Source of the DNA: Candidatus Peregrinibacteria bacterium CG10_big_fil_rev_8_21_14_0_10_49_16
GTDB taxonomy: Bacteria; Patescibacteriota; Gracilibacteria; Peribacterales; Peribacteraceae
DNA length: 64,000 nt
Assembly: GCA_002772605.1 (NCBI GenBank)
Contig: PFDS01000040.1
Coordinates: 14,862 to 78,861 of the forward strand
Direction: 5' to 3'
Shown: positions 1 through 64,000 of the stretch, in pieces
Layout of the letters: the number at the start of each line of letters is the position of its first letter
How positions within the stretch are numbered: position 1 is the stretch's first letter
Notes under the pieces: model-generated
Database searches by the model: none
Told to the model about the DNA's origin: nothing
What the model saw: the letters and a program-made list of their open reading frames with translations, nothing else
Made by a program: the position numbers and the translations under genes

Positions 1-93
1 ACAGTCAACAGCTTGCCAATTTGTAAAAAAGCAAGGGTAAAGTCTCCAACAATGAACGAAAGTATGCTAGAATAGCATGAAGCCTTTGACAGG

Positions 94-120
94 CTAGCAC
101 TCTACATGCTAGAGTGCTAA
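94..120 (+). promoter_or_regulatory. CIRCE-type inverted repeat (HrcA operator) upstream of clpC
   Basis: CTAGCACTC-N9-GAGTGCTAA matches the CIRCE consensus TTAGCACTC-N9-GAGTGCTAA. It overlaps TTGACA (86-91) N18 TAGAGT (110-115) and lies 20 nt before the clpC ATG. Confidence 0.75.
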
Positions 121-139
121 CTCTCCCCTCTCATCACAT

Positions 140-2746
140 ATGCACCCATTCGACCGGTTTACACCCAATGCAAAACTCGCGCTACAAATAGCAGAACAAG
201 AAGCGAAGACGATGAAGAGCCCTTATATTGGCACAGAACATCTGCTTCTTGGACTGCTCAGTATTCCCAAATCACTCGGCTTTTCGATTTTTACTGGCGC
301 AGGCGTGACACTGGAAAATGCTCGCATCCTGCTGAAGGCAACAAAATCCAATGACATTGAAGGTCAGCATGTGAAACATGGCCTTTCTGTTTTTCTCCAT
401 AATGTTATCGAACAAGCGGTTATAACAGCACATAAGTACCGACACACAAATGTAGGTACAGAACACCTTGTGCATGCACTCGTATCCACAGAAAAAAATG
501 CAGCAACCATTCTCCTGGAAAACATGCAGGTAGACTCCGAAGAGTTACGAACACGCGTCGAAGAAATGTTTGGGCAAATTAGCCAGTTCCGTCAACAAAG
601 CAAAAACATTGAGCAATCACTTGAGGCATTTTTCCATGGTCTGCAGGGTGCAATGGCAGGTATGTCAACAGGAATGGCGGGAATGGGCGATCCTGAAGGA
701 TTAAAAAAGAAGAAAAATACCAAAAGCAAAACCCCAGTACTCGATTACTTCACAGACGATCTCATCGTAAAGGCCAAGGAAAAGAAGATCGATCCTGTTA
801 TCGGTCGAGACAAAGAAATTGAACGTGTCATTCATATTTTAAGTCGAAAAACCAAGAATAATCCTATTCTTATTGGTGAACCTGGCGTTGGAAAAACAGC
901 AATTGTTGAAGGACTTGCGCAAAAAATATCACAAGGAACTGTACCGCGTTCACTCAAAAACAAACGCGTGCTCCTTCTCAATATGGGTGCTCTGGTCGCA
1001 GGAACAAAATATCGCGGAGAGTTTGAACAACGCTTCGAAGATATTATTAAAGAAGCCACGCAAGAAGATACGAACATCATTTTGTTCATTGATGAGATGC
1101 ACACCATTGTTGGTGCAGGATCGGCAGAAGGATCATTAGATGCAGCAAATATTCTAAAACCCGCATTAAGCAGAGGCATTCTCCAAGTTATTGGAGCAAC
1201 AACAACAGACGAATTTCGTACTATCGAAAAGGATCGAGCACTGGCAAGGCGCTTGCAGTCCATCTTAGTAGAAGAACCGAGCGTCGAAGATACACTCAAA
1301 ATCTTAAGAGGAATAAAAGAGGCCTTTGAAAACTTCCACGCAATTACTATTTCCGACGAAGCATTAGAAGCTGCTGTCCAATTCAGTAAACGATACATCA
1401 ATGAACGCTTTCTCCCAGACAAGGCTATCGACGTTCTCGACGAAGCGGCTGCAGGAAAGAAAATTATGCATGCGGAAGAAGAACCGGAAATTCGTAGTAT
1501 TGATGAACATATTGAAGAGCTCATTCAAAAACAGCAAAAGGCTGTGCGCTCCCAAAAGTACCACCTTGCACTGAAATTAAAACAAGAACAGCAACTGTTA
1601 AAAGAAAAGAAGCAACGTCTTATAGACATGCGTGATGGTGACCGTCGTACACCAATTAGTATTTCCAGTGATGACATTGCCGCAGTCATTAGTCGCTCCA
1701 CGGGTATCCCCGTTACCAAACTGCTTCGTTCTGAGGCAAAGCGACTGACGAATCTGGAAGGACAATTGCGCAAATATGTGATTGGTCAAGATGATGCAAT
1801 TAAAAAAGTAGCACGTGCGATACGACGTAGCCGTGTAGGAATTGGTGATATCAAGCGTCCTATCGGCTCCTTCCTCTTTCTCGGGCCTACGGGTGTTGGA
1901 AAAACAGAATTAGTTCGCACTGTCGCACGCGAAGTATTCAACCGAGAAGATGCATTGATCAAAATTGACATGTCAGAATTCATGGAAAGACACAATGTAT
2001 CCCGCTTAATTGGAACAACCGCCGGATATATAGGATACGAAGAAGGTGGACAGTTGACAGAAATGGTACGACGAAAACCCTACTCAGTTGTTCTGTTCGA
2101 TGAAGTGGAAAAAGCACACCCAGAGTTCTTCAACCTCCTGCTCCAAATTTTGGAAGATGGTTTGCTGACTGACGGCCAAGGCAATACTGTCGACTTTACG
2201 AATACGGTCATTATCATGACGAGTAACATCGGAGCTGAAAAGCTCACAAAACAAGCAGGAAAGATTGGCTTTAAATTAGAAGATGAAGCACGTGATGAAG
2301 AACAACAGTATGAACATCAGTGCAATGAAGTCCTTACTGAACTCAAAGATCAACTCCGACCAGAGTTTCTCAATCGTATTGACCATATTGTCATCTTCAA
2401 TGCACTTAACCAAGAACATATCAGAAAGATTGTCAAGAATCAGCTAGCATACCTCAACGAGCGCCTGCACACGCAGGGCTATGACCTGCAGGTGGACCAA
2501 AAAGTGGTTAACCTTCTTGCAACGGAAGGCTTTGACCCGGAGTACGGCGCCCGCCCCGTACGTCGTGTTATTCAACAGCGTATTGAAGACGAAATTGCAG
2601 AACACATTCTAAAAGGCGTATTCCAGCCTGGAGATTGTATTTCTGTCATCAAGAAGAACAATGATCAACTCGACTTCCTTCCTAAAGTAAAAAAAGAAAA
2701 TAATAAAGAGAAAAAATCAAGTACTCTGGCTATCAAAGAAAACTGA
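140..2746 (+). CDS. clpC: ATP-dependent Clp protease ATP-binding subunit, ClpC type
   Basis: 868 aa. Clp_N repeat at the N-terminus (GTEHLLLGLL / GTEHLVHALV). Two AAA+ modules with Walker A GEPGVGKT and GPTGVGKT. The short (~60 aa) middle domain is ClpC-like rather than ClpB-like. Confidence 0.9.
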   Translation: MHPFDRFTPNAKLALQIAEQEAKTMKSPYIGTEHLLLGLLSIPKSLGFSIFTGAGVTLENARILLKATKSNDIEGQHVKHGLSVFLHNVIEQAVITAHKYRHTNVGTEHLVHALVSTEKNAATILLENMQVDSEELRTRVEEMFGQISQFRQQSKNIEQSLEAFFHGLQGAMAGMSTGMAGMGDPEGLKKKKNTKSKTPVLDYFTDDLIVKAKEKKIDPVIGRDKEIERVIHILSRKTKNNPILIGEPGVGKTAIVEGLAQKISQGTVPRSLKNKRVLLLNMGALVAGTKYRGEFEQRFEDIIKEATQEDTNIILFIDEMHTIVGAGSAEGSLDAANILKPALSRGILQVIGATTTDEFRTIEKDRALARRLQSILVEEPSVEDTLKILRGIKEAFENFHAITISDEALEAAVQFSKRYINERFLPDKAIDVLDEAAAGKKIMHAEEEPEIRSIDEHIEELIQKQQKAVRSQKYHLALKLKQEQQLLKEKKQRLIDMRDGDRRTPISISSDDIAAVISRSTGIPVTKLLRSEAKRLTNLEGQLRKYVIGQDDAIKKVARAIRRSRVGIGDIKRPIGSFLFLGPTGVGKTELVRTVAREVFNREDALIKIDMSEFMERHNVSRLIGTTAGYIGYEEGGQLTEMVRRKPYSVVLFDEVEKAHPEFFNLLLQILEDGLLTDGQGNTVDFTNTVIIMTSNIGAEKLTKQAGKIGFKLEDEARDEEQQYEHQCNEVLTELKDQLRPEFLNRIDHIVIFNALNQEHIRKIVKNQLAYLNERLHTQGYDLQVDQKVVNLLATEGFDPEYGARPVRRVIQQRIEDEIAEHILKGVFQPGDCISVIKKNNDQLDFLPKVKKENNKEKKSSTLAIKEN

Positions 2747-2789
2747 GTGCGAATAGGAAAAGGGTAGGTTTTCTGGTACAATGAACTGA

Positions 2790-3287
2790 ATGCCTATCGA
2801 AGCAGTCAAAATCCCGCAGAATGTCTACATTGAGGACCGTATTATCGGCCCCATCACACTGAAACAACTGATTCTCTCAGTGATTGGTAGCGGCATTAGT
2901 TATCTTCTGTGGACCGGATTCAGCAAGGCTTATGGCGATCAAGGAGTAAGTATTCCCTTGATCATCATTAGTATCATACCCGCTGTCATCTTCATGGCGT
3001 TTGCATTTGTGAAAGTCAATGATCTGTCACTCATGCGTATTACGCTCCTCTCTTTTGAACGCGTGGTCAAACCATCTATACGCATATGGACCCCTCGTGC
3101 CGGCGTGCCATTGAGCTTCACCAGCATCACACACGTCTCCAAAAATACACAGCAAGAAAAAGACATACAAAAGAAAGGAAAACTATCTGCAGAAGAATTG
3201 AGCTCAATTTTAGACACTCCTACTATACAAGATACACCCCTGCCTACCCAAAACAGGATCAATACTCCTCCCACTAAAACGTCATGA
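2790..3287 (+). CDS. PrgI/TcpE-like small membrane protein (type IV secretion-associated family)
   Basis: 165 aa. N-terminal VKIPQNVYIEDRIIGPITLKQL is followed by two hydrophobic helices. The stop overlaps the next start (ATGA). Confidence 0.45.
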   Translation: MPIEAVKIPQNVYIEDRIIGPITLKQLILSVIGSGISYLLWTGFSKAYGDQGVSIPLIIISIIPAVIFMAFAFVKVNDLSLMRITLLSFERVVKPSIRIWTPRAGVPLSFTSITHVSKNTQQEKDIQKKGKLSAEELSSILDTPTIQDTPLPTQNRINTPPTKTS

Positions 3288-4027
3288 GCCCCGCCGACAC
3301 AAAATCAGAGACACCTGAAAAAAAAGCACCGAGTACTGTGCGCAAACGCAAGTCACAACAAGTGAATGCCACGCAACGATACCTTCCTATCGGAGAAATC
3401 CGTAATGACACGATATCACTAAAAAATGGAGGCCTGCGTGCTGTACTTCAAGTTGAAGCAATAAACTTTAACCTGAAGAGTGAAACGGAGCAGGAAGCTA
3501 TCATTGCCGGCTACGGATCATTCGTCAATACACTCTCCTTCCCCGTTCAAATCATCGTACGTTCAACGCATATCAATATTGATAGCTATCTCAAATACCT
3601 CCAGGGAAAAGCACAAGAGCAAACGAATGAACTGCTTCAAGAACAAACATTTGCCTATATCGCGTTCATTAACCGTCTTCTTGAAGTGTCAGACATTATG
3701 CAAAAGCGCTTTTATGTCATCGTCCCTTACGATAAAAGCGAGCGTAAAAAAACACTACTGGAAAAATTCTTCGATTGGTTGCACCCGGAAGACTCTGTTG
3801 GAAAAGCTGCCCAGAGATTTCGAGAGTTCAATCAATTCGTCAAAAAACTTAATGAGCGTGTGGAGCTTATTGAAGCAGGACTGGGCAACATCGGACTCCA
3901 TACGAGCCGCTTACGCACCCGAGAGCTTATCGACCTCTATTACAACATCTACAATCCAGAAACTAGCCAACGGCAGAAAATTCCTGAAAATCTTGAAGAT
4001 CTAAAAATGGATGACACAACATTGTAG
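3284..4027 (+). CDS. VirB4/TcpF N-terminal-domain-like protein without an ATPase domain
   Basis: 247 aa. The segment YLPIGEIRNDTISLKNGGLRAVLQVEAINFNLKSETEQEAIIAGYGSFVNTLSFPVQIIV resembles the N-terminal region of Gram-positive-type VirB4 ATPases. No Walker motifs are present. Confidence 0.4.
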   Translation: MSPADTKSETPEKKAPSTVRKRKSQQVNATQRYLPIGEIRNDTISLKNGGLRAVLQVEAINFNLKSETEQEAIIAGYGSFVNTLSFPVQIIVRSTHINIDSYLKYLQGKAQEQTNELLQEQTFAYIAFINRLLEVSDIMQKRFYVIVPYDKSERKKTLLEKFFDWLHPEDSVGKAAQRFREFNQFVKKLNERVELIEAGLGNIGLHTSRLRTRELIDLYYNIYNPETSQRQKIPENLEDLKMDDTTL

Positions 4028-4144
4028 ATCGACTTTGACAAATATAACAAGAGGTGGGAAAATAAGAACGCAATGTGTTGCTCGTGCAAGGACACATGCA
4101 CATACTGTTTTCTCTATTTTTTTCCACTTGCACCTTCCTTTTCT

Positions 4145-5482
4145 ATGCCAATCCTTCAAGAAAATGCCACAATGGAGCAGCTACTCAAAGACTCCCCTCC
4201 TATTTTACATGCACGCCCTGGGGAACTTCTCGAAGGAACTGTTGTATTCAAAGGAAAAAATAAACTACTGCTCGACTTACAAGGAGTGGCAACAGGCATC
4301 GTTTCCGGACGAGAGCTGAGGGATTCCTTCAACACATTTCGCACTATTACCGTTGGCGACCCACTCAACGCGCTAGTCTTGGAAGAAGAAAATGATGAAG
4401 GGTTGGTGGTGATGAGTTTGCGTATGGCAAGCCAGCAAAAGGCATGGGATCGCTTCCACGATCTTATTTCAGAAAATCACACAATGCACTTCATAGCCCA
4501 GGAAGCAAACAAGGGAGGCCTGCTCGCCAACATGGACGGTATCCGCACTTTCCTGCCAGTAAGCCAACTGGCTCCTGTTCATTATCCACGTGTTAATAAC
4601 GCAGATTCTGTCGAAATTATGCAACGTTTACAGAAATACATCGGACATACATTCACGGTAAAAATCATTACCATGGATGAAGAAGCAGGAAAAATCGTCG
4701 TATCGGAACGAGAGGCAATGGCAGAAGAACGGGCAAAAGCATTGGAAAGTTTGAAAGTAGGTGATGTGAAAGAAGGCATGGTGAGTGGCATAGCCAAATT
4801 TGGACTATTCGTGACATTCGAGGGGCTGGAAGGCTTGGTACATATTTCAGAAATTGCATGGGGACACGTGAAAAACCCTACAGAACATGCACAAACTGGC
4901 GATAAGGTCACCGTGAAAGTTATTGGCGTTGATGGCGACAAACTGAGTCTCAGCATGAAACAACTCACGCGCGATCCCTGGGAAGCTGTCGCAGAGAGAT
5001 ATCCTGTTGGAAAACGCGTTCAGGGCTCTGTCGTACGTTTCGCAGATTACGGTGCATTCGTACGGTTGGAAAAAGATATTAATGGACTGATTCACCTGTC
5101 TGAACTGGCTCACCACAAAGTAACTGATCCATCGGAAGTGCTCACCATTGGCCAAAAAGTCGAAGCACAGGTCATTAATATCGATATCGATGAGCGACGT
5201 ATTGGCCTTTCAACCAAAGCGCTACAACCCATTGATAAAGCAACGCTAGAGAAACTCAAACAGGAACTCGAGTCTAAACAAGAAGAAGTAAAGAAAAAAG
5301 AAGAAAAGAAAACCCCTGCCATACAGGAAGCACTTCCTCTTGAGGAAGCACAATTTGTCGCATCCAAAACAGGAAAGAAATACTATGCTCTCGATTCTGC
5401 TCAAGGAAAAAAGATCAAAGAAGAAAACCGAGTGTACTTCAAAAATGAGAAGGAGGCTGAGAAAGCTGGATATGCGGCATAG
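4145..5482 (+). CDS. rpsA: S1 RNA-binding domain protein (ribosomal protein S1-like, 4 S1 repeats)
   Basis: Four S1/OB repeats (e.g. GDVKEGMVSGIAKFGLFVTFEGLEGLVHISEI, GKRVQGSVVRFADYGAFVRLEKDINGLIHLSEL). The start is moved to the ATG at 4145 because the upstream part of the ORF is Cys/Phe-rich junk. K/E-rich C-terminal tail. Confidence 0.8.
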   Translation: MPILQENATMEQLLKDSPPILHARPGELLEGTVVFKGKNKLLLDLQGVATGIVSGRELRDSFNTFRTITVGDPLNALVLEEENDEGLVVMSLRMASQQKAWDRFHDLISENHTMHFIAQEANKGGLLANMDGIRTFLPVSQLAPVHYPRVNNADSVEIMQRLQKYIGHTFTVKIITMDEEAGKIVVSEREAMAEERAKALESLKVGDVKEGMVSGIAKFGLFVTFEGLEGLVHISEIAWGHVKNPTEHAQTGDKVTVKVIGVDGDKLSLSMKQLTRDPWEAVAERYPVGKRVQGSVVRFADYGAFVRLEKDINGLIHLSELAHHKVTDPSEVLTIGQKVEAQVINIDIDERRIGLSTKALQPIDKATLEKLKQELESKQEEVKKKEEKKTPAIQEALPLEEAQFVASKTGKKYYALDSAQGKKIKEENRVYFKNEKEAEKAGYAA

Positions 5483-5500
5483 CATCTGTACACTGCAGAC

Positions 5501-6187
5501 ATGAAAGCAGTAATATTCGACTTTGACGGCGTCATTATTGATAGTGAACGTTATTGGGACAGAGAAATGGATACATTCGGCTTTCAACATGTCCCAGGAT
5601 GGAAAGCAGGAGACAATGCACGGTTATTCACCGGAAGAACACGTACAGGAGCGTATGAAGTGTTTTGCAAAGAATTTGGGAACATCTTTACCTATGCTGT
5701 CTTTTCAGCACATATGCAAGAAATGCAAGATCATATTCACTGCGAAAACATTCAAATGCTACCCGGTGTCCAAGACCTGCTTATGTGCCTACAGAAAGAT
5801 GGTATTCCGATTGGCATCGGCTCTTCATCTTCACGCACACTCATCGAAAAAACGTTGAATACGTTTTCCATGCGCCATTTTTTTACAACCATCTCTCCCG
5901 GTAACGAAGTAAAGCCAGCAGAAGGAAAACCAGCGCCTACCATCTACCTCAAAGTTGCGAGGGACTTAAACATTGCACCAGAGGAGTGCCTTGTGATTGA
6001 AGATTCGCAGAATGGTGTGCGTGCAGCAAAAGCTGCCAAGATGACCTGTATCGGTCTTCGGAACGGATGTAATCATATACAAGACCTCTCTGAAGCAGAT
6101 CATATCCTTGAAGGGTTCATACAGGTAACTACAGAAACTCTACGCACCATATACCACAGACACCAAATATCATCAGTGTGTTCTTAG
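5501..6187 (+). CDS. HAD-superfamily hydrolase (beta-phosphoglucomutase-like subfamily IA)
   Basis: N-terminal DxDG motif (AVIFDFDGVIIDSE) and C-terminal EDSQNGVRAAKAAKM motif. Confidence 0.8.
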   Translation: MKAVIFDFDGVIIDSERYWDREMDTFGFQHVPGWKAGDNARLFTGRTRTGAYEVFCKEFGNIFTYAVFSAHMQEMQDHIHCENIQMLPGVQDLLMCLQKDGIPIGIGSSSSRTLIEKTLNTFSMRHFFTTISPGNEVKPAEGKPAPTIYLKVARDLNIAPEECLVIEDSQNGVRAAKAAKMTCIGLRNGCNHIQDLSEADHILEGFIQVTTETLRTIYHRHQISSVCS

Positions 6188-6517
6188 CTCCTGATCTGAA
6201 AGAAAGTGTAAATGGAGATAATAGACTTGCTGTCCACCTCCTTTTCCTACATGAAAAGTCAATTTGTAACCATCAACTCCCTTTTCTTTTGCAAACTGCT
6301 GCGCTTTCGCAATGAGCATGCCGGGAACATGTCGTGTAGCCTCTGTGCAATCTGCAATAGAAGCAACAATATCTTCCTCCTTCTGCGGGATAAAGAGAAG
6401 GTGTGTTTTCGCACACGGATGAATATCCCGAAACACTAATACGTCTGCATCCTCATAGACAATATCTGCCGGAATCTCGCGATCCCTGATTTTATGAAAA
6501 ACTGTTCGATCAGACAT
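6173..6517 (-). CDS. HIT-family (histidine triad) nucleotide hydrolase
   Basis: HLHLHFL histidine triad; N-terminus MSDRTVFHKIRDREIPADIVYED. Start set at the internal ATG at 6517. Confidence 0.85.
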   Translation of the reverse strand: MSDRTVFHKIRDREIPADIVYEDADVLVFRDIHPCAKTHLLFIPQKEEDIVASIADCTEATRHVPGMLIAKAQQFAKEKGVDGYKLTFHVGKGGGQQVYYLHLHFLSDQELRTH

Positions 6518-6631
6518 ACCACTCAGATTGAAGCAGAAACACAAAAAACAAAAGTGCTTATAAATGCTGATGAATGTATTTTACGGAGAAAATCTTGCAT
6601 TTTAAGCTTAAAAAGGGGAAAATAGTAAAGA

Positions 6632-7147
6632 ATGGTCACGAAAAAAACTCCGGAACAACTACCCAAAAAGGGAGTTGAGGCCCCACCCCCAGCGCAACTG
6701 GAAAGAACTCCGGTGACGCAACCCGTTCAACAGAAAAACCTCGAGAGTCTTCTACTAGCCATCGAATCGATCACCACACCACCAGAAACGGTAGGAGAAG
6801 ACAGCTCCGCAGATCTTGGAGGCGGTGGGGGCAAACACATGCAGAAGACATCAGATGGAAAACCCAAAAAACACGTGACTCGAGATGAAGCAATTGCAAA
6901 CCTTCCCTCTCAAGAAGCCATGCAAAAGCAACTGAAAAGACACATTGAGAAAGAAGTAAAAGACCTGCGCAAACAGGCAAAAAAAATGATCTTAGGCAAA
7001 AGACCAGGAGCCGCCGATAAGCTCAACAAGCTCTATGCACGCATGCGCAAGCTGAATGGTCTTCTGACGGAACTCCTCAGCGCATCCTACGACATGATCA
7101 AACGCTTCTTTGTTAAAGTATTTATTGATAAACAGCCAATTCTCTAA
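6632..7147 (+). CDS. hypothetical protein
   Basis: 171 aa ORF in an otherwise empty interval. Charged and low-complexity, with no recognised family. Confidence 0.5.
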   Translation: MVTKKTPEQLPKKGVEAPPPAQLERTPVTQPVQQKNLESLLLAIESITTPPETVGEDSSADLGGGGGKHMQKTSDGKPKKHVTRDEAIANLPSQEAMQKQLKRHIEKEVKDLRKQAKKMILGKRPGAADKLNKLYARMRKLNGLLTELLSASYDMIKRFFVKVFIDKQPIL

Positions 7148-7150
7148 GTG

Positions 7151-7399
7151 TCATTTTTTCTTTTTTCCTCTCTCGAGGGATGCGGTTTTTTCCACTTGCC
7201 CTGCTACCCATTCCAAAATGGTATCTACCATATTGAGAGGCTTGATCACAACCGATTCTAACTCTGCAGTGACGCTCTCAATGCGTCGGATGACCTTACG
7301 CAAATTGACCACAATAAACAGAACGTGGTACAACACAACAATAATTAGTACTCCAACTACAACATACACACCTGTCAACAATTCTGACGACTCAATCAT
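7151..7399 (-). CDS. small membrane-anchored coiled-coil protein (DUF948-like)
   Basis: 82 aa with an N-terminal TM helix (VYVVVGVLIIVVLYHVLFIVV) followed by a helical segment. Confidence 0.4.
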   Translation of the reverse strand: MIESSELLTGVYVVVGVLIIVVLYHVLFIVVNLRKVIRRIESVTAELESVVIKPLNMVDTILEWVAGQVEKTASLERGKKKK

Positions 7400-7426
7400 G
7401 TACGATACAGAGTATCGTCAATTGCT

Positions 7427-7717
7427 ATGATGCGCAATCTTCTACGCCATATCTGGTACCTACCCCGCAACCTCATTGTTGCAGGCATCACCCTATATCA
7501 AAAAACCCTTTCCCCTGATCACGGTCCATTGCACCCTCTCTATCCGTACGGCTACTGCAGGCATCACCCAACATGCTCCGAATACGGAAAACAGGCAGTA
7601 CAGAAACATGGATGCATTCTTGGACTGCTCCTCATTATACGTCGCCTCCTCACTTGCCATCCCTGGCAAACGCCATCACAAGAAAGGATACATATGCTTC
7701 TTATGGATCAAGGTTAA
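7427..7717 (+). CDS. yidD: membrane protein insertion efficiency factor YidD
   Basis: Motifs LYQKTLSP and CRHHPTCSEYGKQAVQKHG are typical of YidD. Confidence 0.85.
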   Translation: MMRNLLRHIWYLPRNLIVAGITLYQKTLSPDHGPLHPLYPYGYCRHHPTCSEYGKQAVQKHGCILGLLLIIRRLLTCHPWQTPSQERIHMLLMDQG

Positions 7718-7992
7718 CGTTTCCTAGTCTTCTCTGCCTTACTCTTCAACTCCGCCCACATTCTTCTTACCCATGGCAAAGATAGCGTTGAAATAGTGTA
7801 GCCTCCTGTGGGAACCAAGGCTGATAAGTAGAAACCTTCAATGCCGATTTGCCAAAGAAACACACAGGCAGTGATATAGGTAATGCCTGCAATAATGCCC
7901 CTCCTCGTGAGACTGGTTTCCCACGCTTTTTCCATTTCCACACGCTTATTGCGCTCAAGGATTTTGAAAATCTGTTCCTCCATACAAAACAA
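7714..7992 (-). CDS. hypothetical small membrane protein
   Basis: 92 aa with two predicted TM segments. No family recognised. Confidence 0.4.
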   Translation of the reverse strand: MFCMEEQIFKILERNKRVEMEKAWETSLTRRGIIAGITYITACVFLWQIGIEGFYLSALVPTGGYTISTLSLPWVRRMWAELKSKAEKTRKR

Positions 7993-8015
7993 AGTCTATC
8001 AGAAATACTCTGAGC

Positions 8016-8741
8016 TTATGGCAGTAACAGAAACTTACATCCAACCACAGAAAGGAAAACCGCTATTACTATACGAAATGCTTTTTCAGACACATAACCA
8101 ACGACCTTCTTGGCTAACCAAGCGCCTACAAAAGACAACGGCAAAAGTACGATCATACCATACCAGAGTTTCATCGGGAGATTCACATTTCCAACCCCAT
8201 AGGCAATAAGACGAATCGAATCGGTCATAAATGCAATTGCTCCTGCCGTAAAGATGTAGACGTGCTTTGGAAGATCGAATGCTGCCAGAAACGCACCGCG
8301 TACGGCACCACCCACCCCAAAGATTCCAGCCATGAACCCCGATGCGACACCTCCAGTAACTGCGGTTGCAGTGGTCTTTGGTAATTTCCATGATGAATGG
8401 AAAAGCAGGAAGAATGTGTAGATAATAAGCGCTGCGCCAAGAATGCGCAGCAGTAACACAGGATCTGTTTCAAGTGTCAGTCTGGCGCCAAGGTATGCAG
8501 CAAGAACGCTGGGCACTCCGAAGAGAAGAAGGAGATTCCACGTTGCTCCTTTGCGAAACAACAACATCTTCCACATATCGCCGACCCAGTGGATGATGCC
8601 GACAAGTAAGAGTGTTTGTGGTAGTGGGTACCAGAAGAGAAGGACGGGGATCATGATGGTGGATGTTCCGAATCCCGTCATAGTTCCAACGGCAGATGCA
8701 ATGAGTGTAAGTGCGGCAATTGCTAGAATTTCAGTAGGCAT
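8016..8741 (-). CDS. TauE/SafE (TSUP) family anion exporter
   Basis: 241 aa polytopic membrane protein. N-terminus IASAVGTMTGFGTSTIMIPVLL is typical of the family. Confidence 0.7.
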   Translation of the reverse strand: MPTEILAIAALTLIASAVGTMTGFGTSTIMIPVLLFWYPLPQTLLLVGIIHWVGDMWKMLLFRKGATWNLLLLFGVPSVLAAYLGARLTLETDPVLLLRILGAALIIYTFFLLFHSSWKLPKTTATAVTGGVASGFMAGIFGVGGAVRGAFLAAFDLPKHVYIFTAGAIAFMTDSIRLIAYGVGNVNLPMKLWYGMIVLLPLSFVGAWLAKKVVGYVSEKAFRIVIAVFLSVVGCKFLLLP

Positions 8742-8816
8742 TGTCCCATCAATCTAGAGCTTTTGCAGTCATGAAACTAGGATGTGTTGTCCATATATGA
8801 GGTATAGTAGATCTCT

Positions 8817-9707
8817 ATGAGTTGGATTCCTTTTGCGCTCATTGCCCCATTTTTTTGGGCTTCATCTAATTTTGTAGATAAATATATTCTGGAAAAGCAC
8901 ATAAAAGGAATCTTTGATTTTCTCTTTTTCTCTACAATCAGCAGTTGGTTATTCACAGTAGTTATTTTGCTCGTTATAGGAATACCAGAATGGAGCGTAT
9001 TTTCTTGGATTCCCATTGCCACGGGCATGGTTCTTGTCTATTCCTATGGCTTCTATGGAAAAGCATTGGAACTAGGCGAGACATCCCGCCTAGTCATCCT
9101 ATTCAAACTCGTGCCCGTATTCACTGTTATTCTAGCTTTTCTATTTTTACAACAAACTCTCTCTCCGCATGAAGTTGTTGGTTTTATGATCGTTTTATGT
9201 GGTGCGATGATCGTATCACTGGAAAGAACTAAGGGGTTATTCACCAAGGGACTTGGGATGATTCTCATTGCCATTCTTATTTGGTCCATCATGACGCTCT
9301 TTGTGGATTTCGGACTGACCAAGATGTCTTTTTGGGAATACCTCCTTCTGGATAACCTCGGATCAGCACTAGCGGGACCAACATTATGTATTATCCCCTC
9401 AATCCGAAAACAGGTTCTCCATGGGATCAAGACAGCAAATCTTGGTAAATATGCCTGCTTTACCTGGAATAATCTTACAGATTTCCTCGGTCAGCTCATG
9501 TTCAAGAAAGCTCTGGTACTTGCTCCGTCTGCCGGCTTAGTAACAGTTGTAGTTCAAGTACAATCCTTCTATTCGATAAGTATCGGCGTGCTGCTTACGC
9601 TCTTCTTACCGCATCTCATTACAGAAGACATCTCTTATCGTACTTTGATAAAAAAGCTCTTTGGAGCTCTGATCATGTTCTCTGGCGTGTACGTTCTGCT
9701 AGTTTAG
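8817..9707 (+). CDS. EamA/DMT-family transporter
   Basis: 296 aa, about 10 TM segments with two-fold internal organisation. N-terminus WIPFALIAPFFWASSNFVDKY. Confidence 0.65.
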   Translation: MSWIPFALIAPFFWASSNFVDKYILEKHIKGIFDFLFFSTISSWLFTVVILLVIGIPEWSVFSWIPIATGMVLVYSYGFYGKALELGETSRLVILFKLVPVFTVILAFLFLQQTLSPHEVVGFMIVLCGAMIVSLERTKGLFTKGLGMILIAILIWSIMTLFVDFGLTKMSFWEYLLLDNLGSALAGPTLCIIPSIRKQVLHGIKTANLGKYACFTWNNLTDFLGQLMFKKALVLAPSAGLVTVVVQVQSFYSISIGVLLTLFLPHLITEDISYRTLIKKLFGALIMFSGVYVLLV

Positions 9708-9766
9708 AACTTTGTTATATGTTCGCGTACCATTTAGCGAGCAGTAACCGTCCACTAGAAGAAATG

Positions 9767-9841
9767 TGGAGCGGGTAACGGGAATCGAACCCGTATGTTC
9801 AGCTTGGAAGGCTGACGTACTAGCCATTGTACTATACCCGC
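9767..9841 (-). tRNA. tRNA-Gly (anticodon UCC), CCA encoded
   Basis: The reverse complement folds as a cloverleaf: acceptor GCGGGTA/TACCCGC, anticodon stem TCAGC/GCTGA with loop CTTCCAA, T-arm ACGGG-TTCGATT-CCCGT. Confidence 0.9.
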
Positions 9842-9855
9842 CTGCTTCCTATAGC

Positions 9856-10734
9856 TTATCGTCGCTTGAGCAGTAACTCAATGGCTGTCTGTATCCAGAT
9901 TGTTTGTGTTCGGATACGTTTTTCCATTTCCCATACTGTAGGTGTTTCTGTCGTAAATGAGTGATCTGTGTACTGTTTCGGAGTCTTATTGACCCCATTC
10001 ATATAGCCCTCAAATGTTGCATCTTCCGCATAGGGCGGATGAGCACAGGCTTCAGGATAAGCCACGACACCGCCTGTATTCTTCTCTGTGTACACCTCTG
10101 GCCACTGACACACTTCCATATCGTTAGGCAGAGCTGCAATTAATTGTGGACCAATGCGATGTCGTACATCTGCCATTGTCTCAAAAAGAAAACATGCATG
10201 TGGATTGTCTTTTTCTGTAAACCCCTCCCCTGAAGCATCTGCTGGTACTTCATGACAATCCATTGTAAATGCAAAACGTACACCAGTAGCCCGGAGCCAC
10301 TGTTCTATGGCCTGCACTTCCTGTTGTTCTGTCTCTTTATTAAACGAACGATTAAGGTCGACACCATTCGCAGCAAACCGTGTGTCCAATTCAAAACCGC
10401 TCGGGTTCACGCAAGGAAACACATAGGCATTACACACAGTATCCTGCTCCTGAATACGGTTGCGTAACCAATCAATGACCGTATACACGCCAGCAGGCTC
10501 ATCGCCATGCACGCCCCCGGAAAGAAGAATAGTAGGTTTACCAGGATGAAATGTACGCGGGTACTGCACCAGAAATAGCGGCCGAGATGATATACCAGGA
10601 TACGACACTTCTGCCAATGGTTGCACATGGCAATGATCCATCTTCAGTAACGGATCTTGTACATCCCGCATAAACGAACGACGGAAGACGCGTGGCTGTT
10701 CTTGTTTCATATATGAGGAAGGGTTAACGTGCAC
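9856..10734 (-). CDS. M14-family zinc carboxypeptidase / AstE-AspA-like deacylase
   Basis: Zinc-binding motif GGVHGDEPAG and a later NPSGFE. The start is uncertain: GTG at 10734 or ATG at 10710. Confidence 0.65.
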   Translation of the reverse strand: MHVNPSSYMKQEQPRVFRRSFMRDVQDPLLKMDHCHVQPLAEVSYPGISSRPLFLVQYPRTFHPGKPTILLSGGVHGDEPAGVYTVIDWLRNRIQEQDTVCNAYVFPCVNPSGFELDTRFAANGVDLNRSFNKETEQQEVQAIEQWLRATGVRFAFTMDCHEVPADASGEGFTEKDNPHACFLFETMADVRHRIGPQLIAALPNDMEVCQWPEVYTEKNTGGVVAYPEACAHPPYAEDATFEGYMNGVNKTPKQYTDHSFTTETPTVWEMEKRIRTQTIWIQTAIELLLKRR

Positions 10735-11593
10735 AACTCATATGCCGTGCCTGAATATAGCGCAGAACAAGCTCTTGTGGACGCAGGATATAGGAAGCCA
10801 GTTCTTCTGGGCTCGCATGCACTTGATCGTCTTCCAGACGGTTCAGGATCGTTGCACACACAGATGCAGCACGAATGCCGGCACGATGACAGAAGGCAGC
10901 CAGCATGGTTGTTTCCATTTCAATATTACATACGCCGGCACGATGAAGTTCTTGTAAGTACGCACACTGCTGCGCATGAGTAAATGGAGGAGAGAGAGCA
11001 CCATCCAAACGAGCCTGTTGTTCGTAGAAATCATCAACACTTAACGTTTTTCCTGTAGCAACAGGAAGACCATCGGCATGCTCCAGAAGAGATTCTCGTA
11101 TGAGAGGATCCAGTTGTGTTGGCGTACATTGCGTCTCTCCCAACACAATCTGCTCGTGCCATGGTTCCAATTTGGCATTCACACCCTCCTTAGAAATCAC
11201 CACTGTTCCCGGATTCAGACCAATACCCCCTGATGTCCCGATACGAATATATTCGGGATCATCACACCCTGCATGAAAAAGAAGCTTGGTTACTTCGTGA
11301 AGCAAAATAGAAATCGATGGCATCCCCATACCATGAGATACAGAGATAACGGGACCAACTTTATACAGGGAAAACCGTTCGATTTTGCCGATAGGTTCCA
11401 AAGAACAGTCAATATTCAACTGATCGGCAGAGTAGCGAGCAAAGGCCTGAGCACGCGCTGGACTTCCGCCCATACACACAACGGAAACATCTCCAAACAT
11501 CTCCATCAGATTCATATCCGTATCCAGTCCCAGATGATAGAACACATCTGGTTGCAAACGCTGCAGATAAGGATTCATCTTCCATTTCACCAT
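10724..11593 (-). CDS. nucleoside phosphorylase, uridine phosphorylase-like (PNP_UDP_1 family)
   Basis: Motifs VSHGMGMPSISILLHE, IRIGTSGGI and NIEMET are characteristic of the uridine/purine nucleoside phosphorylase fold. Confidence 0.75.
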   Translation of the reverse strand: MVKWKMNPYLQRLQPDVFYHLGLDTDMNLMEMFGDVSVVCMGGSPARAQAFARYSADQLNIDCSLEPIGKIERFSLYKVGPVISVSHGMGMPSISILLHEVTKLLFHAGCDDPEYIRIGTSGGIGLNPGTVVISKEGVNAKLEPWHEQIVLGETQCTPTQLDPLIRESLLEHADGLPVATGKTLSVDDFYEQQARLDGALSPPFTHAQQCAYLQELHRAGVCNIEMETTMLAAFCHRAGIRAASVCATILNRLEDDQVHASPEELASYILRPQELVLRYIQARHMSCAR

Positions 11594-11661
11594 GATCTTG
11601 CATCATACTCTCATATATATAAAAAACCAGCAGCATGCGCTGCTGGTTCCGCTCATGTAGG

Positions 11662-12774
11662 TTAGAGAAGTTCGTCCGACGGCGGGTACGCCGCAGGAAG
11701 GAGGTGCTCATGCACCAATTGGTGCCAACGGAAGACCGCTGCTTCCTTGTCAGGCACATATGAGCCCGGACGATCGTAGGAAAGCGACAATCCGCCGCGA
11801 ATACGTGCACAAAGCACGTTATCTTCGCCTTGGGTTTCCCGGCTGCTCCGCGTGCTGTCCTCCCTGAAACTACTTCCCACATCCTTAGCAAAGAAGTAGT
11901 AGAAGTGAAGCATGCAACGATCAGGAGCGACCGGTTCCACGACATTCACATCAAGCACGCGGTCACCACTCTCATTGAACATCGTATTCGGAAAGAGTGA
12001 CCAGTACCGCGCAGTACCGGAACGCACTGTCCCACTCTCTTGTTTGAATGGGGCATATTGCAGTGCGAAGTGACTGGAAACCTCCACGCGGTAATCCGGA
12101 CTGATCGTCGCGGCAAGACTGGGATGTGCGCTGCGATGATACAAACCATCATTGTAGTTATCCATCACATGCAGCCAGCTCGCGTGGATGTCATGCGTAT
12201 CCTTTCCGGCGTATTCCATCGCCGCAAAGTGCGAACCGCGCTCGTAGAGTGAGCCCATCGTCTCCGCAAAGTCCGGCGGATCACTATCCATGCACACCCA
12301 TACGAATGGGCCCCATTCCCTCACGGGAAAACTCTTCAGATTGTGCATGCCGGCACGGCAGAAACCATCCGGGGTATCCGGTGCAATGCGCAGTTCTCCC
12401 TTGAGGTTCCATGTCCATCGGTGATTGGGGCACTGGATCCTCTCTGTAGATGCACAATCTGCATCGAAGAGTTGCGTCCCCCAATGCGTGCATGAGTTAG
12501 GAAACGCACGCAACACTCCTTCCCGGTCACGAACGAGCACCATCGGATGCCCTGCAATCTGGATACAGCACACAGACTCAGGCTCAGAAATACCATCCTG
12601 CAATGCAGCAATCTGCCACGTCCTGCGGAAAATGTACCGCTGCTGAAGCTGAAACATCCATGGATCTAAAAACCAAGACACCGGGGGACGTTGCGCTCTA
12701 TCAAGAGGCAAGGTCGGGTCAAACTGGTCAAGTTCGTGAGCGAGACACTCACGATCAGGTCGAGAGAGGTTCAT
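11662..12774 (-). CDS. Rieske [2Fe-2S] non-heme-iron oxygenase, alpha-subunit type
   Basis: Rieske motif CTHWGTQL...CPNHRW. The start is moved to the ATG at 12774, which is preceded by AAAGGAGA. Confidence 0.75.
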   Translation of the reverse strand: MNLSRPDRECLAHELDQFDPTLPLDRAQRPPVSWFLDPWMFQLQQRYIFRRTWQIAALQDGISEPESVCCIQIAGHPMVLVRDREGVLRAFPNSCTHWGTQLFDADCASTERIQCPNHRWTWNLKGELRIAPDTPDGFCRAGMHNLKSFPVREWGPFVWVCMDSDPPDFAETMGSLYERGSHFAAMEYAGKDTHDIHASWLHVMDNYNDGLYHRSAHPSLAATISPDYRVEVSSHFALQYAPFKQESGTVRSGTARYWSLFPNTMFNESGDRVLDVNVVEPVAPDRCMLHFYYFFAKDVGSSFREDSTRSSRETQGEDNVLCARIRGGLSLSYDRPGSYVPDKEAAVFRWHQLVHEHLLPAAYPPSDELL

Positions 12775-12817
12775 GCGATATCTCCTTTTCTGAAATGCAA
12801 ATGAGCGGCTGTTTATG

Positions 12818-14446
12818 CTAGCGCTCCAGTTTACGCCGGGCAAGCTCGTACCCCGGCTGCACGTTCAACGCATTCTCAAAGGATACATGCGCATCTGACA
12901 TACGACCCTGCCTTTCATAGGCCACACCAAGATTGTAGTGCAGTTCTGGAATATTGAAATCGAGTTCCCGCCCACGTTCCAGAAGTTTAGTAGCACGACG
13001 CGTCTCCCCCTGTAAAAGAACCAAACCGCCAAGTTGAGAATATCCCTGTCCATCATGAGATTGTAAGGCAACATACCTCTCAAACAGTGGCACTGCTTCT
13101 GTAAATTTCTCCTGCACCACCAATACGCGTCCTAAACTAAACAGCGCTCGTGGATTCTCTTTCACTGAAAGCGACTGCCGATAGAGCTCTTCTGCTTCTG
13201 AGAGCTTTCCTTCCTGTGCACGAAAACCTGCAAGATTGTTATAGGCAAGATGGGAATTACTGTAGTGATCAATGACATTCTGAAAAAGTCTCTCGCTGTT
13301 TTTCCAGACCATTGACTGCTGATATGTCAGCCAAGCAAATAGAACAGTGACAGTGCAAGTTACATAGAGAGTTTTGTGCCAACGTAGCATGGCTACACCC
13401 ACAAGAAACAGTGGCACAAGGATGGCCAAGTACGCATACCTGTCTGACGCGAAGTACACATCAAGTGAACCACTGTCACTCCCCTTCAGTACATTTGCAA
13501 ATGAGGGAAGGAGAAAAAAGATAAAGAGCAACCATAATGCCACCCACAAACGGTCCCTGCGCAACCGAAGCCACGCACCCACAGAAATACCAACAAGAAG
13601 GAACATTCCAAGAAGCACACGCACATTCAAGAACGACACTGCATCAGTAAACGGATAGAGAATCGCAAGTTTTGTAGGAAGGAAAAATTTCTGGATGTAA
13701 AACGGAACCGATACAAACGGCATGAGAAGCAGAGTGCCCCAATCTGTGACCTGCGCACGTTTCCCAAAGAGTGCAATGACAACGAAGAGAGCTGCTAAAG
13801 CAAAGTACGGGCATTTTTCACGAATAGATCGTCGATCTACATGTCCGTCTTTATACCAATCCAAAAGAAGTAGCATGAATGGCAAGAGAGCAATGGAGAC
13901 TTTGGAGAGTAGCCCCAACGCAAAGGCACTGACACTCAACCAATACCCATGTGTCAGGGTGACACGTGCATTTCTCCACTGTAAAAACAGATAAACACTA
14001 CTCAGAAAGAACATGCTTGATAAGAGATCTTTCCGTGCCGCTCCCCATACGACTGTTTCCACGACCAGTGGGTGTACTGAAAAGAGTAACGCGCAGAGTA
14101 GCGCTATATACTCTCTAAAAAATCGTCGAAAAATCAGAAATACCAGCAGTGTGTTCACCACATGCAAAAGCAGATTCGTAGCGTGAACAACCATCGGATC
14201 AAATCCGCCAAATAGCGCGTATTCCAGCTGGTACGTCAGAAGTGTCAGCGGTATGTAGAGTTCCGGATCATATGTCGTAAACGCACGTTTCACATTCGCC
14301 CATGACAATCCTTGAGAGGTGGGATTATCAATAATAAGCAACTCGTCATCAAGCGCAACGAACTCGTTGGAAAGAGATTGAAAAAAAACAAGAAGAGGTA
14401 GTGCGATGATGCACAGAACTGCGAGCCACGTTTGCTTCACTTGCAT
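12818..14446 (-). CDS. TMTC-like membrane glycosyltransferase with C-terminal TPR repeats
   Basis: 542 aa. The polytopic N-terminal part has a DUF1736-like segment (YIPLTLLTYQLEYALFGGFDPMVVHATNLLLHVVNTLLVF). The C-terminal ~170 aa are TPR-like. Confidence 0.65.
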   Translation of the reverse strand: MQVKQTWLAVLCIIALPLLVFFQSLSNEFVALDDELLIIDNPTSQGLSWANVKRAFTTYDPELYIPLTLLTYQLEYALFGGFDPMVVHATNLLLHVVNTLLVFLIFRRFFREYIALLCALLFSVHPLVVETVVWGAARKDLLSSMFFLSSVYLFLQWRNARVTLTHGYWLSVSAFALGLLSKVSIALLPFMLLLLDWYKDGHVDRRSIREKCPYFALAALFVVIALFGKRAQVTDWGTLLLMPFVSVPFYIQKFFLPTKLAILYPFTDAVSFLNVRVLLGMFLLVGISVGAWLRLRRDRLWVALWLLFIFFLLPSFANVLKGSDSGSLDVYFASDRYAYLAILVPLFLVGVAMLRWHKTLYVTCTVTVLFAWLTYQQSMVWKNSERLFQNVIDHYSNSHLAYNNLAGFRAQEGKLSEAEELYRQSLSVKENPRALFSLGRVLVVQEKFTEAVPLFERYVALQSHDGQGYSQLGGLVLLQGETRRATKLLERGRELDFNIPELHYNLGVAYERQGRMSDAHVSFENALNVQPGYELARRKLER

Positions 14447-14529
14447 AAAAAAATCATACCATTTTTCAGACTGCGAGCCTCACCCTGAACCCTCTCCCAA
14501 TGGGAGAGGGAAGAAGGTATACTCCTTTC

Positions 14530-15075
14530 ATGCGCATTGCAGTCGGGTCTCTCAACCCCGCAAAAATCGAAGCCGTGCGAGAAGCATTCGCAGACATGTG
14601 GCCACGCGAAACATGGATCGTTGAAAGCGTTGCCGTACCGTCAGGTGTATCCGACCAGCCAATGAGTGATGAAGAGAGTGTGCGTGGTGCACGTAACCGT
14701 GCAGAGAACGCACTTCGAGCTCTTGAAGCAGATTTCGCTGTGGGACTTGAGGGAGGCATCCAACGTATTGACGGACAGTACTACGATTGTGGATGGGCAG
14801 TGGTGATCGATAAAGAAGGATTTGAGGGAGTAGGCTCCAGTGTCCGCATGCGCGTTCCTGAAGCGATCATGGAGCGTATCGGACAAGGCGAAGAACTCGG
14901 TAGTGCCATCGACCGTATTTTTGGTACAGACAATGCAAAAGAGAAAGAAGGACACTTCGGTCTCATGACCAATAACCGGATCACCCGCGCGGAGGGGTAC
15001 AAAGACGGTGTCCTCTCAGCACTGGGGTGCTTTTTGCATAAAGAGTTATTTACATCTGCGGCCGTCGCTTCTTAA
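14530..15075 (+). CDS. inosine/xanthosine triphosphatase (YjjX/DUF84 family)
   Basis: MRIAVGSLNPAKIEAVREAF and PSGVSDQP motifs. Start set at the ATG at 14530. Confidence 0.75.
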   Translation: MRIAVGSLNPAKIEAVREAFADMWPRETWIVESVAVPSGVSDQPMSDEESVRGARNRAENALRALEADFAVGLEGGIQRIDGQYYDCGWAVVIDKEGFEGVGSSVRMRVPEAIMERIGQGEELGSAIDRIFGTDNAKEKEGHFGLMTNNRITRAEGYKDGVLSALGCFLHKELFTSAAVAS

Positions 15076-15625
15076 GCGCAAAAAATATGTCGCGCACGAG
15101 ATCATCGTGCATTTCTTTTTCCACAAAATCGAAAAATTCAGACAAATCTTTTTGATATTTCTGTTCGTACTCTAATGTTTGAAGCGCCAAATCTAGCCGT
15201 TCCAGCTGACGAGCAGCTTTTGCCTCCGGCGTCTCACCTGCCTCAAACTCTTCCCACAACCCTACAATCACATCACCTTTGGGAAATTTCTTGCATAACT
15301 TCCGCATCGCCTCACGTTCACGCCTTTCTTTTTCTTCCGGGAGCACATTATCAGCTGGGATAATATCCCCTACTTCCGGATCACTCTCCGCAAGATCGTG
15401 CACAGCAAGAATCTGCACAAGTCTTCCCACATCAACACCCAGTTGAGACCCAAGAATGCATCCAAGAAGAACAGATCCAGAAAGATGATCAGCAACAGAT
15501 TCAGGGTGATCAAACTGCTCTCGTACCCACCCACGCCGACGAAGTTCTTTTAGACGAACAACTTGTTGCAGTGCATCTATGAGAACATCCATGCATCCAG
15601 TGTGCTGGAACTTCTCCTCAAACAC
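15050..15625 (-). CDS. HD-domain phosphohydrolase (YfbR-like 5-prime-nucleotidase family)
   Basis: Motifs RRGWV, ESVADH and AVHDLAE. Confidence 0.7.
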   Translation of the reverse strand: MFEEKFQHTGCMDVLIDALQQVVRLKELRRRGWVREQFDHPESVADHLSGSVLLGCILGSQLGVDVGRLVQILAVHDLAESDPEVGDIIPADNVLPEEKERREREAMRKLCKKFPKGDVIVGLWEEFEAGETPEAKAARQLERLDLALQTLEYEQKYQKDLSEFFDFVEKEMHDDLVRDIFFALKKRRPQM

Positions 15626-15669
15626 TAGTAGACTTTTTCACGATCCTTACGAACGAAAGGAGGTGGCAC

Positions 15670-15810
15670 ATGTCACTTCAGGGGATCCGGCGTCTTTTTC
15701 TCTATCTTGTCTTCGGCGGACTACTTGGTGTTCCTCTTATCGGATGTTCGGAGAAACCGAAAGAGGAAAACACCAAGAAACAATCCGACAAAGACAAAAA
15801 AGATTGCTGA
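15670..15810 (+). CDS. small (46 aa) putative lipoprotein, absent from the ORF track
   Basis: AAAGGAGGTG lies 4 nt before the ATG. The signal peptide ends in the lipobox LIGC. A lysine-rich tail and a terminator follow. Confidence 0.55.
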   Translation: MSLQGIRRLFLYLVFGGLLGVPLIGCSEKPKEENTKKQSDKDKKDC

Positions 15811-15848
15811 ACGCCGAAAAAGTAGTCACGCGTGACGTGGCTTTCGTA

Positions 15849-15876
15849 GGCGGAGCAACTCTGCTCCGCCCTTTTT
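15849..15876. terminator. bidirectional rho-independent terminator
   Basis: GGCGGAGC-AACTCT-GCTCCGCC followed by CTTTTTA. It sits between convergent ORFs. Confidence 0.7.
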
Positions 15877-16288
15877 ATACTTCTGGAGGCGTAAACTCCA
15901 TTCCACAGTTACTGCATGTACACATAGGCGTATCGTCTTTGTAGCGAACAGAGATGCGCTTCTTTGTCGTGGACTTCTGTGTTTGCAATGCTCTCTTTCC
16001 ATCCTTCTCCAAATGAAATATCTGCTTTCCTTTTACTGTGAAACCATTCATTAAACCGCACTTTGGGCACTGTAACAGCAGCTGCTCCGGGTTATCTTCT
16101 GTATCTGTCAATGTGCGAATTTTCTCAGATAGAAGCACCACCTGCTGAAAAAGGTCACCATCTTCCTCTTCGATCACAATACGAACATCAGCAAACCCTT
16201 CCCCAGGAATACCTGCACGCTTTCCATGTAAACGTCTCCCATACTCCTCCCGTGTTTCCGGCCAGTGTTCTCTCATTTTCGAGAACAT
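15875..16288 (-). CDS. hypothetical zinc-ribbon protein
   Basis: 137 aa with the paired motifs CPKCG and CSNCG. Confidence 0.5.
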   Translation of the reverse strand: MFSKMREHWPETREEYGRRLHGKRAGIPGEGFADVRIVIEEEDGDLFQQVVLLSEKIRTLTDTEDNPEQLLLQCPKCGLMNGFTVKGKQIFHLEKDGKRALQTQKSTTKKRISVRYKDDTPMCTCSNCGMEFTPPEV

Positions 16289-16545
16289 AACCAGTTATAG
16301 AGCCACGCAAAGATGTACCCGCCGATAAATGCATCGATGAACCCCCATACACCGCCAATGAGACTGCCTTCCGGAGTTGCGCTGTATCCCAGATATCCCG
16401 AACCAATGAAGTCGACAATAGGCGCTCCGACCTGTGCAAACGCTGCAAGAAATCCCAAGAGGAAAATGCCCAGTCCCCACGTGATGCCACAGGCAAGCGC
16501 AAAATTTTGAACATGAAACAGTTGATTCTTAGCCATGGTATACAT
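16273..16545 (-). CDS. small integral membrane protein
   Basis: The start is moved to the ATG at 16545, preceded by GAGGAG. The ~90 aa product is Gly-rich and hydrophobic (GITWGLGIFLLGFLAAF, GGVWGFIDAFIGGYIFAWL). Confidence 0.5.
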   Translation of the reverse strand: MYTMAKNQLFHVQNFALACGITWGLGIFLLGFLAAFAQVGAPIVDFIGSGYLGYSATPEGSLIGGVWGFIDAFIGGYIFAWLYNWLCSRK

Positions 16546-16652
16546 CGTACTCCTCATTCGAAGAGGCACCTCTAGACAAAAATATAAACAGAAGTAGTTT
16601 CGCATATCATCATTTGCAATGAAGACATAAAAGGGGTATACAGTACGATTCC

Positions 16653-18173
16653 ATGGAAAATCCATATTATTTTCAGCAGGAGGAAATACGACGACGCGAC
16701 GCAGAAAACGTTCTAATGTATGCACCAAAACACCACTCTCCAAACCTTATTCCATGGCCTCGTTGTCCGGAAGCAGAACAATATGTACAGGAACAGATCG
16801 AACATTTCCTTGAGAACCATACGTTTGCACGCGAGCTCCAAAAACGCATGCGGGAAGAAACGAGTACGCGCTTTACCGACTGGGTTGATCACGTGTCTAT
16901 CCCCTTACGCCCACAGCATCTTACGAGATTGAGCCAGACAGGATTTACCTGTCGGTATGAGCACAGTAAGCAAGGACACGGTATCCCCTACTGGCATCCT
17001 CATGGAGACTTTCCCGATATTCTTCTCCATAGCGATCCTCAAACACTGGAGGTGGCAATGAAAGTAGATTCGATCAAAGACTTTCTCATTTCCCATAACC
17101 GTCTTGATCTCATCGATCAGGTTGAAGGATCACGTTTTGGAAAGTTCCGCAGAATACGCATTCCGGAAGGAAGTATAATCCTCTCCATTGTTGAACGCAG
17201 AGGATACAAAGGATTCACTCCGGACACAGATCTGGAAGCGGAAGAAAAATATTTGCATGCAAAGGCCACTTGGGATTCGCGCATTCGTGACTTTGAGCCA
17301 AAGAGAGAGACAGAGGGCATGGAATACACTCTGCAACTCGCACAGAAAATAGCCGAAGACGTCGGGCCGGACCTTGCCGCAGATATTGCCATGGCATCGG
17401 AACGCGAATACTGGACAAAACGAAATGCAGCAGCACGGTTGCAAAAAGTAAGACAAGATCGACTGGGTCTTGGTTGGGCAAACCATGACCATCACACATT
17501 CCGTTCCAGCCGAAAGCATTACCTCACACTCATGAAAATTTTTCAAACATTGGGGTTTAAGAAACGTGAACGGTACTCACCTCCTGATGCAGACTGGGGC
17601 GCACAAATTTTTGAGCAACCAAATGCAGGTATTGTTATCTTCGCCGACGTTGACCTGTTTCCAGAAGAAAAAGAGGATGATTTCGATTTCTCTACACAGA
17701 AACTCCCGACAAAAAGAAAATGTTTTACCGTTGGACGCTGGTGTGCACTTCACGGAGACTCTATTCTCCAGGCAGGCATGCATCACCTCGAAGCGCAGTT
17801 TGATTTCGACAAATTAGAGACAGACTTGAAAGCACAAGACGTGCACATGATTGATCCATTTAGCAACGAATGCGATGCAGACAATCGTCTTTTCCTGAAA
17901 CAAACGTTTACGGAAGGAGAAATGTGGCCAGTGGACCAGGAACGACTGGATACGGCTCTATCACGCCGCGCCATTGGAAAAAAAACATACAATGCCATTA
18001 TGCAAACACGAAAAGCAGTCGGGAGCGTCCTGGAGAACCTTGAAAGAAATATGGGATATAAAGGTTTTAAACAGGAAGGCGTATCGGATGTTCTCGACCG
18101 CGTCGATCCCAAAAAACTTGCGGAGGAATCGGAAGAAACACGCCGTAAACTTACCAAAACTATGTCATCCTGA
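16653..18173 (+). CDS. hypothetical protein, possibly a VOC/DUF1338-like metalloenzyme
   Basis: 506 aa. The segments VDHVSIPL and GWANHDHHTFRS...LGFKKRERY resemble the metal-binding strands of glyoxalase-fold/DUF1338 enzymes. This assignment is tentative. Confidence 0.5.
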   Translation: MENPYYFQQEEIRRRDAENVLMYAPKHHSPNLIPWPRCPEAEQYVQEQIEHFLENHTFARELQKRMREETSTRFTDWVDHVSIPLRPQHLTRLSQTGFTCRYEHSKQGHGIPYWHPHGDFPDILLHSDPQTLEVAMKVDSIKDFLISHNRLDLIDQVEGSRFGKFRRIRIPEGSIILSIVERRGYKGFTPDTDLEAEEKYLHAKATWDSRIRDFEPKRETEGMEYTLQLAQKIAEDVGPDLAADIAMASEREYWTKRNAAARLQKVRQDRLGLGWANHDHHTFRSSRKHYLTLMKIFQTLGFKKRERYSPPDADWGAQIFEQPNAGIVIFADVDLFPEEKEDDFDFSTQKLPTKRKCFTVGRWCALHGDSILQAGMHHLEAQFDFDKLETDLKAQDVHMIDPFSNECDADNRLFLKQTFTEGEMWPVDQERLDTALSRRAIGKKTYNAIMQTRKAVGSVLENLERNMGYKGFKQEGVSDVLDRVDPKKLAEESEETRRKLTKTMSS

Positions 18174-18216
18174 GCCTGTCTGCCGACAGGCAGGCAGGTC
18201 TGACAAAGGACGAAGT
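18164..18216. repeat. REP-like element (GTCAYMCTGAGCC family, long variant)
   Basis: GTCATCCTGAGCCTGTC-[TGCCGACAGGCAGGCAGG...]-GAAGTGC has the same ends as the element at 51868-51902. It lies between two genes. Confidence 0.6.
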
Positions 18217-18230
18217 GCTACCATGCTTCT

Positions 18231-18761
18231 ATGACACGCGATGTTATCCTCGTTGACGTTCAGGGAAACGCGATCGGCACCATGGAAATCTTTTCCGCTC
18301 ACGCAAAGCCTGGTCATCTCCACCGTGCATTTTCTGTGTGTGTCTTCCGAGAGAGCAACCGAGAAGAACTTCTCATTCAAAAACGGGCTCGTTTCAAACC
18401 TCTCTTCCCTCATCTCTGGAGCAATACTTGCTGCTCCCATCCATTTCCTGAAGAAAATATCGTCACTGCCGCAGAAAAACGTTTACAAGAAGAACTGGGG
18501 TTTACCTGTTTGCTAAAAAACGTGGGGGCATTTGTCTATCAGGCAGACGATCCTGCCACAGATCTCTCAGAACACGAACACGATACTGTCCTTATCGGCA
18601 CTATGCCGAACGCTGAAATTATCCCCAATCCACACGAAGTTGCAGACTGGAAATGGATCACCATTCGTACACTACAACAAGACATGACCGCATATCCGGA
18701 AAAATATTCCCCTTGGTTTGCACAGGTTCTCACCATCGCTCTACAGTGTGCTCATGTCTGA
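18231..18761 (+). CDS. idi: isopentenyl-diphosphate delta-isomerase, type 1 (Nudix)
   Basis: Motifs HRAFSVCVF...LLIQKRA..K..FP.LWSNTCCSHP and a Nudix-like E..RL.EELG. Confidence 0.85.
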   Translation: MTRDVILVDVQGNAIGTMEIFSAHAKPGHLHRAFSVCVFRESNREELLIQKRARFKPLFPHLWSNTCCSHPFPEENIVTAAEKRLQEELGFTCLLKNVGAFVYQADDPATDLSEHEHDTVLIGTMPNAEIIPNPHEVADWKWITIRTLQQDMTAYPEKYSPWFAQVLTIALQCAHV

Positions 18762-19434
18762 GAAAAAACTTCATCTTGCCATTATTCCCGATGGCAATCG
18801 CCGCTGGGCACGTGCGAAGGGACTCCATCCATGGGAAGGTCATGCGCGGGCAGTGGAAAATTTTCGGACAATTTCCGACTGGTGCAGAGCACATGAACAG
18901 ATCACCACCTTGACAATATGGTGTTTTTCAACGGAAAACTGGAAACGCGATAAAAAAGAGATCAGTAAGCTCATGTCACTTCTCGAAAATTATGTGAAGA
19001 AGAACCGTAACGATATGAACAAACAGCAAACACGTTTCCTGCATTCCGGCCGGAAAGACCGAATTCCTGCATCGTTGGCAAAATCTTTCACAGAGATTGA
19101 AAAAGAAACTAAACATAATGTTAAGTTTAATTTACATCTTGCACTAGATTATGGGGGGAAAGATGAAATCTTGAGAGCAATAGAGCGAATGAAAAACAAT
19201 GAAACACTCGCTCAAAATGACATACTGCGTCCCTACCTTGACCAACCAGATCTTCCCGATATCGACATCATCATTCGCACATCTGGGGAACATCGCACTA
19301 GCAACTTCTTTCTCTGGCAATCCACTTACGCCGAATGGTTCTTCCTTGAAAAGCATTTTCCAGACTTTGAAATAACAGACATTGAGCAAGTGCTTGACGA
19401 ATACGTACAAAGGCAGCGACGATTTGGCGGATGA
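18754..19434 (+). CDS. uppS: cis-prenyltransferase (undecaprenyl-diphosphate synthase family)
   Basis: Motifs HLAIIPDGNRRWA and IRTSGEHRTSNFFLWQSTYAEW. The start at 18754 overlaps the idi stop by 8 nt. Confidence 0.85.
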   Translation: MSEKKLHLAIIPDGNRRWARAKGLHPWEGHARAVENFRTISDWCRAHEQITTLTIWCFSTENWKRDKKEISKLMSLLENYVKKNRNDMNKQQTRFLHSGRKDRIPASLAKSFTEIEKETKHNVKFNLHLALDYGGKDEILRAIERMKNNETLAQNDILRPYLDQPDLPDIDIIIRTSGEHRTSNFFLWQSTYAEWFFLEKHFPDFEITDIEQVLDEYVQRQRRFGG

Positions 19435-20258
19435 ATGCCACCGAAAAAGCATCAGGCAAACTCATTCTCTCCGGCGAGTATGCCGTGGTATTTGGCCATC
19501 CGGGAATTGCCATCCCCATCCCCTTCACAACACAGGTAACTTACCATGAAAATAAGCATTATGAAGAAGCTCAATATATACAAAAAATAAAAAAGGAGTG
19601 TGAGACATTCACCGAGCCTCTGTCAGGAACATTCACAGTAGAAAGCGCCATCCCTATTGGCCGCGGCCTGGGATCATCCACGGCACTCGTGATTGCAATC
19701 GCACGATGTCTCAGCCTCACAAAAGAACAGGCTCTCTCCATCGAAGACACTATCAACCCCGGCCACAGCGGCATCGACTTCGAAACCATCTGGCAGGAAC
19801 GTCCGTTGAAATTTGTTAAAGGCCACAGGCCGGAGCCTGTCGATATCAATCTCGATTTCCTTGAAAATACCATCCTCATTGATACAGGAAAACCAAATGA
19901 AACAACACCAGAGTTGGTGAAATGGGTGAAAGACAATATGGCACCAGAAACATATCCCTTCCAGACCATCGCCCACTGCACCAAACGCCTCCTCCAAGGA
20001 GAATCTCCCCTCACAGTCTTCCCTGATCACCATCGGGCCCAAATCGCACTCGGCGTCGTCCCTAAAGAAGGGCAAAAACTTATTACAGAAATCGAATCCG
20101 TTGGCGGAGTAGCTAAAGTTCTCGGTGCGGGTGGAAGAACAGGCGGCGGAGGAATGGTATTGGCAGTACATTCGACGGTGAAGAACCTAGAAAAAGTCGC
20201 ACAATACTTTGCTTTTCCCATCCATCCGCTTCAAAATGACTTGCTGCACCTTGCATGA
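19431..20258 (+). CDS. mvk: mevalonate kinase (GHMP kinase)
   Basis: ASGKLILSGEYAVVFGHPGIAIPI and PIGRGLGSSTALVIAIA (GHMP motif 2). ATGA overlaps on both sides. At 275 aa it is short for the family. Confidence 0.75.
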   Translation: MNATEKASGKLILSGEYAVVFGHPGIAIPIPFTTQVTYHENKHYEEAQYIQKIKKECETFTEPLSGTFTVESAIPIGRGLGSSTALVIAIARCLSLTKEQALSIEDTINPGHSGIDFETIWQERPLKFVKGHRPEPVDINLDFLENTILIDTGKPNETTPELVKWVKDNMAPETYPFQTIAHCTKRLLQGESPLTVFPDHHRAQIALGVVPKEGQKLITEIESVGGVAKVLGAGGRTGGGGMVLAVHSTVKNLEKVAQYFAFPIHPLQNDLLHLA

Positions 20259-21265
20259 TTACTGTCACCTCCACCCCAAACATCGCCTTTATTAAATACT
20301 GGGGGAACCGCCATCAGGAATTGCGCTTACCAACAAACGATTCCTTATCGATGACGCTCGATTCTCCCATCGTTGAAGTTTCCATAGAAGAAACCAACAC
20401 ATTTTCGGTTACTTCGAACAAGGAACTCACCAAAAAAGACCAAGCGCGCTTGAAAATTCATCGAGAACTTGCACATCGCTACCTTACATCACTTCAGCCG
20501 GAATATGCACTACCGACAGTATCTGTCTCCATAACCTCACAAGTCCCCGCTGGTATTGGACTTGCCTCGTCTGCAGCAATTTTTAGCGGAATTACCAAAG
20601 CGTATGCCGAACTGCTCGCTCAAAAAGGAGTACACCTCACAAATGAACAGGTGAGTATCATGGCACGATTAGGATCTGGTTCAGCCTGCCGCAGCATTCA
20701 TGGGGGCTTTGTTGCCATACACGCAGGCTTAAGTGATAGCATCGATGCGGCAATAGCTGTTCAGATTGCTGACGAACATCACTGGAAACTCCACAATGTC
20801 GTTATTGCACCAAGTCTTCAGGAAAAAAAATATGGATCAAGTGAAGGTCACCAAATAGCACATACTAGTCCTTTCTTTACAGAAAGATTGCAGAAACTCT
20901 CAAAAAGACAACAAGAGTGCATTGATGCAATTTGTCATAAAGATTTTGAAAAACTCCAGCATGTGACTGAAGAGGATGCATGGAATATGCATAAAATTGC
21001 CGAAACGAGTACACCCTCTCTGTGTTACCTGACACAAGAAACGTATCGCATAACACAGGAAGTTGCACAACTACGAACAGAAAAACATCTGCCCGTTCTC
21101 TTCACTATGGATGCCGGACCCACGGTGCATCTTATCTGCACCGAAGAAGCCTGTGCCGATATCAGAGAATACGCTCACCAACAAACAGGATGCGCCATAT
21201 TCGAAACAAAAGTAGGAACTGGCGCACAGAGGAAAGCTGCCAAGCATGAAACCTGGCAGCTGTAG
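20255..21265 (+). CDS. mvaD: diphospho- or phospho-mevalonate decarboxylase (MVD family)
   Basis: Motifs PNIAFIKYWGNR, GIGLASSAA and GSGSACRS. Substrate (MVAPP versus MVAP) cannot be told from the sequence by eye. Confidence 0.8.
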   Translation: MITVTSTPNIAFIKYWGNRHQELRLPTNDSLSMTLDSPIVEVSIEETNTFSVTSNKELTKKDQARLKIHRELAHRYLTSLQPEYALPTVSVSITSQVPAGIGLASSAAIFSGITKAYAELLAQKGVHLTNEQVSIMARLGSGSACRSIHGGFVAIHAGLSDSIDAAIAVQIADEHHWKLHNVVIAPSLQEKKYGSSEGHQIAHTSPFFTERLQKLSKRQQECIDAICHKDFEKLQHVTEEDAWNMHKIAETSTPSLCYLTQETYRITQEVAQLRTEKHLPVLFTMDAGPTVHLICTEEACADIREYAHQQTGCAIFETKVGTGAQRKAAKHETWQL

Positions 21266-21273
21266 AACTCTGG

Positions 21274-21468
21274 TCACACCACCAGTTTTTTGCTGCAAAA
21301 TGGACAATACTGAATGGGGAGCTTGGCAGAAGTACTCTTCGTATCCCGATAGTTCAGCACGAGATGCAAAAAGGCTCCTTCATTCGGACATGCCACTACA
21401 ATGCTGTGCTCAGGACACTTCTTACGAAATACATCATGCCCCTTACATCTGTGTACAGGCGTTGGCAT
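21274..21468 (-). CDS. small Cys/His-rich protein (64 aa), hypothetical
   Basis: AAAGGAGGTGA lies 6 nt before the ATG at 21468. The product contains HRCKGH, CPEH, CP and CPFC. Confidence 0.5.
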   Translation of the reverse strand: MPTPVHRCKGHDVFRKKCPEHSIVVACPNEGAFLHLVLNYRDTKSTSAKLPIQYCPFCSKKLVV

Positions 21469-21539
21469 AGAAATCACCTCCTTTCAAGCAATAAATGACC
21501 AGTTACACTGAACATACTTCAAAAATATATAGATAAACA

Positions 21540-21568
21540 AGGGCAGTCATCGACATGACGACTGCCCT
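21540..21568 (-). terminator. rho-independent terminator after the DUF5698-like gene
   Basis: On the minus strand, AGGGCAGTC-N11-GACTGCCCT is followed by TGTTTATCT. Confidence 0.55.
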
Positions 21569-21573
21569 GTCAC

Positions 21574-21873
21574 TTACTGCTCCTTTGGAGCGTGTTCTTT
21601 GGAAATTTGCACTTCCATAGAAATCTTTTTCCGTGTGAATCGCGAATGGAGCATCGTTGCAACCACGCTTCCCACAGCAGTACCCGCTGCATAACACAGG
21701 ATATCCACTACCGACGGAACGTTCGTGACTACATGCCGAATGAGAAGAAGCCACGCGCCACTGACCAGAAACGTCCATCCGGCATTGAGGAAGTTCCGTT
21801 CCGTGTATGCAACGATTCTCAGCCGCATTACTACAAGAAAATCCCACAGAAACCCAAGCAGAAAGTATCCCAT
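21574..21873 (-). CDS. DUF5698/UPF0316-like membrane protein
   Basis: The start at 21873 is preceded by GAAGGAGGG. Pattern LRIVAYTERNFLNAGWTFLVSGAWLLLI...LCYAAGTAVGSVVATML. Confidence 0.6.
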   Translation of the reverse strand: MGYFLLGFLWDFLVVMRLRIVAYTERNFLNAGWTFLVSGAWLLLIRHVVTNVPSVVDILCYAAGTAVGSVVATMLHSRFTRKKISMEVQISKEHAPKEQ

Positions 21874-21942
21874 ATGTCCCTCCTTCCCTTGCTCTTTCAA
21901 GGAACAATACTAACAAGTAGTATATATCAGAACAGAAAGAGA

Positions 21943-23121
21943 ATGATAGCACAAATACGTATGGATTTCCGCACCCTCTCCATTCACGGCCGACGAGAAA
22001 CACTGGAACGAAAATTCTGCATTGATCTCTCAACACTCGCCATCAATGAGAAACACATTGGGCATGCCAACGAAAGAAACTGTGAACAGATGTTCGGCCA
22101 TGTGCCGATTCCTGTCGGGTACGCGGGACCACTTTCTATTACATTGAGCTGCGAGGAGAAGATCGAAGCGCACTTGCCACTGGCAACGACAGAAGCCGCA
22201 CTGATCGCCAGTGTGAACCGCGGATGTAAAGCTCTGCGGGAAGCGGGAGGAGCGCAGACAACATCGATCTATCACGGCATCACCCGATCCATTGCATTAA
22301 GAATGCAGAATGCAGAATGCAGAATGCAGAATTACGAAGAAGAAATTTCTCTAAAAAAAGAGGAATGGGTTGCGGTAGGTGAAGCAACCAGTAACCATCT
22401 CAAAATTTTGAAGTACGAAATAGACACACACGAAGATCTCCTCTTCCTCACCATCTACGCCGACACAGATGAAGCAATGGGAATGAATATGGTGACGATT
22501 GCAGCGGAGGAAATTGGAAAATGGATGGAAAAAAACTTCAACCTGGAATGTATAACCGTAGCCGCAAATGTGGATAGCGATAAAAAACCGAGTCAAAGAA
22601 CAAAGGAAAAAGGGCGCGGATATGAAGTGACGGCGACAGCTGTTCTTTCTGAAGAAGTCGTAGAATCAGTTCTCAAAACCACCCCGAAAGCACTGCTGGA
22701 AGTAGCGCATGCAAAATTGAAAGTTGGCTCGGAAATCGCCGGGGCTCTCGGCAAAAACTGTCATGCTGCTAACATCATCGCCGCCCTCTACCTCGCAACA
22801 GGACAGGATGCGGCACATGTTGTGGAGGGATCATTGGCAGAAACGCAAGTAAAAATTGATAATGGACAATTGAAAGTGATTGTACGAAATCCGGCAATCC
22901 TCGTTGGGATCCGCGGCGGCGGCACAACCCTTCCTGCCCAATCCCAAGCTCTCAATCTTCTACTAAAATCTACAGTTTCAGGTCTACAGTCTACGCAACA
23001 GCTTGCTGAAACCATCGGCGCGGCAGTTCTCGCTGGCGAACTCTCTCTCCTCGCAGCTCAATCCAGCCACACACTCGCAAAAAGTCATAAATTCCTTGCA
23101 CGATCTAGCCCCCTCCCCTAG
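21943..23121 (+). CDS. hmgA: HMG-CoA reductase, class I (archaeal/eukaryotic-type catalytic domain only)
   Basis: 392 aa from the ATG at 21943. Motifs EAALIASVNRGCKA, DAMGMNMV and IRGGGTTLPAQ. The 5-prime extension in the ORF track overlaps the opposite-strand gene and is rejected. Confidence 0.85.
   Translation: MIAQIRMDFRTLSIHGRRETLERKFCIDLSTLAINEKHIGHANERNCEQMFGHVPIPVGYAGPLSITLSCEEKIEAHLPLATTEAALIASVNRGCKALREAGGAQTTSIYHGITRSIALRMQNAECRMQNYEEEISLKKEEWVAVGEATSNHLKILKYEIDTHEDLLFLTIYADTDEAMGMNMVTIAAEEIGKWMEKNFNLECITVAANVDSDKKPSQRTKEKGRGYEVTATAVLSEEVVESVLKTTPKALLEVAHAKLKVGSEIAGALGKNCHAANIIAALYLATGQDAAHVVEGSLAETQVKIDNGQLKVIVRNPAILVGIRGGGTTLPAQSQALNLLLKSTVSGLQSTQQLAETIGAAVLAGELSLLAAQSSHTLAKSHKFLARSSPLP
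22301..22332 (+). repeat. heptanucleotide tandem repeat (GAATGCA x4.5) inside hmgA
   Basis: Direct reading gives gaatgca gaatgca gaatgca gaatgca gaat, which encodes RMQNAECRMQN. Confidence 0.95.
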
Positions 23122-23193
23122 CCCCTCCCTCAAGGGAGGAGAACTCCTCCATCTACCTCCTGATCCATCACTATTTCTGATAAACTTTTTCCC

Positions 23194-24219
23194 ATGCATT
23201 CTGTAATCATTGGTTTCGGCAAATACCTCCCTCGTTATCGTATCCGCACGGAAGAAATAGCCAAACACTGGCAACAAGATGCAGCACATATTACTCAATC
23301 TCTTGGTATCGAAGAGAAAACGGTGCCGGCAGAGAACGAAGATAGTTTTACATTCGCATACGAAGCAGCCAAACAAGCTATCGAGGTTGCCAATATTCCT
23401 TCATCAGAAATTTCCGCCTGTTTCGTGGGATCGGAGAGTCACCCCTACGCCGTGAAACCTACAAGCGGAATGCTGGTTTCTGCCCTCGAACTCCACCCGT
23501 TCTCTCACGCAGCTGACCTGGAATTCGCCTGTAAGGCAGGAACCGCAGCAATGCAAATTGTGGACAGTTTCATACGGTCAAAACAAATCGAATACGGCCT
23601 TGCCATTGGCACAGACAGAGCACAGGCAAAAGCTGGCGATGCACTGGAGTATTCCGCGGCTGCTGGGGCCGCCGCCCTACTTCTTGGATCCGAAAAACAC
23701 GAAAATGCCCTTTGTCGCATGGACCATACGCTCTCTTTCACCACAGACACACCCGATTTCTGGCGAAGTGAAGGGGCATCTCACCCTGAACACGCCGGCC
23801 GCTTCACCGGCGAACCCGGCTACTTCTCTCACATGCGCGAAACCATCAGTGGTCTCCTAACCGCTACCCACTCATCGCTCCCTGCTATTCATCATGTGGT
23901 CCTCCATATGCCCAATGCGAAATTTCCCAAAAAAATCATGAAAGAGTTTGGATGTACGGATGCACAAGTTGCACATGGGTTTATCGTCCCTACTATCGGA
24001 AATACGTATAGCGCCTGTTCCCTCCTTGGCCTGGTAAACGTCCTACAACATGCTAAGAAAGAAGAAAGGATTATGCTGGTTTCCTATGGCTCTGGAGCAG
24101 GATGCGATGCTTTCCTGATGACCATGCTCCGACACGGGATGACGCTCTCTGAAGAAAGGAGAGATCTGGAGTATGTCTCCTACAGCAAATATTCTCAGCT
24201 GGTACAATCTCACCAGTAA
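23194..24219 (+). CDS. HMG-CoA synthase, archaeal type
   Basis: 341 aa. Motifs GFGKYLPRYRI, EDSFTFA, GSESHPYAVKP and DLEFACKAGT. Confidence 0.85.
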   Translation: MHSVIIGFGKYLPRYRIRTEEIAKHWQQDAAHITQSLGIEEKTVPAENEDSFTFAYEAAKQAIEVANIPSSEISACFVGSESHPYAVKPTSGMLVSALELHPFSHAADLEFACKAGTAAMQIVDSFIRSKQIEYGLAIGTDRAQAKAGDALEYSAAAGAAALLLGSEKHENALCRMDHTLSFTTDTPDFWRSEGASHPEHAGRFTGEPGYFSHMRETISGLLTATHSSLPAIHHVVLHMPNAKFPKKIMKEFGCTDAQVAHGFIVPTIGNTYSACSLLGLVNVLQHAKKEERIMLVSYGSGAGCDAFLMTMLRHGMTLSEERRDLEYVSYSKYSQLVQSHQ

Positions 24220-24256
24220 TCTATACTACAGATACCAATCCTCTGAACTGACTCAC

Positions 24257-25366
24257 GTGCAGAGAGACATCTTCCTTATTGGCTCGGGACAAACACGCTT
24301 TGGCGAATGGTGGCATATGAGCCTCCAAGATCTCGTACAGAAAGCAATGGACACAAGTATAGAAAATGCACCATGTACAGCACTGGATATTGACATGGTC
24401 ATTACGGCAAACATGCTGGGGGAACTCACAAATAATCAAGCACATGTTGGCGCTCTCGCCTCTGCACTCCTTCCACATAAACCCCCGGCCCTTCGTATCG
24501 AAGCAGCATGTGCATCCGGTTCTGTTGCTCTTCATACGGCTTGCGCATTCCTTGAAAGTGAACGTGCTGAAACAATTCTTGTTCTTGGTGTAGAGAAAAT
24601 GACAGATGTCTCTTCTGAGCAGATCACACGCGCGCTCATGGGAGCATCAGACAACGAAAAGGACCAAGTGCCTGGTCTGACATTTCCCGGAATTTTTGGA
24701 CTGATTGCCAAGCGGTATATGTACGAATACGGACTCAAACGTGAAGAGTTGAATATCGTGAGTGCACGCCATCACGAAAATGCATCAAAGAACCCCAACG
24801 CGCAATTTCGTAGCCCCATTGCACCAGAGTCCGTGGAGACAAGCCCCCTTGTTGCCGATCCGCTTCACATGCTCGATTGCTCCCCCATTAGCGATGGGGC
24901 TGCTGCGTGCATCCTGAGCACAAAGTACAAAAGTCCTTTTCAACTGCGTGCATCGACACTCGCAAATGATGCGGTCAGTATTACTGACCGTGAATCCATT
25001 ACAAGCTTCTCTGCAACAAAAGAAGCTCTGGAAAAAGCATTGAAAGAGGCATGTATTAGACGAGAAGATATTGCCACAATCGAACATCACGACTGTTTTT
25101 CCATTGCAGCAGTGATCAACATGGAAGACTTGGGCTTCGCAGATAAAGGAAAGGGCATTGAATGTTACACAAAACCTTCATCACACACCTTTAATGCTAG
25201 TGGGGGCTTAAAAGCCTGCGGCCACCCTGTTGGTGCAACCGGCATTAAGCAATTGATCGATGTGCGTAAACAGTTAGAACACTCACAGAGTCGTTACGGA
25301 TTGGCCCACAACTTCGGCGGTGCCTGCGCCACCTGTTGCGTCCATATCCTCGAGTACACCGTATAA
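24257..25366 (+). CDS. acetyl-CoA C-acetyltransferase (archaeal-type thiolase)
   Basis: Motifs IEAACASGSVALHTA and GGACATCCV. A GTG start at 24257 is chosen so that the conserved DIFLIGSGQTRFGE N-terminus is kept without overlapping the upstream gene. Confidence 0.8.
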   Translation: MQRDIFLIGSGQTRFGEWWHMSLQDLVQKAMDTSIENAPCTALDIDMVITANMLGELTNNQAHVGALASALLPHKPPALRIEAACASGSVALHTACAFLESERAETILVLGVEKMTDVSSEQITRALMGASDNEKDQVPGLTFPGIFGLIAKRYMYEYGLKREELNIVSARHHENASKNPNAQFRSPIAPESVETSPLVADPLHMLDCSPISDGAAACILSTKYKSPFQLRASTLANDAVSITDRESITSFSATKEALEKALKEACIRREDIATIEHHDCFSIAAVINMEDLGFADKGKGIECYTKPSSHTFNASGGLKACGHPVGATGIKQLIDVRKQLEHSQSRYGLAHNFGGACATCCVHILEYTV

Positions 25367-26287
25367 ATGTCTACTCCTTCCATCGCTCATCGGGCTCTGA
25401 AGACACGAAATCAGAAGAATCAATCTGGAACAATTATCTCATATACGACGATCACACAATCTCAGTCCCACACTATTGCGTTGATCGAACTGGAAGACGG
25501 TTCACGGGTACTGGGACAGATAGTGTGTCACTCTGAGCAAAATATGCTCAGTGCAACAGCACTCATTGGCCAACGCGTCATGCCTCGCATGGCACTCTCC
25601 TCTATAACGGAGCAGGGCCTTCGCATCTACGACATTTCCTACGAAGTCATCATACAGAAAAAAATTGATACATTTGATGAAAGCGTGTTTCCACGCTATA
25701 TCCTCGCTATTACCGGCCCTTCAGGAGTAGGAAAATCTACCGTCAGCAAACTACTGGGAACTGTCTGCAGCCACTCTATGACACGCGTCCCTATTCTGAC
25801 GACACGTCACCCTAAAGAGGGTGATGATGGCGAATATACATACGTATCGCAGAAAGAATTTGAAAAACTACACAAAGAAGGGAAACTCGCTGCGTACACT
25901 GATATTCCATCAAACAGCGAGGAACGCCGATACGGCTACGTAGTAGAAGACCTTGAGAGAATCTGGGAAAATGGGAAAGTGCCCGTTGTGGTCACAGAAA
26001 TGCACCTGTTGCAGGGATTGGCGCAACACTTTGGACGTCGCTCCATCCTCTCCTTCGGCCTCCTTCCTCCAGGGAAAAGCCGACGTGCAATGCTCAGTTC
26101 ACTCCTCTTTCGTCTGCGAAAACGTGGCCGCGAAACCGAAGCACAGATCCGTGAACGCCTCAAACATGCTGTGCAAGACCTGCAATTCTTCAAAGAACGT
26201 GCCGAACTCTTCGACCACATTCTCGTCAACGAAGATTTGGATACACTCATCAAAACGTTCCAGAAACATGCACTAGAAACTGTATAA
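25367..26287 (+). CDS. fusion protein: DUF35-type OB-fold domain plus guanylate-kinase-like P-loop domain
   Basis: aa ~20-95: GTIISYTTITQSQSHTIALIELEDGSRVLGQIV...IGQRVMPRM is the DUF35 OB pattern, with no Zn-ribbon cysteines. aa ~105-290: ITGPSGVGKSTV and TTRHPKEGDDGEYTYVSQKEFE are a guanylate-kinase signature. The ATG directly abuts the thiolase stop. Confidence 0.7.
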   Translation: MSTPSIAHRALKTRNQKNQSGTIISYTTITQSQSHTIALIELEDGSRVLGQIVCHSEQNMLSATALIGQRVMPRMALSSITEQGLRIYDISYEVIIQKKIDTFDESVFPRYILAITGPSGVGKSTVSKLLGTVCSHSMTRVPILTTRHPKEGDDGEYTYVSQKEFEKLHKEGKLAAYTDIPSNSEERRYGYVVEDLERIWENGKVPVVVTEMHLLQGLAQHFGRRSILSFGLLPPGKSRRAMLSSLLFRLRKRGRETEAQIRERLKHAVQDLQFFKERAELFDHILVNEDLDTLIKTFQKHALETV

Positions 26288-26288
26288 C

Positions 26289-27881
26289 CTATCTTCCAGG
26301 GCACATTGCTGCGATAGCATCTGACACAAGACCGAGAAAATTCTTTTCAAAGTACTCTTTGAATTCTAACGCCAATGCATCTGCTACACGATCGTAGTCA
26401 TCGGGATGGGACCACATCTTTTTTGGATTGAGCAGGTTTTCGTCCACTCCAGGACAAACCAAAGGAACAGCCACATGAAACTTGCGGTACTCCCAATAGG
26501 GCACACTGTGTAATTCCCCACGTAATGCAGCACACACAAGGTGACGCGTCACGGCAATATCCATTCGCTCTCCAACTCCATACGGACCACCACTCCAGCC
26601 TGTGTTCACAAGATAGACCGCTGATCCATATTGCGTCAGTTTCTGCTGAAAGAGATCCAAGTAGTCCTGTGGTTTTCGTGGCATAAACGGACCACCGAAA
26701 AATCGCGAAAATGTCGCTTTTGGCTTTGTGATACCCGCTTCGGTTCCTGCGAGTTTGGATGTGTATCCGAGTAAGAACCAGAGCATCGCCTGCTCTGTAT
26801 TCAACTTCGCAATGGGAGGAAGCACCCCACTCGCATCAGCTGTAAGGAAGATAATCGTGGAAGGATGTGCCCCTTGTCCACCCTTTTTTACATTCTGCAA
26901 ACTGGTCAATGGATAGGTAGCACGGGAATTTTCAGTGAACCGATCATCATCGGTGTCGATAGTGCCGTCGGGATAGACCATAGCATTCTCAATAATGGCA
27001 TCTTGTCCTTGTTCCAGAACTGCCATATAGATCTCCGGTTCCTTCTCTTTGCGAAGACCGATCAATTTCGCATAGCACCCGTTCTCCATATTCGCAATAC
27101 CCTCATCCGACCATAGATGTTCGTCGTCGCCAATCATCTTTCTCTGAGAATCACTGGATAAGGTTGTCTTACCAGTTCCTGACAAACCGAGAAAGAGCGC
27201 CGTCGACCCGTCAGGAGCTTCATTTGCACTGCAGTGCAGTGGCAGAATTCCGTGTTCTGGGAGAAGCGCATTCATCACTGTAAAAGCGAGCTTCTTCACA
27301 GAACCAAGATAAGAAGATCCATATACCAATCCTCGACGTCTCTGGAAATCCATTGCGATAAGTGCCTTGGAGGATCCTGGTCGCTGTACAGTATCATATG
27401 GCAACACAAGAATGGTTAATGGATCACCAAGTTGAGATTCTGCATATTGAGCATCCAAAAACATATTCAGAGTGAATAGTGTACTCAGTGCACTATCAGT
27501 AACCGTCTGCACTGAAAGTGCATACTGTGGGTGTGCTCCCACAGACCGGTGTGTGACGTAGAGCCGTTCTTTTTGAGACAACATGTGTTGCGCTTCAGAC
27601 CATACCTCATCAAATACGTTGGGTTCCATAGGAATACACGTCTGCGAAAAACTCCAGTCAATGGTAGGATCTCCTGGGTGACAGACCATGTACGTATTTT
27701 GAGGAATGCGTCCTGTTGACAGTGCGGGGCGCCACACAGCAAGCGCACCGGAGGCACTCGGAAGTGCCTCACGGACCGTGAGAATCTCATCTACAAGAGA
27801 GGAACGTGATGGATCTACCCAGATATTCGGATGCGTGGTAAGCAATGATGTGGAAACAGAAGAAGTGGCAACAGAAGACAT
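26289..27881 (-). CDS. pckA: phosphoenolpyruvate carboxykinase (ATP)
   Basis: 530 aa. Kinase-1a motif GLSGTGKTTLS, with IGDDEH and a typical N-terminal PEPCK-ATP region. Confidence 0.9.
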   Translation of the reverse strand: MSSVATSSVSTSLLTTHPNIWVDPSRSSLVDEILTVREALPSASGALAVWRPALSTGRIPQNTYMVCHPGDPTIDWSFSQTCIPMEPNVFDEVWSEAQHMLSQKERLYVTHRSVGAHPQYALSVQTVTDSALSTLFTLNMFLDAQYAESQLGDPLTILVLPYDTVQRPGSSKALIAMDFQRRRGLVYGSSYLGSVKKLAFTVMNALLPEHGILPLHCSANEAPDGSTALFLGLSGTGKTTLSSDSQRKMIGDDEHLWSDEGIANMENGCYAKLIGLRKEKEPEIYMAVLEQGQDAIIENAMVYPDGTIDTDDDRFTENSRATYPLTSLQNVKKGGQGAHPSTIIFLTADASGVLPPIAKLNTEQAMLWFLLGYTSKLAGTEAGITKPKATFSRFFGGPFMPRKPQDYLDLFQQKLTQYGSAVYLVNTGWSGGPYGVGERMDIAVTRHLVCAALRGELHSVPYWEYRKFHVAVPLVCPGVDENLLNPKKMWSHPDDYDRVADALALEFKEYFEKNFLGLVSDAIAAMCPGR

Positions 27882-27890
27882 AAAGAGAGT

Positions 27891-29135
27891 TTAAGAAGAA
27901 AGGTCACAGAATGTTTTATGCAGATTGTCGTAGAGCAGAGGAAGCTGCTCTGTAGGAACCGAGGAAAAGGCAATGCGTACTTTGTCCTGTCCGAGAGCGA
28001 CAATCCCCGTATCATACTGTTCAAGCAAATGCCGTCGTACGGCTTCCGCGTCAAGATGATGCAACTGCAAACAGAGAAAGTACCCGGAGTTACAGGGAAG
28101 GAGAGTACAAAAACGTGCAAAACGACCCTGAACAAGAATGTCCTGTGAACGGTGAAAACGTTTCCTCAACAGTTCTTTGTTCCTCTGTTTTTCTCGGGCA
28201 TACGTTGACGAACGCAGTGTGCGAAGCACGAGGTGTTGTGACAACTGAGAACAGTTCGATACATCGCCTCGTACAAAACCAGCAACTCTGTCTTCCAGAT
28301 CTGTGTACATCTCTTTCGTTGTCGCCTTCCCACCAAACGTAAGGAATCCAACACGCAAACCCCATGCATATTCTTCTTTTGTCGCCCCATCAATCTTCAC
28401 TGCGAGCACGCGTTCATGAAGGTTCGCCAATCGTGCAAACAGAGATTCCTGAGGAAGAGCGTCGTCATATGTGAGTCCGAAATACGCATCATCACAGAGT
28501 ACTGTCAAAGTACTGCCACGTTCTGCTTCATCGGAGAGAGAAGCGCACAAAGACTCGTACTCTACAGCCGTATATCCTGTTGGATTATTCGGAAAATTAA
28601 GAAGTAAAACTTTATGTGTTGAAGAGGAATGTTGTATGGCAGTACACAAGGACTCCACATCCATTCGTCCCTCGTGAAATAGAGGAATGGCATGAAGAGT
28701 TGCTCCCCAGAGCTTCTCGAATGTCTGACGATAGTTTCCCCAATAGGGAGAAAAGATATAGACCGCATCACCCGGATCTGTGAAGAGACAAGCACATGCA
28801 CTGAGACCATGGGTAATCCCCGCAGTCACTACAGGAGTACTCACAGAAGCAGGAAGTGATGGGTTTTTAAGACGCATGTGCCGCAACCACTCATTGCGTA
28901 AACTTTCTATTCCGTGAGTCGATGCATAGGGTAGTACTTCTTCCAGAGGCAAATTCACGAGCCTCATGAGAGAAGGGAGATGTAAGGGGACCCCCTCCTC
29001 ATCCAAAGCAATACCAATTGTAGCGTTTATGGGTTTCCCTCGTGCCTCTGCCGTCTGCGTCACGATGCCGCCATGTGGAAAAGAAATGCGCTTTCCACGC
29101 TCAGAAAGCCAAGAATGAAGGGACATGCGCCTCAT
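27891..29135 (-). CDS. class I/II PLP-dependent aminotransferase
   Basis: NATIGIALDEEG near the N-terminus, NFPNNPTGY, and lysine region KIDGATKEEYAWGLRVG. The start is uncertain (29135 or 29177). Confidence 0.75.
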   Translation of the reverse strand: MRRMSLHSWLSERGKRISFPHGGIVTQTAEARGKPINATIGIALDEEGVPLHLPSLMRLVNLPLEEVLPYASTHGIESLRNEWLRHMRLKNPSLPASVSTPVVTAGITHGLSACACLFTDPGDAVYIFSPYWGNYRQTFEKLWGATLHAIPLFHEGRMDVESLCTAIQHSSSTHKVLLLNFPNNPTGYTAVEYESLCASLSDEAERGSTLTVLCDDAYFGLTYDDALPQESLFARLANLHERVLAVKIDGATKEEYAWGLRVGFLTFGGKATTKEMYTDLEDRVAGFVRGDVSNCSQLSQHLVLRTLRSSTYAREKQRNKELLRKRFHRSQDILVQGRFARFCTLLPCNSGYFLCLQLHHLDAEAVRRHLLEQYDTGIVALGQDKVRIAFSSVPTEQLPLLYDNLHKTFCDLSS

Positions 29136-29375
29136 CCTACACAGAGAACTCCCGAGGGAAAACAAAAGAACGTGCAAAAAAGCCTACGAAACCCCCCATC
29201 TCTCACTTTATCGCATGTGCAGGACCAAAATATATCCCACAAGAACTTCCCACAATTCACCAGTCTTAATACGTCGTATTTTAAAAGAATAAATGCCAGT
29301 AATAGAGCTACAAGATAAATGGTCCAAAATTGCAATTCCCGAAGCCGAGTCACCTGTGGATAATGAGCGGTCCCT

Positions 29376-30074
29376 ATGGCCTATCCACGCGTCCCCTACC
29401 GGGTTGAATACACGAAAAATAAGTACTCCCGGGCTATTTTGCGTGAAAATACGATTATTATCCGTCTGGCGAAAAACCTGAGCGCTGAGGAGCACAGGGA
29501 ACACGTTCAGAGCTTACTGGAACGGATGATGGAACAGGTCCGCAAGGAACACCATAAGAAACTCATTCACCCATTCCGTCATATACTGCAAGGTGGCCAA
29601 AGTCAGACAGTCAGGCTAGCAACTGGCAAGACCTTCACATTTACTCTTATACCAGGAACAACTACGAAAGCCAGACGCAAACCAAACGGATGGCATATTA
29701 CCGTGAGCCCACACATTCGAAGAAAGACGTTACACCGCCTCCTCTGGTCACTCATTGCGAAAGAGGAGTTGCCACGCATTGCGCAACTCGTGGCACGCAT
29801 CAACGACGAACGTACGAAAGTACACGTAAAAAATGTCCGCGTAGCCTTTGCCCAATCACAGTGGGGCAGTTGTTCCCCACGCGGCACTATCATGCTCAAC
29901 GCCGCTCTTCTCTTCGCACCGCCATCACTGCTGTGTTACGTCATTGTGCATGAACTTGTACACCGAAGAGTATCGAACCATTCACAGAAATACTGGAATC
30001 TTGTAGAAGAAGCTCTTCCCAACTACAAAAGAGCAATCAAAAAAATGCAACAGTATCGGTTACCAACACTATGA
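29376..30074 (+). CDS. YgjP/DUF45 (SprT-like) metal-dependent hydrolase
   Basis: WGSCSPRGTIMLNAALLFAPPSLLCYVIVHELVHRRVSNHS contains the HExxH motif. Confidence 0.75.
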   Translation: MAYPRVPYRVEYTKNKYSRAILRENTIIIRLAKNLSAEEHREHVQSLLERMMEQVRKEHHKKLIHPFRHILQGGQSQTVRLATGKTFTFTLIPGTTTKARRKPNGWHITVSPHIRRKTLHRLLWSLIAKEELPRIAQLVARINDERTKVHVKNVRVAFAQSQWGSCSPRGTIMLNAALLFAPPSLLCYVIVHELVHRRVSNHSQKYWNLVEEALPNYKRAIKKMQQYRLPTL

Positions 30075-30078
30075 ACTC

Positions 30079-30732
30079 TTACGGTACCCGTGTACTGCGT
30101 AAAATTGCACGCACACGCGCTCTGGCAGCTCGATCTTGCTCTGCACGACGAGGACGGTTGCGCGTATATCCCTCTTCTACCATTCTCGTGCACAAGTTAT
30201 AAAACCCAGAGAGAAACTTCTCCATACCTTCCGGACATATTTCACGTCGAAGGTACTGACGAAGCAGTGTGCGACCATCAGCATCTAAATCACTGTACTC
30301 CAACGAAGATTCTGGAGCAGCAGCATGCACAGGTTCATCTTCACTACCTTCCGATGCCGTCACAGCTGTATCACTCTGTGAAAAGTCTTTCGCAAGAAAT
30401 GCACGAATAGCATCAAAGTCATTGATATCCGGACAAACGATATCCTTATGGCCTGCTGCATGAAGGTCACGACACTTTTCACGAGCATCCGCGTAGTCTC
30501 GCCGACGCTGGATACGTGTCGTCGTATGAAACTGAAGAACATTATATTGAAAAGTTTGGTTGTCAAAATTCTCAAACCACATGCCATCATCATCGGATGA
30601 TCGAAATTGCGCACCAAATCCCGCACCCATGCCTCCAAACAAACCGACAAGAATGGAAAACGCAAATGTAACGGCAGCCATTGCAATGAGCATATGCCGT
30701 AAAGAATGTTTTATATATTTTTGTGACATCAC
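30079..30732 (-). CDS. hypothetical membrane-anchored protein
   Basis: 217 aa with one N-terminal TM helix followed by a charged region. No family recognised. Confidence 0.45.
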   Translation of the reverse strand: MMSQKYIKHSLRHMLIAMAAVTFAFSILVGLFGGMGAGFGAQFRSSDDDGMWFENFDNQTFQYNVLQFHTTTRIQRRRDYADAREKCRDLHAAGHKDIVCPDINDFDAIRAFLAKDFSQSDTAVTASEGSEDEPVHAAAPESSLEYSDLDADGRTLLRQYLRREICPEGMEKFLSGFYNLCTRMVEEGYTRNRPRRAEQDRAARARVRAILRSTRVP

Positions 30733-30755
30733 TTCATTATACCAAAATTGGCTAT

Positions 30756-31712
30756 CTACCGCAATCCTACGGCTTTCTGCACTCGCTCCATCGTCTTTTC
30801 CGCAATGGTTTTTGCTCTTGCAGCCCCGTCAGCCATAATCGCCGCGATGTCACTGTCTTTTAGGTCTTCCCGATTTTTCCTCATAGGGCCAAAATAATCC
30901 ATAAATGTCCCTAGGAGGCGTTTTTTGGCATCACCGTAACTCAGCCCCTCCCGATACTCATCGGCAAGCCTCACGGCCTCTTTTTCATCCAGAAGAAGCT
31001 TGTGGATTTGGTAGATGATACACGAATCCGGGTCTTTTGGGTCAGTAGCACCTTTGGAATCTGTCACAATCCCCATGATTGCCTTTGTCACCACTTTCTC
31101 ATCACTAAAGAGCGGAATTGTATTGTTATAACTCTTGCTCATTTTTTGCCCATCCGTACCGGGAATAACAGCGACGTCACCCTGAATCTGCACCTCCGGA
31201 AGCGTAAGTATGCCCTCGCCATAACGGTGGTTAAACTTCTGTGCAATGTCCCGCGCCATTTCCACATGCTGCTTTTGGTCTTTTCCTACAGGAACGATGT
31301 CCGCGTCATAGAGAAGAATGTCAGCCGCCTGCAGCACAGGATAGGTAAAGAGCCCTGCGCTCGCTTCGATCCCCTTCTGCACTTTATCTTTATAGCTCAC
31401 TGCACGTTCTAGAAATCCCACAGGGGTCACGCAATTCAAAACCCAGGCAAGTTCGGCATGGGCAGACACGTACGACTGAAAAAAGAGAATGCCTTTATCG
31501 GGATCGAAACCGCACGCAAGTAAGTCTTTTGTGAGATCCTGTCGAAATGAACGTAACTGTTCAGGATCATGCACCGTCGTCAGTGCATGGAGGTCAACAA
31601 CAATGTAGATATTCTCGTCTTCTCCAAGAAGATCGATATTCGGCTTTATGGAACCAAAATAGTTTCCCACATGTGCAGCACCCGATGGTTGTATCCCAGA
31701 TAAAACCCGCAT
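30756..31712 (-). CDS. trpS: tryptophan--tRNA ligase
   Basis: Class I signatures: HVGNYFG (HIGH-like) and KMSKS, in 318 aa. Confidence 0.9.
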   Translation of the reverse strand: MRVLSGIQPSGAAHVGNYFGSIKPNIDLLGEDENIYIVVDLHALTTVHDPEQLRSFRQDLTKDLLACGFDPDKGILFFQSYVSAHAELAWVLNCVTPVGFLERAVSYKDKVQKGIEASAGLFTYPVLQAADILLYDADIVPVGKDQKQHVEMARDIAQKFNHRYGEGILTLPEVQIQGDVAVIPGTDGQKMSKSYNNTIPLFSDEKVVTKAIMGIVTDSKGATDPKDPDSCIIYQIHKLLLDEKEAVRLADEYREGLSYGDAKKRLLGTFMDYFGPMRKNREDLKDSDIAAIMADGAARAKTIAEKTMERVQKAVGLR

Positions 31713-31727
31713 GCAGCAATTGTATCG

Positions 31728-32499
31728 TTACTTCACCGAACTCCCAATCTTTTCTAATGCTTTCAGCGACTCAATCGGTATCATCCAGACCGTTGTATTA
31801 CTCTGATCAGAGCTAAGGTCATTGATGCTCTGCAATGTACGTAGATGCAATGCTCCCGGCTGCTGCGAGAGCGTCTGCGCTGCTTTAGCCATATTTTCGG
31901 CAGCAAGAACTTCTCCCTGTGAGTTAATGATCACAGCCTGCTTCTCGCGCTCTGCCTCAGCAACTTTCGCAATCGTACGCTTCAGGCTTTCAGGGAGAAT
32001 AATGTCTTTTAGCTCTACTGTCTTCACATCAATCCCCCATGCATCCGACGCACTATCAACACGTTTCTTTATCCTGTCGGCAATCTCCTGCTTATTTGCC
32101 AGAAGTTCATCCAACGTCACTTCGCCAACAGCGTTACGCATGGTTGTTTGTGCCAACTGCGAAACAGCGTAGTAGAAATTCTCCACTTCTAAGATGGCTC
32201 TTGACGCGTCGAGAACGCGAAAATACAGAACAGCATTGATACGAATCGGAATGTTATCCTTTGTAATCGCTTCCTGGTCGGGCACATCCACTGCTTTGAC
32301 ACGAATATCTACTTTGATCAGACGCTGAAAAACGGGAATGAGAACCTTCCATCCCGGACCCCACACACGAGAAAACTTTCCCATCGTCAGCACAACCCCC
32401 CCGCTCATACTGATTGACCTGACGAATCATGGAAATCAGCAACACAACGATTGCCGCGAGAACAAAGAAACTGAAGGAAAGTTGAAGAGAAGTATCCAT
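31728..32499 (-). pseudogene. SPFH/band-7 (stomatin-like) gene interrupted by a frameshift in a G7 tract
   Basis: The TM-anchor exon frame reads MDTSLQLSFSFFVLAAIVVLLISMIRQVNQYERG. The body frame reads VVLTMGKFSRVWGPGWKVLIPVFQRLIKVDIRV. They join in-frame only if the C7 run at 32396-32402 had 6 bases. Confidence 0.75.
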
Positions 32500-32518
32500 A
32501 GGAATGGAGTGTGCACTG

Positions 32519-33172
32519 TTATGACGTTGCATGCAATCGTTGTATTGCACGATCAAATGCCGGAGGGAGCGGAGCCTCAACATGAACAACCTGACTCTGT
32601 ACGGGATGTGGAAAAGCCAGCGATACCGCATGCAAAAAGAGTTTTCTACATCCATATGCACGCGCAAACAGTCGGTTGAATTTTACATGACCATATTCAT
32701 CATCAAGAACAAGAGGATGGCCAATCTCTGCAAAATGCCGACGAATTTGGTGATGACGTCCTGTTTCAATGTCACACTCCACGAGTGATACATCTCGAAA
32801 CGATTCAACAATATGGTACCTAGTTATTGCTTCCACTATTCCCTTCCCGCGAGCAGGAAGTTTGATCCGAATTACACCCTGCCGTTTTGGTCGGCCTACA
32901 ACAAGAGCAAGGTATTTCTTCTTCCATCCTGCAAAGTCGCTCTTCAAAACAGCTTCCAGCACTTTCTTCGATCGTGCAAACACAATGCATCCTGATGTTT
33001 GATAATCAAGCCGATGAATCGCCCGCAAGCCCGGATAGTCTTTTTTGAGAAAATCGAGTAATGGCAACTTCTCCACTTTTCCTTTACCACGCACTACAAG
33101 TTCTCCACTCAACTTATTCACCACAAGAAGGTGTTCGTCACAAAAGAGAATACGGCGGGGATCGATGGGCAC
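32519..33172 (-). CDS. RluA-family pseudouridine synthase
   Basis: Catalytic motif HRLDYQTSGCIVFA and a later GRHHQIRRH. Confidence 0.85.
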   Translation of the reverse strand: MPIDPRRILFCDEHLLVVNKLSGELVVRGKGKVEKLPLLDFLKKDYPGLRAIHRLDYQTSGCIVFARSKKVLEAVLKSDFAGWKKKYLALVVGRPKRQGVIRIKLPARGKGIVEAITRYHIVESFRDVSLVECDIETGRHHQIRRHFAEIGHPLVLDDEYGHVKFNRLFARAYGCRKLFLHAVSLAFPHPVQSQVVHVEAPLPPAFDRAIQRLHATS

Positions 33173-33579
33173 TATGCACAGTGTACAAGTTCTTTCTCTT
33201 CAAAAAATCGTTTCATTTCCTGCTCGGCACTCTCGAAAGAATCTGATCCGTGAATAACGTTAAAGCTCAAGCTTCGTGCAAATCGACCTCTGATGGTATC
33301 CGGTTCATCAAGGCTGCCGATACGACGTCGGATGGCTGCGATAACATCCTCACCTTCAAACACCAAAGCAAGGCACGGACCGGAAAGCATGTATGTTTCA
33401 AACTCATCGTAAAAAGGCTTTCCAACAATATGCGCATAATGTTCGTGCATAAGTTCACGCGTCATCTGAATATACTTTGCCGCACAGATACGTCCTTCTT
33501 TTTCCAGATCAGCAATAATCTCGCCGCAAATACGACGTTGAATGGCATCCGGCCGAAGGAGGACCAGAGTTTGTTGCAT
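33172..33579 (-). CDS. ndk: nucleoside-diphosphate kinase
   Basis: TLVLLRPDA and active-site NVIHGSDS, in 135 aa. Confidence 0.9.
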   Translation of the reverse strand: MQQTLVLLRPDAIQRRICGEIIADLEKEGRICAAKYIQMTRELMHEHYAHIVGKPFYDEFETYMLSGPCLALVFEGEDVIAAIRRRIGSLDEPDTIRGRFARSLSFNVIHGSDSFESAEQEMKRFFEEKELVHCA

Positions 33580-33621
33580 ATGAAAAATTTATACTAATTT
33601 TAAAAAATGTCAATACGCTTA

Positions 33622-34335
33622 CTAAGCGGCGACATCCTCTAGTGAATGTTGATCTCTCCCTTTTGGATTATACACAGTAACTGTGCCTGGAGCATATTGA
33701 CCGCTCATGGCATCAGAAAGTGCATGAAACATAGTCTGGTTCATCCATAGCGTCTTATCTTTCCTATCTTGGGGACAGCGGACCACAATGAGCTGCATCA
33801 TTTCTGGTGACACTCTCTTATGAACAGCAAGTTCCGCGTTCGTGATGAAAGAAAAATCCTGCTCTACTCTTCGCACATCATCCGCAGTTGTGAGGGCAAT
33901 CACCATCGTTGAGTCCGCATCTGTCGTACCTTGTACATGTGCATAGTTGTAGAAAGTCGCATTAAAAAAGCGATCAACATCGTTCGTACCGGACGGATCA
34001 CCAAAAAAAGCCATACCAGATGTCCAGTAACTCGCTGCTCCTTCCGGAGTAACAGGATCGACTCCCTTTTCGTAGACCAAAGGTAATGCAGACGCTCTTT
34101 TCACTCCGTGAAACAGAAACTGCCCTCGCCTTGCCCGTTCTACAAATTCAACAACAGTCTGTGGCTCCACGCCGATAGTATCTGCAACTGTTCTACAAAA
34201 CTTTTCCACATGCGCATGCTGCAGTAACCGCTTCGCTGCTTCACGTATGCTATTAGCATCTTTTCCAAAAGACTCTGAGGAATGATCTGAGCTACTAGGT
34301 GTGTGTTTTTCGAAGGAAAACTCTGGAGACGTCAT
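33622..34335 (-). CDS. hypothetical protein
   Basis: 237 aa clean ORF. No family recognised. Confidence 0.5.
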   Translation of the reverse strand: MTSPEFSFEKHTPSSSDHSSESFGKDANSIREAAKRLLQHAHVEKFCRTVADTIGVEPQTVVEFVERARRGQFLFHGVKRASALPLVYEKGVDPVTPEGAASYWTSGMAFFGDPSGTNDVDRFFNATFYNYAHVQGTTDADSTMVIALTTADDVRRVEQDFSFITNAELAVHKRVSPEMMQLIVVRCPQDRKDKTLWMNQTMFHALSDAMSGQYAPGTVTVYNPKGRDQHSLEDVAA

Positions 34336-34384
34336 TATGTTAAATATAGTATAAATTTAATAAAAAGTCAATATTAGACATGAA

Positions 34385-34504
34385 TGGTGGACAGCACAGG
34401 ATTCGAATGCTGAAGGCATCCCTTGGGGACCTGTGACCTTTCGGATGTGAACCGAACGCTCTAATCCCGTAAGGGACCCCTTCGGGGCCAGCTGAGCTTA
34501 TTCC
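34385..34504 (-). ncRNA. tRNA-Val(CAC)-derived element with two hairpin insertions and no 5-prime acceptor strand
   Basis: Identical to the intact tRNA-Val over TTAGAGCGTTCGGTTCACATCCGAAAGGTCACAGG and TTCGAATCCTGTGCTGTCCACCA. It carries a 23 nt insert in the D-loop (34465-34487) and a 22 nt insert in the T-arm (34408-34429). The 5-prime end reads GGAATAAGCTCAG rather than GGACAGCTAGCTCAG. Confidence 0.7.
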
Positions 34505-34754
34505 AAAGTAAAAAACGAGTGATGACTAACTTTTCGAGATAGCCAGAAGGCTTTTTGAGGTACCATTCCCTTTTCCTTGCTTCGGAATTGGTCACATATT
34601 CTTCAAAATATGCCAAAAGCAAAGGTCTCCTCCATTTTGTAGAACGAACAGTTCCCGCAAGATGTCTGCACAAACGCTCATGAACATCCAGAGATGTACA
34701 ACCAATGTACCAACCTTGATCTTTCTCACTAAAAAGAAAATACACGTATGCCAT
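34461..34754 (-). CDS. GIY-YIG nuclease family protein (small, UPF0213-like)
   Basis: MAYVYFLFSEKDQGWYIGCTSLDVHERLCRHLAGTVRSTKWRRPLLLAYFEEY...ARKREWYLKK is the GIY-YIG pattern. The ATG lies 7 nt after the tRNA-Val CCA. The upstream part of the ORF in the track reads through the tRNA and is rejected. Confidence 0.75.
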   Translation of the reverse strand: MAYVYFLFSEKDQGWYIGCTSLDVHERLCRHLAGTVRSTKWRRPLLLAYFEEYVTNSEARKREWYLKKPSGYLEKLVITRFLLWNKLSWPRRGPLRD

Positions 34755-34761
34755 AAGAGAA

Positions 34762-34838
34762 TGGTGGACAGCACAGGATTCGAACCTGTGACCTTTCGGA
34801 TGTGAACCGAACGCTCTAACCAACTGAGCTAGCTGTCC
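34762..34838 (-). tRNA. tRNA-Val (anticodon CAC), CCA encoded
   Basis: Acceptor GGACAGC/GCTGTCC, D-arm GCTC-AGTTGGTTA-GAGC, anticodon stem TTCGG/CCGAA with loop TTCACAT, T-arm ACAGG-TTCGAAT-CCTGT. Confidence 0.9.
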
Positions 34839-34930
34839 AAAACCGGACTCATCATTGCAAAAATATAGGCAATAGAAAAGCCGCAATACATCCTGTACTA
34901 CGGCTGATCCTTCACGTCACCTCCTCCATG

Positions 34931-36295
34931 TCAGAAACTCGGCAGGAACCAGAGGCAGATCATGGCGATGAGCGTTGGCGGCAATGCTGCCAGCAGCAAC
35001 CATAACGAACTGATTTCACCGCTCCCGTTCTCCTTGAACGTGGAGTTCAAAATGGAATAGCCCGCCGGGTTTGGGGCATTGGCAATGACGGTCAGGCCAC
35101 CACCAGCTACTGCACCAGCCACTAACGCAAATTTCATCGCCTCGGACAAGTTCGGCACCTGCGACCCAAGGAAGGTCAATGCCGCATTGTCCGTTACGGC
35201 CGTCAGCCCGGTCGTCCCGAGAAACAAGGCTTCAGGACCCATGCTGCCAAGAAGCGGCTCCAGCCACCATCGCTGCAGTCCTCCCAACGTGACCAGCCCT
35301 GCAAGGAAGCCGCCCACGAGGAGACCGCCCTTCAACTTCAGGTCTTCCTGATACTCCTTCGTGACGAAACAGAAGGCCAGGAAGAAGACGAAGATTCCCA
35401 TGAAGATGTCGGGATGATGAGCATGCAGCACCACCAGTGCGAGAGTCGCAATGTGGACACAGGTCACCCACCACGGGGTATTCGGCAGTTTGGCCTCGCC
35501 TTCCCGTCCATGAATGTCGCTATCGCTCAGAAGCGGCAACTTCTTGAGTTCATGGTAGAAGAGCCAAACAAGAAGCGCTGCACTCAACAAAACGGCAGTC
35601 GCTGCCTTGTACCCAAAGTGCGTGAACATATAGGCCATGCCCCAGTTCCATGTTCCCGCAACCATCAGCACCGGCGGCGCCGCGAAGTGCGATAGCGTAC
35701 CCCCAATCGAGACAGACACGAACAGTGTTCCAATCAGCATGTACTTGAACTTCATGCTGATCCCCCGGTCGAAGAACTGCCGCTTCAGTACGAGCGCGGT
35801 CACCGTCATGGCAGCCGGTTCGGTCACCAGGGACCCTAGGAGCGGACCCACCACCATAGCCGACAGGAGAAACCCTGCAGAACCATGGAGAGGGATGAGA
35901 CGTGATACGAGCCGAATCAGCTTGTCGACCATGTCAACCACCGGCTTGGTCGCGGCGATCACCATGATGACGAAGACGAACTTCGGCTCCGTGTAATTCA
36001 ACGACTCAATGTAGTGGACTGCCTCATGCCATCCGTGATGAGCAGACTCCCATGCCGCAGCCAATGACCACCCGTGCTCGAAGTGATGGCTACTTCCCAG
36101 ATAGAAGATCATCACCCCGAAGAGGGCGCCGGCCCACATGAGGAAGACCGCTTCAGTCTCCCCCAACAAGTGGAAGAGATTTTCAAACTTGCTGCCCTCG
36201 GGAAATTTCTCCCCGAGTTTGTGAAACAATTTCGCACAGAACGTGTGCAAAATTGCCAATCCAAAGAGGATTGTCGCCACATGTTCGATTCGCAT
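34931..36295 (-). CDS. putative Na+/H+ antiporter-family membrane protein (Na_H_antiport_2-like)
   Basis: The start at 36295 is preceded by GGAGGAAAC. N-terminus MRIEHVATILFGLAILHTFCAKLF. Polytopic. G+C by hand count is 36/60 at 35221-35280 and 39/60 at 35821-35880. Confidence 0.6.
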   Translation of the reverse strand: MRIEHVATILFGLAILHTFCAKLFHKLGEKFPEGSKFENLFHLLGETEAVFLMWAGALFGVMIFYLGSSHHFEHGWSLAAAWESAHHGWHEAVHYIESLNYTEPKFVFVIMVIAATKPVVDMVDKLIRLVSRLIPLHGSAGFLLSAMVVGPLLGSLVTEPAAMTVTALVLKRQFFDRGISMKFKYMLIGTLFVSVSIGGTLSHFAAPPVLMVAGTWNWGMAYMFTHFGYKAATAVLLSAALLVWLFYHELKKLPLLSDSDIHGREGEAKLPNTPWWVTCVHIATLALVVLHAHHPDIFMGIFVFFLAFCFVTKEYQEDLKLKGGLLVGGFLAGLVTLGGLQRWWLEPLLGSMGPEALFLGTTGLTAVTDNAALTFLGSQVPNLSEAMKFALVAGAVAGGGLTVIANAPNPAGYSILNSTFKENGSGEISSLWLLLAALPPTLIAMICLWFLPSF

Positions 36296-36397
36296 GTTTC
36301 CTCCATTCTTCTCTAAACATACATGTGAAGGACCGTTAAATCCCCCCAAGGCAAGCCCTGGAAAGGCTCGCCTTTATAGCAGAAATCTGCGAGAAAA

Positions 36398-36991
36398 TCA
36401 AGGGTTCGGACCTACAAACTCCCGATCCAGAGCGAGACGCGATTCTTCGGGTAAGAGCTGCCCCTGATACTTGCTTCCCGGCTTCTTGTTATAGGGCATT
36501 TCGGCAGCACTGGTCATCTGTTCAAATGCAATCTGGCAAATACGCATACCGGGGTACAGATACACAGGCATGCGATTTAAATTGCTAATTTCCAACGTAA
36601 TTGTCCCGGAAAACCCCGGATCCACAAATCCGGCAGTTGAGTGAATGATGATACCCAAACGCCCCAGTGAACTCCTGCCCTCCACACGGGCCACCAGATC
36701 ATCCGGAAGCGTAATGACTTCGCTTGTGGCTCCCAAGATAAACTCCCCAGGCTGCACAATGAACGGTTCCCCTTCCTCAACAGAAACAGTTCGCATATTC
36801 CCGGTAAATGTCTCCGGTTTTTTGGGGTCAAGAACTGCAAAACGGCTATGTTCATAGAGCTTGAATATGCTCCCAAGATGCAGATCCATGGAACTCGCAT
36901 GAATGTACCACTGTTCCTGGGGCTGACTGCTCTCAATGCAGACACGACCGTCACGAATGGCCCGACGAATATCCTGATCAGAGAGGATCAT
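36398..36991 (-). CDS. dcd: dCTP deaminase
   Basis: MILSDQDIRRAI N-terminus and VEGRSSLGRLGIIIHSTAGFVDPGFSG motif. Confidence 0.85.
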   Translation of the reverse strand: MILSDQDIRRAIRDGRVCIESSQPQEQWYIHASSMDLHLGSIFKLYEHSRFAVLDPKKPETFTGNMRTVSVEEGEPFIVQPGEFILGATSEVITLPDDLVARVEGRSSLGRLGIIIHSTAGFVDPGFSGTITLEISNLNRMPVYLYPGMRICQIAFEQMTSAAEMPYNKKPGSKYQGQLLPEESRLALDREFVGPNP

Positions 36992-37056
36992 GGCAGACAG
37001 CCTAGCATGAGAAATATCTTGCTTCCACTGAAAGAAATCTGCACCATGATGCATCC

Positions 37057-38079
37057 ATGCCTACAACGAATGCTCCAACATCCATGAAGCAAAAACTTCT
37101 ACCTCAGGAAAAAGAGGATGATGCATGTGATCTCGAGACAGAGAAACAAGAACTCATTGATGATTTTTGCGCATACATGCGTCTGACATATAACGAGCTC
37201 CACCTCGCGTCCGCACAGCAAACAGAGGCATTACGTATGCCACTACTGAGTATGGAACTGAAGAAAGAGGTCATTGACCAGTGGAAACGGTTTCAAAAAC
37301 TCCTGGAAACACGACTGGTTCCCACCGCACTCGCTCTGCATTCGCGCATCGAAACCGTACTGGCACATCCGGCACTGAGTACGACGGAGCGGAAAATTCA
37401 TGCGGAGTTCTTACGCAGTAAGGATACTTCTTTTCAGGAGAAAGAGCAGTACGTGGCAACACTCGAACAACAGTTACTGCACACCACTCAGAACAAGGAA
37501 GAAGAGAAAACAGAGAAAAAAGAACACAAAAACAAGCAAAAGGAAGACAAACAGAACTCCACACAAGCAGACACGCCTGCTACAGAAGAAGATGAACACA
37601 AAATCGGAGAAGAAAAACACCTAGTAACGTCTGCACAACGGGGTGAAGAAAGAGCACAAAAAACCCATACACCCTCCCTTCGTTTACAAGATGCCCTCTG
37701 TCAACTCCCTTCTTCACTGCGACATTTCTACAAACAGGGAGTGACCAATGGACAATTTAGAAAAATAGAAAAACTCATGAAACGCCGTACTGATGCGCAC
37801 CATCAGGGGAAACTGAGCTCTGAACAAGAACTCCATGAGTTCAAAAGAAGAAAAACGACGACGACAAACATAATCTTCACTGATCGTGATACCATTGCAC
37901 ATGCATCCTTAGACACGGTGAACGCACTTGCAGAGCGCACGGAAACAGAAGATGCGGTCTTCATACCACAGGGGATTGCCTACCAGACACACGCGACCAT
38001 TGTGACGCATGTGCACACATCTATCGCACAGGCTATTGATGAACAGGAAAAGGCATCACACAATACAATGGTAATTTGA
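37057..38079 (+). CDS. hypothetical K/E-rich protein
   Basis: 340 aa with a central low-complexity KEEK stretch. No family recognised. Confidence 0.45.
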   Translation: MPTTNAPTSMKQKLLPQEKEDDACDLETEKQELIDDFCAYMRLTYNELHLASAQQTEALRMPLLSMELKKEVIDQWKRFQKLLETRLVPTALALHSRIETVLAHPALSTTERKIHAEFLRSKDTSFQEKEQYVATLEQQLLHTTQNKEEEKTEKKEHKNKQKEDKQNSTQADTPATEEDEHKIGEEKHLVTSAQRGEERAQKTHTPSLRLQDALCQLPSSLRHFYKQGVTNGQFRKIEKLMKRRTDAHHQGKLSSEQELHEFKRRKTTTTNIIFTDRDTIAHASLDTVNALAERTETEDAVFIPQGIAYQTHATIVTHVHTSIAQAIDEQEKASHNTMVI

Positions 38080-38113
38080 CAAATACAGGAAAGATTCGCC
38101 ATACTATACCTCC

Positions 38114-38713
38114 ATGGCAGCCAAAAACATTCCCACATACATAACGGCGATAGTCTCAGCAGGGATACTCACCGCCTGTACAACCGCGTCATCCAACTCC
38201 ACATCTGCTATCGATCTTCACAATCCTCTGGTCGCGAAGAGGTACTACGATGAACTCGTGGAAAACATGGTACTTTTGACTCTCAACAAGGATCCTCTAC
38301 TGGAAGATTCTGCAGCAAACCGTCTCATTGAAAGAACACGACGTGAGGGACTAGAACAAGCGCGCACAGCAAGTATGCTGCAACTTGAAGGCAAAGCCGC
38401 CACGCTGTTGCCTATGGAAGTGTTTTTGCAAGGCAGAACTCTCTTAACAAAAACACACCTCTTCTTTTCGCCGGACACGGAAATCACTCCCGGTATCGAC
38501 CTGCACGTATTGCTCACGACAGTCGTTGATCCGCGCGATGCAGACTTTCCCGATGCAACTGCAATGGACCTCGGACTTTTACAGAATCCGTACGGAGCCC
38601 AAACATACGAACTTGCAGAACCTATCGAAGATCTTGATCTGATTCGATCAGTCGTTATCTGGGACACTGCCCTGAGTCGCCTCCACGGCTTTGGACAGTT
38701 GCATCTACCGTAA
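38114..38713 (+). CDS. lipoprotein, possibly DM13-domain
   Basis: Signal peptide with lipobox ILTAC. The C-terminal pattern GKAATLLP...LFFSPD..ITPGIDLHVLL resembles DM13, tentatively. Confidence 0.5.
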   Translation: MAAKNIPTYITAIVSAGILTACTTASSNSTSAIDLHNPLVAKRYYDELVENMVLLTLNKDPLLEDSAANRLIERTRREGLEQARTASMLQLEGKAATLLPMEVFLQGRTLLTKTHLFFSPDTEITPGIDLHVLLTTVVDPRDADFPDATAMDLGLLQNPYGAQTYELAEPIEDLDLIRSVVIWDTALSRLHGFGQLHLP

Positions 38714-38716
38714 ATA

Positions 38717-39322
38717 TCATAGCTTCTGTTGTACCTGTGCCAGCGCTTCCTCAATGGCAGCAGAGATGGCTTCGATCGTACTCTCTACCTTCTGTCCATT
38801 GACAAAGAATGTAGGAGTACCTTTTACGTCTACTTCCTGCCCTTCCGCATGGTCCATCATCACCACATCTTTTTTGATGTGAGACTTCATACAACGTCCA
38901 AAGTGATCCATATCTAACCCAAGCTCCTCCGCCCATGCAAAGATCGTTTCACGATTCATTTCCGGCTGGCGCTCAAAGGCAATATCTACGAATTCCCAAA
39001 AATGCGACGTGTCCTGATCCGCTGCACACTCTGCTGCTTCAGCAGCCACGAGAGCATGCGGATGAATGGCACGCAGCGGGAAATGTTTAAACTCGTAGCG
39101 AATCGTATTGCCGTACTTTTCCAAAAGCGGTGCAACAACTTTTGAGTGTGCTGCACGACAAGCAGGACATTGTAAATCTCCAAATTCGTGCACAACAACA
39201 ACTGCATTCGCATTGGTATCAGGATGAGGACCTTTGCGTGATTCAGCTGAAATACCCGTCGTATCCGTACAGGCAACAAGAAGGGCAATGATCGCAAGAG
39301 GAAGAACATGTGTATACTTCAT
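38717..39322 (-). CDS. DsbA-family thiol:disulfide oxidoreductase lipoprotein
   Basis: Start at 39322, lipobox LVAC, active site FGDLQCPACRAAH. Confidence 0.75.
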   Translation of the reverse strand: MKYTHVLPLAIIALLVACTDTTGISAESRKGPHPDTNANAVVVVHEFGDLQCPACRAAHSKVVAPLLEKYGNTIRYEFKHFPLRAIHPHALVAAEAAECAADQDTSHFWEFVDIAFERQPEMNRETIFAWAEELGLDMDHFGRCMKSHIKKDVVMMDHAEGQEVDVKGTPTFFVNGQKVESTIEAISAAIEEALAQVQQKL

Positions 39323-39339
39323 AATCCTAACCCTATCAT

Positions 39340-39361
39340 CCTTGCCTGCCGGCAGGCAAGG
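39340..39361. repeat. perfect 22-nt palindrome between divergent genes
   Basis: CCTTGCCTGCC|GGCAGGCAAGG. Related to the TGCCGACAGGCAGG core of the element at 18164-18216. Confidence 0.9.
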
Positions 39362-39387
39362 TAACAACTACTACCCGCACCCTACAC

Positions 39388-40788
39388 ATGTCTCTCTATC
39401 GTAAGTACCGCCCTCAAACCCTCGCAGAAGTTATTGGACAACCACATATTACTGAAACACTGCAGTGTGCAGTGGAACAGGACCGCATTGCGCATGCGTA
39501 CCTCTTTGCCGGTACACGAGGCACAGGAAAGACATCTATCGCACGCATACTTGCAAAGATTCTCCTCATTCGACACATAGAAGATGCCGCAAAAAAAGAA
39601 CACATTCTCACGAGCCTCCGAAACGGAACCATGGTCGACCTGCTGGAAATCGACGCAGCGAGCAACCGCGGTATTGATGACATACGAGACATTATAGAAA
39701 AAATCCAGTTTCCTCCCATTATGGGGAACGCAAAGGTCTACATCATCGATGAAGTGCATATGCTCACCAAGGAAGCGTTCAATGCCCTTCTGAAAACATT
39801 GGAGGAACCTCCATCGCACGCCTACTTCCTGCTTGCAACAACAGAACTTTGGAAAATCCCCGACACCATTCAGTCCCGCTGCCAGCGCTTCGCATTCAAC
39901 AAACTGAAGGAGGAAGATATAATCTCGCAGTTATCGCATATTGCTACCCAGGAAGAGCTCTCTTGTGACGAAACCGCACTCAGGGCAATAGCCGTACATG
40001 CCAATGGCGGCATGCGAGATGCCATCACTCTTCTAGACCAACTGCGGTCAGAAAAACATATTACGGAAGACATGGTGCAAAAGCGTTTAGGGACAGGAGA
40101 GCACACTGACGCACAACACATGGTGGACATTCTCGATACAGGAGACAGTCAAGCCATCATCAATCACATGCACACCATGGAGCAGGCAGCGCGCCCCATG
40201 GAACACCTTCTCCGTGATGTCTTGACGGTGCTACGCAAACAGCTTCATGCAGAAACAGAGCAGGGTAAAGACTCTCACACAACTCTCCAGCGCATAGGTA
40301 CACTGCTCTCCACACTTCGTGCCGTCCGCACATCACCCCTCCCTACACTCACAGTCGAAACGGCGTTTCTGTCGCTCTGCAAAGCACAAGTACACACTTC
40401 TCCACTAACCGCACCTGTGCAACCTGCGCAGAAACAACGTAAACAAGCACAACAAGCAGCACCTATTCAACAATCTAGCATCTGTTCCCTGGCAGAAATT
40501 CAGAAACATTGGGAGCACATAGTACACAAGATTTCTCCTGCCTCTGTACGAATGTCACTCAAAAATGGTCAACTGACCTCCTTGAAAAACAATGTGCTTA
40601 CCATCACCTTTTCCTCAGCATTTCATAAAGAAAAATCCTCTTCTGTAGAGGCAGTACACACTCTTCAAACACTCCTGCAAAACGGGCTCTCCCATCCAAT
40701 ACAAGTGCAATGCATCCTTCAGGAGACCGCTACACCGGATAAAGAAGCCGTAGTGGACCTGGTAGAGGCTGCAACAGAAGTTTTCTAA
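39388..40788 (+). CDS. dnaX: DNA polymerase III subunit gamma/tau
   Basis: LYRKYRPQTLAEVIGQ, GTRGTGKTS (Walker A), IIDEVHML. Confidence 0.9.
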   Translation: MSLYRKYRPQTLAEVIGQPHITETLQCAVEQDRIAHAYLFAGTRGTGKTSIARILAKILLIRHIEDAAKKEHILTSLRNGTMVDLLEIDAASNRGIDDIRDIIEKIQFPPIMGNAKVYIIDEVHMLTKEAFNALLKTLEEPPSHAYFLLATTELWKIPDTIQSRCQRFAFNKLKEEDIISQLSHIATQEELSCDETALRAIAVHANGGMRDAITLLDQLRSEKHITEDMVQKRLGTGEHTDAQHMVDILDTGDSQAIINHMHTMEQAARPMEHLLRDVLTVLRKQLHAETEQGKDSHTTLQRIGTLLSTLRAVRTSPLPTLTVETAFLSLCKAQVHTSPLTAPVQPAQKQRKQAQQAAPIQQSSICSLAEIQKHWEHIVHKISPASVRMSLKNGQLTSLKNNVLTITFSSAFHKEKSSSVEAVHTLQTLLQNGLSHPIQVQCILQETATPDKEAVVDLVEAATEVF

Positions 40789-40793
40789 ACCAT

Positions 40794-41312
40794 ATGTGTC
40801 ACACTGAGCCGGTAAAAGTGCAAGAACAAAAATCACGGTTGCGCCAACGCATGCAAAACCGTATTCAACGTATGACACGGGAAGAATACACACAGGAAAG
40901 CCTCTCTGTCTGTGAACAACTTCGATGCCTTCTTCCACAACATGCGTGTGCCATTGCCGCATTTACTCCCTTCTCTACAGAGCCAGATATCACGCCGCTG
41001 CTTCACGAACTTCAGCAACAACACTTCACCGTATACTTTCCGCAGTGGAACAACGGCGATCTACGGTTTTCCGCAGGAGACAAACCATTGAATCCACAGC
41101 TCCTGACGCATGCTCTCGTTCCCGGACGTGCATTTGATGCAAGCAATAGGCGTCTCGGTCGCGGACAGGGGCACTACGATCGATGGATACGAAAACAACG
41201 GTTGGCAAACCCACAGACACAATTCATCGGCATCGCCTTCTCTTGCCAGATTCTTTCAGAAGTTCCCTGTGAAGACCATGACCAAATCATTGATCGAGTG
41301 ATTCATGGTTGA
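40794..41312 (+). CDS. 5-formyltetrahydrofolate cyclo-ligase
   Basis: RRLGRGQGHYDRW motif. The start is uncertain because the first codons coincide with the REP-like element. Confidence 0.75.
   Translation: MCHTEPVKVQEQKSRLRQRMQNRIQRMTREEYTQESLSVCEQLRCLLPQHACAIAAFTPFSTEPDITPLLHELQQQHFTVYFPQWNNGDLRFSAGDKPLNPQLLTHALVPGRAFDASNRRLGRGQGHYDRWIRKQRLANPQTQFIGIAFSCQILSEVPCEDHDQIIDRVIHG
40795..40821. repeat. REP-like element (GTCAYMCTGAGCC family)
   Basis: TGTGTCACACTGAGCC is identical over 16 nt to 51870-51885. It ends in AAAGTGC. Confidence 0.7.
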
Positions 41313-41342
41313 TCTTCTTGCACACTCCTCTACGCTCCCACT

Positions 41343-42689
41343 ATGATTCCGGATACAACAGTCAATCCACTGTCACCCGCGGGCACACGATTCTCCGCAC
41401 TCACACGTACAGACCCCGATGTACTGGCAACTATTCTTGGCGAAGAACGGCGAGAAAGAGAAGGTGTGGAACTCATAGCATCGGAAAACTATGTCTCTGG
41501 GGCAGTTTTGGAGGCATTAGGCAGCGTTTTCACGAATAAATACTCAGAAGGATACCCTGGAAAACGGTACTACGGCGGACAGGAATTTACCGATGCAGTA
41601 GAAACACTTGCCATTGCACGCGCAAAAACGCTGTTTGATTGCGACCATGCAAACGTACAACCTTCATCCGGTGCAGGTGCAAATATTGCGGTGTATCACG
41701 CATGGTTGGAACCAGGAGATACCGTTCTTGGTATGGATCTCACACATGGCGGACACCTCACACATGGCGCTCCCGTAACCCATATGGCTAAACTCTTCAA
41801 TTTCGTGCGGTATAAAATGAAGGACATTGAAACTGGAGAAATTGACTACGATGCATTAAGAGAGATGGCAAAACAGCAAAAACCCAAAATCATCCTTGCA
41901 GGATTTTCCGCGTACCCCCGAGAACTGAACTACCGTGCATTCAAGGAAATTGCTGATGAGGTAGGCGCTATTGCCATGGCAGACATGGCACATATTTCAG
42001 GGTTGATTGCGGCAGGCGTTGCCCATAATCCCTTTGATGACGGATTCAATATTATGACTACAACAACACACAAAACCCTGCGCGGTCCGCGAGGCGCAAT
42101 GATTCTCTCCAAAGGAACCGTAGGAAATCCACTGAAAGCCCCGGAAAAAACAATCGATAATCTCCCAACACTCATTGACCGCAGCGTGTTTCCAGGACTC
42201 CAAGGCGGACCACACATGCACCAAACGGCCGCAATTGCCGTGGCACTGGGTGAGGCAATGAAACCCGAATTTCGGGAGTACGGAAAACAAGTACTCAAGA
42301 ATGCAAAACATCTGGCTGCTTTCCTCATGAACAATGGGTGCAAGCTCGTCACAAATGGTACGGATAATCACCTCATGGTGCTTGACTGCATCCAATCATT
42401 TGGTCTTGATGGCAAAGAGGTGGAACACATCCTGGATTTTGTAGGCATCACCACCAGCAAGAGCACAATACCGGATGATCCCAACCCCCCATTCAAACCA
42501 TCAGGTCTTCGTCTGGGAACTCCTGCCGTCACTACGCGCGGCATGAAAGAGAAGGACATGGAAATTCTCGGCATGTTTATGCTCCAAGCCATCACTCATA
42601 AAGCAGACGAGACGCACCGGCTAAAAATACAAGAAGAAGTAAAAACTTTCTGTAGTCAATTCCCAGTCCCGGGAATTACCGGCCGATAG
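41343..42689 (+). CDS. glyA: serine hydroxymethyltransferase
   Basis: ELIASENYVS, TTTTHKTLRGPRG (PLP lysine). Confidence 0.92.
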   Translation: MIPDTTVNPLSPAGTRFSALTRTDPDVLATILGEERREREGVELIASENYVSGAVLEALGSVFTNKYSEGYPGKRYYGGQEFTDAVETLAIARAKTLFDCDHANVQPSSGAGANIAVYHAWLEPGDTVLGMDLTHGGHLTHGAPVTHMAKLFNFVRYKMKDIETGEIDYDALREMAKQQKPKIILAGFSAYPRELNYRAFKEIADEVGAIAMADMAHISGLIAAGVAHNPFDDGFNIMTTTTHKTLRGPRGAMILSKGTVGNPLKAPEKTIDNLPTLIDRSVFPGLQGGPHMHQTAAIAVALGEAMKPEFREYGKQVLKNAKHLAAFLMNNGCKLVTNGTDNHLMVLDCIQSFGLDGKEVEHILDFVGITTSKSTIPDDPNPPFKPSGLRLGTPAVTTRGMKEKDMEILGMFMLQAITHKADETHRLKIQEEVKTFCSQFPVPGITGR

Positions 42690-42869
42690 AAGACAGCAAG
42701 AGAAAGCCACGTATCGAACAAAAATTGTATCCAAACAATATTCGCTATAAGAAGGCAATGGGAAGATGTTGCACAAAAAAAATGCACAGACTACGATGAC
42801 ATGATTTATTTGATCGAAGAGTCGTTCAAATGAATCATTGATCCTTAAGCGCCTGCGACTTAGCGCCCA

Positions 42870-43360
42870 CAAAACAAACACACACATGCCAGTCCCTATG
42901 GACTGGCACCCTCCGGACCCAGACCACTCTGGTCTGGGTCCAAACCTTTCGCTCCTTCCCATCATCAACATTCAAACAGAGAGAAGACTGGTCATGCGTG
43001 CTGATGCACTCGTTCTTCCCGGCCGATCTTCTGCGTCTCTTCCGCCAATACTGGGTACAAGAAACGTGTTTGTAGGGTGCTGCGTGACCACTCTTCTCTC
43101 TGCTCTGCGATGCTACGTACCATACATATTGCCTTGAGGATGCAGTACGGTACGCACAAATACTTCCCAGTGTTCCCCATGGCCTTTAAGTAGCCTTGTT
43201 CGGTGAACCGGTACGGGAACTTCGCCCGGTCACGAGGAGAAACAAGCGACCAGAGCACTGCAGAGAGAGGAGGAATCCTCACCTCAATTTCCTTCGCTTT
43301 AGCGGCTCAGTAGCCCATAGCGCTACCGATAGCCTGAAGGAAATCAACACACATACAAAA
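42870..43360. ncRNA. candidate large structured non-coding RNA (family and strand unknown)
   Basis: About 700 nt lie between convergent genes with no credible ORF. Helices: 42888-42907 (8 bp), 42915-42941 (12 bp), 42977-42994 pairing with 43085-43102 (17 of 18 bp), 43116-43154 and 43287-43344. Confidence 0.3.
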
Positions 43361-43386
43361 AGGCCCCGTAAGAGGCCTTTTTGTTA
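43361..43386. terminator. bidirectional terminator-like hairpin
   Basis: AAAAAGGCC-N8-GGCCTTTTT, immediately downstream of the minus-strand gene ending at 43399. Confidence 0.55.
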
Positions 43387-43398
43387 TAAAGAAAATTT

Positions 43399-44874
43399 TT
43401 ATAGCGTTTCCTGTAGCCTCTTTAAGAAAGCAATCTTGCGCTGCAAAAAGTGGTATTTCGCTGTATTCCAGTATCCCGCCATTTCAGCCGTCATTTCGCT
43501 TGCATAACCAAGTGCTTCATAGACTCCCGGAGCTGCAGCTGCCAGTAAGAGTTGTCCTTCACAGTTTTGTAGTATTTCACTAACCTTCTGCTTATACATT
43601 GCCAAAAATCGTTCTTGAGCAGATGCTACTTTTTCATCAGAAAAAACTCCTGCTTCCTCCGCACGCTTCAAAAGCCTTTTAAACGCTGGAACACGATCTT
43701 CAGCATTACCAGGCACGACATTCATGATAGCAACATCAGGATCGCCTTTTCCTAATCCTCGTACAAATTCAGAAAATGCTGTGGCAGCAGATGCTTGTTG
43801 TAATGCTTCTTTTCGGCATGTTTCGCGAATTTCCTCTGAGATATTCCCAGATGAGTCTAATGTAAATAGCACCTCCGTATAGTTTTCGATATTGGTCATC
43901 ATTGTGCTTTCCTTGCCTTCAATACTTTCCTCCAATGTTTTATTCATCATTGCCAAATTGTACTTCACCCAGGACTCGCCCCATCCAGAACTATTATGAC
44001 CAAACTGTCCTTGGATAGCATCACTGAGATGTACAACAACAGCCGCGGAGTCATCCGGAAGACGAACCATGTAGTAGTCCGGCTCAGCACCAAAGGCACG
44101 AAAAGCACCTAACCGTGCCATCTTCTCTGGAAACTCTCCTCGACCATGTCCGGCAGCTGTCCCAGCGATAACTTCTGCATACCCTTCAGGAAGGGTAATA
44201 CTCTGATTCCCTATTTTTATATCAGAAAAAATAGAAGTATTGCCAAGCTCGGCCGCTGTACGTGCGCTTAGTACTTCATGGTTAAATAAAGAAAAAAAGT
44301 TATCGCCTTTATCTATACCAAAAGAACGTAAATTACCCTCACTGTCTGCTCGACGTGCATACTTCGCCATATCATGCACTGCTGCAGCAAGAATTGTGCG
44401 TAATTTATCGGACTTTGATAAATTCGTACCCTGTACAAGTTTCATCGCTAAACCAATAACTTCCTTATGATGCTTTATTTCTGTCTCCAAACGAGCAGGA
44501 GAAAAGGCTGCTGGATCGTTTTTACGCATGAGAGCTTCTGATACACCAAGAATACGAGCGGTCAATTCATTCACTAATGTATCGAAGTCCTCATCGCTCA
44601 ACTCATCAATTTGAGCTTCAGCACGAGCAATATCGACACGCTCGTTTCTTGTTGCTACAGCATCTGCATACCTATTCACCAATCCTGCCATTGCTGAACG
44701 ATCTTTTTCAAACTCCGTTTGTGCAACTCCGTCTATCTGGTCTACCACAGACTCACAGAGCTTTTTCCGTTCTGCACTAAGTGCATGTATCTGCTCCACT
44801 CGCAGAAAAGCATCTTCTGGCACAGGTACTCTTTGTGAGTCCAAGTTATCAAATTCCCTATTTTCAATATCCAT
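43399..44874 (-). CDS. hypothetical protein with a possible HD-domain core
   Basis: H..(n)..HD pattern: IKHHKEV...AAAVHDMAKY...FNHEV. The start is moved to the ATG at 44874 to avoid overlap with divergent dgkA. Confidence 0.5.
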   Translation of the reverse strand: MDIENREFDNLDSQRVPVPEDAFLRVEQIHALSAERKKLCESVVDQIDGVAQTEFEKDRSAMAGLVNRYADAVATRNERVDIARAEAQIDELSDEDFDTLVNELTARILGVSEALMRKNDPAAFSPARLETEIKHHKEVIGLAMKLVQGTNLSKSDKLRTILAAAVHDMAKYARRADSEGNLRSFGIDKGDNFFSLFNHEVLSARTAAELGNTSIFSDIKIGNQSITLPEGYAEVIAGTAAGHGRGEFPEKMARLGAFRAFGAEPDYYMVRLPDDSAAVVVHLSDAIQGQFGHNSSGWGESWVKYNLAMMNKTLEESIEGKESTMMTNIENYTEVLFTLDSSGNISEEIRETCRKEALQQASAATAFSEFVRGLGKGDPDVAIMNVVPGNAEDRVPAFKRLLKRAEEAGVFSDEKVASAQERFLAMYKQKVSEILQNCEGQLLLAAAAPGVYEALGYASEMTAEMAGYWNTAKYHFLQRKIAFLKRLQETL

Positions 44875-44946
44875 AAGCAAAATTGGTATCTCTGTAAAAG
44901 CTCCTTCCAGTATAGCAAATAATGATTTTGCTGTACACTGCGCCTC

Positions 44947-45321
44947 ATGCGATCTGCAGTAGCTAGTTTTAATCATGCATGGCAGGGCATCTGTCACGCA
45001 CTTGCCACCGAACGTAATTTACAACTGTTCTTAGGTACATACATCCTCATCCTCATTCTGGGATACATGGTCACACTCCAATCCTGGGAATGGACTGCAC
45101 TCATGCTCTCCGGAGGAGGGTTTCTTGTAACAGAACTCCTGAACACTGCATTGGAAAGACTCGTTGATGCCGTCGATGACATTCGCAGAAAAGAAGACAT
45201 CACGCTTCCCCGCCACGCCAAACTCAAAGCAACTAAAGATGTCGCTTCCAGTGCATCTCTCGTGGCATTGGGGATAACAGGAATAGTGATTTTGATGATA
45301 TTTGTGCCAAGGATGTTCTAG
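44947..45321 (+). CDS. dgkA: diacylglycerol/undecaprenol kinase (DgkA family)
   Basis: 124 aa, three TM segments, motifs ERNLQLF and ELLNTALERLVDAVD. Confidence 0.8.
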   Translation: MRSAVASFNHAWQGICHALATERNLQLFLGTYILILILGYMVTLQSWEWTALMLSGGGFLVTELLNTALERLVDAVDDIRRKEDITLPRHAKLKATKDVASSASLVALGITGIVILMIFVPRMF

Positions 45322-45322
45322 A

Positions 45323-45455
45323 GAAGCTCTGAAAAACGGCCATCCATTCGTGGCAAACCGTTTTGTGTCATGGTGAGGTGCCCTGAAACGTAGTGGAAGG
45401 GCCACGAATCCATACACAAAACGTTTTGCACCTCAGGATGACACGTTTCAGAGCT
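45323..45455. repeat. complex inverted-repeat element between convergent genes
   Basis: Outer arms are AAGCTCTGAAA..ACG and CGTTTCAGAGCTT. Inner segments ATTCGTGGC/GCCACGAAT, AAACCGTTTTGTGT/ACACAAAACGTTTT and TGAGGTGC/GCACCTCA are arranged non-nested. Confidence 0.7.
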
Positions 45456-45458
45456 TCC

Positions 45459-48176
45459 CTATGCTGCCCCCTTCCCTTTCTCCCTATCCTCCTTCGCCTG
45501 CAACATGGACTTACTGGGTGGTGGAACACCGCAGGTCTTTTTTAGTTTTTCCTCGAGATCTTTCATCTGTTGCCTTTCGTCATCCGTCAGTGCCTCACCT
45601 AAAAACTCCTTCTTACGCAGCGCATTGAATTCATTCTTCCACATCTCCTGGTCACGCCACTTGCGATAGTCCTCAAGGGACATCTTTTTCGCACGCGCCT
45701 TTTTCTTCTCCTCTTCTTCTTTCTCTGCCTGCTTAGCCTGGTACTTCGTATTCTTTGCAGCCACCACAGCACTCGATAACCACTGCGAAATTTTCTCCTC
45801 TACGATTTCACGTTTTTCGGAGTACCGCTCACGAGAAAGAAGACGAATCTTCTCTGTGCGATCTTCGCTCTTCTGAAAATTCGGCGGAGGCAGTGTGCTC
45901 ACGGAAAACGGCTTACTCGGAAAACCGTCAATCAGTAACCGCATGTAGACGTGATACTTCGGTAAGCTGAGAATATCCTTTGGTGTCACCATTTCTTCAA
46001 ACTGTAAACTCATCACTTCGGCATCATCCGACCCAACTTGAAAACTCAGCAGTGTTCCCACGTTCCCAAACACCGCATCACGCAGCGTGGTATTACGGTC
46101 TCCGAGAAGGAGTTGCGTCACGTATTGGTTCGCCATAGTGAGGCTCAAACGATATTTTCGTGCCTCACTGAGAATAGTGGCAAAGGACTCAGTGGCAAAG
46201 TTCTGAAACTCATCCACAAAGAGGAAGAAATCACGACGATCCTTTTCGGGAATATCCGCACGACTCATGGCGTCAATCTGGAATTTCGTCACGAGCATGG
46301 AACCGAGAAACGCTGCCGTGTCTTCTCCGATTTTTCCTTTACTCAAGTTCACCAACACAATCTTCCCCGTATCCATCGCATGACGCAGATCAAGCCGCGA
46401 ACGCACCTGCCCGATAATATTGCGCATGAGCGGACTGGAAAGGAGCTGACCAATCTTATTCTGAATCGCAGCCGTTGCTTCCACCTGGTACTTCTCCGTC
46501 CAGCTGGCAAACTCCGCCTCCCAGAAACTCTTCACGGTGGGATCCGTCACTTTCGCAACAATTTTCGCACGGTACGCCGCATCACTGAACATGCGAGGAA
46601 TGCCCAACATGGACGCATCGCCTGCTTCAACAAGCGCAAGCAGCGTATTGCGCAAAATGTGCTCCATGCGTCCGCTCCACACATCAGGCCAAATCTTGGT
46701 AAATACACTCATGAGCCCAGACACAATCAATGATCGCTGTTCCGGAATATGACACTCCAATACATTGAACGACAACGGAAAATTTCGATCGGATGGATCG
46801 AAGAGAATCACATCATTCATCCGCCGTTTTGGTATAAGTTGCAAAATGGAATCAATGAGATCTCCATGAGGATCAATCACACCCACTCCTCTTCCTGCAA
46901 AGATATCACTGAAAATCATGTTCTCCAAAAACACCGATTTACCCATACCTGTTTTACCGATCATATACACATGACGCCGTCTATCTTCCCTTTGAATGCC
47001 AAAACGAATGCGTTTACCTCGGTAGACCGCCTCACCAAGTGTTGTAAGTTCCGTGTCGTTCTGTTTTGTAATGAGCGGAAGGTTGATAGGAGGTTCCAAC
47101 TTCTTGCTGGAAACACGATCGAAGTTCGGCGTCTGCACGAGTGCTGTCGGTATGTGCCAAATCGTTGCCACCTCCTCAGAGGAAAGCACATACGAACTCT
47201 TCATCGAAGAGGGTAACTGCGGCAGTACACGAGAACGCAAGAGAATAAATCCATTGCAATGAGGCAGTGTAAACTGCTGAAAACTGCTCGCAATTTCCTG
47301 CACCTTCACTTCAGCATCGACACAATGCTGCTTCGGAGTAATAACATTAATATGCACACTCGACCGAAAGAGAAGACGATTCACCTTATCGACAGCCGCA
47401 GTAGTGCTATCTTCACGATCATGGCCGCGAGTGTTAATTTGTGATGTCAGCTCAATGCCTTCTTCGGAAAAAACCGGCTCTCCTTCCTGTGGAGGAGTGG
47501 CAATCTGTGAAATGGGCGCAAGCCATACGCGAAAACCTCCAAAGAACATATGAAACGGAAGATAGAGAAGCCACGTGAATCCTCGCGAGAGAGAGGCCCG
47601 CGTGAGAAGTTTTGCATACCTGTTGGAGTACTTGGAAAGACCTTTACTCAAGAACGGAATGAGTTTTAGTGCTCGGCGACGGTACGACCCGCTCACAGGA
47701 CGAAGCAGGACCTGCACGTGTCCACGCATACCCTCTTGAGGGTACTGCACAAGCGCAGACGTAATCCCGGCAATCGTGTCGACGTTTTGACGACTCGAGA
47801 CATCAGCGAATTGGCTGTAGCGTTTAATAGGGAACACTTCCGGTGCCGCAAGGCACAAATCAGCAGACACAACTTTCTCTCCTTCAGACACGGCAAACGT
47901 CTCCAGAGGGACTTCTTCAATTTCCGCATCAGGATACTGTCCGTAGAACTGGCTTTGGAGAAGTGCAGCCGTCCTCCTGCTGACACGTGCATACAACCCC
48001 ACCTTCCCATGAGCAAAGCCAATTTCAAGTGATACGTCAGAATCCGCGCCACGCAGTGCATGAATCGCAGACAGAACAGATTCCATCATAAGGGGTCCAC
48101 GCGCAGTCGTACTCTCTTCCGGATCAGGCATCGGAGGACGAATAAGGAGCAGTACTGTTTCAGTAGACGGTTTCAT
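45459..48176 (-). CDS. type IV secretion coupling-protein-like (TraD/VirD4-type) P-loop ATPase with a large N-terminal domain
   Basis: Walker A IGKTGMGKS; Walker B-like FLFVDEFQNF. About 380 aa of unrecognised N-terminal region and a K/E-rich tail. The ATG at 48176 forms an ATGA overlap with the hrcA stop. Confidence 0.7.
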   Translation of the reverse strand: MKPSTETVLLLIRPPMPDPEESTTARGPLMMESVLSAIHALRGADSDVSLEIGFAHGKVGLYARVSRRTAALLQSQFYGQYPDAEIEEVPLETFAVSEGEKVVSADLCLAAPEVFPIKRYSQFADVSSRQNVDTIAGITSALVQYPQEGMRGHVQVLLRPVSGSYRRRALKLIPFLSKGLSKYSNRYAKLLTRASLSRGFTWLLYLPFHMFFGGFRVWLAPISQIATPPQEGEPVFSEEGIELTSQINTRGHDREDSTTAAVDKVNRLLFRSSVHINVITPKQHCVDAEVKVQEIASSFQQFTLPHCNGFILLRSRVLPQLPSSMKSSYVLSSEEVATIWHIPTALVQTPNFDRVSSKKLEPPINLPLITKQNDTELTTLGEAVYRGKRIRFGIQREDRRRHVYMIGKTGMGKSVFLENMIFSDIFAGRGVGVIDPHGDLIDSILQLIPKRRMNDVILFDPSDRNFPLSFNVLECHIPEQRSLIVSGLMSVFTKIWPDVWSGRMEHILRNTLLALVEAGDASMLGIPRMFSDAAYRAKIVAKVTDPTVKSFWEAEFASWTEKYQVEATAAIQNKIGQLLSSPLMRNIIGQVRSRLDLRHAMDTGKIVLVNLSKGKIGEDTAAFLGSMLVTKFQIDAMSRADIPEKDRRDFFLFVDEFQNFATESFATILSEARKYRLSLTMANQYVTQLLLGDRNTTLRDAVFGNVGTLLSFQVGSDDAEVMSLQFEEMVTPKDILSLPKYHVYMRLLIDGFPSKPFSVSTLPPPNFQKSEDRTEKIRLLSRERYSEKREIVEEKISQWLSSAVVAAKNTKYQAKQAEKEEEEKKKARAKKMSLEDYRKWRDQEMWKNEFNALRKKEFLGEALTDDERQQMKDLEEKLKKTCGVPPPSKSMLQAKEDREKGKGAA

Positions 48177-48883
48177 GCAGAACACAGTAGATCAGATACG
48201 CACTCCAAAGCCACGGTGTTATATGCATAATCCATACGCATGGGACCAACAATACCTAAAGCCCCACGGTGACCACGCATACTGTACTGCGTCACAATTA
48301 TGCTACAACTCTGCATTTGCGGTAACAGGTGCTCTTCTCCAATGTAGTATCGTACCTGTCTATCAACATTCACGGTCTGCAGTAAGTCAACGAGCCTGCC
48401 CTCCAATACTTCCACAACACCCGACGCAAGTGATTGGTCCGCAAGAAACTCCGGTAACCGCAAAGTATTGGCAAGACCCAGGTAGTGTACATGATGCTTA
48501 TGCGGAACCGTGGCAAATGCGATATTGGGAATCATATTGGAGAGAAGGGCCACCGCCTCGTAGACACGTTCCTGATCTTTACGTTGAAAGTATTGCTCTC
48601 GCAGAACATCGAAACGCTTGCGCACAATGCGTTCCTGTTGAGACGGTTCCATGAACTCCTTCACATATGCCCGATACCCTTTCGCTGTCGGAACACGTCC
48701 TGCGGAAATATGCGGCTGCATCAAAAATCCCTCATCTTCCAAATGGGCCATCTCATGACGAATGGTTGCCGGCGACACAATAAATGCCCCGCTCTCCAAA
48801 AGGCTTTTCGAACCTACAGGCAGTGCTGTGTGAATAAACTGGTCAATAATGGCAATGAGAAGCTTGCTTTGCCGTACATTCAT
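48173..48883 (-). CDS. hrcA: heat-inducible transcription repressor HrcA (short form)
   Basis: MNVRQSKLLIAIIDQFIHTALPVGSKSL (wHTH) and C-terminal LGIVGPMRMDY. At 236 aa it is shorter than typical HrcA. Confidence 0.8.
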   Translation of the reverse strand: MNVRQSKLLIAIIDQFIHTALPVGSKSLLESGAFIVSPATIRHEMAHLEDEGFLMQPHISAGRVPTAKGYRAYVKEFMEPSQQERIVRKRFDVLREQYFQRKDQERVYEAVALLSNMIPNIAFATVPHKHHVHYLGLANTLRLPEFLADQSLASGVVEVLEGRLVDLLQTVNVDRQVRYYIGEEHLLPQMQSCSIIVTQYSMRGHRGALGIVGPMRMDYAYNTVALECVSDLLCSA

Positions 48884-48893
48884 ATAGAGTAGT

Positions 48894-48920
48894 ATAGCAC
48901 TCAAATAGTGCGAGTGCTAG
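48894..48920 (-). promoter_or_regulatory. CIRCE-type inverted repeat upstream of hrcA
   Basis: ATAGCACTC-N9-GAGTGCTAG, 11 nt upstream of the hrcA ATG. On the minus strand, TATACT overlaps one arm. Confidence 0.7.
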
Positions 48921-48930
48921 CTCCATTCCC

Positions 48931-49143
48931 CTACGTTCCCTTCTTTTCAGCTCTCTTACGAAAGCGCTCAATACGACCACCCTTCCGCTCCTGCTGCTGC
49001 TTCCCTGTGTAGACGGGATGGCAACTGGAACAGGTTTCTACAGTCTGCTCTTTTACCGTACTGGGAATCGCCATAGTGGCTCCACATGTCGTACACGTGG
49101 TTTTCGCATCTTTGTGCATTGTGGGGTGGCAATCAGCCTTCAT
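48931..49143 (-). CDS. rpmE: 50S ribosomal protein L31
   Basis: MKADCHP...CTTCG...CSSCHPVYTGKQ. Confidence 0.9.
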   Translation of the reverse strand: MKADCHPTMHKDAKTTCTTCGATMAIPSTVKEQTVETCSSCHPVYTGKQQQERKGGRIERFRKRAEKKGT

Positions 49144-49181
49144 AGGAATGAAGTATAGAACATAAACACCAGAAAAATCAA

Positions 49182-51815
49182 TTACTTCTTGGCTGCCGTA
49201 CTGCGTTTTTTGGGCTGTTTGGCTTCTTGTTTGAGTTCTTCAACTTCTTCCGCACGCTGCTCCTTCGCCGCCTCTTCCACCGCCTTCTCCGCCTCAGGAT
49301 CGGCAAGCACAACACTCATACTGGCCACTTTATCCTTTGCTTTCAACCGCATGACAATGACGCCCTGCGTTGCACGACCGCGCGATGGAATGTCTGCAAG
49401 ATCCATGCGAATCGCCTGTCCATTCTTGCTCAAGCAGAGCAAGTCTCCTTTTGAATCATCCAGAAGCACACACCCTCCGACAATTTTGCCTGTCTTCACA
49501 GTGAGTTGCGCAGCTTTGACACCAGTGCCTCCGCGCCCCTGCAGACGGTACTGGCCAACGGGCGTCATCTTGCCAAGGCCGTTCTCCATCACCACAAGCA
49601 CCCGATGCGTTCCCAATCCCTTGCTAATTGCGCCCGCTTCCACCACATAATCCGAACCCGCTAACTTAATGCCGCGCACGCCCGCCGCAGCACGCCCCAT
49701 GGCACGCACATCGTCTTCTTCAAAACGAATGGCCTTGCCTTCGTGCGTGACCAGAAGGATTTCGTCTTTTCCCGTAGTCGTAACCACCCAACGGAGTTCA
49801 TCGCCTTCGGGAAGCTTCTGCGCAATAAGTCCGCTGCGGCGAATATTCTCGAACTCCGTACTATCCGTACGCTTCACCAGACCCTTCCGGGTGACAAGGC
49901 ACAGATACTTCGCACCGACAAAATCCGTACGGAGAATGGCCGAGACACGCTCCTCGGGTTTGAGCTGTAAGAGATTCACAATCGCCTGTCCACGCGCCGT
50001 GCGTCCTGCTTGAGGAAGTTCGTACACCGGAAAGCGGAAGACACGACCGGTATTGGTAAAGAAGAGCAGCTCATCATGATTCATAACATGCAGCAACGAG
50101 AGCACTTCATCATCTTCGCGAATTTCCATACCTTTTACTCCTTTTCCACCACGGTGTTGCGCACGGAACTGCATGGGACTCAAACGCTTCACATATCCAC
50201 TGCGCGTAAGTGTCACGATCATCGGTGCATTGGGAATGGTGTCCTTCGCACTAAACTCCCCGGCGGCAGCCGGAACAACTGTTGTGAGCCGTGCATCTCC
50301 GTAGGTTTCGCGGAGAACACCGAGCTCGTCGGTAAATACTTTGTCGATCTTCTTTGGATCCTTCAAAATCACTTCGCACTCCGCAATGAATTTGAGCTTT
50401 TCCTTGAGTTCGTCTTCCACTTTCTTTCGTTCCAATCCAGCAAGGGTTTGTAAGCGCATTTCGAGAATGGCCTTCGCCTGAATTTCTGTCAGTTTGAATT
50501 TCTTCATGAGTTGCTCACCGGCCACCTCTTTCGTTGCACTCTTCTTGATTGTCTCCACAACTGCATCAATGTTATCGAGTGCTTTTTTGAGACCCTCCAG
50601 AATATGCGCACGTTCTTTCGCACGATCACGGTCAAACGTAATGCGACGAACAATGACCGTGCGTCGATGGTTGATGAAAATTTGGAGAAGTTCCTGCACA
50701 TTCATGAGCTGCGGCTGCAATCCGTCACGCAGTGCAATCATGTTGTACCCAAAACTCGTTTGCAGATCGGTGTGACGGAACAGGAGATTGAGCACCTTCT
50801 GGGGGTAGGCATCTTTCTTCAGTTCGATAATCACACGAATGCCATCACGATCAGACTCATCACGAATATCCGAAATTCCCTGGATGACTTTGTCCTGCAC
50901 CAGCCGCGCCATCTTCTCCACCATTGTGGCCTTATTGACCTGATAGGGAATTTCAGAAATACGAATGTGAAAACGGTTCCCACTCGTCTCTTCGATTTCC
51001 GCCTTCCCCCGCATCACCACCGAGCCGCGCCCGGTGAGGTACGCCTGCTTCAGCGCCTTCTTATCATACACGAAACCTCCTGTTGGAAAGTCAGGACCTT
51101 TAATAAACTTCAGCAAATCTTCCACGGACGCCTCGGGATTCTCAACAAGGTGTAAGACAGCATCGATGAGTTCGTTGAGGTTGTGCGGCGGAATGTTCGT
51201 CGCCATTCCTACGGCGATACCCACGGTTCCGTTTAAGAGCAGGCCCGGCACTTTTGCAGGAAGGACCGTCGGCTCCTTGCGCATTTCATCGTAGTTGGGG
51301 CGGAAATCCACTGTATCCTTCTCAATATCCTGCAGAAGTTCTTCCGTGATCTTCTTCATGCGCGCTTCGGTGTATCGCATCGCTGCAGGACTGTCGCCAT
51401 CTATGGACCCGAAGTTCCCCTGCCCCTCCACAAAAGCGTAACGCATCGAGAACTGCTGTGCCATGCGCACAAGAGCCTCATAAACCGGAACGTCGCCATG
51501 CGGGTGGTAATTACCAATCACGTCTCCGACGATCTTCGCGCACTTACGATACTTCGCCGTATGACGCAGGCCCAGTTCGTGCATGCCGTAGAGAATGCGG
51601 CGATGCACGGGTTTCAAGCCATCGCGCGCATCCGGAAGCGCACGCGACACGATCACACTCATCGCATAGGCCAGGTAACTCTCTTCCATCTCTGCCACAA
51701 TCGGCCGCGGCTGAATGCGGCCAATACTGCTCAATGTCTCTCCTCCTTCTCCGCCTTTCGGCGCAGCAGAAGACTCCTCCCTGCCTGCATCTGAATCGTT
51801 TTTTTTCTTTGGCAT
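49182..51815 (-). CDS. gyrA: DNA gyrase subunit A
   Basis: [28 protein letters not shown], with the active-site tyrosine in [11 protein letters not shown]-terminal beta-pinwheel repeats and a K/E tail. Confidence 0.93.
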
Positions 51816-51867
51816 AGTGTAGTAGCAAGAGTGTAGCGGAAGGGAGGAAGAGAGAAAAGAGAGAAAA

Positions 51868-51902
51868 GTGTGTCACACTGAGCCTGTCGAAGTGCGACAC
51901 AC
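51868..51902. repeat. REP-like hairpin element (GTCAYMCTGAGCC family)
   Basis: GTGTGTCACAC-TGAGCCTGTCGAA-GTGCGACACAC (11 bp stem with one mismatch). It shares a 16-mer with 40795-40810. Confidence 0.75.
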
Positions 51903-51909
51903 TACAAAA

Positions 51910-51933
51910 GGGACTGTCTGGACAGACAGTCCC
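51910..51933 (-). terminator. rho-independent terminator after GC-island gene A
   Basis: GGGACTGTCTG-NN-CAGACAGTCCC is a perfect 11 bp stem, followed on the minus strand by TTTTG. A second hairpin, CGCAACC-TTCG-GGTTGCG, lies at 51939-51956. Confidence 0.65.
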
Positions 51934-51984
51934 CTTGTCGCAACCCGAAGGTTGCGAAATTGTTGCAATGGACCGATACGGTGG

Positions 51985-52773
51985 TTAACCGACATAGTCC
52001 TCGCTGCGAGCCGGCGTTTCGTCGGCGGCCTCGTCGGCTTCGACACTGTCGAAGTCGGGGTCGGCCTGGGCATCCCGATGGGCACGAATCTCCGCAGCCT
52101 CTTCTTCCGTGACGCCCGTCTGGTACGGTTGCAGCTCATGGTAATTGCCGCAAACCGGGCACCAGCCCATCTTGGGTTCGGCGTCGTCGTCGTCATCATC
52201 GGAAATGCCCGCCTGTGCGCGATGCCACTCCGCCTGCCGTTGCCGCTCCGCATCCTCGGCCGGCGACCGGCCGATCGGATAGAGGGAAGCACCGACCAGT
52301 GGCTCGACATCGTCGTCAGCGAGTTCGGTGATCTCCTCTCGTCCGTCCCCATCGGGGTTGCGAACGACCACGACTTTTACCATTCGCGGCTGCTCGTCAC
52401 CGCCACCGAAGAGGTCGGAGAGGCTGAGAATCTGCAGACCCCCGCCACCGGACTGGGCCTTGCGCATCAGCGTGGCCATGGGATCCTCCGGCCGCTCCTC
52501 GACGGTTCCGACCAGGAACTCCCGAGGCCCCCGGTAGATCGCCACGGCACCGTTGTCGGGAAGCGGATTGCCGTCGATGATGCCCTCCGTGAGGAAGTGA
52601 TATTCCTGCCGGAAGATGGCGCCGACCGGCGGTTCCAGATCACCCGGACGCACGTTGGCCTCCGGCAACTCCACCGTACTGATGGAGCCCTGGAACCCGA
52701 AGTACGCCATGAGAACCTTTCGCTGACCGTTGATCGTGACAGCATCACCCGTGCGAACGTTTTGCGTCGCCAT
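51985..52773 (-). CDS. GC-island protein A, acidic, unknown function (262 aa)
   Basis: AGGAG lies 9 nt before the ATG at 52773. Third codon positions are G/C-rich. The product contains GWCPVCGNYHE, DDDDDD and an acidic tail. No family recognised. Confidence 0.65.
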   Translation of the reverse strand: MATQNVRTGDAVTINGQRKVLMAYFGFQGSISTVELPEANVRPGDLEPPVGAIFRQEYHFLTEGIIDGNPLPDNGAVAIYRGPREFLVGTVEERPEDPMATLMRKAQSGGGGLQILSLSDLFGGGDEQPRMVKVVVVRNPDGDGREEITELADDDVEPLVGASLYPIGRSPAEDAERQRQAEWHRAQAGISDDDDDDAEPKMGWCPVCGNYHELQPYQTGVTEEEAAEIRAHRDAQADPDFDSVEADEAADETPARSEDYVG

Positions 52774-52892
52774 GAGAAATTTCTCCTGTTGAAAATGTCC
52801 ATTGCAAAAGATCAAGCCCGGCAAACGCTGCCGGGCCCGTTCCTCCGCGATTCGCGAATGTGTGGACCCTGGCACGCGCCAGGACTTGGGAG

Positions 52893-52921
52893 AGGATAAG
52901 GATAGCATTGACAAAAGTCAA
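52893..52921 (-). promoter_or_regulatory. sigma70-like promoter for gene A, overlapped by a palindrome
   Basis: Minus strand: TTGACT-N17-TATCCT in an AT-rich patch. The palindrome TTGACAAAAGTCAA (52908-52921) covers the -35 box. Confidence 0.45.
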
Positions 52922-53009
52922 ATGTATTTTATGTAAATATTTTTAAACATATGGAAAGGACCACTCCTTGTGAGAGTGGCCCTTCGTTGTTTCGCGCGGT
53001 GAATCTCGA

Positions 53010-53216
53010 TCAGTTGTGGTACGTGCCGCAATTGGGGCAGAGCGGCAGCCCCTCCTCATTGTACGGGGGCAGGTCCACCGTCACGTCACTGTCGGCCAGC
53101 AACTCCGGCGGAACCGGGATGTCGGTCTGGACCAGACGGACCAGAACGACGCCCGGCGCGACCTCGTCGAGCTTGAGGGAAGTGATACGGAGGACGGGGG
53201 TGGCGTTGTTCGCCAT
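53010..53216 (-). CDS. GC-island protein B, unknown function (68 aa)
   Basis: AAGGAG lies 8 nt before the ATG at 53216. The product ends in LCPNCGTYHN. No family recognised. Confidence 0.6.
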   Translation of the reverse strand: MANNATPVLRITSLKLDEVAPGVVLVRLVQTDIPVPPELLADSDVTVDLPPYNEEGLPLCPNCGTYHN

Positions 53217-53322
53217 GTTCGAAACTCCTTCAGTTGAGATTCGTGCGAAAGAACTTTTCCCAGCGTACATAGCCGGGAGCTCCCTCGCACTGTGCGAGAC
53301 AGTCCCAGAAACTGGGATGGAA

Positions 53323-53351
53323 ATAATACTTAATTTTTAACCTACTGTCAA
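53323..53351 (-). promoter_or_regulatory. near-consensus sigma70 promoter for gene B
   Basis: Minus strand: TTGACA (53346-53351), 17 nt spacer, TATTAT (53323-53328). Confidence 0.6.
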
Positions 53352-53410
53352 GCAGGCCAACGCGGTGTACGCATTGGCCTGTTTTTGCATGGTTTTTGCC
53401 CCTTTTGCAT

Positions 53411-53614
53411 TTAGCGGGTGTAGGCCTCATGGATGACGTCATCCACCTCGCGTAGCGGTGGCGATTCCAGCCACAGCGGCTGCTCGGTCACCACAATGCG
53501 CAAGATGAGGACAAAGGACAGTTCCAGACCGTCCTCCCCTCCCTTCCGCTCCGCTTTTCGCGGATCGCCTTTCATGGATGACGCCAAAAGGCCACTCAGA
53601 AGTCGCATCTGCAT
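53411..53614 (-). CDS. GC-island protein C, unknown function (67 aa)
   Basis: AAGGAGA lies 9 nt before the ATG at 53614. Only the 3-prime part of track ORF 53411..54034 is kept, because the rest is antisense to rsmI. Confidence 0.45.
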   Translation of the reverse strand: MQMRLLSGLLASSMKGDPRKAERKGGEDGLELSFVLILRIVVTEQPLWLESPPLREVDDVIHEAYTR

Positions 53615-53755
53615 ACTCTTCAGTCTCCTTGAGAACCATGCGAAAGAACGTGGCTTAGACACCTCGTCAAACCACCCTCTTCCGTCTAAACCGCCACTCA
53701 GTGTGTGAAGAGTTCGCTGCAAGTCAAGGGTCAAAAGGAGTATTCTTCTAAATAC

Positions 53756-54427
53756 ATGCTTTCCATCGTCTCCACCCCTATCGGCAATCTCGGTGACATC
53801 ACACTGCGCGCCCTTGAAACACTGAAGGAATGTGATGCCATCGTGTGTGAAGATACGCGAGTCACGGGAAAACTCCTCCAGATGCTGGATCTCCCGAAGA
53901 AGGAACTCATCAGCCTGCACGGGTATTCCGACACGAAGAAAATCAATGCCATCCTCAAGCGACTCGCAGAAGGAGCACATCTTGCTCTCGTCTCCGACGC
54001 CGGCACACCATGCATCAGTGATCCGGGATATCAACTAGTGAGTGTCGCCCTTCGACAGGGTGACACTCATCAAGTCGAAGTCATCCCCGGACCTTCCGCA
54101 TTCCTTGCTGCCCTCTCCGCATCAGGCCTCCCCATCAATCAATTTCTCTACCTCGGATTTCTTCCATTGAAGAAAGGACGTCAAACACTTCTTGCATCAT
54201 TCACAGAAGAGAAACGCACGATTGTCTTCTACGAATCCGTCCATCGCATAGAAAAAACACTTCGCGAACTCGTGGGCGCACTGCGTGATCAACCCAACCG
54301 TGACATCGTCATCTGTCGTGAACTGACAAAAATGCACGAAGAAATTCTTCGCACAACGGTTGCGGAACTTGCGAGTATTTCTCTTACACAAAAAGGAGAA
54401 TTCGTCATTGTCATTGGAGCAGTGTAG
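53756..54427 (+). CDS. rsmI: 16S rRNA (cytidine1402-2-prime-O)-methyltransferase RsmI
   Basis: MLSIVSTPIGNLGDITLRALETL, DAGTPCISDPG. Confidence 0.88.
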   Translation: MLSIVSTPIGNLGDITLRALETLKECDAIVCEDTRVTGKLLQMLDLPKKELISLHGYSDTKKINAILKRLAEGAHLALVSDAGTPCISDPGYQLVSVALRQGDTHQVEVIPGPSAFLAALSASGLPINQFLYLGFLPLKKGRQTLLASFTEEKRTIVFYESVHRIEKTLRELVGALRDQPNRDIVICRELTKMHEEILRTTVAELASISLTQKGEFVIVIGAV

Positions 54428-54443
54428 TGTCACACTGATACAC

Positions 54444-55028
54444 ATGATTGCACGCCTGCGAGGACTGCTCACGCGACTCTCCCCAGGAGAAGTTCTCGTC
54501 GACGTGGAAGGAGTGGGTTACCGCGTGCACACGCCTGTGACTCTGTGGGAAGCATTGAAGGATGGAACAGAAACTGAGCTCTGGATTTCCAGCTACGTAC
54601 GCGAAGACCGGTTTGACCTGTACGGATTTGTGGAGCAGTCGGAACGCATGCTCTTCGAGCGCTTTCTCGCGCAACAAGGGATAGGGCCAAAACTCGCACT
54701 CGAACTCTGTTCCATTCCCCAAAGCACGCTTCTCCAGGCTATTCAGCAGCAAAATCCTGCACTGCTCCTCAGTGTGAAAGGTGTCGGGAAGAAGAAGGCA
54801 GAGAAGATCCTCCTCGATTTGCGCTCTCTGGCTGATTCGTCTCCCGAACTCTTCGCTCTCCAGCCGGGAGCATCCGGGATGCAACACACAACACTGGATC
54901 CTGATGCAATCGAAGCACTGCAATGCCTCGGATACTCTTCTTCTCAAGTACTCCACGCTCTGCAAAAACTCTCTCCCGATCTCACGACCACCGAAGACCG
55001 CGTGACCGCTGCCCTGCAAACACTCTAA
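54444..55028 (+). CDS. ruvA: Holliday junction branch migration protein RuvA
   Basis: MIARLRGLL....VLVDVEGVGYRVH, HhH region GIGPKLALE / VKGVGKKKAEKI. Confidence 0.88.
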   Translation: MIARLRGLLTRLSPGEVLVDVEGVGYRVHTPVTLWEALKDGTETELWISSYVREDRFDLYGFVEQSERMLFERFLAQQGIGPKLALELCSIPQSTLLQAIQQQNPALLLSVKGVGKKKAEKILLDLRSLADSSPELFALQPGASGMQHTTLDPDAIEALQCLGYSSSQVLHALQKLSPDLTTTEDRVTAALQTL

Positions 55029-55030
55029 CC

Positions 55031-56308
55031 ATGCTTCACCTCGATATCTCTACAGCATTGGCAAAGGTCATTACACCATCCTTCGGCGTCAGCAACGAAG
55101 AGCTAACACAGATGCGCACGTCGATAAAACGACACATCGAACAGTGGTTACAGGAACGAGAAAAAGGCGAACATGCATGGTCAATGGACCCGTACAACAA
55201 GAGCGCGCTCGATCGTGTGGTCAGCACAGCCAACCATATCAAAAAAGAGAAAATGCAAACCGTGGTCTGGCTCGGCATTGGTGGATCAGGGCTCGGTCCG
55301 AAAGTCATCGAAGAAGTATTCGAATCATCACAATCACTCGAGTTCATCGTGATCGACACCATCGATCCCGCTCTCTTGGAACTGTACCTCGGGGTTCTCG
55401 ACTGGAACCAAACCTTCATTGTCGTAGCCAGCAAATCCGGCGAGACACTGGAAACCATGAGTACGTTCTTCCTCATGTGGGAAAAATTGGTGCAAGCTCG
55501 TGGCAAACGCGCAAAAGACCGGGTAGTCGCCATTACGGACAAACAGAGCGGCGCTCTGCGAGACTTCAGTCTGGAGCAGGACATTGAAATGCTTCACATC
55601 CCTTCTGGAGTAGGTGGACGCTACTCCATCTTCACCCCTATCGGACTCCTGCCACTTGCGCTCCTGTCGGGAGATACGGAAGAGTTTTTACGTGGCGCAA
55701 AAGAAATGGATACATGCTGTCAAAATACCGTTCTCGAAGAAAATCCGGCGGCACTTCTCGCTGCAGTGCAGTACATCCTCGACACCAAACGCGGACTGCC
55801 CATACGCATTATCATGCCCTACACCCAGAAATTGCGATCCATCGCGCTGTGGAACCAGCAGCTCATTGCGGAAAGTTTGGGAAAGACAGAACTCAGTAAC
55901 CCCATTCCCATGGCAGCGATCGGCACGCAAGACCAACATTCGCTTTTGCAGCAATGGATGGCTGGCCCGCGCAAATCCTGGCACATTTTTATTCGTGACA
56001 GAGAAAAACCATCCATCACCGTTCCAAACGTTGAAGACGCGCGTTTTGCGCACATCAGCAAAAAACCATTTGCAGATTTGCTGGAAGCTTGTTATGAAGG
56101 AACAACCCAGGCACTTACAAAAGCGAAACGACCACATGTCACGATCACCATTCCCACACTCGATGCGTACCATCTCGGCCAGCTCTTCTTCTGCTTTCTC
56201 GCAGAAGTCATATTCCTCGGAAAGATTTACCGCATTGATCCGTATGACCAACCCGGCGTGGAAGTAGGAAAGACCATTACAAAAAACATTCTCTCCGGCG
56301 AGAAATAA
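55031..56308 (+). CDS. pgi: glucose-6-phosphate isomerase
   Basis: GIGGSGLGP, SKSGETLET, GGRYS. Start at the ATG at 55031, just after the ruvA stop. Confidence 0.88.
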   Translation: MLHLDISTALAKVITPSFGVSNEELTQMRTSIKRHIEQWLQEREKGEHAWSMDPYNKSALDRVVSTANHIKKEKMQTVVWLGIGGSGLGPKVIEEVFESSQSLEFIVIDTIDPALLELYLGVLDWNQTFIVVASKSGETLETMSTFFLMWEKLVQARGKRAKDRVVAITDKQSGALRDFSLEQDIEMLHIPSGVGGRYSIFTPIGLLPLALLSGDTEEFLRGAKEMDTCCQNTVLEENPAALLAAVQYILDTKRGLPIRIIMPYTQKLRSIALWNQQLIAESLGKTELSNPIPMAAIGTQDQHSLLQQWMAGPRKSWHIFIRDREKPSITVPNVEDARFAHISKKPFADLLEACYEGTTQALTKAKRPHVTITIPTLDAYHLGQLFFCFLAEVIFLGKIYRIDPYDQPGVEVGKTITKNILSGEK

Positions 56309-56365
56309 TGTTCACAATTCTTGATGCATCCAGTATCATACAGAGGAACCTTTCCCCTTTTCCCT

Positions 56366-56683
56366 ATGGCACAAGAAATTACAGATGCAGACTTTGACGC
56401 TCAAGTGATGCAATCAGACATTCCAGTACTTGTGGACTTTTGGGCTCCATGGTGTGGTCCTTGCAAATCCATGCTTCCTATTGTGGGTGAACTGTCTACG
56501 GAATATGAGGGTAAAGTACGAGTGGTCAAAATGAATGTAGACGAGAACACCGAGACGCCCGGGAAGTTTAACGTCATGAGTATTCCCACATTTATCATCT
56601 TCAAAGGCGGCGAGGTCGTACAGACGATTGTGGGTGTAAAGTCAAAAGAAGATATGAAAAAGGAACTGGATGCAGTCGCATGA
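56366..56683 (+). CDS. trxA: thioredoxin
   Basis: WAPWCGPCK active site. 105 aa from the ATG at 56366. Confidence 0.9.
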   Translation: MAQEITDADFDAQVMQSDIPVLVDFWAPWCGPCKSMLPIVGELSTEYEGKVRVVKMNVDENTETPGKFNVMSIPTFIIFKGGEVVQTIVGVKSKEDMKKELDAVA

Positions 56684-57030
56684 TTCCATTGATCTTCAAC
56701 CTGGGCACAACGCTGCTCTCACACATCGTAAGAGCGCAAGGGTTTGTGAGTGACTTTGGAGAGAAGCCACCGCGCTCCACTATGAGTTATGTCCTTCCAT
56801 TCGTTGGCATGGGCTTTTCATTCATCCTCGTCAAATACCGTGAACGCATTGGAGATATGCTTGGAGAAGCGCACTGGATGGTCAAAATCGGTGGCGTGTA
56901 CTATGTGCTCGTCTACATCGCAATCATCATCTTCTTCTGGAGCATTGCCGAGCTCACCGACACCACGCATATTTTCCTCGCGCCTCTCACAGTCATTCTG
57001 CCCTTCGGCGACAACAAAACAGATTTTTAA
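56680..57030 (+). CDS. hypothetical membrane protein
   Basis: 116 aa with 3-4 TM segments. ATGA overlap with the trxA stop. Confidence 0.5.
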   Translation: MIPLIFNLGTTLLSHIVRAQGFVSDFGEKPPRSTMSYVLPFVGMGFSFILVKYRERIGDMLGEAHWMVKIGGVYYVLVYIAIIIFFWSIAELTDTTHIFLAPLTVILPFGDNKTDF

Positions 57031-57058
57031 TATATATTCCCTCTCCCTTCTTATTTAC

Positions 57059-57253
57059 ATGGACAACGCAGACATTCAAAAACAGTGTCAGAAGTTCCTC
57101 GAAGATCTTGGCATCCCCGGTTTCATCGTCTTCGGCTGGCAGAAATCCGAAAAGCAGTACGGCTTCACATACGTGAACCATAAGACTCCTCCCGCAGTCA
57201 CACTCAAAGGCATGCTCTGGGCCGCAAAAGATTTCGCAGAGAAGAAGTTGTAA
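57059..57253 (+). CDS. hypothetical small protein (64 aa)
   Basis: MDNADIQKQCQKFLEDLGIPGFIVFGWQK... The longer upstream ORF frame overlaps the previous gene and is rejected. Confidence 0.4.
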   Translation: MDNADIQKQCQKFLEDLGIPGFIVFGWQKSEKQYGFTYVNHKTPPAVTLKGMLWAAKDFAEKKL

Positions 57254-57254
57254 A

Positions 57255-57331
57255 TGGTGGAGCTGGAGGGAGTCGAACCCTCGACATCCTGCTTGCAAAG
57301 CAGGCGCTCTGGCCAACTGAGCTACAGCCCC
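57255..57331 (-). tRNA. tRNA-Ala (anticodon UGC), CCA encoded
   Basis: Acceptor GGGGCTG/CAGCTCC with a G3:U70 pair, anticodon stem CCTGC/GCAGG with loop TTTGCAA, T-arm GAGGG-TTCGACT-CCCTC. Confidence 0.92.
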
Positions 57332-57378
57332 ACTGGTTCGCCATTATCAGACATGTGCCGTGAATTATCAATCCGTAT

Positions 57379-58521
57379 TTATGTGACTATTTTCTCTAAT
57401 TGGCCATTCTCTACTGCCTTTCGCACTTCCATGCCTATCCTCTCCCCCATACTTATAGACTCGCCATAGCGGTAAGCAGAGTACGGAGTGGCGCGGATGC
57501 CGGGGGAACCGGGAATGCGGAAGGAGACATCGAAAATCACAATATCCTCCCTGCCCTCTTCAGTGACAACGGACCCTTGCAGCGCAAACGGACCGATGAT
57601 GCCCTGCCGGGACGGATCGATGCCTTCGGGGAGTGATTGCGTGGCACGTACAAATCTCTCTCCCATCTCGAACACGTTCTCCAGCAGAGATTCTTTCACG
57701 GTACAGGCAACATGTCCCGTTTCCACCATCTTGAGATCAATGGACTGCCGTGCTTGCGACTGCTGCTCAGCGGTCAACCGAAGAAAGCCATCCAGATTCG
57801 TCTGGCGTCGCATGTCCGTTCCCAGGAGTTCCAGTTCTCCTGTGAGAGGCGAATAGAAGAAGTTGAAATTCACCGGAGCGCCGACAATAAATTCCTCAAT
57901 CGGCGCCTGACGCCAATTGCCTGCAATCTTCCCTTCTGCCTCAAGACGGGAACCTGTTCGTTCATATTCTTCATCAGAAGACACGATAAAGAATGCCCGT
58001 TCATATATACGTTGAGCTTCACTCGCCTTCACAATCACAGGACGATCAATGACTACCCGCTCATCGCTAGCCGCTAACTGCTTATAGAGTTTCGGAATCC
58101 GGATTCCTGCATCTCGCAACAGATCATACTGCGTGTACTCCTGATCACGTTCTTCCAGACGCAGTAAATGCCGCGATCCGAAAATAGGTACGCGAAAACC
58201 ACGTTCCACATGCGAAAAATCATCAAAGTAGACCCAAAAGTAGCGAGAGTGAACGAAAATAGTATTCAGAGAGCGTAACTGTTGCTGAATAGACTCTTGG
58301 AGAATGTCTTGAAATTGACCGACGAGAATGATGCTGTCTACACATCCTTTGCTATCACACACTCTAAAGTACTTCTCATACGTTTTTTCCCTTCCTCTCT
58401 TCGCAACAACAACGGTGTTCAGTCCAAACTTCTTCGCACCATGACAGATATCAAGAGCACTGTGTCCTCCGAGAGAACCAACCGTCAGATTGCCGAGATC
58501 ATACCCGGAGAGCAGATCCAT
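57379..58521 (-). CDS. PurP-like ATP-grasp enzyme, paralog 2 (FAICAR synthetase family)
   Basis: SLGGHSALDICHGAKKFG, PIFGSRHLLRLEER, VNFNFFYSPLTGELELLGTDMR, GPFALQ. More divergent than the upstream paralog. The start (58521 or 58539) overlaps the upstream gene end. Confidence 0.7.
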   Translation of the reverse strand: MDLLSGYDLGNLTVGSLGGHSALDICHGAKKFGLNTVVVAKRGREKTYEKYFRVCDSKGCVDSIILVGQFQDILQESIQQQLRSLNTIFVHSRYFWVYFDDFSHVERGFRVPIFGSRHLLRLEERDQEYTQYDLLRDAGIRIPKLYKQLAASDERVVIDRPVIVKASEAQRIYERAFFIVSSDEEYERTGSRLEAEGKIAGNWRQAPIEEFIVGAPVNFNFFYSPLTGELELLGTDMRRQTNLDGFLRLTAEQQSQARQSIDLKMVETGHVACTVKESLLENVFEMGERFVRATQSLPEGIDPSRQGIIGPFALQGSVVTEEGREDIVIFDVSFRIPGSPGIRATPYSAYRYGESISMGERIGMEVRKAVENGQLEKIVT

Positions 58522-59566
58522 ACATGGCGGGATACTCATCAAGAACGTCTTCCAATCTTCCCTGCTCGGATGCGATACGAATCTCACGCGCAATACGACG
58601 ACCCGTACTCATGGGTACATCGTACTTCAGTGCTGTGTAGGGAGAACCTTCCACAAACGGATTTGTGCCGGCAACAATGCGTGCGCTGATTTCAAAGACG
58701 TAGACGTGCAATTTTCTCGTTACAATTGTCTCCAAGCAAAACGGGCCGAAGAGCCCCTTTCCTCCACAGATCTTCTTGCTCACATCCACCACACGCTCTC
58801 CCATCGCAAAAAGTTCGGGCAGCATCGACTCACGTACAACAACCGGAATGTTTCCGACAATCGTATAGGACGTATAGATATTCGATGCCAACTGGTCTGC
58901 TGCACGAATACGGCCGATGGAATCCGCATTCGATTCGTAGCGCTTATCCATACTCATAATTTCCAACTCTCCTGTCATCGGCGAATAGAAGTAATGGATG
59001 TAGAGAGGCACACCAACGATGTACTCCTGAATCACGTAATCATCCTCATCCGGATATTTGCGATTCTTCACCTCGTAAAATTGATCAGGCGAGCGTGCAA
59101 TGAAATACCCAAACCCCCCGCCGGCGCCGTGAAACTTTACGATAACCGGACGATCGATATCCTCCGGCTTCTTAAGAACTTCCGGCAGGAGCAACCCCGC
59201 TTTCTCCAACCATTGCCGCTCTTTCGTACGATCGGATTCCCACTCCAAAATACCCTTGGTACCGAAGTATGCGGCACGCATGTGGTGGATTCGTTCAGAA
59301 CCCAAATACGCTACAAAAGAACCGTGCGGCACAACTACTGCGTTGCGACGAAGCAGTTCCTCTTCTAGAGCATCATCCCAATCAGACCAGTCATCCAGTA
59401 AGAGGATTTCGTCCGCCACACCGAAACTCCGGTATGGCTGCTCTTTTCCTCGCCGACAAATACAGAGATTGGGCAATCCCTCATCCCGCGCACCCTTCAA
59501 AATCTGCAACGCAGAATGCGTTCCTAGTGTCGCAATGACAGGTTTGTTGGAATGCTGCAAACCCAT
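58499..59566 (-). CDS. purP: 5-formaminoimidazole-4-carboxamide ribonucleotide synthetase (archaeal-type PurP)
   Basis: IATLGTHSALQILKGARDEG, VVPHGSFVAY, FGTKGILEWESDR, VIVKFHGAGGGFGYFIA, YIHYFYSPMTGELEIMSMDKRYESN, GNIPVVVRESMLP, GPFCLE. These closely follow the Methanocaldococcus PurP pattern as I recall it. Confidence 0.8.
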   Translation of the reverse strand: MGLQHSNKPVIATLGTHSALQILKGARDEGLPNLCICRRGKEQPYRSFGVADEILLLDDWSDWDDALEEELLRRNAVVVPHGSFVAYLGSERIHHMRAAYFGTKGILEWESDRTKERQWLEKAGLLLPEVLKKPEDIDRPVIVKFHGAGGGFGYFIARSPDQFYEVKNRKYPDEDDYVIQEYIVGVPLYIHYFYSPMTGELEIMSMDKRYESNADSIGRIRAADQLASNIYTSYTIVGNIPVVVRESMLPELFAMGERVVDVSKKICGGKGLFGPFCLETIVTRKLHVYVFEISARIVAGTNPFVEGSPYTALKYDVPMSTGRRIAREIRIASEQGRLEDVLDEYPAMYGSALRV

Positions 59567-59581
59567 ATCGCAGTATAGACA

Positions 59582-60178
59582 TTACTCCTTCTTCTTATCA
59601 ACCAAATTGAGAGGAATATTGAGTTCCTCAGTATGTGTTTCACCCTGCCAAACAGCCGGAAACACAATCGCAAAACGCACCGCAGATTTATCATCATTAT
59701 ACGCAGGCCCTTCAATACGAACAGCTGTTCTTATATCTTCAAATGACAAAGGTTGTGACACATCCACTTGATCACCCAGAAGAACTTTCACGCGCTCCTG
59801 ATGGAGAGACCGTTCTGTCTCCAGAAAACATTGTAAGTTATGTAAATGTGGCACAAGGCGTTGCTCAAACTCTGCAAATTTCCTTTCAAATTCTCCAAGG
59901 CTGATGGGATACCGGGAACAGATGTCACGTACGTACTTTGCAAAAAATGCAACCCATATAAACAGTTTTTCATTCAGATCATCTACTCCTAAATCCCACC
60001 GTAACAATAAACCCTTTTGCATGTCCATGAATTCCGAAAATGAAGCAGGTTCACCATCCTCACGTCGACCATGAATAAAACCGGACTCAACCATCATATC
60101 ATTATACATATTTTTCTTATTTCGAACAATATACAACCTACTATCAACGTCTCTGCCTTTGCAATATACTGGATACAT
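59582..60178 (-). CDS. hypothetical protein upstream of the purP pair
   Basis: 198 aa, lying 15 nt upstream of purP on the same strand. No family recognised. The start is uncertain; internal ATGs occur at 60109 and 60097. Confidence 0.5.
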   Translation of the reverse strand: MYPVYCKGRDVDSRLYIVRNKKNMYNDMMVESGFIHGRREDGEPASFSEFMDMQKGLLLRWDLGVDDLNEKLFIWVAFFAKYVRDICSRYPISLGEFERKFAEFEQRLVPHLHNLQCFLETERSLHQERVKVLLGDQVDVSQPLSFEDIRTAVRIEGPAYNDDKSAVRFAIVFPAVWQGETHTEELNIPLNLVDKKKE

Positions 60179-60183
60179 ACATC

Positions 60184-61428
60184 ATGAGACGTCTCTGGAT
60201 TTTCCTTATTGTGGCATTTATTCCCGCAATCATCCTCGCGGGCATCTATCCGGAAAAAGCATTTAAGGGACAGATTCCCGAAGGGCGTTATCTCACGAGT
60301 CCCGGAGCGGACATTGTGGCTTTTGTGCGTGATGGTTGTCCGCACTGTGCCGCATTCGAACGTTTCGCACATGAGAATGAATGGGAAGTGGAATACCACG
60401 AGGTCACACAAGTCGATACACAGAAAATGTTCCATGAGTTGCAGGCGGTCGCTCCTGCTCTCCAACAGGGTGTTCCCACAATCATCATTAACGGACATGT
60501 CTCCCAAGGCTACGATAAAGATGAAAATACAGGACAGTACCTCAAAAACATCTTAGATGAATGCCAATCGTCCGAAGAAGGATGTCTCCCGTATGAAGAA
60601 TTCCTGGCTACGGCATCAAACGTGGAAGTGGAAACTGCCACAGGTGTCTGCACGGAAGAATGTGCAGTGGATGAGAGTAAATATATCTTCAATATGTGGA
60701 TTTTCGGGCAGGTGAACCTCCTCGATCTCACACTTCCCGCATTGAGTATCTTCGTTGGGTTCCTTGATGGGTTTAATCCTTGCGCCATGTGGGTGCTCAT
60801 TACCCTCCTGACGCTTCTCATTGGAACAAATGACATGCGCAAAGTGTGGGTCATCGGCGGTACATTCCTCTTCGTCAGTGGTGCCATCTACTACATCTTC
60901 ATCGCAGCATGGCTCAATGTTTTCCTACTCATTGGATTTAATGTCTGGGTCCAGAAAATCATCGGTCTGGTCGCGATTGGCGCCGGTGGATTCTACCTCT
61001 ACGAAGCACTCGGAAAAGACCCGAATGTGTGCCATGTGACTGACCAAGCGCGTCGCCAAAAGATCATCAACCGCATGAAGGAGCTTTCGCAGTACGCCGC
61101 GTGGCCGGCAATGATTCTCGGGGTCGCCATTCTCGCGATCTCGGTCAACATGATTGAACTTGTCTGTACTGCCGGTCTTCCTGCGGTCTTCACGCAAATT
61201 CTCGCATTCAATGAAGTAAGCAACCTCGCACGCTACGGCTACATCGGTCTCTACATCCTGCTCTACATGATCGATGACATCATCATCTTCGGTATCGCCG
61301 TCTACACACTTCATGCAACAGGACTCACTACCAAGTACCGCCGCTTCACGCTCATCTTCGGCGGTCTTCTCATGTACGTCCTCGGCCTTCTCCTCATCTA
61401 CTGGCCCGAAACACTGACATTCGGTTAA
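60184..61428 (+). CDS. glutaredoxin/thioredoxin-like domain fused to a CcdA/DsbD-type thiol-disulfide transporter
   Basis: N-terminal TM helix, then FVRDGCPHCAAFERF (CxxC). The membrane domain has GFLDGFNPCAMWVLITLL and a second Cys in ELVCTAGLP. Confidence 0.65.
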   Translation: MRRLWIFLIVAFIPAIILAGIYPEKAFKGQIPEGRYLTSPGADIVAFVRDGCPHCAAFERFAHENEWEVEYHEVTQVDTQKMFHELQAVAPALQQGVPTIIINGHVSQGYDKDENTGQYLKNILDECQSSEEGCLPYEEFLATASNVEVETATGVCTEECAVDESKYIFNMWIFGQVNLLDLTLPALSIFVGFLDGFNPCAMWVLITLLTLLIGTNDMRKVWVIGGTFLFVSGAIYYIFIAAWLNVFLLIGFNVWVQKIIGLVAIGAGGFYLYEALGKDPNVCHVTDQARRQKIINRMKELSQYAAWPAMILGVAILAISVNMIELVCTAGLPAVFTQILAFNEVSNLARYGYIGLYILLYMIDDIIIFGIAVYTLHATGLTTKYRRFTLIFGGLLMYVLGLLLIYWPETLTFG

Positions 61429-61489
61429 TTCCGAGTGTCCTACACGCACTTCATTCTGTCATAAACTTCGCTACACTGTTCATCATAGT

Positions 61490-61564
<75 letters not shown>

Positions 61565-61581
61565 CCTGTACCCACTCCTTA

Positions 61582-61914
61582 ATGGCGAGCACAAAAGAAT
61601 TTGAGGCAATTGATATCCGCGTTGGCGTAGTGAAACACATCGAACCTTTCCCTGAGGGGAAGTATTCAACGCATATCTTATATATCGACTTCGGCGAAGA
61701 AATCGGAACAAAGAAATCTCTCGCACGACTGACACCACACTACACAACGGACAGTCTGCTCCATAAACACGTTTTAGGAGTTGTCAATTTTCCACCACGA
61801 CAAATAGGGAAACACATTTCAGAAGTGCTAACACTCGGCGTTCCTGATGCAAAGGGGAACACTGTTCTCATTCAACCTGAAAGAGATGTGCCACTGGGAG
61901 GAAAACTGTATTAA
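61582..61914 (+). CDS. tRNA-binding domain protein (CsaA/EMAP-like OB fold)
   Basis: FEAIDIRVGVVKHIEPFPEGKYSTHILYIDFGEEIGTKKS...VLGVVNFPPRQIG. Start at the ATG at 61582, after the tRNA. Confidence 0.75.
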   Translation: MASTKEFEAIDIRVGVVKHIEPFPEGKYSTHILYIDFGEEIGTKKSLARLTPHYTTDSLLHKHVLGVVNFPPRQIGKHISEVLTLGVPDAKGNTVLIQPERDVPLGGKLY

Positions 61915-61916
61915 AC

Positions 61917-62492
61917 CTACTTCTCTTCTTTTTTAATACTCTGTTCAAACGTTAGGGAACGAAGCATCGTCAATGCCTGACGTTCAACGGCTTTATCAGT
62001 ACTGACAGGGAGTACGGCAGTGATGGTATAACCAACGCCACGGGAGACAGAACTTAGTTGATAGAAACGTTTTTTGGGTTCTTCAGTGACCGGTTGTGCG
62101 ATGAAAGTATGAAGATGCACTTTCTTTCCATCAATCTTCAGCTCCTGCTTGTCTACCTGCTCAAATGCAGGCAGGGAAGCTACAGAAACTACGTTCGACT
62201 CGCTGTATGTAGACGCATCGAAATCACGCGTGAGAATTTCTTTGGTCACAAGCACGGTCGGAATGTTTCCGGAAACCAACTGCTCTGATTGAAATACCAC
62301 CACGACCTCCTGCGGTATGCCACGCTCACGCAGCTGCTCTGTACTCACCTCATTCCAGCCTGCAGGCACACACACCCCCACAAGACCATCCCAGTACTGT
62401 TTTTGACACGAAACAGATTCTGAAGCTCCACATGCAAATAGGAGCACTGACGAGAAAAGGGCGAATACGAGAGTGGAACGTGTGCTTTTCAT
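61917..62492 (-). CDS. lipoprotein, hypothetical
   Basis: Start at the ATG at 62492. Signal peptide with lipobox LLFAC. Confidence 0.55.
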   Translation of the reverse strand: MKSTRSTLVFALFSSVLLFACGASESVSCQKQYWDGLVGVCVPAGWNEVSTEQLRERGIPQEVVVVFQSEQLVSGNIPTVLVTKEILTRDFDASTYSESNVVSVASLPAFEQVDKQELKIDGKKVHLHTFIAQPVTEEPKKRFYQLSSVSRGVGYTITAVLPVSTDKAVERQALTMLRSLTFEQSIKKEEK

Positions 62493-62643
62493 ATATGTGA
62501 TAGTATATACACCTCTGCTGCTTCTCCGCGAAGAAATGAGATTCCTGAAGAGGAAAAGGGTATGGACATTTGTAAAAAATAGTTCATGAATAACATGTAG
62601 GAATTGAGTGAAGCGCAAAAAAAGTGTAAAATAATAAGATTTT

Positions 62644-64000
62644 ATGCGCCAATTCGCACTTCTCCTCGTTGGCTTCGCGCTCCTCATCCCAGAGGTACAT
62701 GCACAGACGGTCACCGTTGATGATACCATCGTAGGACTCAGTACAAGTATTCAATTGGAAGGATTCCAACCAAGAGAAGTTCTCACGCTCCATGTTCGTA
62801 GCCCTGAGGATGAAGAACTCTCCCTGCAAGGACAAACGGATGACGTAGGCAACGCGCACCTTGCGCTGCCGGGATATGCATTGGAAAAAGCAGGTGTGTA
62901 CACCATCCGCATTACACCTACAAACATACAAGCACAATTCACCGTACATCCAGAGTCTATTGATACAAAAACATCTTTTATTACCGCGGAACGTGCCACC
63001 ATTATTCCCAACGGTACAGATGAGCTCACCGTGCAAGTGACATTGTTTGACCAGTACGAAAACCCTCTTCCCACACGACCTGTGGCACTCATTTCCAATC
63101 GCACGGAAGATAGCGTGTCAGAACAAACAAAAGAGACGAACGCGAACGGAATACAGTACTTTACCGTACGCACGCAAAGAGAAGGCGTGCTGACACTACG
63201 AGCAATGGATCTCCTCAGCGGACAAATGCTCGACGACTCATTCGCCGTGCGCACGCAAAGCACTGCAGGCCCTGTTTCTTCTTCTACTACAAAAAATCCT
63301 TCCTGGAGAATTCTCACCGCCCAGGCAGGGAAGAGTTTTGATGTCATTGATCACTTTGAAATCACCGTACCGGACCAAATGCAGGTGGGTATTGCCGCAC
63401 AGTCGTTTGCTATCCGTGCAGTAGATCGCGATGGACGGTCCGTGGAAAACTACGACGGAGAAGTGGAAATTACCACAACAGATCCTGATGCGGATGTCCC
63501 CTTCAAACAGGGACCGAACAAAGGATTGTATAAATTCCAAGAAAGCGATCAGGGAGAAAGAAAATTTGCTCTTGCTCTCACATTCTACTCACCAGGAACC
63601 CACACCATCCGTGTACAGGACAAAAAACAACCAGAAACTATTTTCGGGGAAAAAGAGATCACCGTCACGGGAAAAGCAGTGAGTCCCGGGGGGAAATCCA
63701 TCCGCATCACATCCCACAAAGATGGAGATACGGTAAATTCAGCGAAAATAATGCTTGAAGGACAAGGTCCATCCTACATTGATGTGAGGATCATGGGTGG
63801 GAAAGAAGATGTGATTACAGACACCAACAATCTGGAAGGTACATTTTCCGCAGAGATTGAACTCCACGAAGATCATAGAGAATTCACAATTCGCGTACAG
63901 GATATTAACAACCCAAAAACAGAATCTGCACCTATTCACCTCTTTCTCGATAATGAGCCACCGGACATTCAAAGCATCACCTTCTCTCCGGAAAAGCCTA
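62644..64000 (+). CDS. secreted protein with bacterial Ig-like (Big_1/invasin-type) repeats, 3-prime partial at the window edge
   Basis: Not in the ORF track because there is no stop before the window end. My translation: MRQFALLLVGFALLIPEVHAQ (signal peptide), then repeats such as ITAERATIIPNGTDELTVQVTLFDQYENPLPTRPVALIS...ANGIQYFTVRT. Confidence 0.65.
   Translation, partial: MRQFALLLVGFALLIPEVHAQTVTVDDTIVGLSTSIQLEGFQPREVLTLHVRSPEDEELSLQGQTDDVGNAHLALPGYALEKAGVYTIRITPTNIQAQFTVHPESIDTKTSFITAERATIIPNGTDELTVQVTLFDQYENPLPTRPVALISNRTEDSVSEQTKETNANGIQYFTVRTQREGVLTLRAMDLLSGQMLDDSFAVRTQSTAGPVSSSTTKNPSWRILTAQAGKSFDVIDHFEITVPDQMQVGIAAQSFAIRAVDRDGRSVENYDGEVEITTTDPDADVPFKQGPNKGLYKFQESDQGERKFALALTFYSPGTHTIRVQDKKQPETIFGEKEITVTGKAVSPGGKSIRITSHKDGDTVNSAKIMLEGQGPSYIDVRIMGGKEDVITDTNNLEGTFSAEIELHEDHREFTIRVQDINNPKTESAPIHLFLDNEPPDIQSITFSPEKP

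What the first reader, a model, noticed from the sequence alone, without database searches (positions are those of the whole stretch)
25367..26287. DUF35 OB-fold fused to a divergent guanylate-kinase-like domain at the end of the mevalonate operon
In archaea the thiolase and HMG-CoA synthase are held together by a small DUF35 scaffold protein; this is established for the archaeal thiolase/HMGCS/DUF35 complex. Here the ORF that abuts the thiolase stop begins with a DUF35-type OB segment (GTIISYTTITQSQSHTIALIELEDGSRVLGQIV) and lacks the usual Zn-ribbon cysteines. It continues into a P-loop domain with guanylate-kinase signatures (GPSGVGKST, TTRHPKEGDDGEYTYVSQKEF). The guanine-binding region looks altered: LAAYTDIPSNSEERRYGY sits where I expect ..E......YGT. 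The visible cluster has MVK and an MVD-family decarboxylase but no GHMP phosphomevalonate kinase and no isopentenyl-phosphate kinase. Animal phosphomevalonate kinase is a P-loop NMP-kinase-fold enzyme, so a P-loop kinase filling this gap has precedent. The hypothesis is that this fusion is the missing mevalonate-pathway kinase, tethered to the thiolase/HMGCS complex.
Basis: partly seen in the sequence, partly recalled or inferred. Interest (0 to 1): 0.7.

Follow-up and report, generated by a model that had tools for sequence, protein, structure and literature searches.

The report
Scaffold-fused kinase completing a mevalonate pathway
The last gene of this bacterium's mevalonate operon fuses the small scaffold protein of the first two pathway enzymes to a guanylate-kinase-like enzyme that has lost its guanine-binding residues, and it is the best candidate for the pathway's missing final kinase, most likely one acting on isopentenyl phosphate.

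Summary
Window 25367-26287 (+) encodes a 306-aa protein with a DUF35-type OB fold lacking the Zn ribbon, a flexible linker, and a guanylate-kinase (GK)-fold P-loop domain. It starts directly after the thiolase stop, at the end of an IDI-UPPS-MVK-decarboxylase-HMGR-HMGCS-thiolase operon. The organism is a Candidatus Peregrinibacteria (CPR) bacterium. The fusion is a conserved family there and always sits in this position.

The domain keeps every catalytic and phosphate-binding residue. The guanine-reading residues are replaced: E69 by A/S/T, S80 by Y, S34 by I.

A closed Peribacter genome has a separate canonical gmk. It has no KEGG-recognised PMK or IPK and no MEP genes.

The operon's decarboxylase carries the phosphomevalonate-decarboxylase signature (YWGN..R, GH) and is closest to the Anaerolinea enzyme of that type. 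The missing step is therefore more likely isopentenyl phosphate to IPP than phosphomevalonate kinase.

Other CPR operons have a Lys/Arg-type decarboxylase, two GHMP kinases, a plain DUF35 and no GK-like gene.

Stand-alone orthologues sit next to UPPS without mevalonate genes. Some fusion lineages have a degenerate kinase site.

Nothing has been tested biochemically.

The parts
25367..26287 (+). Fusion ORF of 306 aa: DUF35-type OB fold, linker and guanylate-kinase-fold P-loop kinase. Identical to NCBI hypothetical protein COU77_02800 of a Candidatus Peregrinibacteria bacterium.
25424..25648 (+). OB-fold domain (aa 20-94), homologous to the OB half of DUF35. The Zn-ribbon half is absent; aa 1-19 form a short helix instead.
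   Evidence: PF01796 hit; 19 of 19 family N-termini hit PF01796; profile best PDB hit 6esq_E/6et9 'Pfam DUF35' at E=3.4e-7, aligned to chain residues 50-110; model strands 21-94
25649..25696 (+). Low-confidence inter-domain linker (aa 95-110)
   Evidence: pLDDT below 50 at aa 99-105 and pTM 0.58; poorly conserved columns
25697..26269 (+). Guanylate-kinase-fold kinase domain (aa 111-301)
   Evidence: PF00625; Foldseek top hit yeast GK 1gky at E=3.9e-15, TM 0.84 normalised to the target; PDB sequence hits are all guanylate kinases
25715..25738 (+). P-loop GPSGVGKS (aa 117-124). K123 is invariant in 118 of 118 family members.
25799..25843 (+). Acceptor phosphate-binding motif TTRHPKEGDDGEYTY (aa 145-159). 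R147 corresponds to yeast R38, K150 to R41 and Y157 to Y50; all are conserved.
25892..25939 (+). Remodelled base-binding region AYTDIPSNSEERRYGY (aa 176-191). E69 becomes A176 and S80 becomes Y191 (118/118). A 4-aa insertion carries E185 (115/118) and invariant R187. Y189 (yeast Y78) is kept.
26111..26158 (+). Lid region RLRKRGRETEAQIRER (aa 249-264), with invariant R249, R251, R253 and R264
24173..25366 (+). Archaeal-type acetoacetyl-CoA thiolase. The true start is probably about 30 codons into the ORF.
   Evidence: NF004720 378 bits and NF053570 349 bits
23194..24219 (+). Archaeal-type HMG-CoA synthase
   Evidence: NF003274 399 bits, above cut-off 244
21592..23121 (+). Class I HMG-CoA reductase. 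Homology starts at about aa 124-131 of the ORF, so the real start is near 21960.
   Evidence: PF00368 299.7 bits, aa 131-503
20255..21265 (+). MVD-family decarboxylase with the phosphomevalonate-decarboxylase signature (YWGN18R..LR24, SEGH199)
   Evidence: best PDB hit 6n0x A. thermophila PMD at 165.6 bits, against 132 for S. solfataricus DMD; signature conserved in relatives
19431..20258 (+). The operon's only GHMP kinase, a divergent mevalonate kinase. It is the orthologue of the first of the two GHMP kinases in other CPR operons.
   Evidence: TIGR00549 81.8 bits, below cut-off
18718..19434 (+). Undecaprenyl diphosphate synthase (cis-prenyltransferase), a consumer of IPP
   Evidence: PF01255 229 bits; TIGR00055 200 bits
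18231..18761 (+). Type 1 isopentenyl-diphosphate isomerase
   Evidence: NF002995 155.6 bits, above cut-off 127

Best explanation
The gene encodes a two-domain protein.

The N-terminal domain is the CPR-type, ribbon-less version of DUF35. DUF35 is the OB-fold subunit that in archaea bridges acetoacetyl-CoA thiolase and HMG-CoA synthase.

The C-terminal domain is an active P-loop phosphotransferase of the guanylate-kinase fold. It keeps the machinery for transferring the ATP gamma-phosphate onto the phosphate of a phosphomonoester, but it no longer recognises guanine.

I propose that it converts isopentenyl phosphate (IP) to isopentenyl diphosphate (IPP). That makes it a non-homologous replacement of the amino-acid-kinase-fold IPK. 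The route it would complete is the Chloroflexi/haloarchaeal-type one: mevalonate -> mevalonate-5-P (single GHMP kinase) -> IP (phosphomevalonate decarboxylase) -> IPP (this kinase) -> IDI / UPPS.

Shown: the domain architecture, residue conservation, operon position, co-occurrence pattern, a separate gmk, and the absence of recognisable PMK and IPK in a closed relative genome.

Inferred: the substrate, the catalytic activity, and physical attachment to the thiolase/HMGCS complex.
For: 1. Architecture and fold.

2. Residues in 118 fusion proteins. Invariant are P-loop K123, R147 (yeast GK R38), Y157 (Y50), Y189 (Y78), E211 (D100) and lid R249/R251/R253/R264. K150 (R41) is K or R in 113. The guanine-contacting residues are replaced: S34 by I, E69 by A/S/T, S80 by Y (118/118). 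The enzyme is therefore built to phosphorylate a phosphate group but not GMP.

3. The closed Ca. Peribacter riflensis genome (1102 genes, table not truncated) has a canonical 200-aa gmk (gene 213, K00942 157.7 bits) and the fusion orthologue (gene 643, 312 aa) directly after the thiolase. It has no K00938, K13273 or K06981, no entry containing 'phosphomevalonate' or 'isopentenyl phosphate', and none of the four MEP-pathway KOs searched (K01662, K00919, K03527, K00099). The authors state that only the steps to mevalonate-5-P and from mevalonate-5-PP onward were identified.

4. The decarboxylase is PMD-like. Its best PDB hit is 6n0x (165.6 bits), which PMC9254496 identifies as A. thermophila PMD bound to MVA5P. 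DMDs score 104-132 bits. The variant chain 6n0z differs from 6n0x within the aligned region only by N->K in YWGNR and H->M in GH. Characterised DMDs have K and M. The window enzyme and all Peregrinibacteria orthologues have N and H, plus the Arg six residues after the Asn. Dellas et al. 2013 (PMC3857490, Table 4) report Lys at this position in all MDDs and never in MPDs.

5. Comparative pattern in 93 loci.
- Every Peregrinibacteria-type locus has an N-type decarboxylase, one GHMP kinase and no AAK-type IPK. Wherever the fetched DNA reaches the gene after the thiolase, that gene is the fusion.
- Other CPR operons have a Lys/Arg-type decarboxylase, two GHMP kinases (MVK plus a PMK-like one), a plain DUF35 and no GK-family gene.
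- One N-type locus (L152) has MVK plus a bona fide AAK IPK (NF040647 152 bits, above cut-off 120).

6. Stand-alone orthologues are 51-60% identical to the window's kinase domain and keep all the key residues. They lie beside UPPS, once also beside a trans-polyprenyl synthase, with no mevalonate gene within 10 kb. This fits an enzyme that makes IPP, not one that makes mevalonate-5-PP.
Against: - No biochemical data exist.
- The substrate call rests on a few signature residues of a neighbouring enzyme. Other CPR decarboxylases with Lys also carry the Arg and the His, so only the Lys/Asn position discriminates within CPR.
- The NJ tree does not place the Peregrinibacteria decarboxylases inside the PMD clade; they form their own long branch. 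The score preference is modest: N-type mean 177 bits against K-type 161.
- The remodelled pocket contains invariant charged residues (E185, R187). These could equally serve the carboxylate and hydroxyl of phosphomevalonate.
- Five of about ten full-length 50%-identity clusters of the fusion have lost acceptor, lid or P-loop residues (P0123, P0125, P0126, P0130, P0132). In those lineages the domain cannot be the essential kinase.
- The closed Peribacter genome holds two other amino-acid-kinase-fold genes of uncertain role: gene 544 (437 aa, argB-like, 76.9 bits, just under threshold) and gene 735 (265 aa, proB-like, 173.9 bits).
- I could not show that the genomes with stand-alone kinases lack mevalonate genes elsewhere.
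- A stand-alone member in Ca. Kentron sits in a context unrelated to isoprenoids.
Confidence: 0.5

Rival explanations
1. Phosphomevalonate kinase. The GK-like domain would convert mevalonate-5-P to mevalonate-5-PP, and the operon's decarboxylase would act as a classical diphosphomevalonate decarboxylase.
For: - The same gap argument applies: the closed relative genome has no PMK.
- Compared with other CPR operons, Peregrinibacteria lack precisely the second, PMK-like GHMP kinase.
- The decarboxylase passes the TIGR01240 'diphosphomevalonate decarboxylase' cut-off (192.5 against 171).
- Invariant R187 and E185 in the new insertion could bind the carboxylate and hydroxyl of phosphomevalonate.
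- Animal PMK is also a P-loop NMP-kinase-fold enzyme (established knowledge).
Against: - The decarboxylase has Asn where all characterised DMDs have Lys, and it matches A. thermophila PMD at all three signature positions.
- TIGR01240 may not separate PMDs from DMDs. I did not test this.
- Stand-alone orthologues sit next to UPPS with no MVK or decarboxylase nearby. A PMK would have neither substrate nor product sink there.
- There is no Pfam hit to the animal PMK family.
Confidence: 0.2
2. A kinase for another isoprenoid monophosphate, such as dimethylallyl-P, geranyl/farnesyl-P or a polyprenyl-P. It would serve salvage or recycling rather than the de novo pathway.
For: - Stand-alone members are embedded in UPPS / His_Phos_1 phosphatase / WecG / UDP-GlcNAc 2-epimerase / Wzy-like clusters. 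These are concerned with undecaprenyl-linked envelope polymers.
- Hydrophobic replacements occur at the former guanine site: I143, A176, Y191.
Against: - It would leave the Peregrinibacteria pathway still without an IP or PMK step.
- The GK fold's acceptor site is small and soluble-substrate-sized (established knowledge of the fold).
- The strict fusion to the DUF35 subunit of the first pathway enzymes argues for a role in the C5 pathway.
Confidence: 0.1
3. A mainly non-catalytic GK-like module, comparable to MAGUK GK domains. It would help assemble or regulate the thiolase/HMGCS complex, for example by binding a phosphorylated pathway intermediate.
For: - Several fusion lineages keep the domain although P-loop Lys, acceptor Arg/Tyr and lid Arg are lost. 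The segment GRRxxLSxGLLPPGxSxRAMLS stays conserved.
- The DUF35 Zn-ribbon half is missing, so the extra domain could supply contacts.
Against: - In the 118 closest members, and in all stand-alone members, every catalytic residue is invariant or nearly so. This indicates selection for catalysis.
- Ribbon-less DUF35 proteins work as stand-alone ~100-aa genes in other CPR operons, so no extra domain is needed for assembly.
Confidence: 0.1
4. A second, divergent guanylate or nucleoside-monophosphate kinase that happens to be fused to DUF35.
For: - JGI and KEGG label it guanylate kinase.
- The fold and the phosphate-binding residues are those of GK.
- guaA lies three genes from the stand-alone form.
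Against: - The guanine-specific residues S34, E69 and S80 are all replaced.
- The TIGR03263 score is half the cut-off.
- A canonical gmk exists in the closed relative genome.
- The operon position is conserved with mevalonate genes.
Confidence: 0.05

Closest known systems
Guanylate kinase (Gmk/Guk1, EC 2.7.4.8; PF00625, TIGR03263)
   Same: Same fold (TM 0.84 to yeast GK), P-loop, lid arginines, and the Arg/Tyr residues that hold the acceptor's phosphate. The chemistry is presumably the same: phosphomonoester plus ATP gives a diphosphate.
   Different: The guanine-reading residues are replaced (S34 by I, E69 by A/S/T, S80 by Y). A conserved 4-aa insertion carries E185 and R187. The score is half the equivalog cut-off. 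The domain is fused to an OB fold and encoded in a mevalonate operon, and a separate canonical gmk exists in a closed relative genome.
DUF35 subunit of the archaeal thiolase/HMG-CoA synthase/DUF35 complex (PDB 6esq/6et9)
   Same: The OB-fold half is homologous (profile E=3.4e-7). The gene lies directly after archaeal-type HMGCS and thiolase genes.
   Different: It lacks the N-terminal rubredoxin-like Zn ribbon, as do the stand-alone DUF35 genes of other CPR operons. It carries a ~200-aa kinase at its C-terminus. Complex formation is untested.
Isopentenyl phosphate kinase (amino-acid-kinase fold; NF040647, K06981)
   Same: The proposed reaction (IP + ATP -> IPP + ADP) and pathway position after a phosphomevalonate decarboxylase. 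Both show genomic linkage with IDI or prenyltransferase genes, as reported for CPR IPK (PMC6107057).
   Different: There is no sequence or fold relationship. This would be an analogous, non-homologous enzyme.
Animal phosphomevalonate kinase (P-loop NMP-kinase fold, PF04275)
   Same: It is a precedent for a P-loop NMP-kinase-like enzyme phosphorylating a mevalonate-pathway phosphomonoester.
   Different: There is no detectable sequence similarity (no Pfam hit). The decarboxylase signature here argues that the acceptor is IP rather than phosphomevalonate.
PhnN, ribose 1,5-bisphosphate phosphokinase (GK-family member with a non-nucleotide acceptor)
   Same: It shows that the GK fold has been recruited before to turn a non-nucleotide phosphomonoester into a diphosphate. 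There is weak similarity (TIGR02322 33 bits).
   Different: The score is far below the cut-off (156), and the pathway and context are unrelated.

Membership tests
Guanylate kinase (EC 2.7.4.8) | GK fold / PF00625 domain | tested here: met
   PF00625 54.5 bits, above gathering score 25.2; Foldseek 1gky E=3.9e-15, TM 0.84 normalised to the target
Guanylate kinase (EC 2.7.4.8) | Score at or above the curated equivalog cut-off (TIGR03263) | tested here: not met
   80.9 bits against cut-off 160.45
Guanylate kinase (EC 2.7.4.8) | P-loop and residues binding the acceptor phosphate (yeast K14, R38, R41, Y50, Y78) | tested here: met
   K123, R147, Y157 and Y189 are invariant; K150 is K or R in 113 of 118
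Guanylate kinase (EC 2.7.4.8) | Guanine-recognition residues (yeast S34, E69, S80) | tested here: not met
   I143; A/S/T176; Y191 in 118 of 118
Guanylate kinase (EC 2.7.4.8) | Provides the genome's GMP kinase function | tested here: not met
   The closed Ca. Peribacter riflensis genome has a separate 200-aa gmk (gene 213) in addition to the fusion orthologue (gene 643). Not testable for the window's own genome beyond its 64 kb.
DUF35 scaffold of the thiolase/HMGCS complex | C-terminal OB-fold domain (PF01796) | tested here: met
   27.8 bits for the isolated N-terminus, above gathering score 27.1; 19 of 19 family members hit; best PDB hit 6esq_E DUF35
DUF35 scaffold of the thiolase/HMGCS complex | N-terminal rubredoxin-like Zn ribbon (four Cys) | tested here: not met
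   112 of 120 homologues have no Cys, and 8 have one, in the first 45 aa. The alignment covers only residues 50-110 of 6esq_E. Other CPR DUF35 genes lack it too.
DUF35 scaffold of the thiolase/HMGCS complex | Encoded next to archaeal-type thiolase and HMGCS | tested here: met
   window and L001, L003, L081, L083, L085, L087, L090, L094-L108
DUF35 scaffold of the thiolase/HMGCS complex | Forms a physical complex bridging thiolase and HMGCS | not testable with these tools
   Needs co-purification or a multimer structure.
Isopentenyl phosphate kinase (AAK fold) | Amino-acid-kinase fold / NF040647 or K06981 homology | tested here: not met
   No such hit for the fusion. An IPK HMM finds nothing in the window or in any Peregrinibacteria locus. 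The proposal is functional analogy only.
Isopentenyl phosphate kinase (AAK fold) | Catalyses IP + ATP -> IPP + ADP | not testable with these tools
   Enzyme assay needed.
Phosphomevalonate kinase (GHMP type or animal P-loop type) | Homology to TIGR01220 / NF040957 (GHMP type) or PF04275 (animal type) | tested here: not met
   None among the Pfam or NCBIfam hits of the fusion.
Phosphomevalonate decarboxylase (the neighbouring gene 20255-21265) | Non-Lys residue at the S. epidermidis MDD Lys21 position, Arg six residues later, and His instead of Met196 | tested here: met
   YWGN18RHQELR24 and SEGH199, identical in type to A. thermophila PMD 6n0x. DMDs have K and M.
Phosphomevalonate decarboxylase (the neighbouring gene 20255-21265) | Prefers mevalonate-5-phosphate over mevalonate-5-diphosphate | not testable with these tools
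   Enzyme assay needed.

The most novel reading that the evidence does not exclude
A previously unrecognised, non-homologous class of isopentenyl phosphate kinase built on the guanylate-kinase fold. In Peregrinibacteria it would be covalently tethered, through a ribbon-less DUF35 OB domain, to the thiolase/HMG-CoA synthase complex, completing a phosphomevalonate-decarboxylase-type mevalonate pathway in a CPR bacterium. As a stand-alone enzyme next to UPPS in sister lineages, it may let them make IPP from salvaged isopentenyl phosphate.
Probability: 0.45. Interest if true: 0.8.

Novelty: new variant of a known kind. Interest (0 to 1): 0.68.

Why it matters
If the prediction holds, four things follow.

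1. It closes a gap that the authors of the first closed Peregrinibacteria genomes left open. They described the mevalonate pathway as only 'near-complete'.

2. It adds a further bacterial lineage, besides Chloroflexi, that would use the decarboxylate-then-phosphorylate route. This bears on the debate about which mevalonate pathway variant is ancestral (Hoshino & Gaucher 2018).

3. It would be a clean case of non-orthologous displacement, in which a nucleotide kinase fold is retuned to a C5 prenyl phosphate.

4. It would provide a compact P-loop IP kinase of possible use in engineered isopentenol-utilisation pathways.

The fusion of a late-pathway kinase to the scaffold of the first two enzymes, and its decay to a pseudo-kinase in some lineages, also raises a testable question: does the early mevalonate complex recruit late steps?

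Tried and rejected
- Sole-gmk idea: rejected. A separate gmk exists in a closed relative genome.
- Canonical PMK or IPK nearby: none found in the 64-kb window by Pfam annotation of all sizeable ORFs, nor with an IPK HMM built from two NCBIfam-verified IPKs.
It returned only three fusion loci, and the other 77 were ordinary gmk genes of unrelated phyla, so it was little use for phylogenetic profiling.
- Taxonomy of the stand-alone lineage: exact-sequence look-ups returned no names. It was inferred only from 55-60% identity of UPPS and the kinase to the window's proteins.
- Natural-experiment test: does a conventional IPK or PMK appear where the fused kinase is degenerate? Inconclusive, because the contigs are only 6-8.5 kb.
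- Thomas et al. 2019 (engineering of the decarboxylase): the paper is not held. Its content was inferred from the 6n0x/6n0z sequence difference and from the citing paper.
- HMM-based calls on the decarboxylase are uninformative: TIGR01240 is passed, while NF040704 is far below cut-off.
- The NJ tree does not resolve where the Peregrinibacteria decarboxylases attach.
- Promoter/terminator and Rfam scans of the operon gave nothing beyond four tRNAs elsewhere.
- Model coordinates could not be inspected, so no pocket analysis or docking was possible.
Full report
**1. The observation**

Window 25367-26287 (+) is an intact 306-aa ORF. Its ATG directly follows the TAA of the upstream thiolase gene.

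Pfam finds the DUF35/ChsH2 OB fold (PF01796) at aa 20-72, E=5.9e-6. It finds Guanylate_kin (PF00625) at aa 113-300, E=1.5e-14 and 54.5 bits against a gathering score of 25.2. NCBIfam's guanylate-kinase equivalog reaches only 80.9 bits against a cut-off of 160.

The ORF is identical to a 'hypothetical protein' of a Candidatus Peregrinibacteria bacterium of the CPR/Patescibacteria.

The AlphaFold model has mean pLDDT 83. It shows an N-terminal helix, an OB barrel (strands 21-94), a disordered linker (99-105) and a GK-fold domain (112-301). Foldseek's best PDB match is yeast guanylate kinase 1gky, with E=3.9e-15 and TM 0.84 normalised to the target.

A profile of 19 family N-termini finds as its best solved structure the DUF35 chain of the Methanothermococcus thiolase/HMGCS/DUF35 complex (6esq/6et9, E=3.4e-7). 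The alignment covers only chain residues 50-110 of 130, which is the OB half. The Zn-ribbon half has no counterpart. Of 120 homologues, 112 have no cysteine and 8 have one in the first 45 residues.

**2. Surroundings**

Upstream, on the same strand and tightly packed, lie these genes:
- type 1 IDI (18231-18761)
- UPPS (18718-19434)
- one GHMP kinase (19431-20258)
- an MVD-family decarboxylase (20255-21265)
- class I HMGR (21592-23121)
- archaeal-type HMGCS (23194-24219)
- archaeal-type thiolase (24173-25366)

Downstream, pckA converges on the other strand.

I annotated every sizeable ORF of the 64-kb window. There is no second guanylate-kinase domain, no third GHMP protein and no amino-acid-kinase-fold protein. 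An HMM built from two verified IPKs also finds nothing.

**3. A conserved family**

The whole-database search returns 460 homologues. The top 120 are almost all ~300-aa proteins of the same architecture, 51-68% identical, and those that carry names are Peregrinibacteria or Peribacteria.

In every contig long enough to judge, the gene follows HMGCS-thiolase. Usually it ends the full operon IDI-UPPS-MVK-decarboxylase-HMGR-HMGCS-thiolase.

Among 1.84 billion 50%-identity representatives, only 19 score below 1e-30. The family is small and lineage-restricted.

**4. Is it a guanylate kinase?**

I aligned the family to yeast Guk1, whose GMP contacts I take from established structural knowledge of 1GKY: phosphate-binding R38, R41, Y50 and Y78, and guanine-binding S34, E69, S80 and D100.

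The family keeps the following:
- P-loop lysine K123, 118/118
- R147 (yeast R38), 117/118
- K150 (yeast R41), K or R in 113
- Y157 (yeast Y50), Y189 (yeast Y78) and E211 (yeast D100), all invariant
- four invariant lid arginines

The residues that read the guanine base are replaced. S34 is Ile, E69 is Ala/Ser/Thr, and S80 is Tyr in all 118. A conserved 4-residue insertion carries E185 (115/118) and invariant R187.

The domain therefore looks like an active kinase that still phosphorylates a phosphate group but cannot recognise guanine.

The closed genome of Ca. Peribacter riflensis has a canonical 200-aa gmk (gene 213, K00942 157.7 bits). It also has the fusion orthologue (gene 643, 312 aa, 103.7 bits) directly after its thiolase. 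Its gene table has 1102 genes and was not truncated. The fusion is thus not the genome's gmk.

**5. Is a pathway kinase really missing?**

The same gene table contains none of the following:
- K00938 or K13273 (PMK)
- K06981 (IPK)
- any entry with 'phosphomevalonate' or 'isopentenyl phosphate'
- any of the four MEP-pathway KOs I searched (K01662, K00919, K03527, K00099)

The authors say that only the steps to mevalonate-5-P and from mevalonate-5-PP onward were identified. They call the pathway 'near-complete'.

Caveat: two other amino-acid-kinase-fold genes exist there. Gene 544 is argB-like (437 aa, 76.9 bits, just below threshold). Gene 735 is proB-like (265 aa, 173.9 bits). Neither was assigned to IPK, and I could not inspect their sequences.

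**6. Which kinase is missing?**

The decarboxylase's best solved relative is 6n0x, at 165.6 bits. S. solfataricus DMD scores 132, and the bacterial and eukaryotic DMDs score 104-119. PMC9254496 identifies 6n0x as Anaerolinea thermophila phosphomevalonate decarboxylase (PMD) with bound mevalonate-5-phosphate. It also states that Thomas et al. converted PMD specificity into DMD specificity by mutagenesis.

The deposited variant 6n0z differs from 6n0x, within the aligned region, at exactly two positions: YWGNR becomes YWGKR and GH becomes GM. The DMDs of S. solfataricus and S. aureus have K and M. The window enzyme has N18 and H199.

Dellas et al. 2013 (Table 4) report Lys at this position in MDDs of all domains and never in MPDs. 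They report an Arg six residues later as an MPD feature predicted to clash with the second phosphate. The window enzyme has that Arg (R24).

The same three residues are conserved in all Peregrinibacteria orthologues examined.

The most economical reading is therefore MVK -> PMD -> isopentenyl phosphate. The missing enzyme is then an IP kinase.

**7. Comparative test**

A metagenome scan with the decarboxylase alignment gave 80 loci. I analysed these together with 13 of the earlier loci, using local HMMs, and checked key ORFs with NCBIfam. Three patterns emerge.

(i) About twenty Peregrinibacteria-type loci. The decarboxylase is N-type, there is one GHMP kinase, and there is no AAK-IPK. Wherever the fetched DNA reaches the gene after the thiolase, that gene is the fusion.

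(ii) Other CPR-like operons (L133, L136, L151, L169; similarly L112 and L114).
- Gene order in L133, L136, L151 and L169 is HMGR-HMGCS-thiolase, then a stand-alone ~100-aa DUF35, then two GHMP kinases, then the decarboxylase and UPPS. L112 and L114 share the segment from the two GHMP kinases onward.
- The stand-alone DUF35 also lacks the Zn ribbon.
- The second GHMP kinase has the higher PMK-model scores.
- The decarboxylase has Lys or Arg at the key position.
- There is no GK-family gene.
- The window's single GHMP kinase resembles the first of these two kinases (55-74 bits) and not the second (19 bits or less). Peregrinibacteria therefore lack the PMK-like gene.

(iii) L152. An N-type decarboxylase lies next to MVK and a bona fide AAK IPK (NF040647 152 bits, above cut-off 120).

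So Lys-type goes with a PMK-like gene, and Asn-type goes with either a conventional IPK or the GK-like kinase.

Limits of this test:
- Other CPR Lys-type enzymes also carry the Arg and the His, so only the Lys/Asn position discriminates within CPR.
- A rough NJ tree leaves the Peregrinibacteria clade on its own long branch.
- The window enzyme's score preference for N-type relatives is modest: mean 177 bits against 161.

**8. Stand-alone orthologues**

Proteins of 194-235 aa, 43-60% identical to the window's kinase domain, keep all the family's catalytic and acceptor residues. They occur without the OB domain.

In six of the seven contexts examined they lie beside UPPS, and the seventh (L089) shares the same cluster without a detectable UPPS. 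One also lies beside a trans-polyprenyl synthase. The conserved cluster is WecG - His_Phos_1 - UPPS - His_Phos_1 - kinase - UDP-GlcNAc 2-epimerase - Wzy-like - guaA. No mevalonate gene lies within 10 kb.

Their UPPS is 55-57% identical to the window's, the same level as among fusion-bearing relatives. They therefore belong to a sister Peregrinibacteria lineage.

A kinase retained beside IPP-consuming prenyltransferases, away from MVK and the decarboxylase, fits IP -> IPP better than MVA5P -> MVA5PP. It also parallels the reported IPK-IDI linkage in CPR genomes that lack other mevalonate genes (PMC6107057). I could not check whether these genomes carry mevalonate genes elsewhere.

A stand-alone copy in Ca. 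Kentron, a gammaproteobacterial symbiont, sits in an unrelated context.

**9. Complication**

Five of about ten full-length 50%-identity clusters of the fusion (P0123, P0125, P0126, P0130, P0132) have lost acceptor Arg/Tyr, lid Arg or the P-loop Lys. They retain the segment GRRxxLSxGLLPPGxSxRAMLS. They still follow HMGCS-thiolase.

In those lineages the domain is a pseudo-kinase, so it must also have, or have acquired, a structural role. Alternatively the kinase function moved to another gene. The contigs are too short to tell.

**10. Literature and novelty**

No paper in the searchable library links a GK-like or P-loop kinase to IPK or PMK function in CPR, or describes this fusion. Database names are 'hypothetical protein', 'OB-fold domain-containing protein' or 'guanylate kinase'.

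**11. Verdict**

I refine it to a probable isopentenyl phosphate kinase of the guanylate-kinase fold, with confidence about 0.5. PMK is the main rival, at about 0.2.

Tethering to the thiolase/HMGCS complex is inferred from homology and gene order only. All functional statements await enzyme assays.

Noticed in passing
window 16653-18173 (+): A 506-aa ORF immediately upstream of IDI has no Pfam, NCBIfam or PDB sequence match. It is not found at this position in related operons.
   Followed up: partly
window 21266-21960: About 650-700 nt lie between the decarboxylase stop and the part of the HMGR ORF that shows homology (aa 131 onward). The stretch contains a 12-bp-stem hairpin at 21540-21568. 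Relatives have only 0-260 nt here.
   Followed up: no
window 57379-59566 (-): Two tandem genes each carry DUF1246 plus DUF1297. I take these to be PurP-like (archaeal-type FAICAR synthetase) domains from prior knowledge, not from a test here; that would be an archaeal-style purine enzyme, duplicated, in a CPR bacterium.
   Followed up: no
window 2790-3287 (+) and 45459-48185 (-): A PrgI-family protein and a TrwB/VirD4-like coupling ATPase. These are components resembling a type IV secretion or conjugation system.
   Followed up: no
L085 4064-4951; L090 2400-3311 (proteins P0130, P0132; also P0123, P0125, P0126): These fusion proteins have lost the P-loop Lys, acceptor Arg/Tyr or lid Arg in the kinase domain, yet the domain and its position after the thiolase are kept. 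They are apparent pseudo-kinases.
   Followed up: partly
L088 7953-10642; L089 1844-3929; L091 7870-10651; L084 5073-6187: Stand-alone orthologues of the kinase are preceded, often with overlapping stop and start, by one or two histidine-phosphatase-family (His_Phos_1) genes and UPPS. The cluster is conserved and also holds WecG, UDP-GlcNAc 2-epimerase, a Wzy-like gene and guaA. The phosphatase-kinase pairing is unexplained.
   Followed up: partly
L133 3214-3567; L136 7574-7906; L151 7835-8146; L169 7571-7924; L111 14804-15259: Stand-alone DUF35 genes of other CPR mevalonate operons are only ~100 aa. They lack the Zn-ribbon cysteines and have a conserved N-terminal PVKxWRxQK motif. L111 retains a CxxC...CxxC ribbon.
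   Followed up: partly
L092 10001-10675 (P0354; cluster of P0127): A stand-alone member of the kinase family, 50% identical to the window's kinase domain, occurs in several Candidatus Kentron (Gammaproteobacteria) assemblies. It lies between type II secretion/pilin genes and a 158-aa ORF with no Pfam hit; a Qat-type defence cluster and purH lie further out. This suggests horizontal transfer and a role outside a mevalonate operon.
   Followed up: partly
L137 7420-11857: An operon holds UPPS, an AAK-type IPK, a GHMP kinase, a Lys-type decarboxylase and a second GHMP kinase. It therefore carries the genes for both the PMK/DMD-like and the IPK-type routes.
   Followed up: no
window 26285-26291: The fusion's stop codon is separated by a single nucleotide from the stop codon of the convergent pckA gene (26289-27881, -). 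This leaves no room for a terminator between them.
   Followed up: no

Follow-up and report, generated by a model that had tools for sequence, protein, structure and literature searches.

The closest known parallel to the locus described here is the phage gene segB. SegB is a free-standing GIY-YIG homing endonuclease encoded in the tRNA gene cluster of phages T4 and T6 (PMC2330249; PMC13096335); it cuts within tRNA genes at the motif RAWTSGAAC, and tandem tRNA-plus-segB repeats have arisen by homologous recombination (PMC13096335). By our own reading, this motif is the reverse complement of the T-loop box. In REP/RAYT systems, a single-copy RAYT gene is flanked by short G+C-rich palindromes (REPs) that are also dispersed in intergenic DNA; RAYT clades pair with different repeat sequences, and the RAYTs themselves are HUH/Y1 transposases. 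Stand-alone bacterial SLX1-like GIY-YIG proteins were grouped as the “Slx1 cluster, non-Eukaryota” in a 2006 survey by Dunin-Horkawicz et al. (PMC1564403). They are described as enzymes that probably act in repair or recombination and whose function is unknown; the survey makes no mention of a link to tRNA genes or hairpin repeats. Finally, genomic islands and prophages insert into tRNA genes by means of integrases, leaving att duplications (PMC9897764, referring to Williams 2002).

The locus of interest lies within a 64-kb window, i.e., the whole stretch of 64,000 nt that was analyzed, and an initial annotation made from the sequence had described it as an intact tRNA-Val(CAC), a 7-nt gap, a 97-aa GIY-YIG ORF, and a second tRNA-Val-derived copy, in that order on the minus strand. 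This order was confirmed with ARAGORN, Rfam, and the Pfam family PF01541, and the features, read 5' to 3' along the minus strand, are as follows.

34838-34762, minus strand: intact tRNA-Val(CAC), 77 nt with encoded CCA, found by ARAGORN and as a full-length match to Rfam RF00005
34761-34755, minus strand: 7-nt spacer TTCTCTT, separating the ATG from the 3' end of the tRNA, read from the sequence
34754-34461, minus strand: GIY-YIG ORF of 97 aa with an ATG start, matching PF01541
34498-34488, minus strand: relic of the D-arm 5' half, AGCTCAGCTGG, within the 3' end of the ORF, 10/11 identical to the resident tRNA
34487-34465, minus strand: D-loop insert of 23 nt, CCCCGAAGGGGTCCCTTACGGGA, after G19, read from the sequence
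34464-34430, minus strand: second-copy tRNA-Val positions 20-54, from the 3' half of the D-stem through the anticodon arm and variable region to the 5' half of the T-stem, matching the intact gene at 35/35 nt
34429-34408, minus strand: T-loop insert of 22 nt, TCCCCAAGGGATGCCTTCAGCA, read from the sequence
34407-34385, minus strand: second-copy tRNA-Val positions 55-77, with the T loop, the 3' half of the T-stem, the 3' acceptor strand, and CCA, matching the intact gene at 23/23 nt

The tRNA-Val(CAC) at 34762-34838 (Rfam score 72.7 bits, E 1e-15) is the functional copy kept upstream of the ORF. As annotated initially, the second copy is missing the 5' acceptor strand and is interrupted by two inserts, one of 23 nt in the D loop and one of 22 nt in the T arm, the latter lying in the T loop. 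Its extent, given as 34504-34385, needs a small correction: the end at 34385 holds, but recognizable tRNA homology begins at about 34498. Likewise, the perfect identity reported for the tRNA parts holds for positions 20-54 and 55-77 but not for the 5' part of the D arm, where there is one mismatch in 11 as well as a difference at position 8. The ORF does run into the D-loop insert and end in the D-stem: its 3' end reads through AGCTCAGCTGG and the insert to a stop that is the TAG of TTAGAGC, so that the D-arm relic and the D-loop insert supply the codons of the C-terminal tail KLSWPRRGPLRD. The intact tRNA and the second copy share an exact repeat of 36 nt, for which shuffled sequence gave 0 matches. 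It had been considered that the inserts might be assembly artifacts; however, contigs of three independent origins (JGI 3300004210, ENA ERZ27293414, and Logan SRR6240789) agree at every position of the whole 597-nt interval, and the arrangement is therefore not an assembly artifact. No promoter-like site was found between tRNA-Val and the ORF. The 7-nt spacer is too short for a separate promoter, which suggests that tRNA and ORF are co-transcribed, and the corresponding spacers at related loci are 4-23 nt long.

The 97-aa protein matches PF01541 over residues 1-70 with 45.8 bits (cut-off 22.6, E 7.4e-12). Across 18 homologues, Y5 (the Tyr of GIY), Y16-I17-G18, R27, H31, and E63 are invariant, and we take these residues to have the catalytic roles assigned to their equivalents in the superfamily. 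Among PDB profiles, the best matches were 1zg2 (9.6e-12) and 1ywl (2.2e-9), followed by eukaryotic SLX1 (2e-6 to 8e-4) and, marginally, I-TevI (0.017). The two UPF0213 proteins among these, BH0048 (1zg2) and EF2693 (1ywl), have the same minimal size and conserved residues as the window protein, which by profile similarity is classed as a minimal SLX1/UPF0213-type GIY-YIG domain rather than one of I-TevI/UvrC type. The DNA-binding domain typical of sequence-specific homing endonucleases is absent from the 97-aa protein, which consists of the catalytic domain alone. Searches of NCBIfam and PHROGs gave no informative family for the ORF, and a protein search of 50,697 phage records returned weak matches from Rhizobium phages only, so that the gene does not appear to be a common phage gene. 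The profile itself retrieved 19,672 clusters (50% identity) at E up to 1e-3 and 4,155 at E up to 1e-10. The invariant residues, together with nucleotide differences between two ORF copies at the related locus L002 that fall mostly at third codon positions in the core, where divergence is synonymous only, indicate that the ORF is under selection and presumably functional.

Similar arrangements were found at many other tRNA genes. A genome scan with a profile built from 13 relatives of the ORF yielded 46 loci, found via the protein alone, in Patescibacteria, Bacteroidota, and other phyla. At 31 of these, a same-strand tRNA starts between -37 and +31 nt from the ORF end; some of the remaining loci have a tRNA ending at most 32 nt upstream of the ORF, and approximately 40 of the 46 have a same-strand tRNA within 450 nt. 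The tRNAs at the scan loci are of the isotypes Ser, Arg, Tyr, Thr, Lys, Glu, Ile, Phe, and Ala, to which other searches added Val, Pro, and Met, for a total of more than 11. At most loci, a partial copy of the adjoining tRNA lies beyond the ORF, with G+C-rich hairpins breaking it in or beside the tRNA loops. These inserts are 16-48 nt long, and 20 of the 22 that could be strictly scored lie in tRNA loops or at the loop-stem border, 13 of the 20 being in the D loop. The D loop is not always hit, as the leftover copies at L030 and L033 have an intact D arm. Among the closest relatives with the same layout as the window locus are L175 (Val-TAC), whose ORF shares 67% amino acid identity with that of the window, L004 (Ile-GAT), L002 (Pro-TGG), L149 (Met-CAT), and L005 (GAC anticodon of valine type, taken from the stretch of its sequence that is not masked). 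Each of the five leftover copies corresponds to the tRNA at its own locus. The partial copy at most related loci is a 5' fragment of the tRNA, 12-47 nt long, and its ORF-nearest end varies from about position 20 to 47 without being restricted to loops; the boundary thus looks like a product of erosion or variable recombination rather than of a fixed cut. An RNA-mediated origin from mature tRNA was also considered and rejected, as the L004 copies end without CCA, like the gene itself.

This recurrence bears on whether the locus is an att-type duplication by an integrase, an option raised in the initial annotation, or a neutrally decaying tandem tRNA with the GIY-YIG ORF as a chance neighbor. 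Integration of elements into tRNA genes is a known, common source of partial copies (PMC9897764), and the 3' portion of the tRNA is duplicated here, as at many att sites. However, the repeats in the window flank only about 0.4 kb, with a single 97-aa GIY-YIG ORF and no recombinase between them, whereas integrase islands insert 9-120 kb; the ORF family adjoins tRNAs in roughly 40 of 46 loci; and the duplicated part can be 5' or 3', being 5' in most loci. Unlike att duplications, these loci also carry exact hairpin inserts in the tRNA loops, and in the window these structured inserts are accompanied by 58/58 identity elsewhere, with no scattered substitutions. We consider either form of this explanation very improbable.

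The locus would instead fit the first option of the initial annotation, a tRNA-targeting GIY-YIG element that has duplicated its target, which is consistent with the recurrence at tRNA genes, with an empty syntenic site, and with tandem and ORF-less derivatives. In a Peribacteria relative, the gene order dcd, antiporter, tRNA-Val(CAC), rluA is kept, and tRNA-Val stands alone, accompanied by neither a GIY-YIG ORF nor hairpins. This relative is distant (64% identity in the antiporter) and its tRNA-Val is inverted; all contigs of the window organism were occupied, and no presence/absence polymorphism was seen among them. Comparison of empty and occupied sites thus gave an empty site in the distant relative only. 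Tandem units are present at L002, L137, and L149, ORF-less derivatives at L052, L074, L077, L126, L128, and L169, and disrupted ORFs at L016, L046, and in the second ORF of L137.

The two inserts of the window locus differ in history. The D-loop insert consists of two mini-hairpins, CCCC-GAA-GGGG and TCCC-TTAC-GGGA, and the T-loop insert of TCCC-CAA-GGGA and TGC-CTTCA-GCA, the second of these being partly degenerate. The latter insert splits GGT|TCGAATCC and, as read from the sequence, departs from the family consensus xCCCTTCGGGx at pair 2-10, where C-G is replaced by G-C. Both are placed exactly and without target duplication, with an ambiguity of 1 nt in the T loop. In L175, the closest relative, the D-loop insert occupies the same position and is identical at 22 of 23 nt, despite an identity of only about 61% in the ORF DNA; the T-loop insert is absent there. 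The T-loop insert is a later, separate insertion from the same module family. The D-loop insert also marks a junction between cassette-side and resident-tRNA-side sequence: across related loci, its ORF-distal flank is identical to the resident tRNA at 268/275 positions, compared with 230/275 for the ORF-proximal flank (Fisher p 1.7e-8).

Could the second copy instead be a functional tRNA-like RNA with expansion hairpins, serving the cell or the cassette, for instance as a 3' stabilizer of the ORF mRNA or as a partner of the protein? The tandem units of L002 differ at 17 of 284 nt in the ORF part and at 0 of 110 nt in the tRNA-derived part, inserts included. The contrast bears out the initial argument that identity beside structured inserts is not what neutral decay produces, and constancy of this kind would be expected of such an RNA, as would the covariation of hairpin pairs described below, the avoidance of stems by the inserts, and the position of the module, always at the ORF end opposite the intact tRNA, where an mRNA end would need protection. 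Against this, the copy lacks an acceptor stem and was called as a tRNA by neither ARAGORN nor Rfam (E up to 10); a search of all Rfam families over 34000-35200 at the same threshold found the intact tRNA alone and nothing for the second copy or its inserts. A self-splicing intron in the tRNA gene was rejected from the same search, in which no group I or group II family matched. The predicted minimum-energy fold of the second copy pairs the inserts with each other and forms no cloverleaf, with a modest z-score of -2.2. Most related copies are, moreover, mere 5' fragments, the number and position of inserts vary among close relatives, and strand information is absent, the hairpins being symmetric. 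This option of the initial annotation is accordingly improbable.

Beyond the locus, the hairpin module is not restricted to such cassettes but forms a dispersed repeat family, mostly located away from tRNAs and GIY-YIG genes. Among 128 module sites scanned in metagenome contigs, 13 have a GIY-YIG ORF no more than 400 nt away, and 22 a tRNA no more than 500 nt away. Module positions 12 and 22 form a Watson-Crick pair at 132 of 144 sites (57 expected), with four pair types, and this covariation, together with the conservation of the insert in L175, shows that the mini-hairpins are structurally constrained. A single 22-bp palindrome, such as a dimer-binding site in duplex DNA, does not describe the module, since positions 5 and 18 are complementary in just 44 of 144 sites and the outer pairs co-change within one mini-hairpin. 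A flanking stem of at least 6 bp surrounds the module at 9% of sites (1.9% of controls). The idea that a larger hairpin invariably holds the module in its loop was nevertheless discarded, as this applies to a minority only (perfect stem of at least 5 bp at 17% of sites compared with 6% of controls). Across ORF clades and phyla, the hairpin types include CCCCGAAGGGG/xCCCTTCGGGx, CCTGCCTGCCGGCAGGCAGG, and TCCCGCC...GGCGGGA plus CCCCGCC...GGCGGGG, and both palindrome types co-occur on single contigs at L059 and L104. At nearly every ORF locus, a hairpin, single or paired, lies no more than about 60 nt from an ORF end, even where no tRNA fragment is recognizable (L010, L013). The separate origin of the two inserts, the dispersed module family, and the minimal SLX1-like nature of the nuclease are observations that go beyond the initial annotation.

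These distributions raise the possibility of a REP/RAYT-like system, in which the dispersed double mini-hairpin would be the real mobile unit and the GIY-YIG protein its cognate structure-specific nuclease, selfish or domesticated. The tRNA copies beside the gene would then merely tolerate hairpin insertion, so that this explanation overlaps with that of a cassette in tRNA genes and reverses which part is primary. It would account for the roughly 90% of module sites that are not near a GIY-YIG ORF, the hairpins flanking nearly all ORF loci with or without a tRNA fragment, the variation of hairpin sequence with ORF clade and host phylum, the exact inserts lacking target duplications, the secondary inserts in T, anticodon, and variable loops, which are separate events, and the modules within loops of larger hairpins. 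However, co-variation of hairpin type with ORF clade may merely reflect host phylum, and the types co-occur on single contigs. Strand transfer is beyond a hydrolytic GIY-YIG nuclease alone, and no filled/empty pair was found at non-tRNA sites. A search for other GIY-YIG ORFs and further insert copies, as the initial annotation had suggested, found neither in the 64-kb window; unlike REPs, the module is not dispersed there but confined to the tRNA copy. The likeness to REP/RAYT is one of layout only, as the enzyme is a GIY-YIG hydrolase and not an HUH/Y1 transposase, and REPs are not known from the loops of tRNA gene copies. Taken as a whole, this explanation is possible but rather unlikely.

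We favor, with moderate confidence, the explanation that the locus is one copy of a widespread selfish nuclease cassette living in tRNA transcription units. Such a cassette would comprise a stand-alone GIY-YIG gene of SLX1/UPF0213 type, encoding about 90 aa, and a G+C-rich hairpin module at one end. A partial tRNA duplication would leave one complete tRNA, here the upstream tRNA-Val(CAC), and a truncated leftover beyond the ORF, here positions 9/20-77. Beyond the D-loop hairpins the sequence would stay that of the resident tRNA, while the ORF side would travel and diverge with the cassette. The ORF, having no promoter of its own, would be read from the tRNA promoter. By analogy with SegB, the protein may be an active nuclease with a tRNA-gene target, breaking cassette-free tRNA genes at the D-loop/T-loop boxes or at loop structures of the tDNA, and recombinational repair of the break could then copy and amplify the cassette. 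Candidate routes for the partial duplication are a long staggered cut, ends-in recombination, and template switching. The hairpins may have a protective role: by destroying the D-/T-loop boxes of the leftover, they would make it neither a tRNA nor a target any longer, and they would also break a direct repeat otherwise able to delete the ORF. The intact tRNA beside the ORF keeps uninterrupted D-/T-loop boxes, and the immunity argument is thus incomplete.

SegB provides a precedent for this cassette explanation. In both cases a GIY-YIG nuclease gene lies among same-strand tRNA genes, both are co-localized with tRNAs of many isotypes, and the tandem tRNA-plus-segB units are comparable to those of L002, L137, and L149. 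By contrast, SegB is larger, belongs to the homing-endonuclease/UvrC branch, and carries a DNA-binding region, whereas the 97-aa protein belongs to the SLX1/UPF0213 branch and consists of a catalytic domain only. SegB is also a phage gene, while the cassettes are found in cellular genomes, and hairpin-interrupted partial tRNA copies have not been described for it. The interpretation given in the initial annotation, which made no choice among its three options, is, as a whole, partly supported.

A bolder and unlikely variant, offered tentatively, is that hairpin and SLX1-like nuclease together form a new structure-guided mobile system that places 22-nt modules in loops of single-stranded DNA. 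The nuclease would recognize not a sequence but the loops of folded ssDNA, for example those of tDNA cloverleaves or of other hairpins; modules would be placed exactly, alone or together with the nuclease gene or other cargo, and without target duplication, and tRNA genes would survive only if a partial duplication accompanied the event. If true, this would represent a nuclease-based analogue of REP/RAYT and give a role to part of the UPF0213 family. The exact placement of hairpins in tRNA loops does point to a structure-directed DNA transaction.

The searchable literature, which covers few subscription journals, yielded no account of small GIY-YIG genes that are flanked by tRNAs and accompanied by hairpin-broken tRNA copies, and such an absence is not proof of novelty. 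The cassettes are probably a little-noticed family of selfish DNA in the tRNA genes of several phyla, and they account for tRNA gene fragments and odd ORF extensions that mislead annotation. If the cassette explanation is true, selfish elements in tRNA transcription units would provide a biological context for a very large family of small proteins whose function is unknown. The SegB principle, by which a GIY-YIG nuclease makes use of conserved sequence in tRNA genes and is amplified along with tRNA DNA, would also extend from phages to cellular organisms in several phyla, among them the Patescibacteria with their small genomes.

On the minus strand, the locus consists of a small GIY-YIG ORF placed between an intact tRNA-Val(CAC) gene and a second, partial copy of that tRNA, which is interrupted by two hairpin inserts:

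34838-34762, minus strand: intact tRNA-Val(CAC), 77 nt (ARAGORN; full-length Rfam match, 72.7 bits)
34761-34755, minus strand: spacer, 7 nt (from the sequence)
34754-34461, minus strand: GIY-YIG ORF, 97 aa (PF01541, E 7.4e-12)
34498-34488, minus strand: relic of the 5' half of the D arm, AGCTCAGCTGG, 10/11 identical to the tRNA
34487-34465, minus strand: D-loop insert CCCCGAAGGGGTCCCTTACGGGA, 23 nt
34464-34430, minus strand: tRNA positions 20-54 in the second copy, 35/35 identical
34429-34408, minus strand: T-loop insert TCCCCAAGGGATGCCTTCAGCA, 22 nt
34407-34385, minus strand: tRNA positions 55-77 including CCA in the second copy, 23/23 identical

The 3' codons of the ORF cross the relic and the D-loop insert, ending at the TAG of TTAGAGC. 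The second copy lacks the 5' acceptor strand and was called neither by the tRNA finder nor by the Rfam model. Its 36-nt exact repeat with the tRNA is beyond chance, as shuffles gave 0 matches. The initial annotation had allowed that the inserts might be assembly artefacts, which is ruled out by the identity of this segment across contigs of three independent data sources; the search that it suggested for further GIY-YIG ORFs or hairpin-module copies found none within the 64-kb window. The best named homologues of the ORF and of the adjacent antiporter are both from Candidatus Peribacteria, and the organism is, judged from sequence, a relative of this group.

Several other features of the window were observed. 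A 141-aa TTG-started ORF (34461-34886, minus strand) spans the intact tRNA-Val into the GIY-YIG frame. The database protein P0002 has 160 aa, and many family members carry 20-60-aa N-terminal extensions; these are probably read-through miscalls of tRNA or hairpin DNA. Directly after the second tRNA copy, a promoter-like site (34343-34371, minus strand; TTGACT, 17 nt, TATATT; 10/12 matches) precedes a 237-aa ORF (33622-34335) that has no Pfam match. The G+C content of 52001-54000 is 0.58, versus 0.43-0.52 in the rest of the window.

Protein searches with the window ORF identified the same design at other tRNA genes (L handles denote the loci and contigs compared). The closest relative of the ORF (67% aa identity) is found at L175, where tRNA-Val(TAC), 4 nt, the ORF, and a tRNA-Val(TAC) copy follow one another, the copy carrying a D-loop insert only (CCCCGAAGGGGTCCCTTTCGGGA), positioned as in the window. 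The D-loop inserts of the two loci are 22/23 identical and the ORF DNA ~61%. The T-loop insert of the window, in which the second hairpin is partly degenerate with a swapped G-C pair kept, is missing from L175 and is thus a second, later insertion. In L002 (Peribacteraceae), tRNA-Pro(TGG) is followed by two tandem units, each an ORF plus a tRNA-Pro copy with 22-nt D-loop and 22-nt T-loop inserts; in L004 (Saccharibacteria), tRNA-Ile(GAT) and the ORF are followed by a copy with D-loop and anticodon-loop inserts; and in L005, the resident tRNA has a GAC anticodon of valine type (legible in the unmasked stretch of the sequence) and the copy a D-loop insert only.

A protein-profile scan of one genome per species returned 46 loci from Patescibacteria, Bacteroidota, MAGs labelled Gammaproteobacteria, Omnitrophota, and others. 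A same-strand tRNA starts at -37 to +31 nt of the ORF end in 31 of these, several further loci have a tRNA ending no more than 32 nt upstream of the ORF, and about 40 have a same-strand tRNA within 450 nt. As the loci were chosen by protein sequence alone, this association is not a selection effect. The arrangement is therefore a family, not a single case, which fits the earlier suggestion of a tRNA-targeting GIY-YIG element with a duplicated target. Altogether, 19,672 clusters (50% identity) match the profile at E ≤1e-3, and 4,155 at E ≤1e-10.

Two mirror-image layouts occur, both with G+C-rich hairpin inserts in the redundant copy. In type A, seen in the window, the intact tRNA is followed by a short spacer, the ORF, and a copy of the tRNA 3' part, and the ORF-proximal tRNA-like stretch encodes a conserved tail, KLSWP. 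In the commoner type B, a copy of the tRNA 5' part (positions 1 to ~12-47) precedes the ORF and the intact tRNA, and the ORF commonly terminates within the 5' end of the latter, with tails such as GGVA and then TAG. At L030, the copy before the ORF is a full-length tRNA-Arg(TCT) bearing a single insert, and the intact tRNA-Arg(TCT) follows the ORF. At the type B loci L012:2744-2758, L009, L010, L013, L018, and others, the ORF end lies 10-37 nt into the downstream intact tRNA; the stop codon is often the D-loop TAG, and the protein tails are GGVA or GGFA. RNase P cutting at the tRNA 5' end would strip this stop codon from the mRNA, and tRNA processing may possibly be coupled to nuclease expression.

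The inserts are of three lineage-dependent types: a 22-nt pair of mini-hairpins in Patescibacteria (CCCC-RAA-GGGG + xCCC-TTY-GGGx), the 20-nt palindrome CCTGCCTGCCGGCAGGCAGG in Bacteroidota, and, in a third group, TCCCGCC...GGCGGGA + CCCCGCC...GGCGGGG with loops of 3 to ~30 nt. Of 22 inserts retained under strict alignment criteria, 20 fall within a loop or where a loop meets a stem: 13 in the D loop, 5 in the T loop, and 1 each in the anticodon and variable loops. Of the two exceptions, L030 is an alignment ambiguity (by eye, the anticodon loop border) and L017 a fragment end. The chance of touching a loop is ~62%, giving p ~0.0025, a value that treats the inserts as more independent than they are, since some of the D-loop cases are orthologues of one another. 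We also compared 11 nt on each side of the D-loop insert with the resident intact tRNA in 25 copies. The ORF-distal side was identical at 268/275 positions (perfect in 21/25 copies), versus 230/275 on the ORF-proximal side (Fisher p 1.7e-8); in the window, the ORF side reads AGCTCAGCTGG versus AGCTCAGTTGG in the tRNA, and 58/58 nt beyond the insert are identical. The simplest reading would be that the D-loop insert is a boundary, with the ORF-proximal tRNA-like stretch moving and diverging with the cassette and the distal part coming from the local tRNA. The window cassette and its close relatives occupy Val-CAC, Val-TAC, Val-GAC, Ile-GAT, Pro-TGG, and Met-CAT hosts, which share the D-arm sequence TAGCTCAGTTGGTTAGAGC, and in each host the leftover copy matches its own local tRNA; the cassette has therefore changed its tRNA host repeatedly.

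The hairpin module is not confined to these loci. Scanning metagenome contigs for exact matches to the pattern CCCCNAAGGGGNCCCTTNGGG gave at least 120 stretches. Among the matches listed, 13/128 module sites had a GIY-YIG ORF within 400 nt and 22/128 a tRNA within 500 nt, so the module is a dispersed short repeat; the other sites among these matches are intergenic, often A+T-rich or beside short tandem repeats. Some sit at the tips of larger hairpins (flanking stem of at least 6 bp in 9% versus 1.9% of controls). Positions 12 and 22, the latter outside the search pattern, pair in 132 of the 144 unique sites among the matches listed versus 57 expected from base frequencies, with all four Watson-Crick types present. 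A single long palindrome was rejected as the conserved feature, since its expected partners, positions 5 and 18, are unpaired. The conserved object is thus the mini-hairpin pair in a single strand (DNA or RNA), and the module symmetry is uninformative on strand. Viewed from the ORF side, the link to hairpins is nearly universal (in ~40/46 loci, one hairpin or a pair of them lies no more than ~60 nt from an end of the ORF). Both the scattered distribution of the module and its exact insertion into loops without duplication favour the strongest rival reading, namely that the module is the primary repeated unit, the GIY-YIG protein its structure-specific enzyme, and the tRNA copies tolerated landing sites, as with REP sequences and RAYT. 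We nevertheless consider this unlikely, as the module is found nowhere else in the window and GIY-YIG enzymes are without strand-transfer chemistry.

Individual module sites showed further variety. On metagenome contig ERZ1292632...127833 (L066:121-290), the arms of a hairpin (TCCCGCAGAA ... TCTGCGGGA) enclose a complete tRNA-Gly(CCC), and this hairpin in turn interrupts the D loop of a second, split tRNA-like sequence (GCGACAGTAGTTCAGTGGTA ... CCAAGCAGAAGATCGCCGGTTCGATCCCGGTCTGTCGCTCA); apparently, hairpins inserted into tRNA loops can carry cargo. L059:165-260 and L104:4660-4730 have a Patescibacteria-type double mini-hairpin within 100 nt of the Bacteroidota-type palindrome on the same contig, so both families can coexist in one genome. 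Many dispersed copies (L058, L088, L095, L099, L107, L115) lie inside 6-8-nt short tandem repeats, such as CTAATCA in L088 and GGAACGC in L107. The subfamily CCCCRAAGGGGCCCCTTTGGGC, with a mismatched C-C outer pair 12-22 (L062, L072, L082, L093, L108), is always within a longer repeat, CGTTG-module-ATATATTG, with more single mini-hairpins nearby, several per contig, and looks like a distinct composite repeat.

The comparison of occupied and empty sites proposed in the initial annotation could be made with a Peribacteria relative in which the gene order dcd, antiporter, tRNA-Val(CAC), rluA is conserved. The tRNA-Val stands alone there, with neither a GIY-YIG ORF nor hairpins at the syntenic site (L173:3924-4000, L174:3924-4000). 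The relative is distant (64% antiporter identity) and its tRNA-Val inverted relative to the antiporter gene; by sequence comparison, this counts as an empty site, though not a close one. The D loop of this tRNA-Val is AGCTCAGCTGG, the variant of the window relic and not of the window's intact tRNA. Derivatives include tandem units (L002, L137, L149), disrupted ORFs (L016, L046, the second ORF of L137), and arrangements in which the same tRNA fragment and hairpin occur without an ORF. The last of these comprise 5' fragments (L052, L074, L126, L128, L169) and, in L077, two 3' copies of tRNA-Leu in tandem that have the module in their T loops.

The two L002 units differ at 17/284 nt in spacer and ORF, and the core changes fall mostly at third codon positions, indicating purifying selection on the ORF. 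By contrast, the tRNA-derived part with its two inserts shows no difference (0/110 nt; Poisson p 0.0014), in line with the earlier argument that identity beside structured inserts is not neutral decay; this part is either homogenised or constrained. A functional tRNA-like RNA, another option raised earlier, is very improbable: the acceptor stem is missing, most relatives have short 5' fragments only, the inserts vary, and the predicted fold is not a cloverleaf, the two inserts pairing together (-45.9 kcal/mol, z -2.2). In this fold, 34465-34487 and 34408-34429 pair around the anticodon arm and replace four mini-hairpins, which may be a mere result of two near-palindromes of one family. Prokaryotic tRNA fragments are known to originate from integrase-mediated insertion or CRISPR activity (PMC9897764). 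An att-like duplication by an integrase, or a neutral pseudogene, does not fit the gene content of the locus or its recurrence at related loci, and we give it hardly any credence.

The family profile matches, in order, the UPF0213 structures 1zg2 (9.6e-12) and 1ywl (2.2e-9) and eukaryotic SLX1, with I-TevI marginal. The Tyr of the GIY motif, the Y-I-G motif, R27, H31, and E63 are invariant, and the window protein has no DNA-binding domain. The profile matches place it in the "Slx1 cluster, non-Eukaryota", which a 2006 survey of the superfamily describes as minimal domains of unknown role, with no tRNA-gene link noted (PMC1564403).

On balance, we favour reading the locus as a selfish nuclease cassette that resides within tRNA transcription units. 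The ORF would be transcribed from the tRNA promoter, given the 7-nt gap, the lack of a promoter-like site between tRNA-Val and the ORF, and the constant same-strand orientation. The nuclease might cut cassette-free tRNA genes at the conserved D-loop or T-loop boxes or at loop structures of folded tDNA, and recombinational repair would then copy or amplify the cassette, the partial duplication saving one tRNA. This duplication might arise by a long staggered cut reaching from the D loop to the end of the gene, by ends-in recombination of a cut intermediate, or by template switching. By splitting the boxes of the leftover copy (between AGCTCAGTTGG and TTAGAGC, and between GGT and TCGAATCC), the inserts would make it neither tRNA nor target and would interrupt the direct repeat able to delete the ORF. 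Two weak points of this mechanism are a bare catalytic domain without obvious means of sequence reading and an intact tRNA beside the ORF that retains both boxes.

A precedent is SegB, a phage GIY-YIG homing endonuclease widely co-localised with tRNAs, which cleaves within tRNA genes at RAWTSGAAC and yields tandem tRNA-plus-segB repeats via homologous recombination (PMC13096335, PMC2330249); by our own reading, RAWTSGAAC is the reverse complement of the T-loop box GTTCGAATC. Full-text literature, in which few subscription journals were covered, yielded no account of small GIY-YIG genes that have a tRNA on one side and a hairpin-interrupted tRNA copy on the other. Free-standing GIY-YIG nuclease genes associated with tRNAs, and target-restoring insertion into tRNA genes, are already known, whereas the different nuclease lineage, the cellular hosts across phyla, and the hairpin module appear to be new here.

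Follow-up and report, generated by a model that had tools for sequence, protein, structure and literature searches.

Within the window (the whole stretch of 64,000 nucleotides analysed), glyA (PF00464; 41343-42689, + strand) and a gene for a 532-aa HD-domain protein (43399-44997, - strand) converge on a gap of 709 nt, which directly adjoins the glyA stop codon. The initial annotation had singled out this gap as unusual, and it is both real and exceptional; intergenic gaps in the 64-kb window, as delimited by crude ORF calling, have a median of 15 nt, and just four are longer than 300 nt. The four ORFs of 96-116 aa overlapping it, previously judged unconvincing, all lack a Pfam match. No coding signal was found in the gap, which has neither a Pfam match nor three-base periodicity, and 15 of 16 indels relative to a copy from the same genus are not multiples of three; on these three grounds (Pfam, codon periodicity, frame-breaking indels) the search for a decayed protein gene came out negative. 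The proposal that the gap instead holds a large structured non-coding RNA is supported by homologues, by covariation, by the lack of a coding signal and by the lack of a match to any known family.

Transcription signals, RNA ends and strand

The promoter which had been guessed from the window alone (-35 element TTGCAC, 17-nt spacer, -10 element TACGAT; 42769-42797, + strand) is conserved throughout the family: TTG(C)-N17/18-TAnnAT is present in 67/67 distinct copies, with the conserved 5′ end GAUUU 4-6 nt further on. It falls below threshold against the E. coli consensus, and a strict scan with that consensus misses it. The opposite end is marked by an intrinsic terminator on the + strand (A-run, GC stem and U-run; 43357-43382), whose hairpin and U-run are kept in all 67 copies while the stem sequences differ. 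The bidirectional terminator described earlier at 43361-43386 is likewise present and conserved; since the hairpin is symmetric and the scan also calls it on the - strand, it ends the HD-domain gene as well. All 67 copies have the components of a sigma-70-type transcription unit: hexamers 17 ± 1 nt apart upstream of a 5′ end that is itself conserved, and at the 3′ end a GC hairpin with its U-run. The copies range from 377 to 673 nt, and promoter, 5′ hairpin and terminator are kept in every one; beyond the promoter and terminator limits there is no sequence conservation among them. In the window the RNA would have a sigma-70-type promoter of its own (42769-42797) and would stop at the intrinsic terminator (43357-43382). 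The predicted mature transcript measures 580 nt (42803-43382, + strand); its predicted ends are the conserved GAUUU on the 5′ side and the last position of the terminator U-run on the 3′ side.

Further upstream lies a box, GAACAAAAATTGTATCC (42716-42732, + strand), which is a degenerate copy, with 3 mismatches, of a 17-bp palindrome of consensus GAATACA-N3-TGTATTC. It is centred ~43 bp 5′ of the -35 element, roughly at -79 from the start, and its position is fixed in most of the 67 copies. Judged by its sequence, this palindrome is a candidate transcription-factor site and suggests that a dimeric DNA-binding protein may control expression of the RNA gene.

The strand of the RNA, previously left open, is now settled. 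We assign it to the + strand because the orientation of promoter and terminator is conserved and because G-U combinations (9.8% of cells) exceed A-C combinations (3.7%). On either strand the single-sequence fold exceeds chance expectation (z = -6.0 for the + strand, -9.7 for the - strand). The lower value raises a - strand reading, which we reject given how promoter and terminator are oriented and how the G-U and A-C counts compare. A cis-acting element (a leader, or else an extended 3′ UTR belonging either to glyA or, on the - strand, to the HD-domain gene) would fit with the RNA region abutting the glyA stop codon, with the terminator being common to the HD-domain gene and with the lower - strand z-score, but we regard it as very unlikely. 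The RNA has its own promoter in all 67 copies, its neighbours vary between copies and in distant homologues, and the G-U excess favours the + strand. Nor can it be a leader, as the downstream gene is convergent; the terminator at the end of the RNA and the lack of conserved neighbours outside the family also speak against a leader or riboswitch.

Predicted architecture and covariation

From 5′ to 3′ the RNA would begin with a terminal hairpin and continue through a CA-rich linker and a set of variable hairpins to a conserved unpaired block and a 20-bp long-range helix with an optional insert, followed by a conserved multi-helix core closed by 7 bp and containing two hairpin arms and an H-type pseudoknot, then a tail domain, a second CA-rich linker and the terminator. 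All coordinates below refer to the + strand.

The 5′-terminal hairpin P1 (GAUUUA...UGAAUC; 42803-42836) is present in all copies, with 83.7% of cells paired compared with ~45% in slid controls and double changes in 5/5 pairs. It is followed by a CA-rich single-stranded linker, CACAAAACAAACACACACA (42867-42887), whose composition (ACACAAACACA) is conserved across copies. Two strong GC-rich hairpins (42888-42907 and 42915-42941) occupy the variable region at 42888-42941; they are present as first described and have diverged in the same-genus copy, but are absent or different in other genera, most of which have no counterpart, and they look like lineage-specific elements. The block CGCUCCUUCCCAUCAUCAA (42950-42968; family consensus GAUCCUUCACACCACCG) is conserved in most copies and appears unpaired, no pairing partner having been found; pairing of CCUUCACACC within it with GGUGAA was rejected as covariation was absent.

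The long-range helix P-long comprises 20 pairs (42976-42995 with 43084-43103) and encloses an optional inserted domain (42996-43083), which is short or missing in several genera. The helix predicted initially (42977-42994 with 43085-43102) is conserved and, in comparison with the 66 other copies, covaries over 20 bp: 87.5% of cells are paired versus 35-49% when slid, and in a structure-blind alignment double changes affect 15 pairs and 177 cells.

The core junction (43102-43261) is closed by GCUCUGC (43102-43108) with GCACUGC (43255-43261); a covariance model (R1) matches the window at 43102-43283 with 133 bits. Double changes are seen in 5/7 pairs of this closing helix, for example GCUCCAU/AUGGGGC and CCUGCAU/AUGCGGG. 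RNAalifold, applied to the full-length alignment, gives the alternative register CUCUGC/GCAGAG, which we reject because variants like GCUCCAU/AUGGGGC fit only the GCUCUGC/GCAAGGC register. The first arm of the core is a hairpin at 43116-43154 (stem 43116-43125 with 43145-43154); the stem noted here from the single sequence proves to be conserved and covarying among the 66 other copies compared, with double changes in 7/8 pairs and 94% of cells paired. The second arm is built on a UUCCC/GGGAA helix (43164-43168 with 43215-43219, spanning 43164-43219) that encloses a further hairpin (43170-43181 with 43196-43209); these are 99.7% and 95.7% paired, with double changes in 3/5 and 5/6 pairs, respectively, and the invariant CAGUG and CCGGUAC lie unpaired inside the helix.

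Adjoining this arm is the H-type pseudoknot (43220-43251). Its stem S1 pairs 43220-43225 with 43232-43237, its stem S2 pairs GGUC (43228-43231) with GACC (43248-43251), and an A-rich loop 3, AGAAACAAGC (43238-43247), is near-invariant as GAGGAGAAACAAGA. Both stems are independently supported: S1 has 97.7% of cells paired, whilst S2, which was left out of the covariance model, is still 97.3% paired and includes one pair with 28 double changes. In distant homologues (families f17 and f35) the two stems persist although their sequences have changed, to CUCAU/AUGAG plus GGUA/UACC in one case and to ACGGUCC/GGACUGU plus UGGC/GCCA in the other. An A-rich third loop is also seen in classical H-type pseudoknots such as those of telomerase RNA, of the SAM-II and preQ1-II aptamers and of viral frameshift sites. 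The present module resembles them in its stem 1 of 6 bp, stem 2 of 4-5 bp and loop 2 of ~0 nt, and its 10-nt A-rich loop 3 would be placed to enter the minor groove of stem 1. Unlike them, it is set in the larger junction of a 400-670-nt RNA, with no evident ligand, frameshift site or template.

Towards the 3′ end, a hairpin (43270-43285) presents a conserved pyrimidine loop (..UCCUC..), with the CCUC motif conserved in most copies and 4/4 predicted stem pairs covarying. We considered whether the CUCCUC loop might meet GAGGAG in a tertiary or kissing interaction; this is suggestive in two sequences (GAGGAU with AUCCUC) and unsupported overall. The tail domain (43287-43344) has an outer helix, AUUUCCUUC/GAAGGAAAU (43287-43295 with 43336-43344), which is the helix noted initially at these positions and is a conserved tail helix; it covaries by eye (CUUUCAC/GUGAAAG, UUCCC/GGGAA) and weakly by test (p = 0.02). 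Within it, an inner helix (GGCUCA-hairpin-GAUAGCC; 43304-43314 with 43322-43334) shows double changes in 10/10 pairs and has 89% of cells paired. The tail domain is missing from some divergent second copies. A 3′ CA-rich linker (43345-43356) stands directly before the terminator.

Considered as a whole, the core including the pseudoknot has 93.4% of cells paired, compared with 80.2% in shuffled and 38-47% in slid controls; double changes occur in 29/39 pairs (363 cells) and 0/500 shuffles reach the observed values, in an alignment that was fitted to the covariance-model structure and against shuffle controls that are inflated because the sequences are related. A full-length, structure-blind MAFFT alignment of 90 pairs gives 88.4% paired compared with 44-48% when slid, with double changes in 62/90 pairs; the slid controls and the structure-blind alignment lessen, rather than remove, the bias from structure fitting and kinship. 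Every helix named in the initial annotation was found where it had been placed, and covariation is strong in both the core and the full-length sets of pairs.

Distribution, genomic context and known RNA families

Using a covariance model of the 3′ core of the RNA, we found matches in 188/200 genomes of the same family, the Peribacteraceae, where the RNA is therefore near-universal, including 145/151 of those of high quality, and in 81/84 genera; homologues are thus abundant. At least three further families of the class (f8, f17 and f35) have homologues that score weakly yet are convincing in structure, and the RNA was not found in ~375 sampled genomes from other classes of the phylum. In a set of 185,579 species genomes, an exact core 21-mer has 65 occurrences, all but one (64) under Peribacteria-type labels. 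The same-genus homologue occupies the same locus as the window copy and is 77% identical over its whole length by BLAST (81% by global alignment). Minimal natural variants of 377-433 nt are without the peripheral domains, and some are also without the tail domain.

Genomes carry one to three copies, commonly two, and both single-contig genomes have two. The 5′ ends of the paralogues fall into the types GAUUUG, GAACCC and GAUAUGAAAC. The two loci differ in their neighbours, the window type lying on the side of a T4SS-coupling-like ATPase and the other beside genes for a membrane protein and a TPR protein. Both in the window and at the other locus type, the gene downstream of the RNA is convergent with it. 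Around the distant homologues outside the family, no conserved or shared neighbour genes were found. In two genera, two convergent copies bracket a conserved syntenic block of ~28 kb with gyrA and rsmI. The idea that the 20-33 kb between two copies is a mobile element was rejected, as this is ordinary syntenic chromosome.

These copy numbers bear on whether the element acts at the RNA level at all. More than one copy per genome, together with the four ORFs that overlap the gap, could be taken to indicate a decayed protein gene, a small-protein gene, a DNA-level repeat or a mobile element. We find such an origin barely credible: the coding tests and the frame-breaking indels between close relatives argue against a protein gene, the copies sit in the conserved block with gyrA and rsmI and have neither terminal repeats nor a transposase, as a mobile element or dispersed repeat would, and compensatory changes that include G-U pairs are a signal at the level of RNA.

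The RNA matches no family of Rfam 15. At gathering thresholds no Rfam 15 family matches in the window or in 19 homologous loci, and permissive searches, at E ≤ 10 for 42600-43500 and at E ≤ 1 for 20 homologous loci, returned no relevant family either; the homologous loci covered number 39. The weak permissive matches near the region are terminator look-alikes only. The comparison proposed at the outset, with RNase P, tmRNA, 6S, ROOL, GOLLD, OLE, raiA, HEARO and introns, accordingly returned none of them: 6S, SRP RNA, group I/II introns, OLE, ROOL, GOLLD, raiA and HEARO are absent by the Rfam 15 models, RNase P RNA (RF00010 / RF00011) is absent at E ≤ 10 in 42600-43500, and, for tmRNA (RF00023), ARAGORN finds nothing and no tRNA-like domain in 42500-43600.

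A highly diverged member of one of these classes (RNase P RNA, tmRNA, 6S, SRP, introns, OLE, ROOL, GOLLD, raiA or HEARO) that Rfam has missed deserves mention. The CPR are ultra-small uncultured bacteria, Peribacteria included, in whose genomes divergent RNAs are often found, and the window assembly has no match to RNase P RNA or to tmRNA. A divergent RNase P RNA was considered because the assembly is without an RF00010 match; it was ruled out as relatives carry an ordinary RNase P RNA at another locus, RF00010 lying at a different locus in 38/41 family genomes. A divergent tmRNA was ruled out in the same manner, since tmRNA (~400 nt) is above the family cut-off at other loci in 7/10 sampled family relatives, including the same genus; the same-genus genome has separate RNase P RNA and tmRNA loci in addition to the gap RNA. 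With the permissive Rfam searches and ARAGORN equally negative, and with one to three copies per genome (commonly two) lying outside any gene, we hold a missed known RNA to be highly improbable. The RNA does share with RNase P RNA and tmRNA its near-universal presence in a lineage, a conserved core with a variable periphery, and its own promoter and terminator, but their defining motifs are undetected in it and it is confined to one class of one phylum. RNase P RNA is characterised by its P4 helix, conserved regions CR-I to CR-V and a single essential copy in each genome, tmRNA by a tRNA-like domain built from its two ends and by a tag reading frame.

A further likeness is to OLE, ROOL, GOLLD, the raiA motif RNA and HEARO, the large 'ornate' orphan non-coding RNAs of bacteria. 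As with these, we find ~400-700 nt in a free-standing or nearly free-standing gene, many conserved, covarying helices, invariant unpaired nucleotides at pseudoknots or multi-helix junctions, optional inserts, restriction to a lineage, and a function that cannot be deduced from sequence. It differs in having no match to their Rfam models and in its host, which is CPR Peribacteria rather than the Firmicutes, phages or prophages of that group. In contrast to ROOL and GOLLD it has no prophage or tRNA-cluster association, and, whereas OLE is accompanied by oapA/B/C, no partner gene is conserved alongside this RNA outside the family; nor do the ornate RNAs share its near-universal presence in the family or its commonly two chromosomal paralogues.

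Possible roles of the RNA

We therefore consider it very probable that the gap holds a free-standing + strand gene whose product, a large structured non-coding RNA of ~580 nt as predicted, belongs to a family not yet described and most likely acts in trans. The latter follows from neighbours that differ between copies and lineages and from a terminator that faces a convergent gene, which together make a trans-acting stable RNA the most likely reading.

Invariant unpaired nucleotides cluster at the pseudoknot and the junction, pointing to a specific partner or an active site. Large, intricately folded bacterial RNAs are rare, and those whose function has been solved are mostly ribozymes or the cores of ribonucleoprotein machines. 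By analogy, and from the pattern of invariant unpaired bases, the RNA most likely forms the core of a ribonucleoprotein; failing that, it may be catalytic or self-assembling. A simple regulator working by base-pairing would not be expected to look like this.

A role as a sponge or decoy, in which an abundant RNA titrates a global RNA-binding protein or the small ribosomal subunit in the manner of CsrB, CrcZ or 6S RNA, seems to us unlikely. Binding could take place at the CA-rich linkers, at GAGGAG, which resembles an SD sequence, and at the CCUC loop, which resembles an anti-SD. Both CA/A-rich single-stranded linkers are indeed conserved, with one immediately 5′ of the U-tailed terminator; there is little or no variation in GAGGAG or in the loop motif CCUC, and the conserved upstream operator suggests that expression may be conditional. 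However, tblastn with Hfq and CsrA queries gives no credible homologue in this 92.8%-complete assembly (the best CsrA-like match falls inside the gene for ribosomal protein S1), and GAGG is already paired within pseudoknot stem S1. Moreover, in known sponges simple binding motifs, such as GGA in loops (CsrB/RsmZ type) or AAnAAnAA (CrcZ type), recur many times, whereas this RNA has a single elaborate covarying junction with a pseudoknot.

As to its importance for the organism, Peribacteria genomes are ~1 Mb in size and under strong pressure to lose dispensable DNA; that they commonly keep two copies of a non-coding gene of 400-670 nt argues for an important role. Tentatively, the RNA could represent a new class of large housekeeping RNA of Peribacteria and their relatives, a ribozyme or an RNA-only or RNA-protein machine built around the pseudoknot junction, whose two diverged paralogues would have distinct roles in an indispensable function. 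OLE, ROOL, GOLLD and raiA are long-standing functional puzzles. The present family offers experimental handles in its clear gene boundaries, its covariation-supported model including a pseudoknot, its minimal variants and its distant homologues of the same fold, which are what in vitro structure determination, the search for partners and Rfam curation need. The annotation of Peribacteria genomes would also gain, as the locus now appears as an unexplained gap or as spurious ORFs.

An independent gene with conserved boundaries in the glyA/HD-domain gap

The Peribacteria RNA is located in a 709-nt gap between the convergent glyA (PF00464; 41343-42689, + strand) and 532-aa HD-domain (43399-44997, - strand) genes. 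The initial annotation had singled out this gap amid short spacers, as is borne out by a median intergenic distance in the window of 15 nt, with just four gaps exceeding 300 nt (crude ORF call). The four ORFs of 96-116 aa within the gap, which it had regarded as unconvincing, all lack a Pfam match. A protein-coding reading is rejected: no three-base periodicity of variability was seen across the copies (homologous loci) of the Peribacteria RNA, 15 of 16 indels between the window RNA and its same-genus homologue have lengths not divisible by three, and the longest open frame varies between copies, from 58 to 201 aa. A second ORF-free gap in an otherwise tightly packed stretch (7431-8015; 585 nt) gave no Rfam match at the gathering threshold and no match to the Peribacteria RNA models.

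BLAST searches of 61 relatives matched the entire region in the same-genus genome (77% identity) and a core of 60-130 nt (window ~43160-43295; 70-88% identity) in 27 family genera, often more than once per genome; no matches were found in 24 other families. Alignment of 20 oriented loci revealed a sharp onset and end of conservation, with a TTGC-N17/18-TAnnAT promoter at the left edge, followed after 4-6 nt by GAUUUG..., and ACACAAACACAAAAAGG-stem-loop-CCUUUUU at the right edge. A promoter, 5′ hairpin and hairpin/U-run terminator are present in each of 67 distinct copies taken from 60-odd genomes, with lengths of 377-673 nt (median 514). The TTGCAC-N17-TACGAT promoter (42769-42797, +) guessed at earlier is of the type kept in all 67 copies; its support is comparative, and it goes uncalled in a strict E. 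coli-consensus scan. The conserved edges predict a transcript of 580 nt (42803-43382, +) ending in the terminator at 43357-43382 (+). The surrounding hairpin (43355-43386) is symmetric (A5-stem-U5) and, in line with the bidirectional terminator proposed before, ends the RNA gene on the + strand as well as the convergent HD-domain gene on the - strand. By these comparative criteria the predicted RNA is an independent gene with conserved boundaries.

Most copies are preceded by a 17-bp palindrome, GAATACA-N3-TGTATTC, whose spacing to the promoter is fixed: its centre falls ~43 bp before the -35 element, at roughly -79 relative to the start. The version in the window, GAACAAAAATTGTATCC (42716-42732, +), departs from it at three positions. 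Better copies occur on contig C32 of the window's own assembly (2973-2989 and 4008-4081), upstream of uncharacterised ORFs. The obvious reading is a candidate site for a dimeric transcription factor, and the palindrome may serve as operator for a small regulon.

Searches with Rfam 15, as suggested in the initial annotation, returned nothing at the gathering threshold in the window except four tRNAs elsewhere, nothing relevant in the gap region at E <= 10, and no match for 19, then 20 homologous loci. ARAGORN detected no tRNA-like domain in the region. The window's assembly (92.8% complete, 57 contigs) contains neither an RF00010 RNase P RNA nor a tmRNA (RF00023 or ARAGORN). Since an ordinary RNase P RNA is present at another locus in 38 of 41 family genomes, and a tmRNA scores beyond its cut-off elsewhere in 7 of 10 sampled family relatives, the same genus included in each case, both identities are rejected, and the two absences are probably assembly gaps. 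No paper connecting Peribacteria with such an RNA was found in full-text literature searches, and it is not mentioned in the 2016 report of complete Peribacteria genomes (PMC4736985).

A conserved, covarying and modular fold with a pseudoknotted junction

Single-sequence folds of the gap region are much more stable than those of dinucleotide shuffles on either strand, with z = -6.0 (+) and -9.7 (-), and all helices listed in the initial annotation are present at the coordinates given there. When the 3′ core was aligned with MAFFT, RNAalifold yielded 34 pairs, 17 with compensatory changes. With R1, a covariance model built from this alignment, 66 copies were gathered and aligned; in this model-fitted alignment of related sequences, to which a pseudoknot stem absent from R1 (S2) was added, 93.4% of core cells form standard pairs (vs 80.2% when shuffled and 38-47% when partners are slid) and 29 of 39 core pairs change on both sides (363 cells), values reached by 0 of 500 shuffles.

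The predicted pseudoknot is of the H type, all on the + strand: S1 pairs CUUCGY (43220-43225) with RCGAGG (43232-43237), S2 pairs GGUC (43228-43231) with GACC (43248-43251), and loop 3 is AGAAACAAGA. In 97.3% of cells S2 is paired, and one of its pairs shows 28 double changes (GGUC/GACC to GGUU/AACC and others). Around the junction, the unpaired nucleotides CAGUG, CCGGUAC and GAGGAGAAACAAGA are invariant.

In order to avoid a model-fitted alignment, the 67 full-length RNAs were aligned structure-blind (E-INS-i MAFFT) prior to RNAalifold. This gave 90 pairs, 88.4% paired vs 44-48% when slid, with double changes in 62, so that covariation supports the proposed RNA at full length as well as in the core. 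The long-range helix first recognised in the window alone (42976-42995 with 43084-43103, +) has double changes in 15 of its 20 pairs, as do 5/5 pairs of the 5′ hairpin and 10/10 of the inner tail helix; for the outer tail helix (43287-43295 with 43336-43344, +), covariation is visible by eye but weak when tested by duplex-energy permutation (p = 0.02). The GC hairpins at 42888-42941 exist as described before but are lineage-specific rather than family-wide, and the long-helix insert (42996-43083) is optional in some copies, as is the tail domain. The strand, earlier considered ambiguous from G-U versus A-C mismatches, is assigned as + from promoter and terminator orientation; the structure is also better paired on + (88.4%) than on - (82.3%), because G-U accounts for 9.8% of consensus cells and A-C for 3.7%. 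Comparative analysis thus indicates a conserved, covarying, modular fold.

Near-universal occurrence in one family, with distant homologues across the class

R1 matches 188/200 Peribacteraceae genomes (145/151 of those of high quality) and 81/84 genera, with one to three copies per genome, commonly two; both single-contig genomes have two, whilst the window genome and its congener have one each. Among 401 Gracilibacteria genomes, the broader model R2 detects 63 of 65 sampled family members and gives weaker matches (19-39 bits) in three other families (f17, f35, f8), and marginal ones in two more (f13, f30). Five of the stronger distant matches, from f8, f17 and f35, were inspected: all have a consensus promoter, the closing helix and first hairpin as in the family, an A-rich loop 3, and a U-run or a hairpin resembling a terminator. 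In f8 and f17 the 5′ end is of the GAUUU or GAUAUG type, and the copies of f17 and f35 form an H-type pseudoknot with other letters (CUCAU/AUGAG with GGUA/UACC; ACGGUCC/GGACUGU with UGGC/GCCA), indicating homology of structure between the families. At E <= 0.001, no match came from ~375 genomes sampled in the phylum's other classes.

In a set of 185,579 species, each represented by one genome, the 21-mer CACGAGGAGAAACAAGAGACC has 65 exact hits, of which 64 carry Peribacteria, Peribacteraceae, Peregrinibacteria or Patescibacteria labels. The remaining hit (L122; JALCBQ010000024.1) comes from a metagenome-assembled genome labelled 'Pirellulaceae'; the 29-kb contig on which it lies probably belongs to Peribacteria and was mis-binned. 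In another family, one complete genome of 1.9 Mb carries two near-identical, AT-rich distant homologues (L157 and L158; G052:C1, ~690 kb and ~411 kb); ahead of each stand promoter-like repeats in tandem, TTGAACCTAAAWTCCGGGRTAGCTAAAAT, two or three in number and spaced ~45-90 nt apart.

Second copies may begin with GAACCC... or GAUAUGAAAC... in place of GAUUUG... (loci L010, L012, L069, L070, L073, L078, L085 and L087 compared with L066, L074 and L083), and some are missing the tail domain; these differences point to an old duplication followed by paralogue divergence.

Genomic context and predicted mode of action

In many genomes two convergent copies lie 20-33 kb apart (for example G012:C2:244643-272729, G024:C1:187970-215493, and in approximately ten others). 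In two genera the interval is one syntenic chromosomal block encoding a TPR protein, rsmI, gyrA and a T4SS-coupling-like ATPase, some of these names having been read from the sequences. Of the two copies, the window contains that on the ATPase side, with the 908-aa ATPase gene at 45459-48185 and gyrA and rsmI beyond; its genus kept this copy only. At the other locus type, the gene on one side encodes a membrane protein and diverges, whereas that on the other side encodes a TPR protein and converges; distant homologues share no neighbours with either locus type. The differing neighbours and the syntenic block argue that the RNA is neither tied to a particular gene nor a mobile element.

With homologues, covariation and no coding signal, the initial proposal of a large structured ncRNA is upheld. 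Its variable neighbours, and a terminator that faces the convergent gene, suggest that the Peribacteria RNA acts in trans. It might possibly be a sponge for a partner other than Hfq or CsrA; a sponge for either of these is not supported, as neither protein is detectable in the window's assembly. Invariant unpaired nucleotides around a junction are characteristic of active sites and binding surfaces, and since such nucleotides ring the junction here, we prefer an RNA-protein scaffold, or an RNA that is catalytic or self-assembling, to a regulator that works by base-pairing.
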